From an uncultured cyanobacterium (GTDB lineage Bacteria > Cyanobacteriota > Cyanobacteriia > Cyanobacteriales > CAWUOF01): 64,000 bases of DNA. The stretch lies in NCBI GenBank assembly GCA_963744145.1, contig CAVUSO010000001.1, positions 896,001-960,000 of the forward strand, in the 5' to 3' direction. The position numbers and the translations under genes are program-made. The notes below the pieces were generated by a model, which did no database searches, was not told the DNA's origin, and saw nothing but the letters and a program-made list of their open reading frames with translations. Shown here piece after piece: positions 1-64,000 of this stretch (its first letter is position 1; the number at the start of each line of letters is the position of its first letter).

Positions 1-636
1 ACACAAGTAGTTCCTCATCCTGAATTCCAAAACCCAAAACTACATAGTTGTGACTTTATACAGCCAGAGATGTTGATGGCAGCTATTCAAAGGATCGTGG
101 TTGAGGGTACTGACGCAATAGTAATGGCGGAAGCAGGAAACTCTTTAGCTTGGGGGAATCATTTACTGCAATTCAGCCAACCCAATCGTTATCGGGTTAG
201 CCCTCGTTGGGGATCAATGGGTCATTTTACTACAGGTGTTGTAGGTGCAGCTTTAGCACGGCAGGGTAAAGCGGTGGCTATTGTTGGAGATGGTTCTATG
301 TTGATGAATTCCGAGATCAGCACGGCAGTACAACATCAAATCCCTGCCGTCTGGATTGTCCTCAATGATGCTTTATATAATATGTGCCACAAGGGAATGG
401 CTAAACTTGGATTTGAGGGCGTAAATGCAGATATTCCCAAAACAGATTTTGTGAAGATTGCTCATGCTATGGGTGCTGATGGTATCCGTGTTAAACAAGA
501 ATCGGATCTGGAAGCAGCATTAGAGAAAGCAATGGCATCAAGTGGGCCTTTTGTAGTTGATGTCATCATCGATCCGTCGCAAATTGCACCTATTGGTGGT
601 CGGATTAAGAGTTTAATTGCCCAAGGTTCTAAATAG
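1..636 (+). CDS. Thiamine-diphosphate-dependent enzyme (acetolactate-synthase family, ScyA/CybE-like acyloin synthase), 5'-partial
   Basis: Frame is open from base 1; ThDP-binding motif GDGSMLMN...VLND and an ALS-type C-terminal domain; upstream of a FabH-like gene. Confidence 0.85.
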   Translation, partial: TQVVPHPEFQNPKLHSCDFIQPEMLMAAIQRIVVEGTDAIVMAEAGNSLAWGNHLLQFSQPNRYRVSPRWGSMGHFTTGVVGAALARQGKAVAIVGDGSMLMNSEISTAVQHQIPAVWIVLNDALYNMCHKGMAKLGFEGVNADIPKTDFVKIAHAMGADGIRVKQESDLEAALEKAMASSGPFVVDVIIDPSQIAPIGGRIKSLIAQGSK

Positions 637-653
637 TTAAAAGGAGGTTTATT

Positions 654-884
654 GTGATTAAAAGTCCAGTTGGAATAAAGTCTATAGCTGTTAGTTTTCC
701 TAACACTATACGGACAAACGATTATTTCCGGGAAAACTATCCTGAGTTGGTTGAGCAGGCCAAACAGAACGGTTTGGCAAAGGCTTTTGTATCTGTTGAA
801 TCTGCTGATGAAGGGTTGCAAATATGGACAGAAGAAATGAAGTCTTATCTCTCCGATGTTTTCCGAGGTACTTATGGGTGCTGA
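654..884 (+). pseudogene. Truncated N-terminal fragment of a KAS III-like paralog
   Basis: MIKSPVGIKSIAVSFPNTIRTNDYFRENYPEL matches the start of 1053..2189; interrupted at about 872 by the duplicated segment. Confidence 0.85.
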
Positions 885-1038
885 TGGTATCCGTGTTAAA
901 CAAGAATCGGATCTGGAAGCAGCACTAGAGAAAGCAATGACATCAAGTGGACTCTTTGTAGTTGATGTCATCGTCGATCCGTCGCAAATTGCACCTATTG
1001 GTGGTCGGATTAAGAGTTTAATTGCCCAAGTTTCTAAA
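873..1038 (+). pseudogene. Duplicated 3' fragment of the ThDP-enzyme gene
   Basis: Encodes MGADGIRVKQESDLEAALEKAM...IKSLIAQVSK, a near copy of the end of 1..636. Confidence 0.85.
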
Positions 1039-1052
1039 TAAGGAGGTTTATT

Positions 1053-2189
1053 GTGATTAAAAGTTCAGTTGGAATAAAGTCGATCGCTGTTAGTTTTCCT
1101 AACACTATACGGACAAACGATTATTTCCGGGAAAATTATCCTGAGTTGATTATTCAATCAGAAAAAAAAAGTGCAGCAAAAGCTTTTGCATCAAATGAAA
1201 CTATTTCTAATAATGGGGAGATTGATTTATGGACACAAGAAATGAAGCCTTATCTATCAGACCCTTTTCGTGGAACTGTTGAACGACGGGTACTTGATTC
1301 TAGTGAATCGTCACTTACGTTAGAGTATCAAGCTGCTAAAGATGCGCTCAAAGCAGCAAATCTTTTTCCTAAAGATATTGACTTGATGATAGTATCATCA
1401 ATGTTTTCTGAAAAACCATGTGTGGGTAATGCTGCTTTACTTGTCGGCAAATTGGGCTTGCGTGGTGCTGCTTGGAACCTTGATTCAATGTGTTCAGGTG
1501 CAATTGTTGCACTCCAAACTGTATCTACAATGATTAGTGCAGGGATCTACCGTAATGCCTTAGTAGTAGTTTCTTGCAGTTACTCTCGTTTTGTTGACGA
1601 AAACGATACACTCAGCTTCTTTACGGGAGATGGTGCAGCAGCTTTTGTAGTCACTTCAGTTGAAACAAATCAAGGTATTCTAAGCTCAAAAATTGTTAAT
1701 ACTGCTGAAACCTCTGGAGCTTTTTTTAACGAACTAGCAATAGACCATATGGGTCGCCCACGTATTTTTATACGGGCAGACCAGAAAGCAAGTAAGATTG
1801 TTAGCAATGTATTTGCAGAATTCTGTCTTATGTGTTGTAAAGATGCTGTTGCTGAGGCTGGTATTACTTTAGATCAGATAGACTTTTTTGTTTTCAATTC
1901 ACTTCTTCCTTGGTATACAAGTACCTGCGCTCGTGCATTGGGTATAGATTCAGAGCGTACAATTGATCTCAATTCTGTGTATGGAAACATAGGAGTGGCA
2001 TCCTCTATTGTCAATTTTTACTATGCGATGCAATTGGGCAAAATTCGTGAAAACGATTTAATTCTTATTTACGCTTTTGGTGGAACATCAAATGCCGCAG
2101 CAACAGTTATGCGTGTAGGCAATATTGCGCTCTACCCTGCTCCCGCATTATCAAAAACGCTAATCAATGCTCATCTTAGAGAAATATAA
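1053..2189 (+). CDS. 3-oxoacyl-ACP synthase III (FabH)-like enzyme, candidate furanolide-synthase (CybF-like) type
   Basis: Catalytic Cys in DSMCSG, GDGAAA, YGNIG; Asn (FVFNSL) where FabH has His; AGGAGG ribosome-binding site before the GTG start. Confidence 0.8.
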   Translation: MIKSSVGIKSIAVSFPNTIRTNDYFRENYPELIIQSEKKSAAKAFASNETISNNGEIDLWTQEMKPYLSDPFRGTVERRVLDSSESSLTLEYQAAKDALKAANLFPKDIDLMIVSSMFSEKPCVGNAALLVGKLGLRGAAWNLDSMCSGAIVALQTVSTMISAGIYRNALVVVSCSYSRFVDENDTLSFFTGDGAAAFVVTSVETNQGILSSKIVNTAETSGAFFNELAIDHMGRPRIFIRADQKASKIVSNVFAEFCLMCCKDAVAEAGITLDQIDFFVFNSLLPWYTSTCARALGIDSERTIDLNSVYGNIGVASSIVNFYYAMQLGKIRENDLILIYAFGGTSNAAATVMRVGNIALYPAPALSKTLINAHLREI

Positions 2190-2244
2190 AGTTCTTTTGC
2201 GGCATGGCAATTTGATACTTCATCAGCAGATTATCAAGTTAATT

Positions 2245-2290
2245 TTTATAGGTTTTTGTGATAGCTAAAAACCACCGCAAAAACCTATAA
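2245..2290. other. Intergenic stem-loop
   Basis: TTTATAGGTTTTTG...CAAAAACCTATAAA inverted repeat. Confidence 0.6.
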
Positions 2291-2351
2291 ACTTTCAATA
2301 TTTAGCTCAATAAAGCAATAGCTTATCAATAGAAAAATAGAGAGGTTTATC

Positions 2352-3362
2352 ATGTATATTCCAAATTTTTCAACTCAGGAATTATTTTTAGTACTGGAAT
2401 CACTTAGAAGTGTAGCTGTAAATCCAGAAGCATTGACAGCTCGCGAACAACAATTTTTGCATGTGTTAAAAAATTTGCATGAAGGTAGAAATGACATAAT
2501 TATATCATCTCCAGTAACTCTATCCCACATTGCCCAAACTATCGCTGAACCAAGTCAGCGTCAATGGTTGGTGCAAATGGGAATAATTATGGCACTAGTT
2601 GAAGGTAAGAGTACACTTCCTCAACTCTATCAACAACTTAAAAAATTGAGGATATTAGCTCAAGTTCTTTCTGTAAAAGAGCCAGGTTTAAGAGTCTTGA
2701 ATAAAGTGGCAAAAGGTTATAAACTTTTTGCCAGTCTGGAGGCAAATTTTATTTTCATGAGCAAATTTGTGGTTCATGCTTATCAAGAAGAAGGGCTTAC
2801 TGGAGTGAAAAAAATTGTTTCTATATTTTTTAATGGGAATAGTAAAGACTCTGATTTAGCATCGAAGTTCCACAGACTAGGTACTTTAGCAGAAGATACA
2901 TTAGGTTACATCTTCTGGAAATATTTCACCGAAAAGAACATGATCTTTCCAGGCGAAACAGGTGCAATTCCAGAGCGTTTTGTCTTTCACGATTTTGGGC
3001 ATATTCTATCCGGATATAATACTGATATAGTAGGAGAAATGTTGTTAGGAGGTTTTCAGGCAGGATATACCCGTCAAAATGGCTTTATTTATTTACTGAT
3101 TGTAATTCTTCATTGTCACTGGGGGATCAAAACATCACCTATGGCAGATTCTTTTGAAGGATTATTTGATATTCCATCAACAATGCACGCATTACAGCGG
3201 GGTGCATCTTGCAAAGTAGACCTTTCTGATCATTGGAACTTCTGGGAAGTTGTAGATATACCTCTAGAGAAAGTACGTGATATTTATGGTATTCCACCTC
3301 TCTGTCCATCTTCAGTACCAGTCTTCTCAACTAGGGAAATAATCCAGGGTAAACGCATCTAA
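2352..3362 (+). CDS. Coq4-like metal-binding protein with an N-terminal helical extension
   Basis: Exact HDxxH-x11-E motif (HDFGHILSGYNTDIVGE), plus the Coq4-like segments LGTLAEDTLG and PLEKVRDIYGI. Confidence 0.7.
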   Translation: MYIPNFSTQELFLVLESLRSVAVNPEALTAREQQFLHVLKNLHEGRNDIIISSPVTLSHIAQTIAEPSQRQWLVQMGIIMALVEGKSTLPQLYQQLKKLRILAQVLSVKEPGLRVLNKVAKGYKLFASLEANFIFMSKFVVHAYQEEGLTGVKKIVSIFFNGNSKDSDLASKFHRLGTLAEDTLGYIFWKYFTEKNMIFPGETGAIPERFVFHDFGHILSGYNTDIVGEMLLGGFQAGYTRQNGFIYLLIVILHCHWGIKTSPMADSFEGLFDIPSTMHALQRGASCKVDLSDHWNFWEVVDIPLEKVRDIYGIPPLCPSSVPVFSTREIIQGKRI

Positions 3363-3469
3363 ATCATGTAAACCTTGCCCAGTGGGGGTTTCATGATTTA
3401 ATCACAAAAATGAACAATTGCTGAAACCCTAATCCAGTAAGTATTCTAAAAATAAGATGCGTTTACCTG
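3345..3469. mobile_element. MITE, 125 bp, with terminal inverted repeats and a 10-bp target-site duplication
   Basis: CAGGGTAAACGCATCT...AGATGCGTTTACCTG, flanked by GGAAATAATC (3335-3344) and GGAAATTATC (3470-3479). Confidence 0.8.
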
Positions 3470-3570
3470 GGAAATTATCTAAGTAAACGTAAGTTTCACG
3501 AAGTTAAAAGATGGTAGGATGTAGAGCGAGGCAGTCAGTCCAGCTAACAAATTGACCAAAAAATTCTCTT

Positions 3571-3598
3571 GTACGGGCGTATAGCTATACGCCCCTAG
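3571..3598. repeat. REP-like palindrome
   Basis: Perfect 20-bp palindrome GGGCGTATAGCTATACGCCC; a degenerate relative lies near 34526. Confidence 0.7.
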
Positions 3599-4004
3599 CA
3601 TGACGCGAATGTTCAATTTGACAGATATTTTTGACTTTCCCGTATTTATGGTGGAAAATCCCGTTTTTCGACAGGGGAGGAGGGGGCAGGGAGCAAGAGA
3701 AAAGCTTATGTAGTAATAATTTGGAAAATCAATAATTTTTACTTATCATTATAAGTACGGGAGAACCGTAATATAAGCGTATTGCATTCTAATGTCCCAA
3801 TGAGAGCGATACGCTTAAACTTGATATGCTAGCGACCCAACCTTAGAAATCAGACGGTAATGAAAATTTTGTCAAATCTTATCCTAATAATAATTTAAAA
3901 ATGCTAATATCAATTTACTATTACGTTCAACGTTCAACTGGCTATTGAAGCTAAAAACTATATATATCCAGCATTATCACCAATCTTTTTAGTGTAACTT
4001 CACA

Positions 4005-6548
4005 GTGAATTGGTATAACTTAATGAAAATCGCATATGTCATACGGATGGTATTAATTTTAGTTGCATTAATTCAGGACAGCAAAAATAAGTTCTTATTA
4101 TCAAGCTTGTATCGATTTACTTTATTAGCTATAGGTTTTTATTTGCTTTCCAGTCGAGTTACAGCACAAATTGTCCCTGATAATACTCTTCCTAATAACT
4201 CTATTGTTGGCATTAATGGTCAGAGATTAACTATTAATGGTGGTACAATAGCGGGTAAGAATCTTTTTCATAGTTTCCAAGAATTTTCTATTCCTACAGG
4301 AGAGGAAGCTTTTTTTAACAATGCTAGCAATATTCAAAATATTTTCAGTCGTGTTACGGGTAAAAAAATATCTAATATTGATGGGATAATTAGTTCTAAT
4401 GGAGTTGCAAACTTATTTTTTATTAATCCCAATGGCATAATATTTGGTAATAATACGCAATTAAATACTGGAGGTTCTTTTATTAGTTCAACAGCTAATA
4501 ATATTATATTTAATGATGGCTTTAATTTTAGTGCTATCAATTCACAAATTGTGCCGTTGTTAACAGTTAATATACCGGTTTTTTTACAATTAGAACAAAA
4601 TTCCGGAGCAATTCAAGTAAATGGTGCAGGTCATAATTTTACAGTTGCAGTTCCATTTGGTGCGCCAGTTAACTATAATCAAAACACCAGTAACCTAAAA
4701 GTGAATCCAGGTAAAACACTAGCTTTAGTCGGAAGCAATGTCACGCTTTCTGGTGGCATCTTAACTGCTCAGGGTGGAAGAATAGAGTTAGGTGGTGTTG
4801 CTTTAGGTAAAGTACGTCTCACAAATACTAACTCCGGATGGGTTTTAGACTATAAGCAAGTGCAAAGTTTTGGAGATGTTAACCTATTCCAAAAAGCAGC
4901 ATTAGATGCTAGTGGTTCAATGGGCGGCTCTATCCAAATTGTAGGTAGAAAAGTTACGTTAACTGATGGCTCTCTAGCATTGATTCAAAACCAAGGAAAT
5001 AAACTATCAGGAAACCTCATTGTAAATGCTTCTGAATCTTTAGATTTAACTGGAACTAATCCAGAAGCAACATTCGCTAGTAGTTTGCTGACTGAAACTG
5101 TTGCAAATGGCAAAGGAGGAGACATAGAAATTTCCACTAAAAGCTTATCAATACAAGATGGAGCACGAATAGCTAGTCAAACCTTTAGTAACGCATCTAG
5201 CGGAAATCTGATCATCAATGCCTCAGACTCAACAGATATAGTAGGATTTTCACCTATTAATGTAGAAGTAATGAGTTTTCTCATTGCCTCAACTTTTAGC
5301 ACAGGAAATGCAGGAAATATTACATTGCAAACAAACCAATTGAGAGTATTGAATGGAGGAAGTGTTTCAATTCCTGTTATTGGTACTGGTGCGGGAGGAA
5401 ATATAACTTTAAATGCTTCTCAATTGGTAGAAGTTAATGGAACAATACCGCAAATCTCTCAGCCTTCTTCAATTGGTGGTGCGACAATACCTGGAAAAGG
5501 TGCTAACTTAATTATTAATACATCTAAGGTTTTAGTGGAATCTGGAGGAGTTATTACCACCTCAACTGTCGCAAACGGTTCAGCAGGGGATATTACTATC
5601 AATGCCTCTGATTCCGTACAAGTTAGTGGCAAAGGAGTTGATGGTGGACTTCCATCTAGAATAGAGGCTGCTGCGACCATTGAGGCTGAAGAATTCCGAA
5701 AATTAAGAGGACTACCCGATCGCCCCTCCGGCAACTCCGGCAGCGTCACCATCAATACCCCCCGCCTCACAGTCTCCGATGGCGCTACTGTTAGTGTTGG
5801 AAATCAAGGTACAGGCAACGCAGGCAACCTCAACATCAACGCAGGTTCGATCGCTCTCCTCAACGCCAACCAAGGGATCAGCGCAGCTACGGCATCAGGT
5901 GAAGGTGGCAACCTCAACATCACCACCAACGCCCTCCAACTACGACAAGCCAGCCAAATCTCCACCCAAGCAGGGGGCACAGGTAACGGTGGCAACATCA
6001 CCCTCAACGCCAACACCCTAGCCCTCCTCGAAAACAGTAAAATCAATGCTAACGCCTTCAAAGGTAATGGTGGTAACATCCTCATCAACACCCAAGGCTT
6101 ATTTACCGCTCCCTATACTCCCGATCGCCAAATCACAGCTAGTTCCCAACTAGGAATATCAGGCACGATCGCCATCAATGATCCCACTAATCAGTCTAAC
6201 ATCGGATTCATCCAACTACCGAAAAACCTCCTCGACGCTAGCACGCAAATCAGCCAAACTTGTAATAACGGCAAAGTGAACAGACTCGCCCTCGTCGGTC
6301 GGGGTGGTTTGTCCGAAGATCCATTGAAAGCTTTTCCCAGTGATGACATCTGGCAAGACCACACCAATTATACTAGCCGACTTAATCCAGTGAATCAGAG
6401 CAGAAATCAGGCTCAAGTCACCAAACCAGAACCACCACCCATCATTGAAGCTACGGGTTGGCAAGTCAATCAAAATGGCCAAATTGAATTAATCAGTCAG
6501 GCCCAAGCTGTCCCCCAATTTAACGTCCAACAGTTTCAATGTCACTAA
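4005..6548 (+). CDS. Filamentous haemagglutinin family (TPS-domain) exoprotein; start codon uncertain
   Basis: AQIVPDNTL, NLFHSFQEFS, NPNGIIFG secretion domain, G/N-rich beta-helix repeats, C-terminal IIEATGW motif. Confidence 0.9.
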   Translation: MNWYNLMKIAYVIRMVLILVALIQDSKNKFLLSSLYRFTLLAIGFYLLSSRVTAQIVPDNTLPNNSIVGINGQRLTINGGTIAGKNLFHSFQEFSIPTGEEAFFNNASNIQNIFSRVTGKKISNIDGIISSNGVANLFFINPNGIIFGNNTQLNTGGSFISSTANNIIFNDGFNFSAINSQIVPLLTVNIPVFLQLEQNSGAIQVNGAGHNFTVAVPFGAPVNYNQNTSNLKVNPGKTLALVGSNVTLSGGILTAQGGRIELGGVALGKVRLTNTNSGWVLDYKQVQSFGDVNLFQKAALDASGSMGGSIQIVGRKVTLTDGSLALIQNQGNKLSGNLIVNASESLDLTGTNPEATFASSLLTETVANGKGGDIEISTKSLSIQDGARIASQTFSNASSGNLIINASDSTDIVGFSPINVEVMSFLIASTFSTGNAGNITLQTNQLRVLNGGSVSIPVIGTGAGGNITLNASQLVEVNGTIPQISQPSSIGGATIPGKGANLIINTSKVLVESGGVITTSTVANGSAGDITINASDSVQVSGKGVDGGLPSRIEAAATIEAEEFRKLRGLPDRPSGNSGSVTINTPRLTVSDGATVSVGNQGTGNAGNLNINAGSIALLNANQGISAATASGEGGNLNITTNALQLRQASQISTQAGGTGNGGNITLNANTLALLENSKINANAFKGNGGNILINTQGLFTAPYTPDRQITASSQLGISGTIAINDPTNQSNIGFIQLPKNLLDASTQISQTCNNGKVNRLALVGRGGLSEDPLKAFPSDDIWQDHTNYTSRLNPVNQSRNQAQVTKPEPPPIIEATGWQVNQNGQIELISQAQAVPQFNVQQFQCH

Positions 6549-6614
6549 CAAATCACCCATCCGATCGCGATTCACAAATGTGGGAGAAACTGGGAGTGCG
6601 ATCGGCTGAAATAG

Positions 6615-6669
6615 TTGCGTAAAGAGGTAGCGATCGACTAAAATGCCTGCTCCTCAAGTAGAGCAGCAT
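6615..6669 (+). promoter_or_regulatory. Putative sigma70 promoter with an overlapping palindrome, repeated before every Rpn copy
   Basis: TTGCGT-18bp-TAAAAT followed by CTGCTC-N8-GAGCAG, just before the ATG. Confidence 0.5.
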
Positions 6670-6674
6670 GAATC

Positions 6675-7565
6675 ATGTCCATTGATAACCTATGTAAACT
6701 CATCGCCGAAAAATATCCAGCTGCTTTTGCCACTTGGATTTTAGGTGAATCGCAGCCGAGCGTACAAGTCTTAAAAACCGAACTGAGTATCGAACCAATT
6801 CGAGCCGATTCCGTGATCTTGCTGGAAACCACAGACCGGATCTTACATCTAGAATTCCAGGTGAGACTAGAATCAGAGCCACCATTACCATTAAGAATGC
6901 TAGATTATTGGGTCAGGCTATATCGGTTATACCGCAAACCAATCATCCAAGTCATAATTTTATTACTACCACCCAGGGAAGGAACAGTAATTGAAACGGC
7001 ATTTGTGTTCGGAACAACTTACCATGAGTATCGGGTAATTCGACTGTGGGAAGAAGACCCAAAGATATTTCTGTCTGATCTAGCGTTACTACCCTTAGCA
7101 GCATTAACCGCCACATCTCAACCAGAACAGTTGCTAGCACAAGTGGCAGAACAAGTGGATAGAATAGAATCAGTTACAGAGCAACAAGAAGTATCCGCAT
7201 ACATCCAAATCTTGGCGGGATTAAAGTTTAATCAACAAATTTTGCATCGATTATTTCAGGAGAATGCCATGCGAGAATCAGTAATTTATCAGGAGATTTT
7301 GCAGGTCGGTCGAGAAGAAGGACGACAAGAAGGACTAATGGAAGGACAACGGTCAGGACGACAAGAAGGACAACAAGAAGGACGTTTGCAGGAACGACGC
7401 TTATTGGTAGAAAATTTGCTGCGGATTCGGTTTGGCTCTTTAGAACCAGAACTGGCTCAGATGATTGAACCAATGATTCAGTTATCAACCGATGAGTTAG
7501 TTCCCTTACTCTATCAATTATCTCAGACTGAACTTTTGGCCAGATTTACTCCCCATCAGAATTAA
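6675..7565 (+). CDS. Rpn family PD-(D/E)XK nuclease / putative transposase, copy 1 (7 VNTR units)
   Basis: TELSIEPIRAD...ILHLEFQ, PLRMLDY, MRESVIYQEI followed by EG-repeat linker. Confidence 0.9.
   Translation: MSIDNLCKLIAEKYPAAFATWILGESQPSVQVLKTELSIEPIRADSVILLETTDRILHLEFQVRLESEPPLPLRMLDYWVRLYRLYRKPIIQVIILLLPPREGTVIETAFVFGTTYHEYRVIRLWEEDPKIFLSDLALLPLAALTATSQPEQLLAQVAEQVDRIESVTEQQEVSAYIQILAGLKFNQQILHRLFQENAMRESVIYQEILQVGREEGRQEGLMEGQRSGRQEGQQEGRLQERRLLVENLLRIRFGSLEPELAQMIEPMIQLSTDELVPLLYQLSQTELLARFTPHQN
7269..7565 (+). CDS. Predicted in-frame internally initiated small C-terminal protein (RpnS-like, 98 aa); equivalent starts at 8707, 9923, 11063, 12266
   Basis: AGGAG at 7258-7262, then 6 nt, then ATG (Met199); conserved in all five copies. 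Confidence 0.6.
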   Translation: MRESVIYQEILQVGREEGRQEGLMEGQRSGRQEGQQEGRLQERRLLVENLLRIRFGSLEPELAQMIEPMIQLSTDELVPLLYQLSQTELLARFTPHQN

Positions 7566-7806
7566 GCCAATTTCTCCCCTGGCGATCGGTCAACCTGGCC
7601 AAATTTCCGGTTTAATCAAGCCACCGGAGCGATCGCCAAATCCCTGTCACTAAAAACTTACCCATCCGATCACCCTAGACTCGAACTAGGAGGCGATCGC
7701 GATTCACAAATATGGGAGAACCTGGGAGCGCGATCGGCTGAAATAGTTGCGTAAAACCGTAGCGATCGACTAAAATGCCTGCTCCTCAAGTAGAGCAGCA
7801 TGAATC

Positions 7807-7995
7807 ATGTCCATTGATAACCTATGTAAACTCATCGCCGAAAAATATCCAGCTGCTTTTGCCACTTGGATTTTAGGTGAATCGCAGCCGAGCGTGCAAG
7901 TTTTAAAAACCGAACTGAGTATCGAACCAATCCGAGCCGATTCCGTGATCTTGCTGGAAACCACAGACCATCCGATCACCCTAGACTCGAACTAG
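7807..7995 (+). pseudogene. Truncated Rpn copy produced by a 306-bp local duplication
   Basis: First about 54 codons match Rpn, then the sequence jumps back to the spacer (CCATCCGATCACCCTAG). Confidence 0.9.
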
Positions 7996-8112
7996 GAGGC
8001 GATCGCGATTCACAAATATGGGAGAACCTGGGAGCGCGATCGGCTGAAATAGTTGCGTAAAACCGTAGCGATCGACTAAAATGCCTGCTCCTCAAGTAGA
8101 GCAGCATGAATC

Positions 8113-9087
8113 ATGTCCATTGATAACCTATGTAAACTCATCGCCGAAAAATATCCAGCTGCTTTTGCCACTTGGATTTTAGGTGAATCGCAGCCGAGCG
8201 TGCAAGTTTTAAAAACCGAACTGAGTATCGAACCAATCCGAGCCGATTCCGTGATCTTGCTGGAAACCACAGACCGGATCTTACATCTAGAATTCCAGGT
8301 GAGACTAGAATCAGAGCCACCATTACCATTAAGAATGCTAGACTACTGGGTCAGGCTATATCGGTTATACCGCAAACCAATCATCCAAGTCATAATTTTA
8401 TTACTACCACCCAGGGAAGGAACAGTAATAGAAACGGCATTTGTGTTCGGAACAACTTACCATGAGTATCGGGTAATTCGACTGTGGGAAGAAGACCCAA
8501 AGATATTTCTGTCTGATCTAGCGTTACTACCCTTAGCAGTATTAACCACCACATCTCAACCAGAACAGTTGCTAGCACAAGTGGCAGAACAAGTGGATAG
8601 AATAGAATCAGTTACAGAGCAACGAGAAGTATCCGCATACATCCAAATCTTGGCGGGATTAAAGTTTAATCAACAAATTTTGCATCGATTATTTCAGGAG
8701 AATGCCATGCGAGAATCAGTAATTTATCAGGAGATTTTGCAGGTCGGTCGAGAAGAAGGACGACTTGAAGGACGACAAGAAGGACAACGATCAGGACGAC
8801 TTGAAGGACGACTTGAAGGACGACTTGAAGGACGACTTGAAGGACGACTTGAAGGACGACTTGAAGGACGACTTGAAGGACGACTTGAAGGACGACTTGA
8901 AGGACGTTTGCAGGAACGACGCTTATTGGTAGAAAATTTGCTGCGGATTCGGTTTGGCTCTTTAGAACCAGAACTGGCTCAGATGATTGAACCAATGATT
9001 CAGTTATCAACCGATGAGTTAGTTCCCTTACTCTATCAATTATCTCAGACTGAACTTTTGGCCAGATTTACTCCCCATCAGAATTAA
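8113..9087 (+). CDS. Rpn family nuclease, copy 2 (14 VNTR units)
   Basis: Near-identical to copy 1; includes (GRLE)9. Confidence 0.9.
   Translation: MSIDNLCKLIAEKYPAAFATWILGESQPSVQVLKTELSIEPIRADSVILLETTDRILHLEFQVRLESEPPLPLRMLDYWVRLYRLYRKPIIQVIILLLPPREGTVIETAFVFGTTYHEYRVIRLWEEDPKIFLSDLALLPLAVLTTTSQPEQLLAQVAEQVDRIESVTEQREVSAYIQILAGLKFNQQILHRLFQENAMRESVIYQEILQVGREEGRLEGRQEGQRSGRLEGRLEGRLEGRLEGRLEGRLEGRLEGRLEGRLEGRLQERRLLVENLLRIRFGSLEPELAQMIEPMIQLSTDELVPLLYQLSQTELLARFTPHQN
8746..8913 (+). repeat. 12-bp coding VNTR (GGACGACTTGAA and variants); other copies at 7308-7391, 9962-10081, 11102-11257, 12305-12376
   Basis: Read directly from the sequence; unit counts 7/14/10/13/6 account for protein lengths 296/324/308/320/292. 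Confidence 0.95.
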
Positions 9088-9328
9088 GCCAATTTCCCCC
9101 CTGGCGATCGGTCAACCTGGCCAAATTTCCGGTTTAATCAAGCCACCGGAGTGATCGCCAAATCCCTGTCACTAACAACTTACCCATCCGATCGCCCTAG
9201 ACTCGAACTAGGAGGCGATCGCGATTCACAAAAGTGGGGAAAACTGGGAGCGCGATCGGCTGAAATAGTTGCGTAAAGAGGTAGCGATCGACTAAAATGC
9301 CTGCTCCTCAAGTAGAGCAGCATGAATC

Positions 9329-10255
9329 ATGTCCATTGATAACCTATGTAAACTCATCGCCGAAAAATATCCAGCTGCTTTTGCCACTTGGATTTTAGGT
9401 GAATCGCAGCCGAGCGTACAAGTCTTAAAAACCGAACTGAGTATCGAACCAATTCGAGCCGATTCCGTGATCTTGCTGGAAACCACAGACCGGATCTTAC
9501 ATCTAGAATTCCAGGTGAGACTAGAATCAGAGCCACCATTACCATTAAGAATGCTAGATTATTGGGTCAGGCTATATCGGTTATACCGCAAACCAATCAT
9601 CCAAGTCATAATTTTATTACTACCACCCAGGGAAGGAACAGTAATTGAAACGGCATTTGTGTTCGGAACAACTTACCATGAGTATCGGGTAATTCGACTG
9701 TGGGAAGAAGACCCGAAGATATTTCTGTCTGATCTAGCGTTACTACCCTTAGCAGCATTAACCGCCACATCTCAACCAGAACAGTTGCTAGCACAAGTGG
9801 CAGAACAAGTGGATAGAATAGAATCAGTTACAGAGCAGCGAGAAGTATCCGCATACATCCAAATCTTGGCGGGATTAAAGTTTAATCAACAAATTTTGCA
9901 TCGATTATTTCAGGAGAATGCCATGCGAGAATCAGTAATTTATCAGGAGATTTTGCAGGTCGGTCGAGCAGAAGGACGACAAGAAGGACTAATGGAAGGA
10001 CAACGGTCAGGACGACAAGAAGGACGACTTGAAGGACGACTTGAAGGACGACAAGAAGGACAACAAGAAGGACGTTTGCAGGAACGACGCTTATTGGTAG
10101 AAAATTTGCTGCGGATTCGGTTTGGCTCTTTAGAACCAGAACTGGCTCAGATGATTGAACCAATGATTCAGTTATCAACCGATGAGTTAGTTCCCTTACT
10201 CTATCAATTATCTCAGACTGAACTTTTGGCCAGATTTACTCCCCATCAGAATTAA
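9329..10255 (+). CDS. Rpn family nuclease, copy 3 (10 VNTR units)
   Basis: Near-identical to copy 1. Confidence 0.9.
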   Translation: MSIDNLCKLIAEKYPAAFATWILGESQPSVQVLKTELSIEPIRADSVILLETTDRILHLEFQVRLESEPPLPLRMLDYWVRLYRLYRKPIIQVIILLLPPREGTVIETAFVFGTTYHEYRVIRLWEEDPKIFLSDLALLPLAALTATSQPEQLLAQVAEQVDRIESVTEQREVSAYIQILAGLKFNQQILHRLFQENAMRESVIYQEILQVGRAEGRQEGLMEGQRSGRQEGRLEGRLEGRQEGQQEGRLQERRLLVENLLRIRFGSLEPELAQMIEPMIQLSTDELVPLLYQLSQTELLARFTPHQN

Positions 10256-10468
10256 GCCAATTTCCCCCCTGGCGATCAGTCAACCTGGCCAAATTTCCGG
10301 TTTAATCAAGCCAAGGAGCGATCGCCAAATCCCTGTCACTAACAACTCACCCATCCGATCGCGATTCACAAATATGGGAGAACCTGGGAGCGCGATCGGC
10401 TGAAATAGTTGCGTAAAGAGGTAGCGATCGACTAAAATGCCTGCTCCTCAAGTAGAGCAGCATGAATC

Positions 10469-11431
10469 ATGTCCATTGATAACCTATGTAAACTCATCGC
10501 CGAAAAATATCCAGCTGCTTTTGCCACTTGGATTTTAGGTGAATCGCAGCCGAGCGTGCAAGTTTTAAAAACCGAACTGAGTATCGAACCAATCCGAGCC
10601 GATTCCGTGATCTTGCTGGAAACCACAGACCGGATCTTACATCTAGAATTCCAGGTGAGACTAGAATCCGAGCCACCATTACCATTAAGAATGCTAGACT
10701 ATTGGGTCAGGCTATATCGGTTATACCGCAAACCAATCATCCAAGTCATAATTTTATTACTACCACCCAGAGAAGGAACAGTAATAGAAACGGCATTTGT
10801 GTTCGGAACAACTTACCATGAGTATCGGGTAATTCGACTGTGGGAAGAAGACCCAAAGATATTTCTGTCTGATCTAGCGTTACTACCCTTAGCAGCATTA
10901 ACCGCCACATCTCAACCAGAACAGTTGCTAGCACAAGTGGCAGAACAAGTGGATAGAATAGAATCAGTTACAGAGCAGCGAGAAGTATCCGCATACATCC
11001 AAATCTTGGCGGGATTAAAGTTTAATCAACAAATTTTGCATCGATTATTTCAGGAGAATGCCATGCGAGAATCAGTAATTTATCAGGAGATTTTGCAGGT
11101 CGGTCGAGAAGAAGGACGACAAGAAGGACTACTGGAAGGACAACGGTCAGGACGACTTGAAGGACAACAAGAAGGACGACTTGAAGGACGACTTGAAGGA
11201 CTACTGGAAGGACAACGGTCAGGACGACAAGAAGGACAACAAGAAGGACGTTTGCAGGAACGACGCTTATTGGTAGAAAATTTGCTGCGGATTCGGTTTG
11301 GCTCTTTAGAACCAGAACTCGCTCAGATGATTGAACCAATGATTCAGTTATCAACCGATGAGTTAGTTCCCTTACTCTATCAATTATCTCAGACTGAACT
11401 TTTGGCCAGATTTACTCCCCATCAGAATTAA
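10469..11431 (+). CDS. Rpn family nuclease, copy 4 (13 VNTR units)
   Basis: Near-identical to copy 1. Confidence 0.9.
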   Translation: MSIDNLCKLIAEKYPAAFATWILGESQPSVQVLKTELSIEPIRADSVILLETTDRILHLEFQVRLESEPPLPLRMLDYWVRLYRLYRKPIIQVIILLLPPREGTVIETAFVFGTTYHEYRVIRLWEEDPKIFLSDLALLPLAALTATSQPEQLLAQVAEQVDRIESVTEQREVSAYIQILAGLKFNQQILHRLFQENAMRESVIYQEILQVGREEGRQEGLLEGQRSGRLEGQQEGRLEGRLEGLLEGQRSGRQEGQQEGRLQERRLLVENLLRIRFGSLEPELAQMIEPMIQLSTDELVPLLYQLSQTELLARFTPHQN

Positions 11432-11671
11432 GCCAATTTCCCCCCTGGCGATCAGTCAACCTGGCCAAATTTCCGGTTTAATCAAGCCAAGGAGCGATCG
11501 CCAAATCCCTGTCACTAACAACTCACCCATCCGATCGCCCTAGACTCGAACTAGGAGGCGATCGCGATTCACAAATATGGGAGAACCTGGGAGCGCGATC
11601 GGCTGAAATAGTTGCGTAAAACCGTAGCGATCGACTAAAATGCCTGCTCCTCAAGTAGAGCAGCATGAATC

Positions 11672-12550
11672 ATGTCCATTGATAACCTATGTAAACTCAT
11701 CGCCGAAAAATATCCAGCTGCTTTTGCCACTTGGATTTTAGGTGAATCGCAGCCGAGCGTGCAAGTTTTAAAAACCGAACTGAGTATCGAACCAATCCGA
11801 GCCGATTCCGTGATCTTGCTGGAAACCACAGACCGGATCTTACATCTAGAATTCCAGGTGAGACTAGAATCCGAGCCACCATTACCATTAAGAATGCTAG
11901 ACTACTGGGTCAGGCTATATCGGTTATACCGCAAACCAATCATCCAAGTCATAATTTTATTACTACCACCCAGAGAAGGAACAGTAATAGAAACGGCATT
12001 TGTGTTCGGAACAACTTACCATGAGTATCGGGTAATTCGACTGTGGGAAGAAGACCCAAAGATATTTCTGTCTGATCTAGCACTACTACCCTTAGCAGCA
12101 TTAAGCGCCACATCTCAACCAGAACAGTTGCTAGCACAAGTGGCACAACGAGTGGATAGAATAGAATCAGTTACAGAGCAGCGAGAAGTATCCGCATATA
12201 TCCAAATCTTGGCGGGATTAAAGTTTAATCAACAAATTTTGCATCGATTATTTCAGGAGAATGCCATGCGAGAATCAGTAATTTATCAGGAGATTTTGCA
12301 GGTCGGTCGAGCAGAAGGACGACAAGAAGGACTACTGGAAGGACAACGGTCAGGACAACAAGAAGGACGTTTGCAGGAACGACGCTTATTGGTAGAGAAT
12401 TTGCTGCGGATTCGGTTTGGCTCTTTAGAACCAGAACTGGCTCAGATGATTGAACCAATGATTCAGTTATCAACCGATGAGTTAGTTCCCTTACTCTATC
12501 AATTATCTCAGACTGAACTTTTGGCCAGATTTACTCCCCATCATAATTAA
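11672..12550 (+). CDS. Rpn family nuclease, copy 5 (6 VNTR units)
   Basis: Near-identical to copy 1; ends PHHN. Confidence 0.9.
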   Translation: MSIDNLCKLIAEKYPAAFATWILGESQPSVQVLKTELSIEPIRADSVILLETTDRILHLEFQVRLESEPPLPLRMLDYWVRLYRLYRKPIIQVIILLLPPREGTVIETAFVFGTTYHEYRVIRLWEEDPKIFLSDLALLPLAALSATSQPEQLLAQVAQRVDRIESVTEQREVSAYIQILAGLKFNQQILHRLFQENAMRESVIYQEILQVGRAEGRQEGLLEGQRSGQQEGRLQERRLLVENLLRIRFGSLEPELAQMIEPMIQLSTDELVPLLYQLSQTELLARFTPHHN

Positions 12551-12577
12551 GCCAATTTCCCCCCTGGCGATCGGTCA

Positions 12578-12961
12578 TTATGCTATTAACTCAATTGCTT
12601 CTTTTAAAACTTGATGAATGGTAGGTCTCTGGGTCGCAATCACGTCATTAGGTAAGTGCTTATGGTGTGGAAAATTAGGCAAATTTGGAAAATGAGGTGT
12701 ACTATCGTAGCGAAAAATAAGTTGATTTTGTTCGTTCTGAAAATGATAGCGGTAATCGAGAAATTTTAATTGATTGTCTACTACTAGGATCGCTTCATTA
12801 ATTTCTAATAGATGGGTCTGATTAAAACGCAATCTAATTCTGAGATTAGCCCGCTTTAGCTCTAAAATTTCTTCCTCATAGTGTTCAACATCAACATTGC
12901 TACATCGTTGAATTACCTGCTCAATTTGATCTAAATAATCAGATAAAATATTAAGCAGCAT
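12578..12961 (-). CDS. DUF6516 family (TumE-like) putative toxin
   Basis: YRYHFQ...LIFRYDSTPHFP...FPHHKH signature. Confidence 0.75.
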   Translation of the reverse strand: MLLNILSDYLDQIEQVIQRCSNVDVEHYEEEILELKRANLRIRLRFNQTHLLEINEAILVVDNQLKFLDYRYHFQNEQNQLIFRYDSTPHFPNLPNFPHHKHLPNDVIATQRPTIHQVLKEAIELIA

Positions 12962-13182
12962 AATTCAATCGCTGCGCTAGTTCCTGATGCAAAGCCAGAT
13001 AATGTCGATAGTCATTTGCCCATTCTATAAATAGGACATCATCGGCTAATAATCCCTGATTATATTTGGTCAAGAATTCTGCTGAGTCCATTTTTGCCTG
13101 GTTCTCATACAAACTGAGTCTTTTAGCGACTGCAACTAAGGCTGTCTAATGGTGATGTATATTTAATCGTCTTTTTACGCAT
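12951..13182 (-). pseudogene. Putative cognate antitoxin (TumA-like, 76 aa) with a +1 frameshift near 13143; absent from the ORF track
   Basis: Removing one base gives MRKKTIKYTSPLDALVAVAKRLSLYENQAKMDSAEF...FIEWANDYRHYLALHQEL...YAA*; its stop overlaps the toxin start (ATGCTGCTTAA). Confidence 0.7.
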
Positions 13183-13473
13183 TAGATTTTTCTATTTGTA
13201 AGGGATTGATCTTGGGTTACATATTTATTTAGATTTTAGCAAATTGATCTTAATTCTGATCGGCGAACCGCTTGACTACGAACCACTAGCGCTCAAAATA
13301 CGGGAAAAACTCAGATGGCGATCGCCCCAGAGATGACCAGAAAAATGAGGAATTTGGGAAAAAGGTGGTGTGAGCGATCGGCATCTTGCCTGTCCATCAA
13401 TTGATCGAATGAGACTTTAATGTCTATATTGGTCTATATTAGTCTACTTATTAATCTCAGACAGCAAAAACTT

Positions 13474-14292
13474 ATGGTTTGGCCATTTAATTCTAAGTTT
13501 CGTAAACAAATTGGGCGGATTGAAATTACTGGTATAATTGCTGGAGCTACTCGCAAACGGGTAATCGAAGCTCTCAAAAAAGTTGAAGAACGGAAATTTC
13601 CAGCTTTATTACTACGAATTGACAGTCCTGGTGGTACAGTAGGGGATTCCCAAGAAATTTATAGTGCATTAAAGCGACTCAGGGAAAAAATCAAAATAGT
13701 TGCTAGTTTTGGCAATATTTCCGCATCTGGAGGTGTTTACATCGGTATGGGTGCAGAATATATTATGGCCAATCCCGGGACAATTACTGGTAGTATTGGG
13801 GTAATTTTGCGGGGAAATAACCTAGAACGGCTCCTCGAAAAAATTGGAATTTCATTTAAAGTGATTAAATCCGGTCCATACAAAGATATTTTGGCTTTTG
13901 ATCGAGAGTTAACTGATCCAGAAAAAGATATCCTCCAACAATTAATCGATACCAGTTATCAGCAATTTGTGCAAACTGTAGCGGAAGGACGAAAGTTAGC
14001 GATCGATACAGTCAAGAGTTTTGCAGATGGAAGGATTTTTACGGGTGAGCAAGCTGTCGGCTTAGGAATTGTGGATCGACTGGGTACAGAAGAAGAAGCA
14101 CGTCGTTGGACTTGCGAATTAGTTGGTCTTGACCCAGAAAAGACTCGCTGCATTAATATTGAAGAGCGTAAACTTTCGTTCAATCGTTTACTTGGTAGTA
14201 ATCGGACTGGAACGGGACTGTTAGCTGCCAAAAATTGGGTGGAGTTTGAATTGTCAACGAGTGGTTTACCACTATGGTTGTATCGTCCTTAA
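13474..14292 (+). CDS. sppA: Signal peptide peptidase SppA (short form, S49)
   Basis: LRIDSPGG, SASGGVY, TGSIGV, SGPYKD motifs; start taken at MVWPF. Confidence 0.92.
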   Translation: MVWPFNSKFRKQIGRIEITGIIAGATRKRVIEALKKVEERKFPALLLRIDSPGGTVGDSQEIYSALKRLREKIKIVASFGNISASGGVYIGMGAEYIMANPGTITGSIGVILRGNNLERLLEKIGISFKVIKSGPYKDILAFDRELTDPEKDILQQLIDTSYQQFVQTVAEGRKLAIDTVKSFADGRIFTGEQAVGLGIVDRLGTEEEARRWTCELVGLDPEKTRCINIEERKLSFNRLLGSNRTGTGLLAAKNWVEFELSTSGLPLWLYRP

Positions 14293-14424
14293 TTTGCCAG
14301 TTAGTCAGTTATGAGAAGATAAATTAATCAATCTCGGTTGAAAAATTTATCTTCTGATTGACATGGAAAATTCAAAATAGAATAGCGGAAAGCTGAGTGC
14401 TATAGATAAATGGAGGATTTAAGC

Positions 14425-14808
14425 GTGGAGTGGAGAGTTCGGGCAATTCGTGGTGCCACAACCGTCTCAGAAAATTCGGTAGCAGCGATTCAGGAAGCGG
14501 TGACGGAACTGTTAGATGTGCTAGAAGAAAAAAATCAGTTACATCCGACCCAAATGATTAGTGTGACTTTTTCGGTTACTCGCGATCTAGATGTAATTTT
14601 TCCCGCAGCGATCGCTCGTCAACGTCCGCTCTGGGATCATGTGGCGCTATTGGATGTCCAACAAATGCAAGTCGAAGGAGCTTTACCACGCTGCATTCGG
14701 ATTTTAATCCATGTTAATCTCCCGGAAACCCAACTAGAAGTTTACCATCCCTATTTACGTGGAGCCAAAATTTTACGTCCCGATCGGATTGGCTCAGAAT
14801 TTTCTTGA
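14425..14808 (+). CDS. aroH: Chorismate mutase, AroH class
   Basis: VRAIRGATT, FPAAIAR, LPRCIR, LRPD; GGAGG before the GTG. Confidence 0.92.
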   Translation: MEWRVRAIRGATTVSENSVAAIQEAVTELLDVLEEKNQLHPTQMISVTFSVTRDLDVIFPAAIARQRPLWDHVALLDVQQMQVEGALPRCIRILIHVNLPETQLEVYHPYLRGAKILRPDRIGSEFS

Positions 14809-14862
14809 GGAAAATATCATGAATCAACATCGGTAAATTGTAAATTATTTGATTGACTTGCA

Positions 14863-15471
14863 ATGAATCCAGCACCAGAAATCCAACGCTTGTTAGAGCT
14901 AATGCCCGCATCGGGCCGGATGTTGACTAAAATTATCAGCAAACCAGAACAACATCAGGTGATTTCTAGTCCATTTCCCTTACCTTGGGCTAAAGAAAGA
15001 CCGATTTTGATCAATTTTGACCTCTGGAAACAAATACCTAAACCACAACGGGATCTAATTATGCTTCGGACTGTGGCTTGGTTAATTGGGATTAAGTGGT
15101 TGAAACTAGATCTATATCAAGGAATAGTTTTAGCTGGACTGTTGGGTGGATTAGTCGAATTAGTCCAAGGAGATCCGGTGGGTGTAGTTGTCGCGGGAGG
15201 ATTGAGTGCGATCGCGGGTAATCAAATTTGGCGTTCTCATCGACGCTCGCAGTCTGAACTAGAAGCAGATGAAGCGGCGATCGTAATTGCCCAGCGACGC
15301 GGTTATAATGAAACTGAAGCTGCGGCTCATTTACTCAAAGCAATTGAATCGATCGCCAAAGTTGAAGAACGTTTAAGTTTAAACTTTACTGAATTAATTC
15401 GTTGCCAAAATTTACGGGCGATCGCCAATATTTCTCCAGTTGGTATTCCCGAACATCTCAAAAAAGAATAA
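14863..15471 (+). CDS. DUF3318 family protein
   Basis: RLLELMPASGRM start and LIRCQNLRAIA end, typical of this cyanobacterial family. Confidence 0.75.
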   Translation: MNPAPEIQRLLELMPASGRMLTKIISKPEQHQVISSPFPLPWAKERPILINFDLWKQIPKPQRDLIMLRTVAWLIGIKWLKLDLYQGIVLAGLLGGLVELVQGDPVGVVVAGGLSAIAGNQIWRSHRRSQSELEADEAAIVIAQRRGYNETEAAAHLLKAIESIAKVEERLSLNFTELIRCQNLRAIANISPVGIPEHLKKE

Positions 15472-15476
15472 ATTCC

Positions 15477-17223
15477 TTATTGGCACCGATAAAGCTGGTA
15501 TTGATAACCATTTACTGATGCAGTTGAACTCAAATCAGCTAAACAATTTTGGTGCTTAAAATCTACCTGACCATGAAAATTTACCAGCCATAAATCAAAA
15601 GGACGAGAGATTTGACTCAGGTTTTTTTCTAATGTCATGACTGGGATTTTATCGTCATTGTTTTGATGAGCTAAAAGAAACATTGGGAACGAGTTATTAG
15701 TAACAGAAGTTTCTCTCATTTTAAATTCCCAAGCTAAACCCATTAATTCTCCTGTTTGGACATGGGTTTTATGAGTAGTAGCAATTAATACTGGTACTGT
15801 TGATCTAGTCTGAATAATCGGTACTAAAAGATCCGGACGATAGTATTTCTGATAACCCAGATTTGATACTACAGTGATAGCACTAGCTAAACCCATGAGC
15901 CAAATAATTGCGATCGCACGTTTTTTCTGGATGAATAATCCAGGATAAATAAGGATTTTGTTTTGATTTAGCGATCGGTAGCAAATTAGGTTTTTCTTGA
16001 CTCCAAATTTCAGCAAGACTCGCGCTAATTAAAATAATTATAGCTGGAAAATAAACAAAATTATAACGGGCTCCACGGGTAAGATCAATCCCAAGAATGT
16101 AGGTGAAAAAGAAAAATATCCCTACTGAAATAAATCCAATTCCAGCAAATACTTCTATATACAGTCGATTGCGGAATTTTTGGTATTGAGATTTTAATCC
16201 TTTATTCAGAATTGGTAATACCCATAAGAAAAAAATCGCCATCACGACAATAGAAATAATCGCAATTACTAAATTAGGTGATTCGATCGGTAACAAAAAT
16301 AACATCGTAATCCACGCTGCAAAAGCTTGGAAAAATGGACTAATCCAACCTATTCCACTACGCTCATTCAGATAAATCCATTGAACTAATTGCAGATCAT
16401 AGCTATTTTTCCAGATGGGAATCCAAATTAAACATCCCACTAAAGTACCAGTAGCAACAGCGATTAAACGTAGGAATATGATCGATTTTAACGGAAAACG
16501 CCAGCAAAAAATTAGTAAAACAATTCCTTCTGCTAAAATAGTAAATATAAAAAAGTAGTGAACAGCAACACCTAAACTATTAACTAAAATCCAACTTAAA
16601 CCTACCCAAATTGATAGGGAATTATGCTGATAAATACTTCTAATTGCCATAACTAAACAGCTTAGAGAAGCGATTACCAATAAAATTCCCAATGTGTAAT
16701 GACGCGCTTCCTGTGCTAGATAGATTCCATAGGGAGAAACAGCAGCGATCGCAGCAGCAATTTGACCTACTAATCGCGATCGAAAAGCTAACCAACCTAA
16801 TCCATACATCGCTGGAATTGATGCTGCACCAAATAGGGCACTTAGCGATCGGGCAATCCAAAGGACGGTTAATTTTCCTGGGATCGGAAAAAGTTTCATC
16901 CACCAATGAGCCAGAATAAAATAAACTGGTGGATGGTTACTTTCATGGAATAAATTATAAATTACATCGCCAATCCCTGTCTTGTTAAATTCTGGTTGTA
17001 ATGGTTGTAAAAGTACATCAATTCCGATCGCTTGATCTAGTGGAATCTGCTCGAAGCTATTTCCTAAACTAAAAACGATCGTGGAAAATTCATCTGTCCA
17101 TGGTGATTTTGATGCTAGATCTGTAAACCGCAGACCTATACCAATTAATAACCAGATTAACACTAAGAGGAAGTGCCGATCGCACATCCCGGAAATCTGG
17201 AGTGTTTGGGGTAGCGATCGCAT
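15477..17223 (-). CDS. GT-C fold membrane glycosyltransferase (family 39-like), split by a frameshift near 15921-15926
   Basis: WTDE, SNHPPVYF, AQEARHY motifs; the frame changes at an A6 run and continues as KRAIAIIWLMG...GYQKYYRPD. Confidence 0.8.
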
Positions 17224-17242
17224 TTTCCGGACTACTAAGATC

Positions 17243-17962
17243 TTAATGGCTTAACGGAACTGTATTAGCTTCTAAATAGGTTAATTCCGAGTGTTCCGCT
17301 ACTAAATCTGCTCTTCCACAATCCCAAGAAGAGATTGATTGGGAATCTAAGAGAATAAATTGTCCTTGCTTAGGACAAAAAGAAAAAACTTCTCCCGTTT
17401 GAATCTCGTAAATCCAAGCATGGATATGTAATTTGTTAGAACTTAATTTAGAGCGAATCACTGGATAAGTCCGCAGATTTTCGATTTGGGTCAGCACATT
17501 TTCCTGAATTGTGATATTTAATAACTTTGTGCCAGTATAGGAAGAGTAATTTTCCTTAATCACTCGACGAGTAGCTTCTGCTTGTTTTAACCATCCATAA
17601 ACTGAGGGCATTTCTTCTGCTAAATTGTTACCTAGATGTAATAGTCCTTTAATTGCACCACAGTCAGAATGTCCACAAACTATAATATTTTCAATCTCTA
17701 ACGCATGAATCGCATATTCGATCGCTGCTGCTTCTCCTCCATTGGTAGCATTATAAGGAGGAATGATGTTACCCACATTACGCATAATAAACAATTCTCC
17801 CGGCTCAGTTTGGGTAATTAGGTGAGGGTTAATCCGGGAGTCGGAGCAGGTAATAAACAAAGCTCGGGGATGCTGACCTAGGGAAAGTCGGGCAAATAGC
17901 TCTCGATGCGTAGTGAAATACTCACTTTGGAATTGGTGCAGACCTTCTATTAATCGCTCCAT
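17243..17962 (-). CDS. Beta-class carbonic anhydrase (CcaA/IcfA-like)
   Basis: Zn ligands in CSDSR and CGHSDCG; RNVGN. Confidence 0.92.
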   Translation of the reverse strand: MERLIEGLHQFQSEYFTTHRELFARLSLGQHPRALFITCSDSRINPHLITQTEPGELFIMRNVGNIIPPYNATNGGEAAAIEYAIHALEIENIIVCGHSDCGAIKGLLHLGNNLAEEMPSVYGWLKQAEATRRVIKENYSSYTGTKLLNITIQENVLTQIENLRTYPVIRSKLSSNKLHIHAWIYEIQTGEVFSFCPKQGQFILLDSQSISSWDCGRADLVAEHSELTYLEANTVPLSH

Positions 17963-18205
17963 TAATCACATCCTTACATATTTATGCACTAAAATACTAG
18001 ATTCCCTACTATAGTACATAAATCCCTGGAATGTAAAATGCTAATAAAACAACCTATGCAATTTTTGAATGGATTGTATACAATATCTACATAATTTTTA
18101 ATCAAGGGAATAATCACGGACGCCTTTGCCTAATAGTACATAAATTTCCCCAATCGCGAAACTAGATGTTATAAATCTTAACTAACTCTGCGTCAAAAAC
18201 CAAAG

Positions 18206-20416
18206 TCAATTTTTCCCAAAGTTACTTTTCTTTTGGATTCTGTCGTTACTATGAGACGGTGCTGGAGATTTCAACGATAAACTGATGCGGTTTAATTTCT
18301 CATTCACTTCAATAACTCGGACTTTAACCACCTGTCCCACCTTAACAATTTTTTTCGGATCTTCAACAAAGCGATCGGACATTTGCGAAATATGGACTAA
18401 CCCGTCCTGATGGACACCAATATCAACAAAAGCACCAAAATTAGCAACATTGGTGACAACTCCTTCCAATTCCATCCCGACTTTCACATCCGTGATTTCC
18501 TTAATACCGACTGTAAAAGTAGCATACTTAAATTGAGCGCGAGGATCTCTTCCTGGTTTTTCTAATTCAGCGATAATATCACGCAGGGTTAGTTCTCCCA
18601 CTTGCTCAGTCACATATTTTTTGAGGTTGACTGACTTGAGTTGAGTCCCAACTTGAACAATCTGTGCTAAGGGAATAGCTAAATCCTTAGCGATCGCTTC
18701 TACCACAAAATAGCTTTCTGGATGTACAGCAGTATTATCAAGGGGATGATTACCACCACGAATTCTCAGAAAACCTGCTGCTTGCTCGAAGGATTTTGGA
18801 CCTAATTTGGGTACTTTGAGCAATTCACGACGATTTTTAAAAGCCCCGTTTTCATTACGATAGGTAATAATATTTTTAGCAATATTAGCACTCATCCCCG
18901 CGACAAAAGTTAGTAATTCTTTAGAAGCAGTATTCAAATCTACCCCCACATAATTAACACAACTTTCGACAGTTTCATCCAGTTTCTTTTTCAAGAGTTT
19001 TTGATCCACATCATGCTGATATTGTCCCACACCAATTGATTTTGGATCGATTTTGACCAGTTCTGCTAAAGGATCTTGTAAACGTCTTCCAATACTAATT
19101 GCTCCTCGAACAGTAATATCCAGATTAGGAAACTCCGCGATCGCAACATCAGAAGCTGAATAAATCGAAGCACCTGACTCATTAACAATTACTTTAATTG
19201 GTTGACGATTTAAGGTAGTCAGCACTTCACCAATAAATTCATCTGTCTCACGGGAAGCAGTACCATTACCAATTGCAATTAACTCGATCTGATATTTTTC
19301 TACTAATTTCTGAATTGTCTGAGCAGCTTGCTGACGTTGGGTGGTAGATTGGTGGGGAAAGATTGCTTGATATTCTAAAAATTGCCCGGTTTCATCTAAA
19401 ACTGCGACTTTACAACCTGTCCGAAAACCCGGATCGATCGCTAAGGTTGGTTTCATTCCTGCTGGTGGTGATAGTAACAGTTCGCGTAAATTACTTTCAA
19501 AAGTTTTAATAGATTCTAGATCAGCGAATGCTTTCCGATCGGCTCGAACTGCGGTAATTAAAGAATTTTTGATTAACCGATTAAAACTATCTTTCAACAT
19601 CCCTCGATAAAAGTCTCGCACCACTGGAATTTTGGTTTTAATCTCCTGAGATTCCAAGTAAGATATTACTATTGACTCATCAAAAGAAAGCTCTAAATTC
19701 AGAATTCCCTCTTCTTCACCTCTCAAAATTGCTAGTAAGTTGTGAGGAGCGATATTTTTCACAGCAACTTGAAAATTGCGATACATCTCAAATTTAGTGC
19801 TTCCTTCCGGATAATCATCTTTAATCCGGGCAACAAATACTCCTTCTTTTAGGAAAAAATCTCGCAAAAAAGCCCGTAAATTAGATTTTTCTGATACTTC
19901 TTCTGCTAAAATATCTGCGGCACCTTTGAGAGCATCTTCCGCACTATTAACTCCTTTTTCCTCTGCAATATATTGACTAGCTAATGGTTCTAGTAAGATT
20001 GGAACTGCATCAGGAACATTCAGAGACTTAATCATTTCTGCTAGTGGTTCTAAACCTTTTTCTCTAGCAATAGTTGCGCGAGTGCGTCGTTTTGGTTTAT
20101 AAGGTAAATAAAGGTCTTCCAGCTCATTTTTTTGGTGACAAGATTCAATTTTATCCTGAAGTTCCTCCGTCAGTTTTCCCAGGGACGCGATCGCATTTTT
20201 AATCGTTGTTTTCCGTTCTTCTAATTCACTCAAATAGGTAAATCGTTCCGCAATATTTCGTAATTGAATTTCATCAAGTCCATTGGTTCGTTCTTTTCGG
20301 TAACGAGCAATAAACGGAATAGTTGCACCCTCGGTAAATAATTCTAAAGCATTCTGTACCTGGGTCAGATAAAGAGAAAGTTCTTGAGCAATCAATTGGG
20401 GAATATTTAGAGTCAT
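18206..20416 (-). CDS. tex: Tex family RNA-binding transcriptional accessory protein
   Basis: ATIPFIARYRKE, DPGFRTGCK, IGVGQYQHD, C-terminal S1 domain. Confidence 0.93.
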   Translation of the reverse strand: MTLNIPQLIAQELSLYLTQVQNALELFTEGATIPFIARYRKERTNGLDEIQLRNIAERFTYLSELEERKTTIKNAIASLGKLTEELQDKIESCHQKNELEDLYLPYKPKRRTRATIAREKGLEPLAEMIKSLNVPDAVPILLEPLASQYIAEEKGVNSAEDALKGAADILAEEVSEKSNLRAFLRDFFLKEGVFVARIKDDYPEGSTKFEMYRNFQVAVKNIAPHNLLAILRGEEEGILNLELSFDESIVISYLESQEIKTKIPVVRDFYRGMLKDSFNRLIKNSLITAVRADRKAFADLESIKTFESNLRELLLSPPAGMKPTLAIDPGFRTGCKVAVLDETGQFLEYQAIFPHQSTTQRQQAAQTIQKLVEKYQIELIAIGNGTASRETDEFIGEVLTTLNRQPIKVIVNESGASIYSASDVAIAEFPNLDITVRGAISIGRRLQDPLAELVKIDPKSIGVGQYQHDVDQKLLKKKLDETVESCVNYVGVDLNTASKELLTFVAGMSANIAKNIITYRNENGAFKNRRELLKVPKLGPKSFEQAAGFLRIRGGNHPLDNTAVHPESYFVVEAIAKDLAIPLAQIVQVGTQLKSVNLKKYVTEQVGELTLRDIIAELEKPGRDPRAQFKYATFTVGIKEITDVKVGMELEGVVTNVANFGAFVDIGVHQDGLVHISQMSDRFVEDPKKIVKVGQVVKVRVIEVNEKLNRISLSLKSPAPSHSNDRIQKKSNFGKN

Positions 20417-20423
20417 AACTATT

Positions 20424-22559
20424 TTATTGGAGACAAAAAGGATAAGTTAACCCAGCAGAATGGTAAGGATTCTGAACTATTAATACTACCTGACCTTGAG
20501 CATTTAATTTCCATCCTTGAGCTTCGATAATTTTAGTAGGAAGAGTAGATAATTTTGGTTGGTCTTTAGTTGGGATAACTTCTGACTGAGCGATCGCACC
20601 CCAATTTACCAAGATCGACTCACTATTGAGGAAATTTTCTGGAGGAGAAGGTAATCCTCCCTTACCAACCAGGGAAAAACTATTTCCTTCTTGTAAAGCT
20701 CGACAACGAGGAGTAATCAGATTGCTCGTATTGATCACAACCGGAGGAGAAACGTCAGGAGTTGGTACATCCACCACCCCTTCCACCTTAGTTGAACCAC
20801 TAGCAGTAATTTCACTATCACTAGAGAGAAAAAATCCTTGAGTATTCAACTGAATATTAGCACCAAGACCACCCAGAGCATTAGCGACAAGTTCGCTGTT
20901 TTCCAGAGCTACAAATGTAGTGGTATCAATATTGATATTACCTTCTAATGCTGTACTGAGAGAATAAGCATAAGCATGAGCATGATGACGTAGCTGTAAA
21001 TTTTGCGATCGCACATTAATATTTCCTCCTTGACCATTTTGCGATAGCGCCGAAATGATAACATTATCATCAAACAAAATGTTATGACCGGTCAGAAATA
21101 TATTACCAGCTTTACCTGAACCTGTACTAGCAACACTCACTACTGCACCATCACGCACCACTAATTTATCTGTAGTAACTTCCAGATTACCTGCTGTTGC
21201 TGTTTCTCCACTGGTCGCAAATAACCCACTGATAAATTTTCCATCAGCAGATTGACCAATGACCTGGACTGAATCAGTAGCATTGATATTTAAAGTTCCT
21301 GCTGTACCTTCACTAAATGCACCAACGATAATCTCTGCTCCATCTCGGACAAGTAACTGTTTAGTTTTAATACTTAAATCACCGCTTTTTCCTGAACCAC
21401 TATTACTATTAATCAAAGCAGTAGTATTTTCACCATTAGCAGCAGCACCAATTAACTGGACTGAATCTGTAGCATTTATGGTTAAATTTCCTCCTGCTCC
21501 CGATCCCGAAGTTCCAGTAACAATCTCTGCTCCACCCGAGAGTAATAATTTCCCAGTTTGAATCTGTAAATTTCCCGCGTTACCGCTTCCATCAGTTCCT
21601 GATAAAAAAATGGAAGGATTCAAACCATCCCTAGATGTACCAATTACTTGGATCGAATTAGTAGCATTAATTTTTAAACTTCCTCCTGCTCCTGTTGCTT
21701 CAACTTCGGAACCATCGGTCAGACTCAAAGTTTTACTTTGAATCGCAATTTCACCACCCCGATCGCTACTGGTATTAACTTTAGCACTACTACTTAATTG
21801 GATATTACCAAAGGTGGAGAGATTGGGATAACTGATTTCCCATCCCGTTGTGATTGGTGTTAAGCTAATCAGATCAGGACTTTGAACACTTCCTAGCTCA
21901 ATTCTTCCTCCGGGTGCAGTTAGCTGACCACTTGGAAGGATCACATCTCCACCTAGTAGAGCTAAGGTTTTCCCCGATGGTACTCCTAATCCTACTACTA
22001 CTCCATTACTATTTGTCGCGATCGATTGGTTGATAATACTCCCTGGATTAGTCCCCAATTGTAATCCGATCGGCATATTTATACTTAGTAAGGGTGGATT
22101 TTCTGGTTGAGTAGCGCTGAATGTTACCCCATCTCCAAATTTGAGACTATTTGCGGTACTTGCTAGGAATGACCCACCAATATTTAGTTGGGCATTAGGT
22201 CCAAAAACTATTCCACTAGGATTGAGTAAAAATAAGTTTGCAGTCCCATTAGTTTGAACTAAACCATCAATATGGGAAGTTAATCCACCTGTAATCCGGG
22301 TAATAATGTTTTGGATTTGTGGAGAATTGTTGAAAAAAGCTGTACTCCCAGAAGAAAGGGAAAATTGACTAAAGCTATGAAATAAGTTAGTCCCTGCTTG
22401 AGTACCACCTTGAATTAAACTGGTGTTACCTTGTTGGGTAATTACTGAATTGATGGGGAGCGTAGTATCTGGGACAATTTGCGCGATCGCTGGTAGCTGT
22501 GCGATCGCAAATAGTAAAGTCCCACCTAAATGCCATTTCTTGAAAAAGCAGGGTTTCAT
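20424..22559 (-). CDS. Filamentous haemagglutinin family (TPS-domain) exoprotein
   Basis: AQIVPDTTL, NLFHSFSQF, NPSGIVFG, IIEAQGW. Confidence 0.9.
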   Translation of the reverse strand: MKPCFFKKWHLGGTLLFAIAQLPAIAQIVPDTTLPINSVITQQGNTSLIQGGTQAGTNLFHSFSQFSLSSGSTAFFNNSPQIQNIITRITGGLTSHIDGLVQTNGTANLFLLNPSGIVFGPNAQLNIGGSFLASTANSLKFGDGVTFSATQPENPPLLSINMPIGLQLGTNPGSIINQSIATNSNGVVVGLGVPSGKTLALLGGDVILPSGQLTAPGGRIELGSVQSPDLISLTPITTGWEISYPNLSTFGNIQLSSSAKVNTSSDRGGEIAIQSKTLSLTDGSEVEATGAGGSLKINATNSIQVIGTSRDGLNPSIFLSGTDGSGNAGNLQIQTGKLLLSGGAEIVTGTSGSGAGGNLTINATDSVQLIGAAANGENTTALINSNSGSGKSGDLSIKTKQLLVRDGAEIIVGAFSEGTAGTLNINATDSVQVIGQSADGKFISGLFATSGETATAGNLEVTTDKLVVRDGAVVSVASTGSGKAGNIFLTGHNILFDDNVIISALSQNGQGGNINVRSQNLQLRHHAHAYAYSLSTALEGNINIDTTTFVALENSELVANALGGLGANIQLNTQGFFLSSDSEITASGSTKVEGVVDVPTPDVSPPVVINTSNLITPRCRALQEGNSFSLVGKGGLPSPPENFLNSESILVNWGAIAQSEVIPTKDQPKLSTLPTKIIEAQGWKLNAQGQVVLIVQNPYHSAGLTYPFCLQ

Positions 22560-22743
22560 TATTATTTACATTTATCCCAATGGCTTTATTTGGTTATAGC
22601 ATTACCTAGATTATGTAGTGACATGAAAAAAGTATTAAACTTGGATCACAATTTTATCATATCACTACTTTTTTACTACGTTTAAGCTGGGTTGATTTTT
22701 AGCCGGAATTGGATGGGTAAGATTGGACAATTGCTAGATATTT

Positions 22744-23361
22744 TTAAGCGATCGCAGCTTTTTTACTTTCCTTTCCTTCTCCATTTTTGTCAGAATTTAT
22801 TTTAGCTAAATCTTTGGTCACTGGGACAATAGCGATTGGTTTAAGTAATTCCCAAGCTTCTTTAGCATCAGGTTCTAAAGCATCATATTCAACTTTAGCA
22901 CTTGCTAAATCTTCTAAAGCTTTAGAAAAAGATTTGTTTTGAATTTTTTCTTGCTCTTCGCTGGTTAATCTCTCGGGTTTAAAGAGAGCATCAATTAAAG
23001 GTAGATACTCTTGAAAATTTTCTTGATTTTTCTGAAGTTCCCTTCTAGCTTGAGCTAATTGAGCAATTTTTTTAGCTGCAATCTCTAGGGGTTGTAATTC
23101 CCGATTGACACTACTGAATTTAGGATAGTCAACCAGAATTAAATCATCAATCCCTAACCCATCAGGAAAACTGTCTTCACCTAACTCATCTTCCTCATCA
23201 ATTCTTCTTCTTACTTCATCTAAAGCTCTCTGACGTGATATTTCATTATCTTGGGGACTTTCTACTTCAATCAATAATCCCGGATGATCTTTGACTGTGT
23301 ATTGGACGGTTTTCTTTTTTCTACCCATAATGACTCTCCTTTGATAGCATTTTGCTATCAA
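22744..23361 (-). CDS. Hypothetical protein (probably starts at the MGRKKK Met)
   Basis: 205-aa ORF with a charged helical composition. Confidence 0.6.
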   Translation of the reverse strand: MIAKCYQRRVIMGRKKKTVQYTVKDHPGLLIEVESPQDNEISRQRALDEVRRRIDEEDELGEDSFPDGLGIDDLILVDYPKFSSVNRELQPLEIAAKKIAQLAQARRELQKNQENFQEYLPLIDALFKPERLTSEEQEKIQNKSFSKALEDLASAKVEYDALEPDAKEAWELLKPIAIVPVTKDLAKINSDKNGEGKESKKAAIA

Positions 23362-23501
23362 TCTTCTTCTAATTATATTATACTTTTTTTTGAGGATTAT
23401 TTGCTCAATTTAACTAAATATTAGGAATTGAAGGGAAAAATATCACCTTGATTTAATCAGGGTTTTCCCCAACTATTGATCGCGATCGGTGACTTATGTA
23501 A

Positions 23502-25913
23502 CTAAATTAGCTCAGGAAGATCACAGGAATCAGTCACCGATACTGGTAAACGAACTGTAAAAATCGATCCTTTACCTACTTCACTTTCTAAGGAAATATC
23601 ACCTTTCATCATTTGACAGAAACGATGACTAATTGCTAATCCTAATCCTGTCCCACCATATTTACGAGTAATGCTCGGATCAGCTTGAGTAAAAGCATTA
23701 AAAATATGTTGTTGCTGTTCTAAGGTAATTCCAATTCCCGTGTCACGAACTTGAAAGACAAACATGGATTCGGCAATTTCTACCGATAAAGTAATTTTAC
23801 CTTCTTCTGTAAATTTAGCAGCATTACTTAATAAATTGAGGAGAATTTGCCGGACTTTAGTTAAGTCAGAGTGCATTAAACCAATGGGTCGATTACAGTC
23901 TACTTGTAAAGAATTTTTTTGGTTCTTAACTAATGGTATTGCGGTGGTAACAACTTCAGAAATTAAATCAGCGACTTCAAAGGTTTCCAGATATAACTTC
24001 ATCCGTCCTGTTTCAATTTTCGAGATATCAAGAATATCATTAATTAAAGCCAAAAGATGTTTACCAGCAGTAGAAATTTTGGCTAAATCCGGGAGAAATT
24101 CTTGATTACCTGAATCGCGGATTTCTTCCGTCAGAATTTCACTATAACCGATAATTGCATTTAAGGGAGTACGCAGTTCGTGACTCATATTCGCTAAAAA
24201 GGTACTCTTCGAGCGACTAGCAGCTTCTGCTGCTTCTTTAGATTTTTGCAAAGCAACTTCAGTGATTTTCTGTTCAGTAATATTCCGCACTACTGATAAA
24301 CTAATTCGCTGATCACAGGGATCAGTAGTAGCTATACAATTAAGTAAAACATCAATAATTTTACCATCTTTTCTAATATATTGATAAGCCGCATCCTTAG
24401 CATAACCATCACACCATAATTTGGGGAAAATAGTTGACCAAAATCGCGATCGCGATTCAGGTGTCATCACAATATCAGCTTTCTGACCAATTATTTCTTC
24501 CCGAACATAACCAGTTTCTTCTAACCATTTGCTATTCACATTACAGATATAACCATTTTCATCAATGGAGTGCATCATCACTGGTGAATTTTCATAAATA
24601 TGTCGAAACTTTGCATCACTGTCCCTTAAAGCTTTTTCCGTTCGAGCACAGGAAGTCATTTCTTTTTGTAAATCTTGCAGAGCTTGACGAAGTTCCGAAG
24701 TCCGTTCTTCCACCCGTCGTTCTAATTCTTCATTTGCTTGTCGGAGTGCTTCTTCTGCTCGTTTGCGATCGGTAATATCACGTCCAATACATAGGATACT
24801 AATCACTTCCCCAGCTTCATTCCGGAGAGCTTTATTCATCCAGGATAACCAGAACCTTTTACCGTTACGATGGATATGTTCATTTTCGGTATATTTATCA
24901 GGATTTTTGAGAATTTCTTGAAACATTAGATGTGGATCATTTCCCAGAGCATCAATTGGTGATAGAATAGTGCCAAAAATATCTTCACCGAGCATTTCTG
25001 CTTGGGTGTAACCAAAAAATTGTTGAGCAAATTCATTAAAAAAGGTAATATGACCTTGCCGATCTAACCGCAGAATGATACTATTAGCATTCTCCACCAA
25101 TTCTCGATACTTAGTTTCGCTTTCTAATAGAGCTGCTGCTGCTTCCTGACGTTCGGTAATATCATCGTAAGTACAAAGAGTTCCGACCACATTGCCGATC
25201 GCATCATGGAGGGGAATTTTATTAGCTTCGAGCCAAACATTTTTGCCATTTGGTAAACAAACTTGCTCAATAATCCGATATTTTGGTGTATCGGTTTCCA
25301 TTACCTCATGGTCAAATTTTTGGAAAAAATCCGCTTGATTTTTGATTCCCAATGGTTCAAAATCTGTCAATCCCACAATTTCTGTCGGAGATGTTAACCC
25401 CAGATCAAGTGCCATTTTTTGATTACAACCTTGATAAACTGAGTTTCGATCTTTCCAAAAGATTGCTTGAGGGATATTATCCATTACCAATCTAAGCATC
25501 TGTTGAGATGAACGTAATTCTTCTTCAATTTTTCTCCGTTCAGTTATATCTCGACCGACACAATAGGTAAATTCAGATCCTTGTTGCAAAATTAACCAAC
25601 ATAACCAACGATAACTACCATTTTGGTGATAGTAGCGAATTTCACAGGGGATTTCTGTTTCTCCCAATTCTAACCAAGCGCAACTTTTGCTGATATCATC
25701 AGGATGGATTAATTCTTGCCAATATTTCGACATTAATTCCGTTCGACTCCAACCTAGATTGTTTGACCAGGTGGAATTAATTTCTTGAAAAGAACCATCA
25801 TTTCGGAGGATACAAAATAAATAGGGAGACCGATGAAAAAATATATTTAATTCAGTTTGAGCGATCGCTTTGTCCGGAACTAGTTCTTGGTTGATCTTTA
25901 ATAAGCTATCCAT
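23502..25913 (-). CDS. Multi-PAS sensor histidine kinase
   Basis: Four PAS/PAC repeats (DITER), H-box [11 protein letters not shown] boxes, GGTGLGL. Confidence 0.93.
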
Positions 25914-26032
25914 CAGATTGATTCCAAATCAGCTTGCAACAATTATGAACATTTCATAAGTAAAAGTAATGAGTAATCGGGTAATCTCTTGCGCTCTTAC
26001 CCATTACTCATTACTGATCACAATCGGAAATT

Positions 26033-26392
26033 TTATTCTTTTCTTTCAATGACTACGGTTAAATGAGCAACTAATGCACCAATTGCTCCTAGTGCTGCTA
26101 CCACTGGGAACAATAAAGTTCCTACTACTCCACCGACTACACCGACAGTGAAAGGAATTTCAATCAGGATCTGTCCTTCTTCATCTTTGACGATAATCCG
26201 ACGGATATTACCTTGATGAATCAGTTCTTTAACTTTGCTGACTAAAGCATCACCATTAATGCTAAATTCTTCTACACTTACTTGATTCGTAGTCTGAACC
26301 TCTGATTCTGTCACAGATGTTTCCGTTGTGCTGGTGGGAGTGGTCGATTGCGCTTCACCACTGGTTGTTTGATTTTCAACCGGATCGATCAT
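26033..26392 (-). CDS. DUF4342 domain protein
   Basis: VKELIHQGNIRRIIVK...EIP followed by a Gly-rich hydrophobic tail. Confidence 0.8.
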   Translation of the reverse strand: MIDPVENQTTSGEAQSTTPTSTTETSVTESEVQTTNQVSVEEFSINGDALVSKVKELIHQGNIRRIIVKDEEGQILIEIPFTVGVVGGVVGTLLFPVVAALGAIGALVAHLTVVIERKE

Positions 26393-26517
26393 ATTATTCT
26401 CCTCTGTTTACCCGATGATTTTTATGGACATCAAAATTAATTGGGGAAATTCAGAATTTCCAGGATAGGGAGGACAAATTGGGACTATTTCCCAGGATTT
26501 GAGTTTATATCTAAATT

Positions 26518-27492
26518 TTATTCTTTTCGTTGAGTCAGCGTCTTAACGACCCACTCAATCACATTGTGACCTAAGCGAGTACCATTGAACAGATCAATTT
26601 CTCGGACACAAGTAGGACTGGTAACATTAACTTCAGTCAGGTAGTTACCAATAATATCAATCCCGACAAACCACAATCCATCTGCTCTCAGCTTGGGTGC
26701 TAATTCGCTACATAAACGCTGATCTTGGGGTGTAATTTCAGCAGGAGCGACATTACCACCCACAGCCATATTATTGCGAAATTCATTTCCAGCAGACAGC
26801 CGATTTACCGCACCAATGGGTTCACCATCGAGTAAGATAATTCGTTTATCCCCTGCTTTAGCTTCCGGGAGATAGGTTTGGACCATGACTGGATCGCTTC
26901 CTCGGGTACTAATTTCCATCAAGGAGTTGAGATTGCGATCGCCCGCTTCTAGGTATAAAATCCCTTCCCCCGCTTTTCCTCCCAAGGGTTTGAGGATAGC
27001 TGCACCTTGTTTATGCACAAATTCCCTAATTACTGACTTCTCCTGAGAGACAATAGTTTCGGGAATTACCTGAGTAAACTGTAACGCATACATTTTTTCA
27101 TTAGCCGCTCGCAATCCTTTTGGAGCATTAACTACCAAAGTTTTGGTCGGATCAACATAGTCGAGAATGTAGGTAGAGTAAAGATAGGGCACATTTACTG
27201 GTGGATCGGTACGCATAAAGACCGCATCCATTGCTTCTAAGGGTTTAAAGACGCGATCGCCAAGGACATACCAAGGATTAGCTGCAATCCATTTTCCCTG
27301 TTGCAATTGGACTGGTGTTAGATGAACTTGCTGGATAGTAGCCCAAGCTTTACTCTCGACTACACTCAGGTGCTTAATTTCAGTTATCCAAACTTCATGT
27401 CCTAGTTCCCCTGCTGCTTCCATGAACGCCACACTGGTATCATGACAGGGATTGAGTTGGTGAATCGGATCGATGATAAATGCAAATTTCAC
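26518..27492 (-). CDS. gshB: Glutathione synthetase
   Basis: FIIDPI, MRTDPP, NEK, GDKRI, TEVNVTSPT; GTG start inferred. Confidence 0.95.
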   Translation of the reverse strand: MKFAFIIDPIHQLNPCHDTSVAFMEAAGELGHEVWITEIKHLSVVESKAWATIQQVHLTPVQLQQGKWIAANPWYVLGDRVFKPLEAMDAVFMRTDPPVNVPYLYSTYILDYVDPTKTLVVNAPKGLRAANEKMYALQFTQVIPETIVSQEKSVIREFVHKQGAAILKPLGGKAGEGILYLEAGDRNLNSLMEISTRGSDPVMVQTYLPEAKAGDKRIILLDGEPIGAVNRLSAGNEFRNNMAVGGNVAPAEITPQDQRLCSELAPKLRADGLWFVGIDIIGNYLTEVNVTSPTCVREIDLFNGTRLGHNVIEWVVKTLTQRKE

Positions 27493-27499
27493 GCTTAAA

Positions 27500-27757
27500 T
27501 TACCCCAGGAGTGCATCGAGCTGTTTTTGAGCATTTAGTTGATAGATATCATCACAACCTCCAATGTGTTGATCATTAATAAATATCTGGGGTAAAGAAC
27601 GCCGACCATTAGCTCTCTTGGCCATTTCATTTCGGGCTAGCTCATCACCATCAATGCTATATTCGGTAAATTGAATGCCTTTACTGCGAAGCAATTCTTT
27701 GGCACGAATGCAAAATGGACAGGTTTTCCATGTGTAAATTTCAACTTTAGCGGTCAT
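27500..27757 (-). CDS. grxC: Glutaredoxin 3
   Basis: CPFC, PQIFI, GGCDD. Confidence 0.95.
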   Translation of the reverse strand: MTAKVEIYTWKTCPFCIRAKELLRSKGIQFTEYSIDGDELARNEMAKRANGRRSLPQIFINDQHIGGCDDIYQLNAQKQLDALLG

Positions 27758-27843
27758 AAAAATTTCTGCAAATGTTACGGCACTTGTCTAATTATGAACT
27801 ATTTTTATTAGACCTCAACCCAAGGTCATGTTAATCAATTGAT

Positions 27844-27911
27844 CAGGACAGACAAGATGTCTGTCCCACCAGAAAAAAAGACTCTTGTGGGACAGTCATC
27901 TTGACTGTCCT
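27844..27911. repeat. Inverted REP doublet
   Basis: GGACAGACAAGATGTCTGTCCCAC ... GTGGGACAGTCATCTTGACTGTCC. Confidence 0.7.
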
Positions 27912-27933
27912 AGTTATTTTGGTAAGATTTTTG

Positions 27934-29667
27934 TTAAGATGAAACAGCATAGTGAATTAGCTGCGCCATTCGTAACCGCAGCGTTTCCAAACCTAAACTA
28001 TGCACAGCAGAAACAAATACAGCGATCGGAAACTCTTCCCGAGCTAGGGCCAAAGTATCGCCATTTACTTGATCAATTTTATTAAAGACAATTAGAGCCG
28101 GACCCGGAGTCACGGGCATTTGGGCTAGAATAGACATCACAGCACGAATCTGACTTTGCCAAGCTGGATGGGAAAGATCAACTAAATGCAATAAAGCATC
28201 AGCTTCAGTAACTTCCTCTAAAGTAGCGCGAAAAGCATCAATCAATGAGGGTGGTAGTTCGTGAATAAAACCTACTGTGTCAGTGATGACAATTGACCGA
28301 GACTTACCAGTAGCAGGATCGGGAACGACGAGACGACGACTGGTCGGATCAAGAGTAGCAAATAATTGGTCTGCTGTATAGACTTCCGAATTAGTGAGAG
28401 CATTTAAGAGGGTGGATTTACCCGCATTGGTATAACCGACAATCGCAATGGAAGCAACCTCATGATGTTGTCGGTTTTGTCGCAATCTGGCTCGATGAGC
28501 TTGGAGTTGGTTAACTTCTTCCTGCAAACGAGCGATCCGACGTTGAATAGCTCGACGTTCAGTTTCTAGTTTAGTTTCACCCGGACCTCTAGTCCCAATT
28601 CCACCCCCCAACCGAGACATCGCTTGTCCTCGACCAGTTAAACGAGGTAACATATATTCTAATTGAGCGAGTTCAACCTGCAATTTACCTGCACCAGATT
28701 GGGCTCGTTGGGCAAAAATATCTAAAATTACTTCCGTGCGATCGATCACTCTGATCCCGATTTGGGTTTCCAGATTCCGAACTTGAGCTGGGGAAAGATC
28801 GCGATCGAACACAATTAAATTCGCTCCAACGGTTTGAGCAGTCAGAGCTATTTCTTGAACTTTACCTTCACCGACAACAGTTTGGGGATGGGGTTTAGGT
28901 CGTTTTTGTCGGACAGTTTGGAGGACAACTCCCCCAGCAGTATCAACTAATCGAGCTAGTTCTGCTAATCCATCTTGAAATTCTAAAGCTGTCATGCGAT
29001 CGGTCATTAATCCCACTAACAGCACTTTATCTTGGTCAGATTCAACGGTCTGAGCGACAAATTCGCGCTGAAATTCTGTTTCGAGTGCTTCGACTAGCTC
29101 TAGGAAATCTTGGTTAACCAGTCCGTCCAAATTGAGAGGTGGGGAAATTGTCCAATTAGCGATTTCTGGAGTAGAGGAGAGCAGGGGGAGATCCGGGTCA
29201 TGGTCGTGATTAGGTACTAGATGGGCTAAATAAGTTTCTTTGATATAGCCGATCGCACCTCCTCCCCGACGTTCAAATCCTTCACCCGTTAGGTTTAATA
29301 ATACTAACACATCGAGCCGCTGCATGGCCATTGCCGTCAGAGCTGCTTCATTGGGAGGTTCCGGTTTGAGATTGGTACTCAGACAACGAATTCCACTGAG
29401 ACGACCAGAACCATAACGGGGTAATTCTAAGGGGGGGATTTGGGTTTGACGCGGAGTACCCACACCAACCCGGATGACTTGTCCCCGTCGATTAATGTAA
29501 GCACAAATTGGTTGATCGATATCGGTACTGATTGCTGCTAATCGCTGGGCAAATTCAGACGTGGTAATGCGATCGCCCGGTAGGCGCTGATGATATAGTT
29601 TCTGGAGTTGTTTAAGTTGGCTGGACTTTAGCCCTTGTAAGTTGCCGTAGATCGTTTCTATAGACAT
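27934..29667 (-). CDS. hflX: GTPase HflX (long cyanobacterial form)
   Basis: GGGIGTRGPGETKLE, GYTNAGKST, LFATLD, DTVGF, NKID. Confidence 0.96.
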   Translation of the reverse strand: MSIETIYGNLQGLKSSQLKQLQKLYHQRLPGDRITTSEFAQRLAAISTDIDQPICAYINRRGQVIRVGVGTPRQTQIPPLELPRYGSGRLSGIRCLSTNLKPEPPNEAALTAMAMQRLDVLVLLNLTGEGFERRGGGAIGYIKETYLAHLVPNHDHDPDLPLLSSTPEIANWTISPPLNLDGLVNQDFLELVEALETEFQREFVAQTVESDQDKVLLVGLMTDRMTALEFQDGLAELARLVDTAGGVVLQTVRQKRPKPHPQTVVGEGKVQEIALTAQTVGANLIVFDRDLSPAQVRNLETQIGIRVIDRTEVILDIFAQRAQSGAGKLQVELAQLEYMLPRLTGRGQAMSRLGGGIGTRGPGETKLETERRAIQRRIARLQEEVNQLQAHRARLRQNRQHHEVASIAIVGYTNAGKSTLLNALTNSEVYTADQLFATLDPTSRRLVVPDPATGKSRSIVITDTVGFIHELPPSLIDAFRATLEEVTEADALLHLVDLSHPAWQSQIRAVMSILAQMPVTPGPALIVFNKIDQVNGDTLALAREEFPIAVFVSAVHSLGLETLRLRMAQLIHYAVSS

Positions 29668-29761
29668 TTTAAACCAGGTGTCTGGTCCTCGAATACTTAA
29701 GTAGTTTATCTATATTTTAACATGGGACTGAAATTTAGGTGAAAAATATTGAGGATAATCT

Positions 29762-30564
29762 ATGATTTATTCAGATATACGTTTTTATACTTGGCTCGAT
29801 ACTGAAGAAGTTCTACTTCGCATTCAAGAAACAAATAGTTTACCAAATTGGTTAGTTTGGGCAGAAGCTTACTGGGATAGTTTAACAATTGGTATTCGTT
29901 CTGGTTATCAATTAGCAGCCAAAAAATGGTTGCAAGAAGTTTATGATCCTCGATTTAAAATTGACTCAGAAGATGAAGATGTAGATGGTCTAATTATTTT
30001 AGAAAGTCTTTCTAATAAACCAAAATTTCTTCCAGTAATTTTAGAAGAGACTATTCATTAAAAATTAAGCCTGAGCATCTCACGCAAGGTGATACTTTAA
30101 AAGATGCGGTTTCAGCTAAATTTGTACTTGCAGCACTTTCAGATTTTCAAGGACAAATTCAATCCCGCGATTTAGTCCGTTTTCTTAATTTCGCCGCCAA
30201 CGCATCTCTAAATGATACTCGTTGGCAAGATCGAATTCTTATTCCTAAAGGAATTAAAGATGCTATCCCTGAATGTAGTAAAGACAAAATTCAAGAAATT
30301 GAGCAAGAAAATACTATATTGAAAGAAGTGTTTACTAAATTGCGCGAACTTGCAAGTCAACAGCGGGAAATACCTTTTACCAGGGAACAAATAGGATTAT
30401 CCGTAGAAGAAATAAAGATATTGGAAGTAAACGGTGTGATTATTCGGGACAATGATCTATACTATATGCCAGAAATCTTTCGTTTTGGTTTAGGCTTTTC
30501 GCTGACAAGAGTAGGTCGTCCAGCAGTTTTGTCTTTGGCTCGTCGTGCAGCTAAACAAAGATAA
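29762..30564 (+). pseudogene. Probable internally deleted remnant of a large ParA/MinD-type (KGGVGR variant) ATPase gene
   Basis: The N-terminal piece (YTWLD...AYWDSL...LPVILEET) abuts a start-less frame (LAALSDFQGQIQSRDLVRFL...YYMPEIFRFGLGF); no Walker motif remains; family assignment is from memory of similar proteins. Confidence 0.5.
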
Positions 30565-30759
30565 TAAATCAAAAAGCGTCTCGGCTTTTTTTTCAGCTTT
30601 GTGTAGTCCGTCAAACTGACGGTACAAAAATCGTCCACATCACAAAATATTTGGGTGATAGTTGGACGTGATCCAGCGGATGACCCGTTGATGAAGTACA
30701 GTAAGATTTGGCGTGAATAGCGATCGGTTAAAGTCGATTGTAATTGATCTGTGTTGGTT

Positions 30760-30930
30760 GGGCGGGTTTATGATGTTGATCTATTTGTGTCATAATTAAT
30801 TGGTGAACCCGCCCCTACAAATTCTGGTTTATTGTGAGCATAAATTCATCGGCAATACATTTTTATGATCTAGTAGGGGCGGGTTCACCGATGAATTTGC
30901 CACACACAAGTAACTTTGATGAACCCGCCC
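30760..30930. repeat. REP/REPIN-like cluster
   Basis: Perfect 17-bp inverted repeat GGTGAACCCGCCCCTAC (30802-30818) / GTAGGGGCGGGTTCACC (30873-30889), plus outer half-sites. Confidence 0.8.
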
Positions 30931-30981
30931 TGCCCCACAAATAACCTTAATGAACCTTGTGTCGAGTTTACCCTGAGTTTA

Positions 30982-31036
30982 CCCTGAGCGAAGTCGAAGC
31001 TTGCCCTGAGCGAAGTCGAAGGGGGCGTAGTCGAGA
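30982..31036. repeat. Short repeats of the CCCTGAGCGAAGTCGAAG family
   Basis: Two direct copies plus a degenerate GCGTAGTCGAG. Confidence 0.65.
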
Positions 31037-31205
31037 CATACCCCCCATTTTATCTCACAGACAACACTGCTATATTTCATAAATCGGTCATACGCTATAT
31101 AATGTCAAGCATGGCTGAGACCAAATTCTTCAAATCTAGTCCCAGCCTTTTTTTCAGCTTTGTCTAGTCCATCAAACTGACGTTGAAAAAAATAAGAGCA
31201 AAAAA

Positions 31206-31583
31206 ATGAAGAAGATAATTAAAATAACAAAGTTATATCTTTCAATATTTTTTTTAGGTTTATCCATAAACTTTTTGTCATATATATCAAATGTCCAAGC
31301 TGAAACAAATAATAATGGACAAACCTTAATCGGTAATGGATCATCAGGTAGACATTCTTATGAGATTTGGGTAAATGAAGATGATACTGAATATGAGCTT
31401 ATAGTTGGACGAACAAATGATGATGATCCTGATGATCATAGAAGATCTGTTGGTATTTTTAGGTCAATGGGTGACGCATTAGATTATTTTGATTGTAGAT
31501 ATGGTAAAAAAGATGATGTTTGCAAAAATAACGAGAATCGTCACTTACAGCCCTTGGATGGTGGTGATTCTGATCACTATTAG
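31206..31583 (+). CDS. Small secreted acidic hypothetical protein
   Basis: Basic N-terminus, hydrophobic stretch, VQA cleavage site; very AT-rich. Confidence 0.7.
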   Translation: MKKIIKITKLYLSIFFLGLSINFLSYISNVQAETNNNGQTLIGNGSSGRHSYEIWVNEDDTEYELIVGRTNDDDPDDHRRSVGIFRSMGDALDYFDCRYGKKDDVCKNNENRHLQPLDGGDSDHY

Positions 31584-31585
31584 CT

Positions 31586-33631
31586 TCATCGGACAGAGGT
31601 TAATTTAGGTTGATTACGTGGATGACTATACTCTTGAGAAAGTACCCATTCACGAATAAATCGAGCTAGGGTTTTTTGTGCTAAACCACCAGCAACTTTT
31701 TGTCCCATGCGTTGAACTTCTGGTTTTCCTAATAATTGAGGGATTAACGATAGAATCTCCATCGGTTCAAAACCAGGAGTTTCTTGCAAAATTCCCCAAA
31801 TTCTTTGTAAGTGTTCTAAGTTTTGCCGATCGCTAACAATGATTGGGGGTTCATTTATTTTGACTCCCAACCATTCATTAACTGTTGTCCTGGCATTTTT
31901 TAAAGCATTTTGCCAAGCATTTTGCGACCAGATATCTAAATTTTTCACAATTTCATCTACTAAATAATCGCGAATAAAATCACCGCGTTCCGAGAATAAA
32001 TACTCTATCCCTTGATCTAATACCTTGCTAATATCATAATTATCACTAACACGAGCATTTCTCAGTAAATTTTCTAACCGATTCCAGCGAAAACTGCCAT
32101 CTTTAAACAATAAATCTCGTAAAGACGATCGCAATTCTGGAGCTGGATCGGTTAATAATCGTTTCGCGACGTAAGGATAAGCTTTACTCAGCACTTTGAA
32201 ATTGGGATCGACTTTAATCGCAATTCCTTCTAATGTTACCAGTGAACGAATAATTAAAGCGTAATAAGCGGGCACCCGGAAGGGATACTCATACATTAAA
32301 ACTGAGAACTGATCAGTAATGCTTTTAAAATTAAGTTCAGCTACACTAGCACCTAAAGCATTACCAAAAACCCGGGTCAAAGCCGGAATTATGGGTGTTA
32401 AATCAGTATCTGGTGTTAAAAACTCTAACTTGATATAATCTTGAGCTAATGCTTCAAAATCTCGGTTAACTAAATGAACAACTGCTTCAATTAAACCATA
32501 GCGTTGATAGGGTTTGACCTCGCTCATCATCCCAAAGTCTAGGTATGCTAATTGACCATCACGAGTAGCTAATAGGTTACCTGGATGAGGATCAGCATGA
32601 AAAAATCCATGTTCTAGGAGTTGACGGAGGGAACACTGTACACCGACTTCAATTAAATAAGTAGGATCGATACCTTGAGCTTGAAGTTCGGCAATTTTAG
32701 TTAATTTAGTACCCTCAATCCATTCCATGGTTAACACCCGTTTTCGGGTATATTCCCAATAAATTTTGGGCACGTAAATATCTTTTATATTACCATATAA
32801 ATCCGCAAATCTTTCGGCATTCCGCCCTTCTTGATTGTAGTCCATTTCTTCAAAAATGCGACTACCAAATTCATCCATAATTCCCACTAAATCACTGCGA
32901 ATTCGTTTAATATTAGTTTTTGCCCAAAACGCTAATCGACGTAGTAGGTAAATATCCAGAGCAATACTTTCCGCTAATCCTGGACGTTGCACTTTGACCG
33001 CAACAATTTCACCTGTTGGTAGTTTCCCCTGATAAACTTGTCCTAGAGATGCTGCTGCAACTGGATCGGTGGAAAGTTCAGCATAGATATTTTCTGGTCG
33101 ATCACCTAATTCTTCTTCAATAAATTTATATGCTAATTCGTTGGGAAATGGTGGTAGTTGATCTTGTAATTTGGCTAATTCTTCTAAATATAATGGTGGT
33201 ACTAGGTCAGGTCGAGTTGATAAAGCTTGACCGACTTTAATAAAAGCTGGACCTAATTTAGTTAATATTTCGCGGAGTTTTACGGCTCGAATTGGTTGAT
33301 TTTCCTCTAATTTACCAGTTCGGCGATCGCATAATAGACTAAAATAAAAGCTCACTAATGGCCAAATAACCCCAACTAATCGCATCCATACCTGAATTGG
33401 TCGCTGGTTATAATAAGCAGCGATCGCTTCTGGATCATAACGTAACGGTTCAGTTGCTGATGGTTCGGCTGATTTTAACCTAGGTGGTATTTCTGAGTAG
33501 GGATCGAGAGCAACTAAATGGGGGGTTTTTACGCTGATGCTGGGATCTAGTTGTTCAGTCTGGGTAAACTTTTCAGCTCTTACCCCCGATTCTAAATATT
33601 TTGACCCTGCTGATCCTGTCTTAACTTTCAT
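31586..33631 (-). CDS. ABC1/AarF/UbiB family atypical kinase
   Basis: IKVGQALSTRPD, AAASLGQVY, VAVKVQRP, HADPHPGN, DFGM. Confidence 0.93.
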   Translation of the reverse strand: MKVKTGSAGSKYLESGVRAEKFTQTEQLDPSISVKTPHLVALDPYSEIPPRLKSAEPSATEPLRYDPEAIAAYYNQRPIQVWMRLVGVIWPLVSFYFSLLCDRRTGKLEENQPIRAVKLREILTKLGPAFIKVGQALSTRPDLVPPLYLEELAKLQDQLPPFPNELAYKFIEEELGDRPENIYAELSTDPVAAASLGQVYQGKLPTGEIVAVKVQRPGLAESIALDIYLLRRLAFWAKTNIKRIRSDLVGIMDEFGSRIFEEMDYNQEGRNAERFADLYGNIKDIYVPKIYWEYTRKRVLTMEWIEGTKLTKIAELQAQGIDPTYLIEVGVQCSLRQLLEHGFFHADPHPGNLLATRDGQLAYLDFGMMSEVKPYQRYGLIEAVVHLVNRDFEALAQDYIKLEFLTPDTDLTPIIPALTRVFGNALGASVAELNFKSITDQFSVLMYEYPFRVPAYYALIIRSLVTLEGIAIKVDPNFKVLSKAYPYVAKRLLTDPAPELRSSLRDLLFKDGSFRWNRLENLLRNARVSDNYDISKVLDQGIEYLFSERGDFIRDYLVDEIVKNLDIWSQNAWQNALKNARTTVNEWLGVKINEPPIIVSDRQNLEHLQRIWGILQETPGFEPMEILSLIPQLLGKPEVQRMGQKVAGGLAQKTLARFIREWVLSQEYSHPRNQPKLTSVR

Positions 33632-33714
33632 CGTGTGGGCACGCCATAATGAGAGGTTACTTAAAATATTGTAACAATTATTTGGTGCGATCGGTCAAAA
33701 TTAATCTCAACCTC

Positions 33715-34461
33715 TCAATTCCATTGCCAACAGCTCAATTGCCAGTTTTTTCCAGCGATCGCGATGGCGGCTGTATAATCTGGATGGGGATTTAAGCTTG
33801 CTAGAGTCCACTCCCTAGCTGCGATCGGATTGTGAGCGGTGCTTAACAGGATAGCTGGTTCGTTGGGATTGACAGATACTTCAAATTGATTTAAAGGTAG
33901 AGTCAGACCTTTACCTGTGGCTTTAATATAGGCTTCTTTACGAGTCCAGCAATTAAAAAAGGCAACTGGTTGTTGGTGATGGGGTAATTTTTGAATAGCT
34001 AAATACTCTGATGCAGAAAAAAAACGCTTGGCTAACTGTTCTAAATCAGATATAGGACGCATATATTCAATATCAATACCAATTTCCCGGTTTTGAGCGA
34101 TCGCATATAAGGCTAAATAATTGGCATGAGATACATTAAAATATAATTTTGGGATAGTGGGATGAGCTAACATGGGTTTTCCATAAGGACCATAGGCAAA
34201 TTGCACATCTTCCGGTTTTATTCCCAAATATTGTCCTAAAATGATTCTTAAGGTTCCCCTAGCCGTAATAAAACGCCATTGATCCCGCTGAAAATAAAAT
34301 CGGTTTGCTCTTTTTTGTTCATCCTCAGCTAGGAGGGTACGAAGTTGTTGAATTTGGTCGAAATCTTGGTCGAGAGAAGCACACCAAACATGGACATCAG
34401 GACTGACTAAATCGAATTTTTCTGGTTTTTGTTGCCACAAACAATTAAATTTAGTCATCAT
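33715..34461 (-). CDS. Sfp-type 4'-phosphopantetheinyl transferase (HetI-like)
   Basis: YGKP, FNVSH, IGIDIE, WTRKEAYIKATGKG. Confidence 0.93.
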   Translation of the reverse strand: MMTKFNCLWQQKPEKFDLVSPDVHVWCASLDQDFDQIQQLRTLLAEDEQKRANRFYFQRDQWRFITARGTLRIILGQYLGIKPEDVQFAYGPYGKPMLAHPTIPKLYFNVSHANYLALYAIAQNREIGIDIEYMRPISDLEQLAKRFFSASEYLAIQKLPHHQQPVAFFNCWTRKEAYIKATGKGLTLPLNQFEVSVNPNEPAILLSTAHNPIAAREWTLASLNPHPDYTAAIAIAGKNWQLSCWQWN

Positions 34462-34569
34462 TGATTAATTTTAGATATAGATTGAAGTTTTAACCGTGAT
34501 CGGCCAGATATAACATAGTATAATGTGTAGGGACGTATGACAATACGCCCCAGAGACATCCAGATGAGG

Positions 34570-34818
34570 TTAATCAGATTTGAGTCTTTGAGCAATCCAG
34601 CTCGAGATCCCACTGAAAATTGCACCTACCATTAACAAACCAATAGCTGGGGTGAAAACTGGCTCCCACAGACGATACCATAGATCCAGACCCAGACTGA
34701 CATGAATCGAACGACCAAAAACTGCGATCGCTAACCAGATAAAGCTAATCAACACCAGGAATACATCCGCGACTAAAAACAGATTTAACCATTGCAGGAG
34801 TTTATCTTTCATTACCAA
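34570..34818 (-). CDS. Small conserved membrane protein
   Basis: Two hydrophobic helices; LGLDLWYRLWEPVF. Confidence 0.7.
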   Translation of the reverse strand: MVMKDKLLQWLNLFLVADVFLVLISFIWLAIAVFGRSIHVSLGLDLWYRLWEPVFTPAIGLLMVGAIFSGISSWIAQRLKSD

Positions 34819-35009
34819 AAATTAATTTTATTACCAATCTATTCAAATTTTATTTTACACTCTGATCATAAACATCAAGGTCATTACTCAAACTAACCGT
34901 GGTCATGGACAACCCTAACTGACCCATTATCCCTAATCAATATCGCTCAAATTTTTGAGAATTAGTTATTATTAGGGTGATTTAACTTCATAACCTGAAC
35001 GATCTACCA

Positions 35010-35609
35010 ATGTCAAAACTCAAATCAATTTATCAACTTGTCGCTACTACCTCGTTATTATTAGGGATCGGAATTTTGGGTAGAGAAGTTGCACAAGCAG
35101 AATCCTCGGTCTTTCTCACTGATAACACCTGTGTGAACACGAGTGGGGGTAATTGGGGGGTGGATAACTCCCCAGTTGTTGTCAATAAAGCAGTATATAC
35201 CAGTTTTTTATTTATGGGGGCTGGTAATACTGTGTCCTCAATGACCTGTTACATTAAACCAGAAAAGCCTCAGAAACATCCCAAGATATTTAAAAGCTTT
35301 TATTTGGAATTTGGGATGCGTGACAATGATCGAGGTAGTCCTTCAAATATTGTCAAAGTTTATTTAGATGGGATACTATCTGCGACACAAAGAGTTTCCC
35401 CCGGTCAAGCATTTTATTTCCCATTTGACGTTTCTAATGTTAGCAATATTTCGATCGAAACTATCTGTGATGGTCAATTACAATATTGCGATCGCGTTTA
35501 CTTTTTTAATGCTTCCTTAGACGAGCGACCATTACCAATTAGCGCACCAACCCTACCATCCTTAACTCCGAATCAAATTCAAACACCACCTCCTCCTCCA
35601 AACCAATAA
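35010..35609 (+). CDS. Secreted hypothetical protein, possible NPCBM-like carbohydrate-binding fold, Pro-rich tail
   Basis: Signal peptide ending AQA; FGMRD...KVYLDG pattern. Confidence 0.6.
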   Translation: MSKLKSIYQLVATTSLLLGIGILGREVAQAESSVFLTDNTCVNTSGGNWGVDNSPVVVNKAVYTSFLFMGAGNTVSSMTCYIKPEKPQKHPKIFKSFYLEFGMRDNDRGSPSNIVKVYLDGILSATQRVSPGQAFYFPFDVSNVSNISIETICDGQLQYCDRVYFFNASLDERPLPISAPTLPSLTPNQIQTPPPPPNQ

Positions 35610-35669
35610 ATGAGATCCGGGCTAATAGTTGTTTAATTAACTATTAGCCAGAAATTAGTAGCCGAAATT

Positions 35670-36065
35670 ATGAAACCACAAATCACCAATATGATCGCAT
35701 GGCAACAGGCTGAAATTCTCATGCAGCCTGCCCTAATTCGTCTGATTGATAATATTCGTAAACAGCTAGAAACCTCAGCATGGAAAGGTAGTTATGAAGA
35801 AGTGCAAACTCCTTATCCCGGCTATCATTTGTGTTTACAATATCAAGATCAGCAAGTGCGAGTTAATTTGTGGGAAATCTGTTATCAAATATGTTTTCGC
35901 AACTATATTCCAGCTATAGAAGAGGAAGGGATACAAGAAGTAGAAATAGATCCCAGTTTGATTAATGAAATGGCAGAAGTAGATTGGCAATCCTTAGAAG
36001 ATAAGACTAAACAAATTGTAGAACATCTATTTGCTAGTTTACCTGGCACCGACAAATATCTTTAA
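35670..36065 (+). CDS. Conserved cyanobacterial hypothetical protein
   Basis: LMQPALIRLIDNIRKQLE, LWEICYQICF. Confidence 0.7.
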   Translation: MKPQITNMIAWQQAEILMQPALIRLIDNIRKQLETSAWKGSYEEVQTPYPGYHLCLQYQDQQVRVNLWEICYQICFRNYIPAIEEEGIQEVEIDPSLINEMAEVDWQSLEDKTKQIVEHLFASLPGTDKYL

Positions 36066-36081
36066 AAAAGTAGGTAACAAA

Positions 36082-37128
36082 ATGAATCAAGAATTACATC
36101 AGATCCAAACTATTGCAGGCGCAATTTTCGCGGAAAATAACTTAGTACCAGTTAGTTTTTGTCAGGATGAAATGGCAATTGAAGCCACCAAAATTGGAGT
36201 TGCACTATGCGATCGCAGTCATTGGGGTCGGATTCAAGTTAGCGATCGCGATCGCATCCGTTTTTTGCATAACCAGAGTACCAATGATTTTAATATTCTG
36301 CAACCAGGACAGGGATGTGATACAGTTTTTGTTACCTCTACTGCACGAGTAATTGATTTAGCAACAGCTTATATTACAGAGAATGATGTAATCCTGTTAG
36401 TTTCTCCAAATCGACGGGAAAAACTAATGCAATGGTTGGATCGTTATATCTTTTTTGCTGATCAAGTAAAATTAGTAGACCTCACTGAAAAAACTATTAC
36501 ATTTAGTTTAATCGGACCGAAAAGTAATGCTATTTTAGAGCAGTTAGGTGCGATCGCAATCACCACCCAACCCCAGAGTAATCACCAAATATTTTTATTA
36601 GATCATCAACCAGTTAGAGTTGCAGTTGGGAGTGGATTAGTTACCCCAGGATATACCTTAATTGCAGATGCTAATCATGCTGTGTCCTTATGGAAAACCT
36701 TAACTGAAGCAGGAGCAATTCCTTTAGGTGATCGGGTTTGGGAACAACTCCGAATTGCTCAAGGAAGACCAGTACCTGATCAGGAACTAACGGAAGATTA
36801 TAACCCCCTGGAAGCAGGTTTATGGCAAACAATTTCCTTTAATAAAGGTTGTTATATCGGACAGGAAACTATTGCTCGATTAAATACCTATAAAGGTGTA
36901 AAAACCCAACTCTGGGGAATTCACCTCGAAGCACCAGTCACACCAGGAACTGTAGTGACAATCGATGAAGAAAAGGTAGGAAAATTAACCAGTTGTACTG
37001 AAACTGCACAAGGTTATTATGGATTAGGATATATTCGCACTAAAGTAGGTGGTGCTGGTTTAAAAGTAAAAGTGGGAGAGATCATGGGAGAAGTAGTTGA
37101 TGTTCCCTTTCTAACTCATGTCCCTTAA
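36082..37128 (+). CDS. ygfZ: Folate-binding Fe-S maturation protein YgfZ (GcvT family)
   Basis: KGCYIGQE signature; start taken at MNQEL. Confidence 0.9.
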   Translation: MNQELHQIQTIAGAIFAENNLVPVSFCQDEMAIEATKIGVALCDRSHWGRIQVSDRDRIRFLHNQSTNDFNILQPGQGCDTVFVTSTARVIDLATAYITENDVILLVSPNRREKLMQWLDRYIFFADQVKLVDLTEKTITFSLIGPKSNAILEQLGAIAITTQPQSNHQIFLLDHQPVRVAVGSGLVTPGYTLIADANHAVSLWKTLTEAGAIPLGDRVWEQLRIAQGRPVPDQELTEDYNPLEAGLWQTISFNKGCYIGQETIARLNTYKGVKTQLWGIHLEAPVTPGTVVTIDEEKVGKLTSCTETAQGYYGLGYIRTKVGGAGLKVKVGEIMGEVVDVPFLTHVP

Positions 37129-37146
37129 TCCTCGGTTGAAATTAAT

Positions 37147-37425
37147 CTAGTGAGGATGAAATTTAGGATATAACATCATTAAAACCGGTTTACCCCCTAA
37201 TAAATGTTGTTCGACGATTGCAGCTACTTCATCCACCTGAACATGATCATACCAAACTTCATCGGGAATGATTAACACCATTGGTCCATTACCACATTGT
37301 CCCAGACAAGCGATCGCTTCAATCGAGAATTCGACTAGAGAGCGATCGCAAAAAGCTTTGAAAACCGCAATTGCACCTTGTTTACGACAACTGCGACTTT
37401 GACAAACTAATACTCGTTTAACCAT
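37147..37425 (-). CDS. Thioredoxin-like (2Fe-2S) ferredoxin
   Basis: VCQSRSC...CLGQCGNGP...HLLGGKPV; ATG overlaps the NRPS stop by 8 nt. Confidence 0.85.
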   Translation of the reverse strand: MVKRVLVCQSRSCRKQGAIAVFKAFCDRSLVEFSIEAIACLGQCGNGPMVLIIPDEVWYDHVQVDEVAAIVEQHLLGGKPVLMMLYPKFHPH

Positions 37426-40400
37426 TGGTTTGAGTAAATTCTGCAACAGCTTTGTCAATACAAGACTTTAATTTAGCTGCTAATATTTTAATATGTGGTT
37501 CGGCAAAAAGATCCAGATGTGTACCTGGAATATCTTGGATATCAATTCCACCAGTAGCTAAACCATCCCAACCTAAATTCGGTAGATCATGAGCCCAAGA
37601 TTGCTTTTCTTTCACCCGAAATAGGGTAATCTGACCAGGATACACCTGTGGTTTATATTTCCTCTGTCCTGCAAGAGCTGCTTGTTGAACTCGACGAATA
37701 TGTTCGGGCATATACCAAGGTGCTAATTCTGCTTTCCCATAGTAATATTTTTCCATCAACTTTTGATATTTTGGTTTGAGGAATGTACTGATGCGCTCAT
37801 AGATATACATCAGCTTTTCCTGGGGTGGCAAATTGACCAGATTATAGCCAAAAATTTGCAACTTACTCAATAGTTTCGGTCTTCCCATTTGGATTGAGAT
37901 CGGACTATAGGTATCTAACAACCCTACCAGAATGACTTGATGACCTTGGGAAATTAGTTGTTGGGCAATTTCAAAAGCAATAGTTCCACCCGAACTATGT
38001 CCGATCAATAGAAAAGGACCTTCAGACTGGACAGTAAACATTTCTTTAATATAGTCTGTTGCCATTTCTTCAAACGAGTTTTGGGGATAGCTATGACCAT
38101 CTAATCCCTTAGCTTGTAGTCCGTAAACTGGTTGTTCCTCACCGAGATAAGGTACTAAGTTCTTATAATCAAGAATATTTCCACCCATCGGATGAATACA
38201 AAATAGAGGTATTTTCGCTCCTTTGGTCTGAATCGGGACTAAACTTTGCCAGGAAGCTGACCATTCTTCAGTGCTAATAATATTTGCAAGTTGTTCGATT
38301 GTTCCTGCTTGTAATAAAGTTGCGAGGGGTAAATTTTTGCCAAAAACTTTTTCAATTTGAGTAAATAACCGTAACGCTAGGAGAGAGTGTCCTCCCAATT
38401 CAAAAAAGTTATCTTTGATGCTGATTGGATGAATATTTAAAATCTGTTCCCAAATTTTCGCTAATTGACATTCTAATTCAGTGCTGGGAGCAACAAAAAT
38501 ACTTTCTTCTTGACGTTCTCCCGATGGTGCTGGTAAAGCACGACGATCTACTTTCCGATTTGGGGTGAGCGGTAAAGATTCCAAAAATACAAAGATCGAA
38601 GGCACCATATAATCAGGTAACTTCTCTTTTAAAACTTGCTTCATGTCATTTACGACTGGAGTCTGTTCTGGATCAGGAACAATATATGCTACCAGTCGTT
38701 TATCTCCAGGAATATCTTCCCGGACAGTAACTGCATTTTGCCATACCCCTGGATATTTAGCTAATACAGATTCTATTTCCCCCAGTTCAATCCGAAAACC
38801 CCGAATTTTTACTTGAAAGTCGATTCTTCCTAAGCACTCAATCTCACCATTAGGTAAATATTTAGCTAAGTCACCGGTTTTATAAATCCGATCTCCTAAT
38901 TTAGTGCTAAAAGGATTAGGAATGAATTTTTCAGCATTTAACTCTGGTCGATGTAAATAACCTCTAGCTACACTAGCACCACCAATATGTAGTTCTCCGG
39001 AAATTCCGATCGGTACGGGTTGACCACTCGGATCTAAGATATAAATCTCTGTATTCGCGATCGGACGACCAATAGGAATAGTGCGGTTGACTTGTTTAAC
39101 TTGATAAATAGTAGACCAAACTGTGGTTTCAGTCGGACCGTACATATTCCAAACCGAACCTACTCGTTCGATGAGTTTTTGGGCTAAATCTGGTGACATT
39201 GGTTCACCACCACAGAGAATTTTTAGTTGCTGGTTTCCTTTCCACTCTGCTTCTAATAATAATCTCCAAGTAGCTGGTGTTGCTTGCAATACTGTCGCTC
39301 CCGATTTGACCATTAATTCTTGTAATCTTATTCCATCAGTAGCTACTTTCCGACTCGCTCTTTCAATTCGACCACCGACAATTAGGGGTAGGTAATGTTC
39401 TAATACAGATATATCGAAGGATAGGGTGGTGACGGAAAGTAATATATCGGAGGAGGTAAACCCAGGTTCTTCTTTCATAGAGATGAGGAAATTTACCACA
39501 GCTCGATGGGGAATTTGGACTCCTTTAGGTTTACCCGTAGAACCAGAAGTATAAAGCACATAAGCTAAGTGATCTGATGTGGTTTGATTAGCTAAATTTT
39601 CGGTGCTAGAAGTGCTGATATTTTGCCATTCTTGATCTAAACAAACAATTTTGGCTGTGGCTTTTGGTAAGATATTTAGTAAGTTTTTTTGGGTTAAAAT
39701 TACTGACAATTGAGCATCTTCGGCAATTAAAGCTAACCGATCGGTAGGAAATGCTGGATCTAATGGTACATAAGCTCCTCCAGCTTTTAAAATTCCCAAC
39801 ATTCCCAGAATTTCATCAGGAGAACGCTCCACTGATATTCCCACTAATACATCTGGACCAACTCCCAGCGTCCGCAGATAATGAGCTAATTGATTAGCTT
39901 TTTGGTTGAGTTCTCGATAGCTCAGTTGTTGATTTTCAAAGCTATAAGCGATCGCGTCAGGACTTTTTTCTACTTGAGCTTCAATTAACTGATACAAACA
40001 TAAATCTGTGGGATAATCTGTTTGGGTATTATTCCACAGGGTCAACAATTGATGTCGTTCTGGTTCGGTCAATATGGGTAAGTCTTTAAGTTGACTCGTC
40101 ACCACTACCATACTTTCTAGTAAGGTTTTTAAATGTCCACCCATCCGCGCGATCGCTTCGGGATTGAACCGATTTTGATCATATTCTAATTTCAGTCCTA
40201 GGGAAAAAACTTGGGGTGCTATTTCATCTTGTTCAGCATATAAACAGAGGGGATAGTTGTTCATTTCTAACAGCTTAAACTCCCGCTTTTCCCAATTTCC
40301 TCCTAGCGATCGCAAGCGCGAATTCAAAGAATAGTTTTCAAATATCACTAGACTCTCAAACAATGGTGTTCCAAATGGGATATTGCTCCATTCTTGGATC

Positions 40401-41410
40401 TTAATTATTGGGGTATGTTCATATTCTCGATATTTCACCCACATTGATCTCAATTGCTCTAACCAGGGTAATAATTCTGCATCTGGTAGTACCGATACTC
40501 TGACTGGAACTGTATTAATCAGTAGTCCTACCATTTTCTCCGTTTCTGGAAAACTGGACTTCCGACAATTTCTAGTTGCACCAAATAAGACCTCGGTTTC
40601 TCCACTATAACGACTGAGCAAAATTGCCCATGCTCCTAATAGGAAAGTATTGAGAGTTAGTTTTTTTTGTTTCGCGATCGTCTCCAATGCTGTGATTACT
40701 TGAGATGCTATTTCTATTTTGTATTGACCCGGAATTTTTTCTACTATTCTGTCTGGAGTAGTTGTTCCCATTAGGGGAGTAGGTGAGGTAAATCCTTGCA
40801 ATAAATTGCGCCAAAATTCTTCTAGTCCAGGGGGTTGATAGGTTTGCAGCCAATTGATATAGTTTTTATATGGTTCAGGATCATTTAATTGCCGATCTTC
40901 TCCCAGACAAAAAGCTTCATAAAAAGTAAAAAATTCCTGTAGCACTATGGTTAAAGATCTACCATCTAGCAAAGCATGGTGAAATGTCCAAATAAACCAG
41001 TAATCACTTTCACCAATCCTGAATAGTTTTGCTCTCATTAATGGGGGTTGATCAAGTTCAAACCCTTGCTGTCGATCGCTTTCTAAATAAGCTTGTAATT
41101 GCTGTTGGAGTTGTCCATTTGTTGCTGTCACCCGCCAATCTTTTTCTTCGATCAAAAAATTAACTACTGGATGAATAACTTGCTCCGGTTCATCCTGATT
41201 TTGCCATTGGAAACTGGTTTTTAATACCTGGTGACGTGCTAAAATCCTTTGCCAAGCTTTTTGAAATGCTTCTAGATTAATACTTTCATGGCATTCACAT
41301 ATTATTTGTTCAATATCTACCCCAGTTCTTTTAGCATATAAGCTATGGAATAACATCCCCTGTTGTAAGTGGGACAGTGGATAAGTATCTAGCTGATTTT
41401 CTGTTTTCAT
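37418..41410 (-). CDS. Stand-alone single-module NRPS (C-A-T-TE), predicted to activate glycine
   Basis: HHALLDG; YTSGSTGKPKG, YGPTE, YKTGDL; GGHSL; TE motif GHSSG; hand-read specificity code DILQLGMVWK. Confidence 0.92.
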   Translation of the reverse strand: MKTENQLDTYPLSHLQQGMLFHSLYAKRTGVDIEQIICECHESINLEAFQKAWQRILARHQVLKTSFQWQNQDEPEQVIHPVVNFLIEEKDWRVTATNGQLQQQLQAYLESDRQQGFELDQPPLMRAKLFRIGESDYWFIWTFHHALLDGRSLTIVLQEFFTFYEAFCLGEDRQLNDPEPYKNYINWLQTYQPPGLEEFWRNLLQGFTSPTPLMGTTTPDRIVEKIPGQYKIEIASQVITALETIAKQKKLTLNTFLLGAWAILLSRYSGETEVLFGATRNCRKSSFPETEKMVGLLINTVPVRVSVLPDAELLPWLEQLRSMWVKYREYEHTPIIKIQEWSNIPFGTPLFESLVIFENYSLNSRLRSLGGNWEKREFKLLEMNNYPLCLYAEQDEIAPQVFSLGLKLEYDQNRFNPEAIARMGGHLKTLLESMVVVTSQLKDLPILTEPERHQLLTLWNNTQTDYPTDLCLYQLIEAQVEKSPDAIAYSFENQQLSYRELNQKANQLAHYLRTLGVGPDVLVGISVERSPDEILGMLGILKAGGAYVPLDPAFPTDRLALIAEDAQLSVILTQKNLLNILPKATAKIVCLDQEWQNISTSSTENLANQTTSDHLAYVLYTSGSTGKPKGVQIPHRAVVNFLISMKEEPGFTSSDILLSVTTLSFDISVLEHYLPLIVGGRIERASRKVATDGIRLQELMVKSGATVLQATPATWRLLLEAEWKGNQQLKILCGGEPMSPDLAQKLIERVGSVWNMYGPTETTVWSTIYQVKQVNRTIPIGRPIANTEIYILDPSGQPVPIGISGELHIGGASVARGYLHRPELNAEKFIPNPFSTKLGDRIYKTGDLAKYLPNGEIECLGRIDFQVKIRGFRIELGEIESVLAKYPGVWQNAVTVREDIPGDKRLVAYIVPDPEQTPVVNDMKQVLKEKLPDYMVPSIFVFLESLPLTPNRKVDRRALPAPSGERQEESIFVAPSTELECQLAKIWEQILNIHPISIKDNFFELGGHSLLALRLFTQIEKVFGKNLPLATLLQAGTIEQLANIISTEEWSASWQSLVPIQTKGAKIPLFCIHPMGGNILDYKNLVPYLGEEQPVYGLQAKGLDGHSYPQNSFEEMATDYIKEMFTVQSEGPFLLIGHSSGGTIAFEIAQQLISQGHQVILVGLLDTYSPISIQMGRPKLLSKLQIFGYNLVNLPPQEKLMYIYERISTFLKPKYQKLMEKYYYGKAELAPWYMPEHIRRVQQAALAGQRKYKPQVYPGQITLFRVKEKQSWAHDLPNLGWDGLATGGIDIQDIPGTHLDLFAEPHIKILAAKLKSCIDKAVAEFTQTNG

Positions 41411-41489
41411 TTGTCTAACCTCCTCGGAAACCTTTTGATTAGAAAATTAGGGCTTTGTATAGTTTTGTAACAAAAATTATCTAGCAGTT

Positions 41490-41627
41490 ATACCAATTTT
41501 TGATGAAACTGCATATAATCCGATCCCCCCAACCCCCTTAAAAAGGGGGAGCCAGACTTGAAAGTCCCCCTTTTTAAGGGGGATTTAGGGGGATCAAAAT
41601 CTGTGCAACTTTACATTAAATTGGTAT
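41490..41627. mobile_element. MITE-like element with a nested CCCCCTT..AAGGGGG palindromic repeat
   Basis: Ends ATACCAATTT / AAATTGGTAT; internal GATCCCCCC...GGGGGATC. Confidence 0.7.
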
Positions 41628-41858
41628 TAAGTAAAAGCTATTGGGATTTAAAATTTCTTTTTATAAATCATTAAAAATTCCTTTTGAATAACTTTATATT
41701 TACCTATTATTCAAGATAATTATAATATTGTCAAGGGTTCAAATTGAAAAATTGAGAAATTATCATATATTTTGACTATAGATGCTGACTTTTAACGAGC
41801 TAATTTAGCCGACTAGGAGGGATACTAAAGCGACAGGAGAACTGCGGAGAATTTAGAT

Positions 41859-42773
41859 TTACAGACTAGTGAGAAAGTCCCATTCGGATGAATCATCAGA
41901 TAACTCCGAAGTTGGTGTAGTTGATACAGTTTCGGAAGGCAATTTGCCAGTTTGTAACAATGATTCATATTCACCGGAATCAACCCATTTAAAAAGTTCT
42001 GCCATTCTCATAATTGTCCAGGGGAGACGAAATTCTGTAAAACTAAATATTTTCGTTACCTGATCTAAAGTATCCAGATTATTGTTCATAAAACTACGAG
42101 ATTGCTCGACAAAATCATCAATAGTATCTAAGGTTAAATATTCATTAGGTAATCCACCTAATTTCATCAAAAACGCGATCGCTACCTCCAAATCCTGACA
42201 AGCTAACAACCCACAGCGATCGCTGGTAAATCTAGAGGTAACGATCCAATTTTGAAGTGCCACTTCTAACCCATTGGAGGCAATTCCACCTAGACCAAAA
42301 GTGGTATTATTAATCAGTGTCTTAATCATGGGCATGACATAAGCTATTTGTTGATAATTAATATATTGACATTTAATCTTAATTAATTCATGCCCAAATA
42401 AGAAATATAACTCCTCTTGAGTCAACCATTCCATTGCTTCTAAATTGATCCCGATGATTGGTTTTTCCACACCGATCACATAAGTAATAATCCGTCCTGC
42501 ACCTGCACCTAGATATAGTTCTGGGACAGGATTAATATCTAAAATATTGCAGGTATCGTTCAAGATATCGGAGAGTTTAGGGAAATTTCGGGAGGTAACT
42601 TTAAACTCACTTCCCAAAGTTTGAATTCTCAAAATCCGATCAATTCCATGTTCATTGATCTTCTTTAGTAAAAATGATAATCCGGGCATTTTTTCCAGAG
42701 CTACCAAAGCTTTGCGATCGGAGGGATGTTGATATAATTCCGGACTAAACCGAATCAAACGTTGCTGAACCAT
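41859..42773 (-). CDS. M48-family peptidase homolog with a degenerate zinc site
   Basis: YQHPSDRKAL and DRCGLLACQD match the family; HELIK replaces HExxH. Confidence 0.75.
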   Translation of the reverse strand: MVQQRLIRFSPELYQHPSDRKALVALEKMPGLSFLLKKINEHGIDRILRIQTLGSEFKVTSRNFPKLSDILNDTCNILDINPVPELYLGAGAGRIITYVIGVEKPIIGINLEAMEWLTQEELYFLFGHELIKIKCQYINYQQIAYVMPMIKTLINNTTFGLGGIASNGLEVALQNWIVTSRFTSDRCGLLACQDLEVAIAFLMKLGGLPNEYLTLDTIDDFVEQSRSFMNNNLDTLDQVTKIFSFTEFRLPWTIMRMAELFKWVDSGEYESLLQTGKLPSETVSTTPTSELSDDSSEWDFLTSL

Positions 42774-42947
42774 AGACTTTAGTTAGTATTTGTACTTATT
42801 GGTCAATCTAGCATAGATTAAGATACAGCTAATCATAGGGGTTGGATGACGCGATCGCCAAAATTTCTCCCCTGAACACACCCTTATTTCCGAGGAAATC
42901 TGACTATTAAGATTTACTGACTTGCATGAGCAAATACCCTAATTAAG

Positions 42948-42956
42948 TGATATAAT
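42948..42956 (+). promoter_or_regulatory. Extended -10 promoter for the thiC leader
   Basis: TGATATAAT about 10 nt before the riboswitch. Confidence 0.6.
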
Positions 42957-42966
42957 ATACAGCTAA

Positions 42967-43045
42967 AGCTAGGGGTGCCCAAACTAATGGGCTGAGATTA
43001 AACCCTGAGAACCTGACACCGGGTAATACCGGCGGAGGAAAGCTG
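42967..43045 (+). ncRNA. TPP riboswitch
   Basis: GGGGTGC...GCTGAGA...ACCC...GAACCTGA...GGTAATACC.GCG.AGG.AAGC directly upstream of thiC. Confidence 0.95.
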
Positions 43046-43059
43046 TTTATTGAGGATAA

Positions 43060-44439
<1,380 letters not shown>

Positions 44440-44669
44440 GGGATTATTAAATATAGGTGAGAAGAGATGGGAAGACGAAATTATCTTTTCTTTTGTTCCC
44501 GATTTTCTCACCTTTATTGAATCATCAAATTACAGCTTCCAGATTTTGATGTAACTGGGTTGATGTAACTAATTTTCATCAAAAAAAATAAAGATTTGTT
44601 GGGAACATTTTCTGGCTTCGCTCAAATGTTATGATAGATATAATTAGAATATTTCACCTCTTTTTTTTT

Positions 44670-45272
44670 ATGAAAAATCATCGATTGCTGATTCCTTTTC
44701 TATTGGCTTTTCTGAGTCTAACCAGCATTGGGGTCAAAGAAGTTCGCGCTGATGTAGCCCAAAGCTCCAACGGTAGTTATAGTCAATCCGGTCAAAACAG
44801 CTCCGATAGTAGTAGTAGTAGTCAAAACAGCTCCGGTAGTAGTAGTAGTAGTAGTAGTAGTAGTCAAAACAGCTCCGGTAGTAGTAGTAGTCAAAACAGC
44901 TCCGGTAGTAGTAGTCAATCCGGTCAAACCGAAACTTGGGGCCATCGTAATGGCCAATCCGGTCAAACCCAAAATTGGACCAATCGTAATGGCCAAACCC
45001 AAAATTGGACCAATCGTAATGGTCAAACCCAAAATTGGACTAATCGTAATGGTCAATCCGGTCAAACCCAAAATTGGACCAATCGTAATGGATCGGAACG
45101 TTACCAAGTTAATCAGGAATGGCAAAATCGCGAACGGGTGCGGGTCGAAGCGGAACGTCGTCGTTGGGAATGGGAACGGACCGAAGCTGCACGTCGTGAA
45201 GCTGATCGCAACGATCATCGTGATCATCGTTATGTAGAAGCAAAAAGACAAAGACGTTACGTTCACTATTAA
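44670..45272 (+). CDS. Secreted low-complexity repeat protein (Ser-rich block, GQTQNWTNRN repeats, Arg/Glu tail)
   Basis: Signal peptide MKNHRLL...VRA; internal DNA tandem repeats; terminator downstream. Confidence 0.65.
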   Translation: MKNHRLLIPFLLAFLSLTSIGVKEVRADVAQSSNGSYSQSGQNSSDSSSSSQNSSGSSSSSSSSSQNSSGSSSSQNSSGSSSQSGQTETWGHRNGQSGQTQNWTNRNGQTQNWTNRNGQTQNWTNRNGQSGQTQNWTNRNGSERYQVNQEWQNRERVRVEAERRRWEWERTEAARREADRNDHRDHRYVEAKRQRRYVHY

Positions 45273-45301
45273 AGATAAACAGCAAAAAATCACCAACATC
45301 T

Positions 45302-45328
45302 GGGTAGAATTATTTCTACCCGTTTTTT
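45302..45328 (+). terminator. Rho-independent terminator
   Basis: GGGTAGAA-ttat-TTCTACCC followed by a T-run. Confidence 0.7.
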
Positions 45329-45371
45329 GATGTTCACCTAATTACTCACGATAGACAAGTGGGGGTAAATC

Positions 45372-46619
45372 TTGAAAAGGAATTTTATTGCTGGTAAAAA
45401 AGCTTTATTGTTTGGGTTAAGTGGAGCAGGAGGAGGATTTCTTGGTAACTTAATCACCGAAAAATTTTTAGAGTTTGACTATTACCATCGGGAATCATTC
45501 TTTGTTTCTGTGCTACATACTGCAATCTGGTTTGGAATCGTTGGTGCTGGAATTGCTACAGGGATTTTAATCGGATATAACTACTACTTGAAACGTCGTT
45601 GGCAATTTGCTCAACTGATTACTCAAGGTGTATTATTAGGTTTAATTGCTGGGGTGATATCTGGAGGTTTAGCTGAAGCGATTTATAGTGGAATTGGACC
45701 GGATAACTTGTTACTAAATGAATTGTTACGAGTAACTTGTTGGGGAATTGCTGGAAGTTTATTAGGATTAGGACTTTCCTTTCGGTTACCTAACTTAGGA
45801 CGTATTCGTGGAATGTTTGGTGGTCTAGTTGGGGGTGGATTAGGAGGAATTTTATTTATCATTTTTGCTTATACTTTATCCGGTACAATAGGTCGTCTCA
45901 CTGGTTGTGCTGCGATTGGCTTTTTTATTGGTTTAATGTTGATTATTGCTGAGACTTTATTTAGTAAAGCTTGGTTATTAATTACTTATGATAATGGGGA
46001 AACTCGCACTATTAATTTTGGTAAAGAACCACTGACGATTGGTAGTGACGATAATCGGTCTATTATTTATGTTTTAAATGTAGCACCTGTAGCCTTAAGG
46101 TTTACTTTAGAGCAGGGACAAATTATCAGTGAAGATGTACCAACGGGAACCAAAAATTATTTAAAACCTGGTTATCAAAAGCGTGTTGGTAATTGTACAA
46201 TTACGATCGGTGGGACGGAAGAAATTAATCTAATTTCCCCTGATCCATTACCATCCTCTCCGATTCAAGAATTAGCTCCGACAGTTCTCCATCAAGAGCA
46301 GTCCCAAAAACAAGTAGCAACTCTCACTCATTTTACCTCCCAAGAAGCGATCGCCTTAATAAATTTTCCTTTTACTATTGGACGAGAACCTAGCAATAAC
46401 CTAGTCCCCGAAGAGCCAAAATGTTCCCGTTATCACGCTCAAATCACTCGTGAAAATAATGGTAGTTTCCGCTATCAAATTATCGATTTAAACAGCTCTA
46501 ATGGTACTTTTGTGGATGAAGTAAGATTGATCCCCCATCAACCTTTATGGTTAAATGATGGTGATATAATTAGAATTGGTGAACAAAAGTGGACTTTTTC
46601 TAGTAATTCTGTTGTCTAA
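45372..46619 (+). CDS. Multi-pass membrane protein with a C-terminal forkhead-associated domain
   Basis: Gly-rich transmembrane helices; IGRE...SRYHA...DLNSSNGTFV. Confidence 0.85.
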   Translation: MKRNFIAGKKALLFGLSGAGGGFLGNLITEKFLEFDYYHRESFFVSVLHTAIWFGIVGAGIATGILIGYNYYLKRRWQFAQLITQGVLLGLIAGVISGGLAEAIYSGIGPDNLLLNELLRVTCWGIAGSLLGLGLSFRLPNLGRIRGMFGGLVGGGLGGILFIIFAYTLSGTIGRLTGCAAIGFFIGLMLIIAETLFSKAWLLITYDNGETRTINFGKEPLTIGSDDNRSIIYVLNVAPVALRFTLEQGQIISEDVPTGTKNYLKPGYQKRVGNCTITIGGTEEINLISPDPLPSSPIQELAPTVLHQEQSQKQVATLTHFTSQEAIALINFPFTIGREPSNNLVPEEPKCSRYHAQITRENNGSFRYQIIDLNSSNGTFVDEVRLIPHQPLWLNDGDIIRIGEQKWTFSSNSVV

Positions 46620-46683
46620 AAATAGAATTTAAGCTCACGAACTGGAAAAAATCGTCAAAATTGTTGCTTCAAGACTGATCACA

Positions 46684-47247
46684 ATGGAATTGAAAAATGC
46701 TCTATTTGATTTACCGACTCTCAAAACTGAGCGATTGCTGTTGCGTAAAATTACCCTGAAAGATGCTAAAGATATGTTTGAATATACTAGCGATCCAGAA
46801 GTCGCTAAATATACTCTTTGGTATGCTCACCAATCGATATCAGAAAGCAAATATTTTATTAAATCTGTGATCGAACAGTACCATAACCATCAAGGTGCTG
46901 ATTGGGGAATAGTTCATCAAGCTGATCAAAAATTTATTGGTACTTGTGGATTTACAGAATGGGTTAACCTTGATGATCGAGGAGAAATTGGTTATAATCT
47001 CTCCCGGAAGTATTGGGGAAAAGGTTATATGTTAGAAGCAGTTCGAGCGATTTTGTCTTTTGGATTTAGCCAAATGCACCTCAATCGGATTCAAGCTAGA
47101 TGTAAAATTGCTAATGTGGCTTCAGCTCGGGTCATGGAAAAAGTAGGTATGAAATATGAAGGTACTTTGCGACAATATATTTTCGCTAAAGGTGCTTATC
47201 ATGATCTTAAACTGTATTCGATTCTGAAACAAGAATTTTTGCCTTGA
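46684..47247 (+). CDS. GNAT N-acetyltransferase, RimJ/RimL family
   Basis: LKTERLLLR, YWGKGY, NVASARVMEKVGMKYEG. Confidence 0.9.
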   Translation: MELKNALFDLPTLKTERLLLRKITLKDAKDMFEYTSDPEVAKYTLWYAHQSISESKYFIKSVIEQYHNHQGADWGIVHQADQKFIGTCGFTEWVNLDDRGEIGYNLSRKYWGKGYMLEAVRAILSFGFSQMHLNRIQARCKIANVASARVMEKVGMKYEGTLRQYIFAKGAYHDLKLYSILKQEFLP

Positions 47248-47268
47248 CCAACTGGTTTTTTTATAAAT

Positions 47269-47934
47269 ATGAATCTGTCCTTACCTAGTTCTACCCCCTA
47301 TCTGATTTCTCCCCAGATCTCACCAAATTTAATGCGAGAATCTGCTCCCCTCCATGCACCATTAAAATTGGGGATCATGTCATCAGGAAGTGGGAGTAAT
47401 TTTGAAGCGATCGCCCAAGCAATCAATCAGGGTGAACTTAATGCCAAAATTCCAGTCTTAATCTATAATAATCCCGATGCTCAGGTAGTTGCTAGAGCAG
47501 AACGATTAGGAATACCTGCAATCTTAGTTAATCATCGTCAATTTAAACATCGTCAAGATTTTGATCAGAAAATTGTCGAAATTTTGCAGAGCTATGAAAT
47601 AGAATGGGTGGTGATGGCGGGTTGGATGCGAATTATTACTCAGGTGTTGCTTGATGCTTTTCCCGCTCGCATCATTAATATTCATCCCAGTTTACTACCT
47701 AGTTTCCCAGGTATTCACGCAGTTGACCAAGCTTTAGCTGCGGGAGTTAAAATTACTGGTTGTACAGTACATATTGCTTGTTTAGAAGTTGATACTGGTC
47801 CAATTATTATGCAAGCTGCTGTACCAATTCTTCCTGATGATACCCCCGCAACTCTTCATGCTAGGATTCAAGTGCAAGAACATCAGATTTTTCCTGCTGC
47901 GATCGCGCTAATTGCATCCCAAACTAACAAATAA
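47269..47934 (+). CDS. purN: Phosphoribosylglycinamide formyltransferase
   Basis: SGSGSNF, INIHPSLLPSFPG, GCTVH, VDTGPII. Confidence 0.96.
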   Translation: MNLSLPSSTPYLISPQISPNLMRESAPLHAPLKLGIMSSGSGSNFEAIAQAINQGELNAKIPVLIYNNPDAQVVARAERLGIPAILVNHRQFKHRQDFDQKIVEILQSYEIEWVVMAGWMRIITQVLLDAFPARIINIHPSLLPSFPGIHAVDQALAAGVKITGCTVHIACLEVDTGPIIMQAAVPILPDDTPATLHARIQVQEHQIFPAAIALIASQTNK

Positions 47935-47952
47935 AATCGGGAAATAATTCAA

Positions 47953-49512
47953 TTAAGTCCGAAAAATTATTTGACCATTAAGCAGTGCTACTAATTGGAT
48001 TTTTAAGGGTCCAGCAGTATAAGTGACATCAGCTGCGATCGCTTTAATATCAATCGTGGCTGTTTGTTTTTGTAATTGTTCTAAAAAGCTAATCAAAGTC
48101 GTAATTCGACCGTCACCAATTTGGATTGTATCCGCTAAAATTCCCAGATTACGAGCGCGAAAATTAGAAGCGACCAACAATTGGTCTATTCTTTGTTGAA
48201 TTTGGCTTTGGGACATATTTACTGGATTAACCGAAGTTTCTGCTACCACATCACCAGGATGAAACACCACTTGATTACGAACTGCATCAGCAAATACTTG
48301 AACTGGTATTTCACCCTTTAAATAATTAGCAGCTCCCAAAATTCGCACCACATATTCTTCCCCATCTTTAATTTGACTCATCAGAGATTGGACTTCAAAA
48401 TTAGAAATTTGAATCACCTGTTCATTAACATTATTTTTTTCCCCCAATTTGATCACCGCTTGATTAGCTTTTTGTAAAAGTTTATCGACCGCACTTTTAG
48501 TAGCATTCGGATCAATAATCCGCACTATTCCAGTCGCAAGAACTTGACCACGACGAATAATTACATTACCCAAACGTAACTCTTTAAAATCCTGTTCGAG
48601 GGATAAAATATCCTGTTTCAGAAAATTTTGCTGTGTTTCTAAACTAACCTGTTCTTTTTCCAATTCTTTTAAACGAGACTCACGACTAGCTAAGATTTTA
48701 TCGCGATTGGTAATTTCTTGTTGTTGTTGCTGCAATTTTTGATTACTTTGTTGCAGTTCTTGATTACGATCAACAATTAGTTGATCCTTATCAACTAATT
48801 GTTGATCCTTATCAACTAAATTTTGGTTCAGCAATCCTACCTTTTGATTTTGCTGGGAAATTTCTTGTTGACGCTGAGTTAATTCTTGATTTTTCTGGGC
48901 TAATTGGTGATCTTGTTGAGCAATTTCCCGATCGCGTTGAGCAATAGTAGCTTTAATTTGCTGTTGCTGACGCTTTAAATTTTGACGTTCCGTTTGTAAT
49001 TGTTTAATCTCCAACCGGAGCGCATCTTTTTGGCTAATAGTTTGATTTAATTGACTTTGAACTTTGGCAAATTGTTGTTGAGTTTCTTGTTGTTTAGCGA
49101 TCGCTTGGTCAAGTTTACTTAAAGCACTTTGTAAAGATTGATTAATATCATTTAACTTGGCTTGAGCCTCAGTTTGCTGAACCCGGGATTGAGCTAATTT
49201 AGCTTCCACCTGGTTTTTTTCTGCACTGACTTGCTCCAAATCTCGACTAGCATTTCTTAATTTTTTTTGAATTTCATCAAGTTGAAAAATTCCTTGACGT
49301 AAAGGTTTGCTCGTGGCAAACAAAATCCCTAAAGTAGAACCAGCAATAATAATACCTGTCACAATCGTTACGACCACCGCAGTTTGACGGGGACGTAGCT
49401 TAAACAAACTCAGCCGCGCTTTGCCCACGCGAGTGCCTATGCGATCACCTAGTGTGGCGATCGCACCGCCCAAAATTAAAATGGCCAAAATGAGGATATA
49501 CCCGATGGTCAT
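47953..49512 (-). CDS. DUF3084 domain coiled-coil protein
   Basis: GDRIGTRVGKARLSLFKLRPRQTA and a long coiled coil; directly downstream of ntcA. Confidence 0.85.
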   Translation of the reverse strand: MTIGYILILAILILGGAIATLGDRIGTRVGKARLSLFKLRPRQTAVVVTIVTGIIIAGSTLGILFATSKPLRQGIFQLDEIQKKLRNASRDLEQVSAEKNQVEAKLAQSRVQQTEAQAKLNDINQSLQSALSKLDQAIAKQQETQQQFAKVQSQLNQTISQKDALRLEIKQLQTERQNLKRQQQQIKATIAQRDREIAQQDHQLAQKNQELTQRQQEISQQNQKVGLLNQNLVDKDQQLVDKDQLIVDRNQELQQSNQKLQQQQQEITNRDKILASRESRLKELEKEQVSLETQQNFLKQDILSLEQDFKELRLGNVIIRRGQVLATGIVRIIDPNATKSAVDKLLQKANQAVIKLGEKNNVNEQVIQISNFEVQSLMSQIKDGEEYVVRILGAANYLKGEIPVQVFADAVRNQVVFHPGDVVAETSVNPVNMSQSQIQQRIDQLLVASNFRARNLGILADTIQIGDGRITTLISFLEQLQKQTATIDIKAIAADVTYTAGPLKIQLVALLNGQIIFRT

Positions 49513-49616
49513 CTAGCTTTCGGGATGCCTTTTACTGAATATAAACAATCCAGATCCAGCGTAACCCCGGATCGTCATCTTTTCTAAAGAAAGATTTCCC
49601 AAATTTGGCGTACTAA

Positions 49617-50288
49617 CTAGGTAAATTGCTGACTCAAGATCACTGGATTATGAACAGTAATTTTTTTCTTATGGATCGAAATCATTTTTTCTTGACGTAA
49701 ATCTCCTAACAAACGAGTGACGGTGACTCGAGTTGAGCCAATTGCTTCAGCGATCGCTTGGTGAGACAGCTTTAAATCAATTGTAATCCCATCTCCTGAG
49801 GGCACCCCAAAATCGCGACAGAGGATTAACAAAAAACTGACCAACCGCGAACCCATATCACGGTGGGCCAGAGTTTCGATCATCATTTCGGTTTGTAAGA
49901 TGCGCGAGGAAAGTCCCTGGAGCATCATAATCGACAAATCCGGATCATCTTTGAGGGCTTTTTCCACCTGTTCAATCTGGATCGAGAGCAATTCCACTGG
50001 TGTAAAAGCGACCGCGTGATAAAAGCGATCAGATCGATGACCAGTAATTAATGACAAAACACCGAAAACGCTATTTTCCCTCAATAGGGCTACTGTAATT
50101 TCTTCTCCAGCTTCATAAACTCTGGAAAGCTTGACCGCACCCTTCAGTAAAAAATAAACTCGTTCAGCAGGATCTCCTGGAAAAAATATTGTTTTCCCTC
50201 GCTCGAAGCTTTCCACCACTGGGGGAAAAGCCCCGCTGCCCATTTGCCGAAACACATTTGCTAGTGGTCGATCATGTGTCATTACCAT
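49617..50288 (-). CDS. ntcA: Global nitrogen regulator NtcA
   Basis: [37 protein letters not shown]. Confidence 0.98.
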
Positions 50289-50427
50289 ATTCCATTGCCT
50301 GAAGCAGTCCCCTATAAACCTTGGATGATACTTTTGCGCTCTAATTTACTAATAACTAGCTTAGTGTTACAGATTCTTGACTTTAGAACACTGTAAAACA
50401 ATTAAACTTACTTGGAGATGGTTTTTT

Positions 50428-50441
50428 GTACCAATAGATAC
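50428..50441. promoter_or_regulatory. NtcA binding site (probable autoregulation)
   Basis: tGTA-ccaataga-TACa (GTA-N8-TAC) about 146 bp upstream of ntcA. Confidence 0.8.
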
Positions 50442-50559
50442 ATAATTTTTGAGGAGCTAATTCTCTGATCACTATTCAGATTAGTTTCCTGAGTTATCTG
50501 GTTATTTTTTTGACCAAAATCATCCTTACCTTGATCCTTTCTTTGTTAATGGACTGTGT

Positions 50560-51338
50560 ATGCTAGATTTAACTGGAAAAAACGCGCTAGTCACTGGAAT
50601 TGCTAACAATCGTTCCATTGCCTGGGGCATTGCCCAACAATTACACAAAGCGGGTGCCAATCTCTGTATTACTTATCTACCTGATGATAAAGGGCGTTTT
50701 GAGAAAAAAGTTGCTGAAGTGGTAGAACCTCTAAACCCCAGCTTATTTTTACCTTGTAATGTCCAAGATGAAGCCCAAGTTCAGTCTACCTTCGGAATTG
50801 TTGGAGAAAAGTGGGGACATTTAGATATTTTGATCCATTGTCTGGCTTTTGCTAACAAAGAAGGCTTATCTGGAGATTTTACTAATGTTTCCCGCTCATG
50901 TTTCACTGAAGCTTTGGAAATTAGCACCTATTCTTTGACCCAGCTTAGTGCTGCGGCTAAACCATTGCTTAGAGCTGGTGGTAGTATTGTTACTCTCACT
51001 TATCTAGGTGGAGTCAAAGTAATTCCTAATTATAATTTAATGGGAATTGCCAAAGCTGGTTTAGAGATGAGTGTTCGTTATTTAGCGGCTGAATTTGGCC
51101 CATTAAATATTCGCGTGAATGGGATTTCGGCTGGACCAATCCGCACCCTGCCGTCTCTTCCGCAGTTGGTGGGATTTTAGATATGATTCATCACGTTGAA
51201 GAAATTGCTCCCCTACGACGTACTGTGACTCAGTTAGAAGTAGGTAATACAGCAGCTTTCTTATGTAGTGATTTAGCTTCGGGTATTACTGGTCAGATTC
51301 TTTATGTGGATGCGGGTTACGAGATTATGGGAATGTAA
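50560..51338 (+). CDS. fabI: Enoyl-ACP reductase with an apparent +2 frameshift near 51150-51158
   Basis: GIANNRSIAWGIA, YNLMGIAK, AGPIRTL; the shifted frame resumes SAVGGILDMIHHVEE...YVDAGYEIMGM*. Confidence 0.93.
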
Positions 51339-51486
51339 GTTGGTTTCAACCGCTTAAAATGCAAGTTGGGCTAATCGTTGCAACGTAATTAAACGGAGGA
51401 ATTCGGAGTAATCTGAACCTTGATTAGCCCAGATCCCACCTCTGTCTTTTTGGTTAATTAAATACAATCTTAATTGTAGCTCAATT

Positions 51487-52128
51487 ATGCAAACAACTGA
51501 TCTCCAAATCACTCAAATCCTCAATGACGATCAGCCGATCCAGAGAATTGCCTCAGTCAACCGAATTACTGGTGAAACTAATGTGCAAGTAATGCTTAAT
51601 CTTGATGGGACAGGAAAATGTCAGGTGGCTACAGGTATTCCCTTTTTAGACCATATGCTCCATCAGATTGCTTCCCATAGTCTGATTGATTTAGAAGTTC
51701 GGGCTCAAGGTGATTGGGAAATTGATGATCATCACACCAATGAAGATGTGGGGATTACTTTGGGACAGACTTTAGCCAAAGCTTTGGGCGATCGCCAAGG
51801 AATTGTCCGGTTTGGGAATTTTCTGGCACCTTTAGATGAAGCATTAATTCAAGTAGCTCTAGATTTTTCTGGTCGTCCTCATCTTAGTTATGGATTAGAA
51901 ATCCCCACTCAGCGCGTGGGAAATTATGATACTCAATTAGTACGTGAGTTTTTTGTGGCTTTAGTTAATCATAGTCACATGACTTTGCATATTCGTCAAT
52001 TAGCGGGGATTAATTCCCATCATATTATTGAAGCAACTTTTAAAGCTGTAGCGCGATCGCTACGGATAGCTGTGGAAATTGATCCGCGTCGTGCTAACTC
52101 CATTCCTAGTTCTAAAGGTGTATTGTAA
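51487..52128 (+). CDS. hisB: Imidazoleglycerol-phosphate dehydratase
   Basis: [29 protein letters not shown]. Confidence 0.97.
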
Positions 52129-52328
52129 CTAGCAGTTAAGTGGTCGAGATCCTCACAATTTTGGGTCTCGACTGACCGGATCAGCGCATCTAAAATATCT
52201 CAAGCTTGAGGAGAAGATAAAATTTCGTTAACCTTTATTAACCATTTATTATTCTGGTTAAGTTAGTTTTTATTGGGAATTTGAGGAGCGATCGCCTTAA
52301 AATAATTAAATATTCGGATTAGATTATA

Positions 52329-52595
52329 AACCAATCCGGTTCAGTTAGCTGTAGGGGCAAAGCATTTCGGCGAATCAATGATGGCTTCAACGAAGAATAA
52401 TATGACCGAAATGCTTTGCCCTCACCATTTATGTAGCCAACAGATCAACTATATATCAATAGGATTCAGTTAAGGATATTTTTGGAGATCTCGGTGCAAA
52501 AGAAGGGTGAAGCATTCGGGTATAATATTGCTGGTTCGATCGCTAAATTGTCGCCCGAATGCTTCACCCCTACAGTTAACTGAACCGGATTGGTT
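52329..52595. mobile_element. Nested inverted-repeat element (MITE/REPIN-like, 267 bp)
   Basis: Long terminal inverted repeat AACCAATCCGGTTCAGTTA.CTGTAGGGG enclosing two hairpins (GGGCAAAGCATTTCGG and GGGTGAAGCATTCGGG). Confidence 0.8.
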
Positions 52596-52692
52596 GATCA
52601 ACTGGGAAAAGTTATTACTAAAAACTTTGGCTCAGAAACTTACTACAGAAATCCGATCGCCATAAAAAATATCTAAAAAATAAAATCTCAAT

Positions 52693-55476
52693 ATGTTAAA
52701 GACAAAATCTCCTCAAATCAATAAATCTGAGCCAGATCAAGTTGAGCGTCCCTCAGTTCCACTGAGGTTAATCCTGATTGCTCCCTTTGTAATGCAAATA
52801 TTTGCTGCGGTGGGATTAACTGGCTACCTGTCCTTTCGCAATGGTCAACAAACAGTTAATGATTTGATTCTCCAATTACAAACTGGAACATCAAACCATG
52901 TGCAACAATACCTGACTCAATATATGGCAAATCCCCGCAAAATTGATGAAATTAATGTTGATGCGTTTAATCATGGAGTGATCGCTTTAGATGATTTTCG
53001 GCGGATGGAACATATTTTTTGGAAGCAACTACAAGTTCATCAGGTTAGTTACGTTAACTATGGTAATCAAAAAGGTAAATATGTTGGAGTAGGCTATTAT
53101 GAAAAAGACCCAACTAAAATCACCATTGATACCTTTGATAAAACCAAGAGCAACAGAGCAGATAGATATCTTACTGATCAGCAGGGAAAGAGAATAAAAT
53201 TACTTTCTGACCATCCCCTATACGACTTTACAACGGAGGGCTGGTATGCAGATGGACTTAAAGCTGGTAAACCAGCATGGAGTAATATTTATATTTGGGA
53301 ATTTCCATTAAATATATCTATCTCTTGTAGCTATCCAGTTGTGGATAAAAAGGGTCATCTTGACGGAATTATGGGAGTAGACTTGGTCTTAAGTGATATT
53401 AGTTCCTTTCTTCGCAATTTAAAAATTAGTCCATCAGGACAAGCCTTTATTTTAGAACGCAATGGGCTAATTGTTGCTAGTTCTAAAATTGAACCATTTC
53501 AGAAAGTAGATCATAATTTGCAACGGTTAGCTGCCATTAATGCCAATGAGCCTTTGCTCAAACTAACCACTCAGAAATTATTAGAAAAATTTGGCAGTTT
53601 AGCAGAAATTAAGAATAATTCTCAATTTAACTTTGATATTAACAATGAACGTCAATTTGTCCAAGTAAATCCTTGGCGCGATGCGCTTGGTTTGGACTGG
53701 TTAATTGTAATAGTTATTCCTGAGTCAGATTTTATGGGACAAATTAATGCTAGCCAACGCACCACAATTCTTTTAATTATTGGAGCTTTAGGAATTGCAA
53801 TTATTCTTGGTATTTATACATCCCAATGGATTTTAAAACCGATCGCTCGCTTAAACAAAGCATCTCAAGAAATCACTAGAGGTAATCTTGACCAAAAAAT
53901 CCAACCGGAAAATATTAAAGAATTAGATCAGCTAGGACAAACTTTCAATGAAATGAGTCACCAACTCCAAGCTTCTTTCTATACCCTAGCCCAGACTAAT
54001 ACTGAACTAGAAAAACGAGTAGAAGAACGTACCGCTGAACTGAAACAAGCTAAACAATTAGCAGATAGTGCTAATCAAGCTAAAAGTGAATTTTTGGCTA
54101 ATATGAGTCATGAACTACGCACACCATTAAATGGTATTTTAGGTTATGCTCAAATTCTCGGACGCATGAAAGGACTTCCTGAAAAGGCCAGTAATGGAGT
54201 TAATATTATTCACCAATGTGGCTCACACCTACTAACCTTGATCAATGATATTCTTGACATTTCTAAAATTGAAGCCCGTAAACTAGAATTAGTACCCAAC
54301 TCGATCCATTTACCGTCTTTCTTGCAAGGTGTTGTAGAAATTTCCCAAATCCGCGCTCAACAAAAAGGTGTTGATTTTAAATATTTACCTGATCCGAATT
54401 TACCTAAGGGTATAATCGTTGATGAAAAGCGGTTGAGACAGGTATTAATTAATCTTTTAGGTAATGCGATTAAATTTACTGATCAAGGCAGTGTGATCCT
54501 AAAAGTTGAGCAATTAAACTCAAATACTAATCCAACTCTCTTCACTTACCTACGCTTTTCTGTTGTAGATACAGGTGTTGGTATTAGTAAGGAAGATATC
54601 CAGAAATTATTCCGGGCTTTTGAACAAGTGGGCGATCGCACTCGTCAATCTGAAGGGACGGGATTAGGATTGGCAATTAGTCAGCAAATTGTCCAAATGA
54701 TGGGAGGGCAAATTAAAGTTGAGAGTACCTTGGGAGTCGGGAGTAAATTCTTTTTTGAAGTCGAATTACCCTTAAATGAGGAATGGAGACAGCAATCAAC
54801 AAGTAATACAGGTAATATTATTAGCTATAATGGGGAGCCAAAAAAAATATTAGTAGTAGACGATCGCTGGGAAAATCGGTCAGTAATTGTCAATCTATTA
54901 GAACCCATTGGTTTTGTAGTTATGGTCGCTGAGAATGGAAAAGACGGTTTAGAGAAAATCAGAGAAAATCATCCAGATTTAGTCATTACAGATTTAGCTA
55001 TGCCCGTCATGGATGGGTTTGAGTTTCTTAAAACATTACGCAATGATGAAGCTTTAAAATATACAAAAGTTCTGGTTTCTTCAGCTTCAGTAGCGCAAGT
55101 AGATCAACAAATGAGCTTAGACGCGGGTGGTGATGACTTTCTCGCTAAACCAGTTAATGCCCAAGATTTATTTAATCTCTTAGCTAATCATTTAAAAATT
55201 ACTTGGAATTATGAAGAAGTAGAAACATTAAATCAACAAGAAATGGTATTTCCACCAACTATTGAACTTGAGCAAATCTATCAAGCTAGTCGAATTGGTG
55301 ATATGAATACGGTCATAAATGAAGTTCATCGGTTAGAGCAATTGACATCTGAATATCAACCTTTTGTTGCTCGTTTAATTGAGTTTGCCGATGAATTTGA
55401 TGATGCTGGTATTGTTAAATTCCTCGAACCAATTATGCGAATCGCAACTATTAAATCTGATCAGAATCTAGACTAA
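52693..55476 (+). CDS. Hybrid sensor histidine kinase (Cache-HAMP-HisKA-HATPase-REC)
   Basis: Two transmembrane helices around a periplasmic domain, [13 protein letters not shown], receiver VVDD...DLAMP...KP. Confidence 0.93.
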
Positions 55477-55491
55477 AGACTCCTGCTCGAC

Positions 55492-56427
55492 CTAACTGAA
55501 TAAACTATTTCTTTGTGATGAGATTTTTAAATTAATAATAGACCATCCAAAAATTAACAAAAATAATACTAATCCGATCGTACAAGCATAGCTCATTTCT
55601 AAATCTTTAAAAGCTTTTTCATAAAGATAATAAACGATAGTTTTAGAACTATTTAGCGGTCCTCCTTGAGTCATAATATAAACTTCTTCAAATACCTTAG
55701 TTGCTGAAATTGCCGAAATTACCCCTACCAATACTAAATAAGGTCTCATCATTGGTAAAGTTACATCCCAATGCTTCCGTAAACCTTCTACCCCATCAAG
55801 AGCCGCAGCCTCATATAAATCTACAGGAATCGATTGGAGTCCTGCTAAGTAAATCACCATATAATATCCCAATCCCTTCCAAATTGTTACTACCATGACA
55901 CTCATCAGAGCTAAATTAGGGCTGGTTAACCAAGGAATTCCCTCGGTCATAGTTCCGAAACTAAATATTTTTAACCCTTGATTTAGTAACCCATTTTCAG
56001 CGTAGAGCCATTTCCAGGCAATCCCCGCAACTACCATAGAAATTATGACTGGTGTATAATAAGCTGCCCGAAACCAGCGAATTCCTTTAAGTTTCTGATT
56101 GACCAAAATTGCCAATCCTAACGGTAGAAATACTAAAATTGGCACGACACCAATTAGGTAAAATAAAGTATTGCGGAGAGTTTGCCAAAAAACTGGGTCA
56201 GTCCATAACTTCTGAAAATTCTTTAACCCTATCCATTGGGGATTTTGTCCTAACCCAGCATAATCGGTAAAGGAAAGATAAAAAGCTTGGACCGTTGGCC
56301 AAAAAACCGTTAAGCTTAAAACTATTAAGGCTGGTAATAGGAATAGATAAGGGGTAATTTTGTCTTTAACCAATTTCCCATCTGGCAAGTTTGCTTTTTG
56401 CATATTCATAAATAATAAATTTTTCAA
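55492..56427 (-). CDS. Carbohydrate ABC transporter permease
   Basis: EAA motif LYEAAALDG, MTQGGP. Confidence 0.9.
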   Translation of the reverse strand: MKNLLFMNMQKANLPDGKLVKDKITPYLFLLPALIVLSLTVFWPTVQAFYLSFTDYAGLGQNPQWIGLKNFQKLWTDPVFWQTLRNTLFYLIGVVPILVFLPLGLAILVNQKLKGIRWFRAAYYTPVIISMVVAGIAWKWLYAENGLLNQGLKIFSFGTMTEGIPWLTSPNLALMSVMVVTIWKGLGYYMVIYLAGLQSIPVDLYEAAALDGVEGLRKHWDVTLPMMRPYLVLVGVISAISATKVFEEVYIMTQGGPLNSSKTIVYYLYEKAFKDLEMSYACTIGLVLFLLIFGWSIINLKISSQRNSLFS

Positions 56428-56491
56428 CTATAACATTTTTTTCCCTAGTTTGGTAAATAATAGCGTTATGGTAACTTCTACCTGAAAGATT

Positions 56492-56513
56492 AAGGGACTG
56501 AAGTCCCTACTAC
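56492..56513 (-). repeat. Single GTAG-type REP palindrome
   Basis: Minus strand reads GTAGTAGGGACTTCAGTCCCTT. Confidence 0.55.
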
Positions 56514-56527
56514 TAACCATATTTGGG

Positions 56528-57025
56528 CTAAGGTTGCTTTTGATCTTGTCCAAGCATCATATCCCGATCTAGAAATCTAGCTTCATGCTTTTCTGCTAAG
56601 TGTTTGAGTCGTTGAAGTTGAGATTTCATATCAGCTTTGGTGAAATTAGCTGCAAATAAATGGAAACCAAATCGAATCAGGGGGTTGGGAATAGTAAACT
56701 CAAAGCGATTAAGTAGATCAGTTCCCTGGGGTATGGGTTGACATTCCCAGCGATCGCGTCCCTGAAAAAAACCATCAAATTCCCAGACGATTAAACCTGG
56801 ACCTCGTTCCACCACGACATTTTCCAGAGTGGGGTATAACCAAGGGATTTGGATCACAAAACGACTAGGACTACCGATCGCGGTACTCCACTCACCCACA
56901 GGTTCACAACTTAATAGAGGATTCAACCAGCGGTGCATTAAATCAAGTTCCGTAATACAACGCTCTACTACTGGGACAGGGGCAGAAATTTGGATAACTT
57001 GTTCAAAAACTTGACTAGATGACAT
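56528..57025 (-). CDS. SRPBCC (START-like) family protein
   Basis: VFEQVIQISAP, MHRWLNP, GFFQGRDRWEC. Confidence 0.75.
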   Translation of the reverse strand: MSSSQVFEQVIQISAPVPVVERCITELDLMHRWLNPLLSCEPVGEWSTAIGSPSRFVIQIPWLYPTLENVVVERGPGLIVWEFDGFFQGRDRWECQPIPQGTDLLNRFEFTIPNPLIRFGFHLFAANFTKADMKSQLQRLKHLAEKHEARFLDRDMMLGQDQKQP

Positions 57026-57247
57026 TTGTCCCCCAAACTAAAGGGCCTAAGTATCTCGGCAAAATCTCAAAAACCTTTAAGAAAATTTAGTTGGTATTTT
57101 TATCTTTTTCTGTCATGATTTTCGTAGCTGTAAAGAACTTAAATTGCACATTCTAATTAGGTTTTTGATGATTGTTTTGAGAATCAAACGCTAATCAACA
57201 ACTGTAACTTAATTCTGAACGGCTTTCTTCGGAAAATCCCCAATTCA

Positions 57248-58948
57248 TTGGAGGAAACCATGACTGAATACTGGCAAGAGATTACTCATACAGTGGTTGG
57301 TTTACCCATTATATCACTCACTGATATAATGGCGCAAAATCCACCGCCACCTAATCAAGGTCCAAATGTTTTGCAGAGCTTAATCAACGGTCCGGTTGGT
57401 CAATCTTTGATGAACCTAGCAATGGCAGTAGTCATCCTTGTGGTTGGTTGGTTAATAGCAACAATCATTGCTGCTGTGATCGGTCGATTACTAAATAGTA
57501 CCAGCTTAGATAATAAATTGGCGACATGGATTACAGGTCGTCCGTCCGGTGCAGAATCACCCCCAGTTGAAAAATGGATTACATCAGGGATATTCTGGAT
57601 CGTGATGATCTTTGTGTTGGTAGCCTTTTTTAACCAACTCAATCTGACGGCTGTTTCTACACCTCTAAATAGCTTTCTGAATCAAGTTACCTCATTTTTA
57701 CCTAGATTAGGTCTAGGTTTAATCTTGCTGGCAGGGGCTTGGATTTTAGCTACTGTCTCAAAAATGGTGGTAACGCGCTCACTCCAAGCCCTAAAAGTTG
57801 ACGAACATTTGGGACAGCAAGTGGGAGGGACAAGGACAACAGAGTCAAATCAGTTGGTGATTAGTGACACTTTAGCTAATACTCTGTTTTGGTTTATCTT
57901 GTTACTGTTTCTCCCATCAATTTTAGAGACGTTAGGGTTACAGCAAGCCTTAGTTCCAGTCCAGAATTTATTAGACCAAATTCTGGCGGCTCTACCGAAA
58001 ATCCTCAAAGCAGTAATTATTGGTGCTACTGGTTGGTTGCTAGCTCAGGTAGTACGTCGGATTGTCTCCAATCTTTTGCAAGCTACGGGTACAGATCGTC
58101 TTGGCTCTCAGTTTGGGATTACTGGGACTAATAACACCCAATCCCTGTCTGGGCTAATTGGCACGGTGGTTTATGTGCTAATTTTGATTCCGACAGCGAT
58201 CGCGGCTCTTAATGCTTTGGAAATCGAGGCAATTTCGACTCCAGCGATCGGGATGCTGACTCAAGTCCTGAACGTTATCCCCCAAGTGTTCACCGCTGGA
58301 TTCATTTTAGGAGTTGCTTATTTTATCGGGCGTTTTGTCGCTGATTTAGTTACCAATATCTTAACTGGTTTTGGCTTTAACAATCTGTTCTATTGGTTAG
58401 GTTTGCAATCAAAACCTCCAGCAGCAACTCAAACAACAACTTCAGATGTCAGGGATGAGCAAGCGACGGTCCTGCAACCGTCACCAGAATCAGCAAAAAC
58501 CCCTTCAGAAATTGTTGGGTTGATTGCCCAAATCGCCATTATCCTCTTTGCTACAGTCGCAGCTACGAATATTCTGAATATTCAAGCTTTGACAGCAATT
58601 GTCACGGGTATTGTAATTGTAGCTGGTCAGATTCTAGCCGGATTAATCGTATTTGCCATTGGGTTATATTTGGCTAATTTGGCGTTTAAACTGATTAGTT
58701 CGGCTGGCGATCGCCAAGCCAGGATTCTAGCTCAGACAGCGCGAATTGCGATTATTACTCTTGTTTCAGCCATGGCTCTGCAACAAATGGGTATTGCTAG
58801 CAATATTGTCAATTTAGCTTTTGGCTTGTTGTTAGGTGCGATCGCGGTGGCTATTGCGATCGCTTTTGGTTTAGGTGGTCGTGATATTGCGTCTGAACAA
58901 ATTCGGGAATGGTTAGATACCTTTAAGCAACCAAAATCACCTCAATAG
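57248..58948 (+). CDS. TM-helix repeat membrane protein (MscS-associated, CmpX-like)
   Basis: Repeated LP.L..A..IL..GW.IA units; C-terminal AFGLGGRD. Confidence 0.8.
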   Translation: MEETMTEYWQEITHTVVGLPIISLTDIMAQNPPPPNQGPNVLQSLINGPVGQSLMNLAMAVVILVVGWLIATIIAAVIGRLLNSTSLDNKLATWITGRPSGAESPPVEKWITSGIFWIVMIFVLVAFFNQLNLTAVSTPLNSFLNQVTSFLPRLGLGLILLAGAWILATVSKMVVTRSLQALKVDEHLGQQVGGTRTTESNQLVISDTLANTLFWFILLLFLPSILETLGLQQALVPVQNLLDQILAALPKILKAVIIGATGWLLAQVVRRIVSNLLQATGTDRLGSQFGITGTNNTQSLSGLIGTVVYVLILIPTAIAALNALEIEAISTPAIGMLTQVLNVIPQVFTAGFILGVAYFIGRFVADLVTNILTGFGFNNLFYWLGLQSKPPAATQTTTSDVRDEQATVLQPSPESAKTPSEIVGLIAQIAIILFATVAATNILNIQALTAIVTGIVIVAGQILAGLIVFAIGLYLANLAFKLISSAGDRQARILAQTARIAIITLVSAMALQQMGIASNIVNLAFGLLLGAIAVAIAIAFGLGGRDIASEQIREWLDTFKQPKSPQ

Positions 58949-58973
58949 AGTGATTCATTACTAGATTCAATGG

Positions 58974-59001
58974 AAAAGCTACCAATCTGGTAGCTTTTTT
59001 T
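58974..59001. terminator. Bidirectional terminator between convergent genes
   Basis: AAAAGCTACCA-atc-TGGTAGCTTTTTTT. Confidence 0.75.
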
Positions 59002-59023
59002 CACTAGGGAGTCAAAATAGTGA

Positions 59024-59740
59024 CTAAGGTATCCATTCCAGTGCAATACCAACCCGATGATCGTGATTTTCTCTAGCATTTTGCGCTTGCAGATCTGTAG
59101 AAATTCGGAGGTTATGGGTGAAAGCATAACCAATGGAAAGAGTCGTGAGACTTACTTCTGTATTAGTGGTAGGTGTGATCCAACTTTGGGTAAAAGCGAT
59201 ATCAGCAGCACCACCACGAGACAAAACGAATAATACGCGCACACCCGAATTAAGCCCACTGCTAGAATAGTGGTCTGTTTCTAAATACCGATAACCTAAA
59301 ACTGGAGCGATGTTAATATAACTACCTAAAGGACGGAGGTAGTAACGTAAATCTGCTCCCCCACTGTGGCGATCGCCGTGAACAGATATTTGATAATCTC
59401 CACCTACCGTCAAACCTGTACGTCCAATGAACTGATCTTCAATCCCAATACTCCATCCACCGACTTGATGAGCAGAGGGAAACGGAGCAGATCCGAAACG
59501 AACCAGGGTGGAAAAACTGGGGTCATTTTTAATTTCTTCTAAAACATTAGGAACTTGACGTTGCCAACGCTGCAATACTGGACTATTTTTAATGACTTCT
59601 GGGTTTAAATCTAAGTAATCAGCCGGAGTAGAGTTACTTGGTGTTGGACTTGGGAGAGGTTCGCTATAACCCGCGGTAACCATACTCAATAACAAGCTTA
59701 TACTCAATCCTAAACATTCCCACCAATACCATGTCAACAT
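59024..59740 (-). CDS. Conserved exported hypothetical protein, probable outer-membrane beta-barrel
   Basis: Signal-like N-terminus, SPVLQRW..VPNVL, alternating beta-strands, C-terminal LEW. Confidence 0.65.
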   Translation of the reverse strand: MLTWYWWECLGLSISLLLSMVTAGYSEPLPSPTPSNSTPADYLDLNPEVIKNSPVLQRWQRQVPNVLEEIKNDPSFSTLVRFGSAPFPSAHQVGGWSIGIEDQFIGRTGLTVGGDYQISVHGDRHSGGADLRYYLRPLGSYINIAPVLGYRYLETDHYSSSGLNSGVRVLFVLSRGGAADIAFTQSWITPTTNTEVSLTTLSIGYAFTHNLRISTDLQAQNARENHDHRVGIALEWIP

Positions 59741-59868
59741 ATATAATAGCTAATGAGTCAGGAAAAAAGCAAGTTTTCATTATACAATTAGCTATCTATG
59801 ACCTGTTTGATCGACTACAAGATAGTCCTAATTGAAATAACTTTATAATATATTAAGAATCTTAATAC

Positions 59869-62049
59869 ATGACGAATATTAATGACCAAAACACAACCAG
59901 TCGGATTTTTACCCAGGGGACTTTACTAAATCGGATGACCCATCGGATTAGACAATCTCTGGAGTTAGATGAAATATTGTCTACCACAGTAGCAGAAGTG
60001 CGAGCATTTTTGCAGACAGATCGAATCAAAATTTATCGATTTGACCAAGATGCGACTGGGGAAGTGATTGCGGAGTCAGTTGATCACAAACGATTACCGT
60101 CGTTATTGGGTCTGCATTTTCCGGCTGGAGATATCCCTCCTCAGATCCGAGAAATGTATGTAAAAGCACGTCAGCGAAGTATTGTAAATGTGGCTACCCA
60201 ACAAATGATCTTAAGTCGGCTCGATAGTTCCGAAACCTCCCTAGCACTGACGGTAGAAGAAGTACAGCAAACACCAATCCAGGATATTTTGACTCGACCG
60301 GTTGATCCTTGTCATCTCCAATACCTCCAAACGATGGGAGTACAGTCGAGTTTGGTGGTGCCAATTATCGATCATGTTCAGGCTTGGGGATTGTTAATTT
60401 CTCATCATGCCCAACCTAAAGACTTTAGTGAGGAAGATTTACAAATTGTGCAAATGGTAGCCGATCAGGTTTCTATTGCGATCGCCCAGTCTAATTTGCT
60501 CAATCAAACTCGAGCCAGAGCATCAAGAGAGGCTCTAATCAATCAAATTTCTACTCTTCTGCACGCACCATTAACTATTAAAAAAATTCTCCAAGGTGTT
60601 TTGAAAAAAGTTGTTAATGCTGTAGATGGTGCTGGGGGGAGACTTTATTTAGTCCCGGTGGAAAATAATACTTCTGCCGAACTTTATACCTATGGAATTC
60701 AACCCGATCTACAAGCAAATAAGGATAACTTGACCTTATTAGAAGACTGGCCATATTGGCAAAATTTAATTCGATATTCTGGAGAATTAGAAGGAGCAGA
60801 TAATTTTTATTTAGCGGATAATAATCCTTGGGAAAATTATCAAATTAGCGATGATAGAAGCCAAATTTTTTACCATCAAACCGGTACTCAAATCCAGGTA
60901 ATTAATGACATTTACCAAAACCCACAGTTAGAATCCATTGCTTTTGCATTTCGGGTTACTCCGTTGCGGAGTCTAATCGCAATGCCATTAAAATATAGCC
61001 AACATTCATTTGGTTGTTTGACGATCTTCCATTCCGAAATAAATACTGATATAATTTGGGCGGGCAGATTTGATCCAGACGAGCGCCAGCAAAGAGTTCG
61101 TCAATCTTTCCAAGCATGGCAAGAATTAAAATTTGGTCAAGCTCGTCCTTGGACTCTTGATGAAATTGAACTGGTTCAAGCTATTGGGACTCATCTTTCA
61201 ATGGCCGTAATGCAAAATCGACTTTATCAATGGGAAAGAGAACATCGAATGTTGATAGAAATGCGTAATCAAGAACTAAATTTGGCTCGCTCTGCTGCCC
61301 AGGAAGCTAGTCGTTTGAAATCAGATTTTCTCTCCTCAACTAGCCACGAATTACGTACTCCTCTAACTTCGACGATTAATTATTTAAAATTGCTCAAAGA
61401 AAAATTTTATGATAACGAAGAAGAATTAGCAGAATATATTAACATTGCCTATCAGTCAGCGGAACATCTAGTGGCGATTCTCAATGATATTTTAGACATT
61501 GCTAAAATTGAAGCTGGTCCGATGATGGTCAACATAGAGCTGATTGAAATTAAGCCATTTTTAGAAAACCAATGTCAACTATTTAATCTTGAAAGTCGTC
61601 GTAAGGGGATTAATTTAAAGATTGAATGTGAAGTTGAAAGAGTTTGGGCGGATGAAATTAAATTAACACAGATTTTGTTGAATTTACTTGCTAACGCTTT
61701 TAAATTTACTAGCCAAGGGTCTGTACGACTTAGAGTAATTCAACGACCGATTTCTCCTGAGTCTCCTGAAAAATTAGTCGTAGAGATTTCAATTACCGAT
61801 ACAGGAATTGGGATTGATCCGGATCAAAAAGATAAACTATTTGAAGCATTTGTTCAAGGAGATGGCTCAATTAAAAGACGCTATGGTGGTACAGGTTTGG
61901 GTTTAACTATCTGTAAACGTCTGATTGAACTCATGGGGGGTCGGATTTGGCTGGATAGTCCTGGTAAAAATCAGGGTACTACAGTTACTTTCACTTTACC
62001 ATGTCAAGATCATCAAGAAAATTTAGAGTTCTCTAGTAAATTTGCTTAG
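59869..62049 (+). CDS. Knotless phytochrome (Cph2-type GAF-PHY) histidine kinase
   Basis: LHFPAGDIP, bilin-binding VDPCH, tongue WAG...[17 protein letters not shown] kinase core. Confidence 0.85.
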   Translation: MTNINDQNTTSRIFTQGTLLNRMTHRIRQSLELDEILSTTVAEVRAFLQTDRIKIYRFDQDATGEVIAESVDHKRLPSLLGLHFPAGDIPPQIREMYVKARQRSIVNVATQQMILSRLDSSETSLALTVEEVQQTPIQDILTRPVDPCHLQYLQTMGVQSSLVVPIIDHVQAWGLLISHHAQPKDFSEEDLQIVQMVADQVSIAIAQSNLLNQTRARASREALINQISTLLHAPLTIKKILQGVLKKVVNAVDGAGGRLYLVPVENNTSAELYTYGIQPDLQANKDNLTLLEDWPYWQNLIRYSGELEGADNFYLADNNPWENYQISDDRSQIFYHQTGTQIQVINDIYQNPQLESIAFAFRVTPLRSLIAMPLKYSQHSFGCLTIFHSEINTDIIWAGRFDPDERQQRVRQSFQAWQELKFGQARPWTLDEIELVQAIGTHLSMAVMQNRLYQWEREHRMLIEMRNQELNLARSAAQEASRLKSDFLSSTSHELRTPLTSTINYLKLLKEKFYDNEEELAEYINIAYQSAEHLVAILNDILDIAKIEAGPMMVNIELIEIKPFLENQCQLFNLESRRKGINLKIECEVERVWADEIKLTQILLNLLANAFKFTSQGSVRLRVIQRPISPESPEKLVVEISITDTGIGIDPDQKDKLFEAFVQGDGSIKRRYGGTGLGLTICKRLIELMGGRIWLDSPGKNQGTTVTFTLPCQDHQENLEFSSKFA

Positions 62050-62466
62050 GTGGTAAACTTGAAAATATTATTAGTAGATGATGATTATATTCTCGCTCGG
62101 GGAACCGCCAAACTAATTGAGCGTCTGGGAGGTTACAAAGTTCATATTACTGATGAACCAGGAGAAATTTTCCGTCAATGTCAATCAGGAGAGATTGATT
62201 TGGTGATGATGGATGTCAATTTACCTGGGGCAACCTGGGATGAGCAAGAAGTTAGTGGTGTGGATTTATGTTTGCTGTTGAAAACTCAATCAGATACTGC
62301 TCATATTCCGATTATTTTACTCACTGCTTATGCCATGTATAATGAAAAAAAAGATGTTTTAGCAACTTCTAGAGCAGATGAGTTTTGCAGTAAACCGATT
62401 ACAGATTATCCTAAGTTAATTCAATTGATTACTGATGTCGTTGAAAAAAGTAAAAGTCAGCTCTAG
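62050..62466 (+). CDS. Single-domain response regulator
   Basis: LLVDDD, MMDVNLP, LTA, KP; directly abuts the kinase stop. Confidence 0.9.
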   Translation: MVNLKILLVDDDYILARGTAKLIERLGGYKVHITDEPGEIFRQCQSGEIDLVMMDVNLPGATWDEQEVSGVDLCLLLKTQSDTAHIPIILLTAYAMYNEKKDVLATSRADEFCSKPITDYPKLIQLITDVVEKSKSQL

Positions 62467-62491
62467 GTCAATTAGGTGTCCTAACGGAAGT

Positions 62492-64000
62492 TTAGGTGAA
62501 AGGGGTTATTTTACTAGCGATCGGCATTCTCCAACCAGTACCGAAAGCACGATCTGTAACTTTTAATCCTGGTGGGGCTTGTCTACGTTTAAATTCGGCT
62601 TTAGTGACCATTTGGATGACTCGTTCTACAATGGTTTTTTGGTGTCCTGCGGCTATAATTTCACCAGGAGATTGATGTTCATGGATGAGTCGATGGAGGA
62701 TATCATCTAAGATATCATAAGGTGGTAAAGAATCTTGATCAATTTGACCTGGTTTGAGTTCAGCACTGGGTGCTTTAGTCAGAATATGGTGAGGAATTGG
62801 GTTGTCGGGATTGGGGATTGCTTCTGTGAATTGCTGCGATCGCCAGCTAATATTGAGCCAGTGACAGATTGAGTATACTCGAGTTTTGGGGAGATCAGCG
62901 ATCGCGGCTAATCCTCCATTCATATCTCCATAAAGGGTACAATATCCCACGGCTATTTCTGATTTGTTACCAGTGGATAGTAATAAATGACCGAATTTAT
63001 TTGCGATCGCCATTAATAAATTACCACGAATTCGGGATTGGAGATTTTCTTCAGCAATTCCGAAGGATGTACCCTTAAATAAATCAGCTAAGGTGCGATC
63101 ATATTCTGTCATTAAATCGCCAATCGGCAAAATAGTTGTCTTAATTCCGAGATTTTTGGCTAATTCTAAGGCATCATTAATAGAGTGATCAGAACTATAG
63201 GGTGATGGCATTCAGGACCCCAAGGACATTTTCTGCACCAATTGCTACCGTTGCGATCGCTGCTACTAAAGCTGAATCTACCCCACCACTTAACCCAATT
63301 ACTACTTTCTGAAATCGACATTTTCCCACATAATCCCTGACACCTAATACTAAAGCTGCCCAAATTTCTGCATCGGCTGATTCTGGGAGAGAATTGATTA
63401 AACTCGGGATTAAATTTTGGCGATTTTCTGCATATTCTAAACTGATAAAATCCGACTCAAAAGCTTTAGCTCGACCGACAATTTGACCAGTGCGATCGCA
63501 AGCAAAACTATTCCCATCAAAAATGAGATCATCATTACCACCAACTTGATTGACATAAATGATTGGTTGGTGGTAATGTCGGGTACTATTACGTAACATA
63601 GCTTCCCGAACTTGTTGTTTACCAACAGTATAAGGAGAAGCGGAAATATTCACAATTAGATCAACATTTTGTTTAGCTAAATCAGCTAAAGGATCAGCTC
63701 GATAACTCCGTTTCCCCCAAAAATCGACATTGTTCCATAAATCTTCACAGATAGTAACACCAATTTTCATTGGCGATCGCGACTCGCTCTTGACTAAATT
63801 TTCTAATTCTTCCCCAGGTTCATCAAGAGTAAAAAAACTACTTTCCTGACCGGGTTCAAAATAGCGATCTTCATCAAAAACATCATAAGTCGGTAATAAA
63901 CGCTTATAAAAAAATTGCCGAATTTGTTGATTTTCTAATAAAGCAGCACTATTAAATAAAGGTTTCCCACCTTCTATCCCAGCTTGAGGATTAGGTTTAA
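62492..64000 (-). CDS. nadE: Glutamine-dependent NAD+ synthetase, 5'-partial, with a +1 frameshift near 63211
   Basis: KRLLPTYDVFDEDRYF, ICEDLW, GLSGGVDS, ENLQSRIRG, TGNKSE, PSAEL; CTGAATGCCA has one extra A before MPSPYSS. Confidence 0.93.

Follow-up and report, generated by a model that had tools for sequence, protein, structure and literature searches.

What does the number of short repeats mean in a gene which has been multiplied several times over, when the copies differ in little else? The question is raised by a row of Rpn-type nuclease genes in a window of 64,000 nucleotides from a cyanobacterial genome (by the window we mean the whole stretch of DNA that was analysed). Our answer is that the locus comprises five intact nuclease genes and a 306-bp stump, each intact copy probably being a gene-within-a-gene toxin-antitoxin module. 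Repeat number would then gain a meaning, because the repeats sit in the region which is predicted to be translated again as the short antitoxin.

Anatomy and origin of the array

The five intact open reading frames of the array, all on the + strand, encode 296, 324, 308, 320 and 292 aa in the ORF listing of the window: A1 at 6675..7565, A2 at 8113..9087, A3 at 9329..10255, A4 at 10469..11431 and A5 at 11672..12550. They are 97-99% identical to A1 with every gap confined to the linker, an identity which, over 0.9-kb genes, is beyond chance; the five head-to-tail copies which the sequence-only reading had described are thus borne out. Tandem Repeats Finder reports period-12 arrays in all five. 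Parsing the tracts codon by codon, we counted 7 tetrapeptide units of 12 bp each in A1 (7308-7391), 14 in A2 (8746-8913), 10 in A3 (9962-10081), 13 in A4 (11102-11257) and 6 in A5 (12305-12376), of the types GREE/GRAE, GRQE, GRLE, GQQE, GLME/GLLE, GQRS and GRLQ, in exact agreement with the counts and types read earlier. The divergence of the copies lies almost wholly in the number and order of these units. The tract of A2 contains nine consecutive identical GGACGACTTGAA units, a run typical of slippage, and that of A4 an internal block duplication.

The earlier description of a five-unit array holds for the intact copies and overlooked a sixth, truncated unit (7662..7967, + strand), which comprises the upstream region together with codons 1-54 of the gene and is an exact 306-bp duplicate (7662-7967 = 7968-8273). 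Its ORF (7807-7995) reaches a stop after 8 foreign residues, and a short homology, CC/ATCCGATC, marks where the partial unit is joined. We counted six occurrences of the unit's 5' 300 nt, at spacings of 1132, 306, 1216, 1140 and 1203 nt.

The array is the product of direct duplication of a unit of about 1.15-1.2 kb. We concluded that tandem duplication took place, and no repeated insertion, because the 5' and 3' flanks and one type of junction are common to all units; the units have neither inverted ends nor target-site duplications. The 3' flank of A5 ends 26 nt past its stop. The dispersed copies of the same genome (B, C and D) have ragged ends; a whole TPS gene stands upstream of B, and just 69-nt TPS remnants upstream of C and D. 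Tandem duplication is also how rpn arrays are reported to form (PMC10400941). The array of Parabacteroides sp. Marseille is likewise head-to-tail and ascribed to tandem direct duplication, not transposition, and has no target-site duplications according to the legend of Fig. S1 (panel B for the arrangement) in the supplement of that paper. The legend does not state whether those copies differ in repeat number; in our array all five do, and so do the copies within the two further arrays or clusters of the same genome.

A probable Rpn-type nuclease with a predicted internal start

The array proteins are assigned to the Rpn family on the following grounds. The match to the NCBIfam model TIGR01784 (Rpn family) has an E value of 6e-13 and 49.2 bits, and all array copies score 40-50 bits, under the cut-off of 52.1; the Pfam search returned no nuclease-domain match for them (PF04754 and PF12784 included), and DUF4351 reaches 17-21 bits against a Pfam cut-off of 25. 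The nearest named homologues, called Rpn family or DUF4351 proteins at NCBI, are 66-67% identical over the full alignment and 75-81% over the best BLASTP segment. Two paralogues in the same genome (G and H), 40-46% identical by tblastn, attain 91-115 bits with TIGR01784, above the curated cut-off. Residues D4, D45, E60 and Q62 are invariant in all 56 aligned homologues and form the same D...D...ExQ pattern as D11, D63, E82 and Q84 of RpnA, where D11A, D63A, E82A and Q84K abolish activity (PMC5350276). The AF2 model of the full-length protein has a pLDDT of 83. Its residues 1-127 best match structures which we class as nucleases of the restriction-endonuclease fold, with middling Z values of 5-6.9 (in the best match 105 residues align, at Z 6.9 and an rmsd of 3.8 A). 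Weak matches to FliH and Yae1_N come from the Gly-x-x-x-Gly periodicity of the linker. The GxxxG repeats of FliH/YscL are four-residue helical repeats whose number tunes a distance or a helix-helix contact; these proteins are unrelated to ours, and the likeness is an analogy only.

According to Zhong et al. (2023, PMC10400941), rpn genes are genes-within-genes with two products: RpnL, the long form, is a nuclease toxin, and RpnS, the short form made from inside the gene, is its antitoxin. The sequence-only reading overlooked this mechanism. The array copies show the corresponding signals. In all five, an AGGAG stands 6 nt 5' of an invariant ATG (Met199) on the + strand: at 7258-7262 and 7269 in A1, where the predicted short protein has 98 aa, at 8696-8700 and 8707 in A2, at 9912-9916 and 9923 in A3, at 11052-11056 and 11063 in A4, and at 12255-12259 and 12266 in A5. 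The upstream region of A1 (6549..6674, + strand) is without a Shine-Dalgarno motif for the full-length start; it contains a hairpin with a 6-bp stem, CTGCTC-N8-GAGCAG (6647-6666), which ends 8 nt 5' of the ATG. Met199 is invariant in 56/56 aligned homologues. An AGGAG, GGGAG or AAGGAG precedes the internal Met by 6-7 nt in all 12 paralogues of the genome, and two of its subfamilies keep such an upstream motif despite encoding different residues there. Every one of the 76 scoreable foreign cyanobacterial copies has a Shine-Dalgarno core at -16..-4 of the internal Met, and just 3 of these 76 have one at the full-length start. At codons -4..-2, Glu is written GAG in 71/83 cases (501/2130 in the remainder of these genes), and CGG or AGG stands for Arg in 61/66 cases (321/1560 in the remainder). 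The putative internal ribosome site is, on this codon evidence, held by codon choice family-wide. The repeats start 13 residues past Met199 in all array copies and in 76/76 homologues, and the window given for E. coli is 8-20 residues (PMC10400941). It is likely, as judged from these signals, that each array copy also makes a small antidote protein from the internal start.

The repeats fall in a single predicted helix (residues 203-253 in the full model, 2-51 in the short one), which is continuous and the length of which scales with unit number. The short protein is modelled as three helices, 2-51, 56-66 and 70-82. Modelled as a homodimer, that of A5 obtains a score of 0.63, and the best of 3 controls one of 0.01; among proteins of solved structure, 20 of 30 one-chain pairs and 1 of 23 single chains attain that mark. 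At least 96% of contacts are common to the runs, with a partner pLDDT of at least 82, and the closest contacts (14:14, 18:18, 22:22, 26:26, 30:30 and 34:34) join the repeat glycines along helix 1. The model is that of a parallel, in-register dimer; its good score may stem from a resemblance to helical dimers of solved structure, and the model covers the pairing of short protein with short protein only.

The resemblance to RpnA-E of E. coli and to the plasmid protein RpnP2, as these are described in PMC10400941 and PMC5350276, extends over the whole architecture: an N-terminal PD-(D/E)XK core with D...D...ExQ, an internal ribosome site followed by a Met, four-residue repeats (one hydrophobic residue with charged ones or Gly) that lie in the long helix 1, and, at the C-terminal end, a small domain of helices, the repeat number varying while the remainder is constant. 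RpnA(S) itself (PDB 7TH0) is a three-helix unit which dimerises via helix 1. The short-protein model did not retrieve 7TH0 in Foldseek, VIA-align or HMM and sequence searches, so that the link to E. coli RpnS is one of architecture only. The cyanobacterial subfamily differs by scoring below the TIGR01784 cut-off, by having no match to PF04754 or PF12784 and by its diverged DUF4351 C-terminal domain. Furthermore, the variation is found here among paralogues of one genome, and in E. coli among strains.

The same genome carries a second, five-copy Rpn array, a textbook member of the cyanobacterial proteins with PDDEXK_2 (PF12784) and DUF4351 (PF14261) which are annotated 'Rpn family recombination-promoting nuclease/putative transposase' (166 bits for PDDEXK_2, 65 bits for DUF4351). 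The linker and C-terminal module are common to both arrays (hhalign probability 98%), while hhalign gave no alignment between their N-terminal domains: the C-terminal module appears to have been exchanged among different nuclease heads. An internal start is uncertain in this second array, because the motif before the candidate Met directly abuts the ATG without spacing.

Repeat number and the proposed insulation of paralogues

By analogy with the E. coli work, the full-length, RpnL-like protein would be a toxic PD-(D/E)XK DNA endonuclease. The RpnS-like protein from Met199 (94-126 aa), predicted to comprise a long helix of Gly-x-x-Glu repeats and a small DUF4351-type helical domain, would bind the matching region of the long protein and block the toxin. 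In the model the two repeat helices would pair parallel and in register, glycine to glycine, at about 6 A per unit; given such pairing, a partner of another unit number would have its N-terminal segments or its C-terminal domains out of register. Slippage or unequal crossing-over alters the long and short forms together, because both are read from one DNA, and each paralogue would therefore retain its own antidote. A paralogue of changed length would likely escape neutralisation by the antidotes of its neighbours, and the array would amount to five insulated nuclease/antidote pairs, a number which would rise to seven if B and C, both dispersed, were included.

Much of this is in print. The four-residue repeats of rpn vary in number (PMC10400941), RpnC(L) is blocked only by an RpnS of matching repeat number (Fig. 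4D of the same paper), and two points were left open by the E. coli work, the way in which the dodecamer repeats grow and shrink and the reason for their varying number. In the commentary 'Antitoxins within toxins', repeat variation was proposed to insulate co-resident copies (PMC10400984); in the passages of the commentary which bear on it this is a conjecture without an example, whereas near-identical paralogues differing essentially in the tract are present here. Since the variable repeats, their role in matching toxin to antitoxin, tandem arrays of rpn and the notion of insulation are all described in the portions of these two papers that concern them, a high novelty of the array is unwarranted: the locus illustrates well a type of toxin-antitoxin already in the literature, not a new system. 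It provides a ready-made test set for the insulation of paralogues by repeat number, as conjectured in the commentary, and single steps of repeat change are recorded in the seven near-identical paralogues (the five of the array and two dispersed ones), which makes the locus material on both points left open in E. coli. The codon-level signal would extend the gene-within-a-gene model to the cyanobacteria, a phylum that goes unmentioned in the consulted sections of PMC10400941, and suggests a function for DUF4351.

The seven copies of this subfamily (the five of the array and two dispersed ones) have 7, 14, 10, 13, 6, 4 and 17 units, all different. The second array has repeat numbers 4, 7, 3 and 6, a three-copy Rpn cluster of the same genome has 1, 4 and 3 eight-residue units, and in other genomes the two copies of a same-locus pair differ in 7 of 7 scoreable cases. 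One may tentatively go further, and we regard the following only as possible: Rpn arrays would be libraries of toxin-antitoxin pairs, barcoded by length and insulated from one another, where a new copy is kept only after its tract has changed, in length or in the hydrophobic/polar pattern of the third positions, so that each nuclease would answer solely to its own antidote. Three unrelated Rpn lineages of the genome (5+2, 4 and 3 copies), none alike within a lineage, would have come to this independently. If it were true, a cell would hold many separately triggerable nucleases, and the Pfam domain DUF4351 would be the part of cyanobacterial Rpn systems that serves as antitoxin and for dimerisation. 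When values are drawn from the counts of the 76 foreign copies, five values are all distinct with a frequency of 8%, and all of seven pairs are unequal with one of 22%. All-different repeat numbers are therefore no proof of selection: fast slippage alone would suffice.

This lack of significance under a simple null suits a neutral amplification, that is, a selfish or tolerated nuclease gene multiplied by unequal recombination, with repeat numbers set by slippage and devoid of functional meaning. Genes of this genome tend to be amplified in tandem, as is seen from its TPS paralogues, about 40 in number and several of them so arranged, and from two further Rpn clusters; the genome contains decayed members of the family (two frameshifted, one 5'-truncated, and the stump), and the array lies outside any defence island. 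We nevertheless find this account unlikely. All seven full copies have open frames, with a synonymous divergence of up to 7% inside the array; pN/pS of the non-repeat sequence is 0.00-0.26 in all 21 pairs, and codons 1-140 of the five array copies have 11 synonymous and 0 non-synonymous variable sites. Judged by these substitutions, the non-repeat sequence is under purifying selection. Among the seven copies length changes only by whole multiples of 12 bp, the first and last units being kept, and a three-unit insertion separates two otherwise matching paralogues. The family-wide codon choice before the internal Met also speaks against neutrality, as does the effect of repeat number on toxin-antitoxin matching in E. 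coli (PMC10400941).

The linker might instead act as a spacer: the nuclease head would be kept at a given distance from a DNA-binding C-terminal helical domain, and the paralogues would differ in target geometry, not in the matching of antidotes. The modelled continuous helix would serve such a purpose. Zhong et al. cite the parallel of EcoR124I and EcoR124II, where the number of TAEL repeats sets the gap in the recognition site, and they relate RpnS to helix-turn-helix motifs by HHpred (PMC10400941, discussion for the former); Kingston et al. (2017) suggest that DNA preference might depend on the variable tail (PMC5350276). The EcoR124I/EcoR124II specificity subunits also have in-frame four-residue helix repeats, but they are unrelated to our proteins and offer an analogy only. 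A spacer leaves the codon-conserved internal start unexplained, and as a full explanation we think it improbable; it is compatible with antidote matching.

That the array is an artefact, in which strain variants of one gene were strung together by the assembler or a smaller array was over-expanded, is very improbable. The sole sequencing run in which this DNA occurs comes from a metagenome and consists of short contigs, and the exact 306-bp duplicate could look suspect. However, a 92-nt contig bridges the head-to-tail junction at about 7644 without a mismatch (45 + 47 nt on either side), and a mismatch-free contig of 58 nt nearly does so at the stump junction 7967/7968, its flanks of 28 + 30 nt falling just under the 31 nt of our junction-crossing rule; this run may come from the same sample as the assembly of the window. 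The copies are also mosaics, with linked differences across flanks, coding sequence and repeat tract, the 7.63 Mb contig is free of N, and two other loci of the genome have the same architecture. The usual assembly error for such repeats is collapse, and over-expansion would run counter to it.

Genomic neighbourhood

We return to the toxin-antitoxin reading with the surroundings of the array. It had been proposed that this may be an expanding and contracting defence locus diversifying one helical segment. The PD-(D/E)XK array, the constancy of the catalytic part and the way in which 12-bp units are added, lost and reshuffled in frame stand; the defence role stays conjectural. The neighbours are mostly housekeeping genes, with one TumE/TumA-like pair as the sole defence-like neighbour. 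A PADLOC-DB search with the array protein gave no match, and no relatives were found in phage records.

Upstream lies a gene for a TPS-domain (two-partner-secretion) exoprotein (4005..6548, + strand; Pfam PF05860, 209 bits). Its 3' end recurs 5' of the dispersed copies B, C and D, and a TPS match near an rpn gene was found at 0 of 79 foreign loci. Because its final 90 nt or so are part of the ancestral duplicated unit, we regard this gene as context and not as a functional partner.

Finally we must note that the array is adjoined by a TumE-like toxin gene (12578-12961, - strand; NCBIfam NF045777, 197 bits; Pfam PF20126) and a gene for a TumA-like small partner (12951-13112, - strand; PADLOC PDC-M44A, 87 bits). 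Together they match the PADLOC candidate system PDC-M44 (PDC-M44B, 208 bits), and we take them (12578..13112) for a separate toxin-antitoxin or candidate defence pair.

Five putative nuclease genes and their probable family

The sequence-only reading had placed five intact head-to-tail Rpn nuclease genes within 6540-12577, and five intact ORFs are indeed read there on the + strand: A1 (6675-7565, 296 aa), A2 (8113-9087, 324 aa), A3 (9329-10255, 308 aa), A4 (10469-11431, 320 aa) and A5 (11672-12550, 292 aa). Its description of nearly invariant ends around a variable linker with a 12-bp repeat stands as well: the proteins are 97-99% identical to A1, alignment gaps are confined to one segment, Tandem Repeats Finder detects a period of 12 in all five copies, and a codon-by-codon parse gives back, from A1 to A5, the 7, 14, 10, 13 and 6 units of the tetrapeptide types which it had listed. 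The antisense ORFs lying over the repeats (e.g. 8666-9010) were taken as mechanical by-products of the repeat, nothing being found in their support.

The array protein matches the NCBIfam model TIGR01784 (Rpn family recombination-promoting nuclease/putative transposase) with an E-value of 6e-13 and 49.2 bits, under the cut-off of 52.1 which paralogues of the same genome, 40-46% identical to it (tblastn), exceed; a control search with this model was positive in E. coli too. The sole Pfam match is a weak DUF4351 at the C-terminus. Cyanobacterial relatives are numerous (4,059 proteins with E <= 1e-5 among the 7,998 candidates scored), the nearest ones bear the NCBI names Rpn family or DUF4351, and the closest foreign protein reaches 70-75% identity across its best BLASTP segment. 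Of 201 genomes sampled from the class, 94 have the family, and so do 40 plasmid records of cyanobacteria.

In the full-length AlphaFold2 model (pLDDT 83), residues 1-127 form an alpha/beta core, the best structural match of which is NucS, with a middling Z of 6.9 (rmsd 3.8 A over 105 residues). Further matches of the core include VC1899, Can2, Card1, SdaI, McrC and FokI, all of which, like NucS, we take to be nucleases of the restriction-endonuclease fold; Foldseek with the full-length model gave no match at E <= 0.001. Residues D4, D45, E60 and Q62 do not vary among 56 aligned homologues, and they correspond to D11, D63 and E82-x-Q84 of E. coli RpnA, a set whose mutation abolishes activity according to PMC5350276.

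A candidate gene within each gene

In E. coli, according to the main text of Zhong et al. (PMC10400941), rpn genes encode a full-length toxic endonuclease, RpnL, and also a short C-terminal protein, RpnS, which is made from an internal start, binds the toxin and inhibits it. Repeats of four residues start 8-20 residues past the RpnS methionine, within its long first helix; their number differs from strain to strain, and RpnC(L) is blocked solely by RpnS of equal repeat number. The same layout, an internal start followed by four-residue repeats, can be read in the sequence of the array genes.

The candidate internal start, Met199, is found in all 56 aligned homologues, and AGGAG stands 6 nt upstream of its ATG in all five array copies. 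The subfamilies which are 40-46% identical to the array retain AAGGAG at this place though the encoded residues change (LLRRE or LLRSD against LFQEN). We then scored a foreign sample of 79 loci and 86 copies, that is, the 76 copies having the Met motif, ten truncated or divergent ones being left out. A Shine-Dalgarno (SD) core is present at -16..-4 of the internal Met in 76 of 76 copies, against 3 of 76 at the full-length start, and its spacing is 5 nt in 65 of the 74 copies with GGAG or GAGG. At codons -4..-2, glutamate is written GAG in 71 of 83 cases (501 of 2,130 in the rest of the same genes) and arginine is written CGG or AGG in 61 of 66 (321 of 1,560), counts which come from related sequences, so that Fisher p-values exaggerate the strength of the bias. 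On this comparative evidence, the putative internal ribosome site is constrained at the level of nucleotides and not of protein. The repeat begins 13 residues past the internal Met in every copy, array and foreign, and the predicted short proteins have 94-126 aa.

At the full-length start there is no SD motif, and a small hairpin precedes it. This hairpin, CTGCTC-N8-GAGCAG (6647-6666 before A1), is conserved before every copy and ends 8 nt from the full-length ATG; it may keep translation of the long form low. A full-length start of this kind would favour a surplus of the short form, and an excess of the short form has been measured in E. coli (PMC10400941, main text). A sigma-70 scan gave 13 sites where 12.4 were expected; GTGGCA-16-TAGAAT, found about 100 nt upstream of every internal ATG, does not rise above chance, and all terminator-like hairpins lie on the - strand.

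Residues 203-253 form a single helix in the full-length model, and the modelled short protein of A5 (pLDDT 79) consists of a 50-residue helix and then two short helices. Predicted as a homodimer, it scores 0.63, the best of three controls having 0.01. Of proteins solved as same-chain pairs, 20 of 30 come up to the mark of the short protein, and of those solved as single chains 1 of 23 does; this pass could mirror likeness to solved dimers, and it covers the pairing of short with short, not the binding of long to short. Contacts agree at least to 96% between runs, with a partner pLDDT of at least 82. The closest ones join residue i to residue i at positions 14, 18, 22, 26, 30 and 34, which by sequence are the glycines of the Gly-x-x-Glu units. 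In the model, then, two short proteins pair with their helices parallel and in register, glycine packed on glycine. Every added unit would lengthen the helix by about 6 A, and with a partner of unequal unit number the conserved MRESVIYQEIL segment and the C-terminal domain could not both be aligned. From the in-register packing and this step per unit, we infer that repeat lengths would have to match. RpnA(S) is described as a dimer via helix 1 in the main text of PMC10400941. The solved RpnA(S), 7TH0, was not retrieved by the family HMM or the short-protein HMM, which gave only chance matches among PDB sequences, nor by fold, where Foldseek and VIA-align with the short model returned generic long helices.

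Unequal repeat numbers: selection or slippage

We distinguished 18 unit types at the DNA level across seven copies, namely A1-A5 and two dispersed relatives, B (C1:4840979-4841833, - strand) and C (C1:92200). With one letter for each 12-bp type, A1 reads l p d i p g o and A3 reads j p d i p n n p g o, the A1 order plus three inserted units. A5 reads j p b i g o, while A4, l p b i n g n n b i p g o, has the block b i twice; A2 is made of l n p h, nine identical n and a final o. Copy B reads l p m a and copy C has 17 units. Both end units are conserved, and length changes by whole units throughout. Such patterns would be expected of replication slippage and unequal exchange.

Outside the tract, pN/pS is 0.00-0.26 for all 21 pairs of the seven copies, and synonymous divergence within the array is 1-7%. 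Codons 1-140 of the five array copies hold 11 synonymous and no non-synonymous variable sites; six non-synonymous sites all fall within codons 143-171. The non-repeat sequence of the copies is under purifying selection. The low pN/pS together with the synonymous divergence means that the copies are old enough for silent sites to have drifted and that all of them have been maintained.

No two copies have the same repeat number inside any lineage of this genome, and in other genomes co-located copies are unequal in seven of seven scoreable pairs (two further pairs were unscored). Under a simple null in which counts are taken at random from the 76 foreign copies, 8% of draws give five distinct values, so that chance is not rejected; seven distinct values arise in 0.3% of draws, and seven pairs all unequal in 22%. 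Lengths which all differ are compatible with insulation by selection without proving it. Since one DNA encodes both the long and the short form, any change in length compensates itself, and therefore fast neutral slippage would give an identical picture. That selection, and not neutral slippage, made all the lengths different seems to us rather doubtful. Array copies are also unusually long: four of the five have at least 7 units, against 5 of 76 foreign copies.

We think it fairly probable that the array genes are RpnL/RpnS-type modules insulated by linker length. Variable four-residue repeats, the intragenic antitoxin, the need for matching repeat number and tandem arrays of rpn genes are all in print in the main text of PMC10400941, and the conjecture that repeat variation averts in-trans inhibition among co-resident copies is put forward in PMC10400984. 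Our search of the literature on Rpn repeats, Rpn arrays and cyanobacterial DUF4351 found no follow-up beyond the 2017 and 2023 papers and a commentary; in the literature searched we found neither a description of arrayed paralogues differing in repeat number copy by copy nor any paper which treats the cyanobacterial DUF4351 subfamily as RpnL/RpnS genes. The string "cyanobacteri" is absent from the main paper of PMC10400941, the supplementary figures being covered by their legends. The array is a clean, information-rich natural example of a published system, on which the insulation hypothesis is directly testable.

Duplication, neighbours and other Rpn loci

The sequence-only reading had overlooked a sixth unit: 7662-7967 is identical to 7968-8273. 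This stump consists of the upstream region and the first 54 codons (a 62-aa ORF, 7807-7995), and it is joined to the next unit as ...ACAGACC|ATCCGATC... All units have in common about 145 nt 5' of the ATG (172 nt with a 27-nt insert) and about 95 nt 3' of the stop. The dispersed copies have ragged ends, inverted repeats are lacking and a single junction type is common to the array units, which fits an origin by tandem direct duplication with occasional ectopic copying. Direct duplication is likewise concluded for the rpn arrays of Zhong et al. (PMC10400941, section 5 and legend of SI Fig. S1B).

A1 is preceded by the 3' end of a two-partner-secretion (TPS) exoprotein gene (4005-6548, + strand; Pfam TPS, 209 bits), and the same TPS 3' end lies upstream of B, C and a third dispersed relative, D. 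Copy B lies behind a whole 876-aa TPS paralogue (C1:4841987-4844617, - strand), while before C and D (C1:242120) the TPS 3' end is reduced to a 69-nt remnant (C1:92002-92070 and 241922-241990); a second remnant close downstream of C (93282-93365) seems to be what is left of a neighbouring unit since lost. The 3' end of the TPS gene was carried along as the rpn unit was copied around the genome. A functional partnership was ruled out, as no TPS match lies within 6 kb at any of the 79 foreign loci; the adjacency is a local hitch-hike. TPS paralogues number about 40 in this genome, and several of them stand in tandem (e.g. C1:3639764-3649806, 4951320-4963160, 360227-372897 and 32099-39902).

The 27-nt insert, CGATCACCCTAGACTCGAACTAGGAGG, has a 5-bp palindromic stem and is flanked by CGATC repeats at a ACCCATCCGATC site. 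It precedes A2, A3, A5, the stump and B (7667-7693, 7973-7999 and the equivalents before A3 and A5); A1, A4, C and D lack it in their upstream regions. Both the stump junction and the truncation beside copy C fall at this ACCCATCCGATC site, and this coincidence suggests a local hot spot of recombination.

That the array is an artefact of assembly is very improbable. The genome is one 7.63-Mb contig and three small ones, the window being C1:896001-960000 (G+C of the genome 39%; the HIP1 cyanobacterial octamer occurs 7,760 times on the large contig and 7,811 times across all four). The read evidence is one public metagenome run stored as short contigs, maybe from the source sample, which cannot yield copy number, contains a fraction of 0.56 of the sampled words and leaves several bins uncovered, a gap that carries no weight; none of the runs listed as carrying this DNA is an RNA run. 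A 92-nt contig without mismatch bridges the head-to-tail junction near 7644 (45 + 47 nt either side), and a 58-nt contig, also without mismatch, bridges the stump junction (28 + 30 nt, slightly below the 31-nt rule). Furthermore, the differences between copies are linked in a mosaic pattern through flanks, coding sequence and repeat tract, and the same architecture recurs at two other loci of this genome.

A TumE-like toxin gene (197 bits) with a small overlapping partner (12578-13112, - strand; PADLOC candidate system PDC-M44) directly abuts A5, the 3' flank of which is only 26 nt, against about 95 nt in other units. The rest of the genes within about 7 kb are housekeeping ones (signal-peptide peptidase, chorismate mutase, carbonic anhydrase, Tex-like protein, ketoacyl synthase). 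The Rpn protein had no match in PADLOC, and tblastn found no copies or decoys among 50,697 phage records. Given such neighbours and searches, a role in defence would be argued solely by analogy with the E. coli precedent.

Searching the genome with TIGR01784 gave 22 matches. A second five-copy head-to-tail array (C1:4671757-4677387, loci L097-L101; PDDEXK_2 166 bits, DUF4351 65 bits) has DNA units 94-98% identical; its first copy is cut off exactly at the repeat onset, and the remaining four have 4, 7, 3 and 6 glycine-period units. In this array, AGAGGA immediately abuts the ATG of the candidate internal Met, which makes an internal start less certain here. A third cluster (C1:1582119-1590740) holds three Rpn genes with 1, 4 and 3 copies of the eight-residue GIEIGKQQ; its subfamily, 40-46% identical to the array and above the TIGR01784 cut-off, also has a lone gene with GIQQ repeats (C1:3212348-3213148, - strand), and AAGGAG precedes a conserved internal Met in all its genes. 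Among the foreign loci, 9 of 79 have two copies and none has three or more; the 201 genomes of the class likewise show pairs only, among the matches listed (150, with at most 12 candidates per genome scored), many of these assemblies being short-read ones prone to collapse arrays.

The linker and C-terminal module are common to both array families (hhalign probability 98%). A gene at C1:7129459-7130394 (- strand) joins an array-type linker and C-terminal domain (91% identity over the 57-residue domain) to an unrelated N-terminal part, and copy D (C1:242120-242962) joins an array-type nuclease head (84% identical) to a different, canonical DUF4351 tail. From these two genes, the repeat tract seems to serve as a junction for swapping heads and tails. 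Three further members of the subfamily are decayed, two of them frameshifted or interrupted by stops and one 5'-truncated (C1:6523541-6524427, 6731133-6731979 and 3907265-3907864). The truncated copy keeps the internal Met, a four-unit linker and the DUF4351 tail, and could be an orphan antidote gene.
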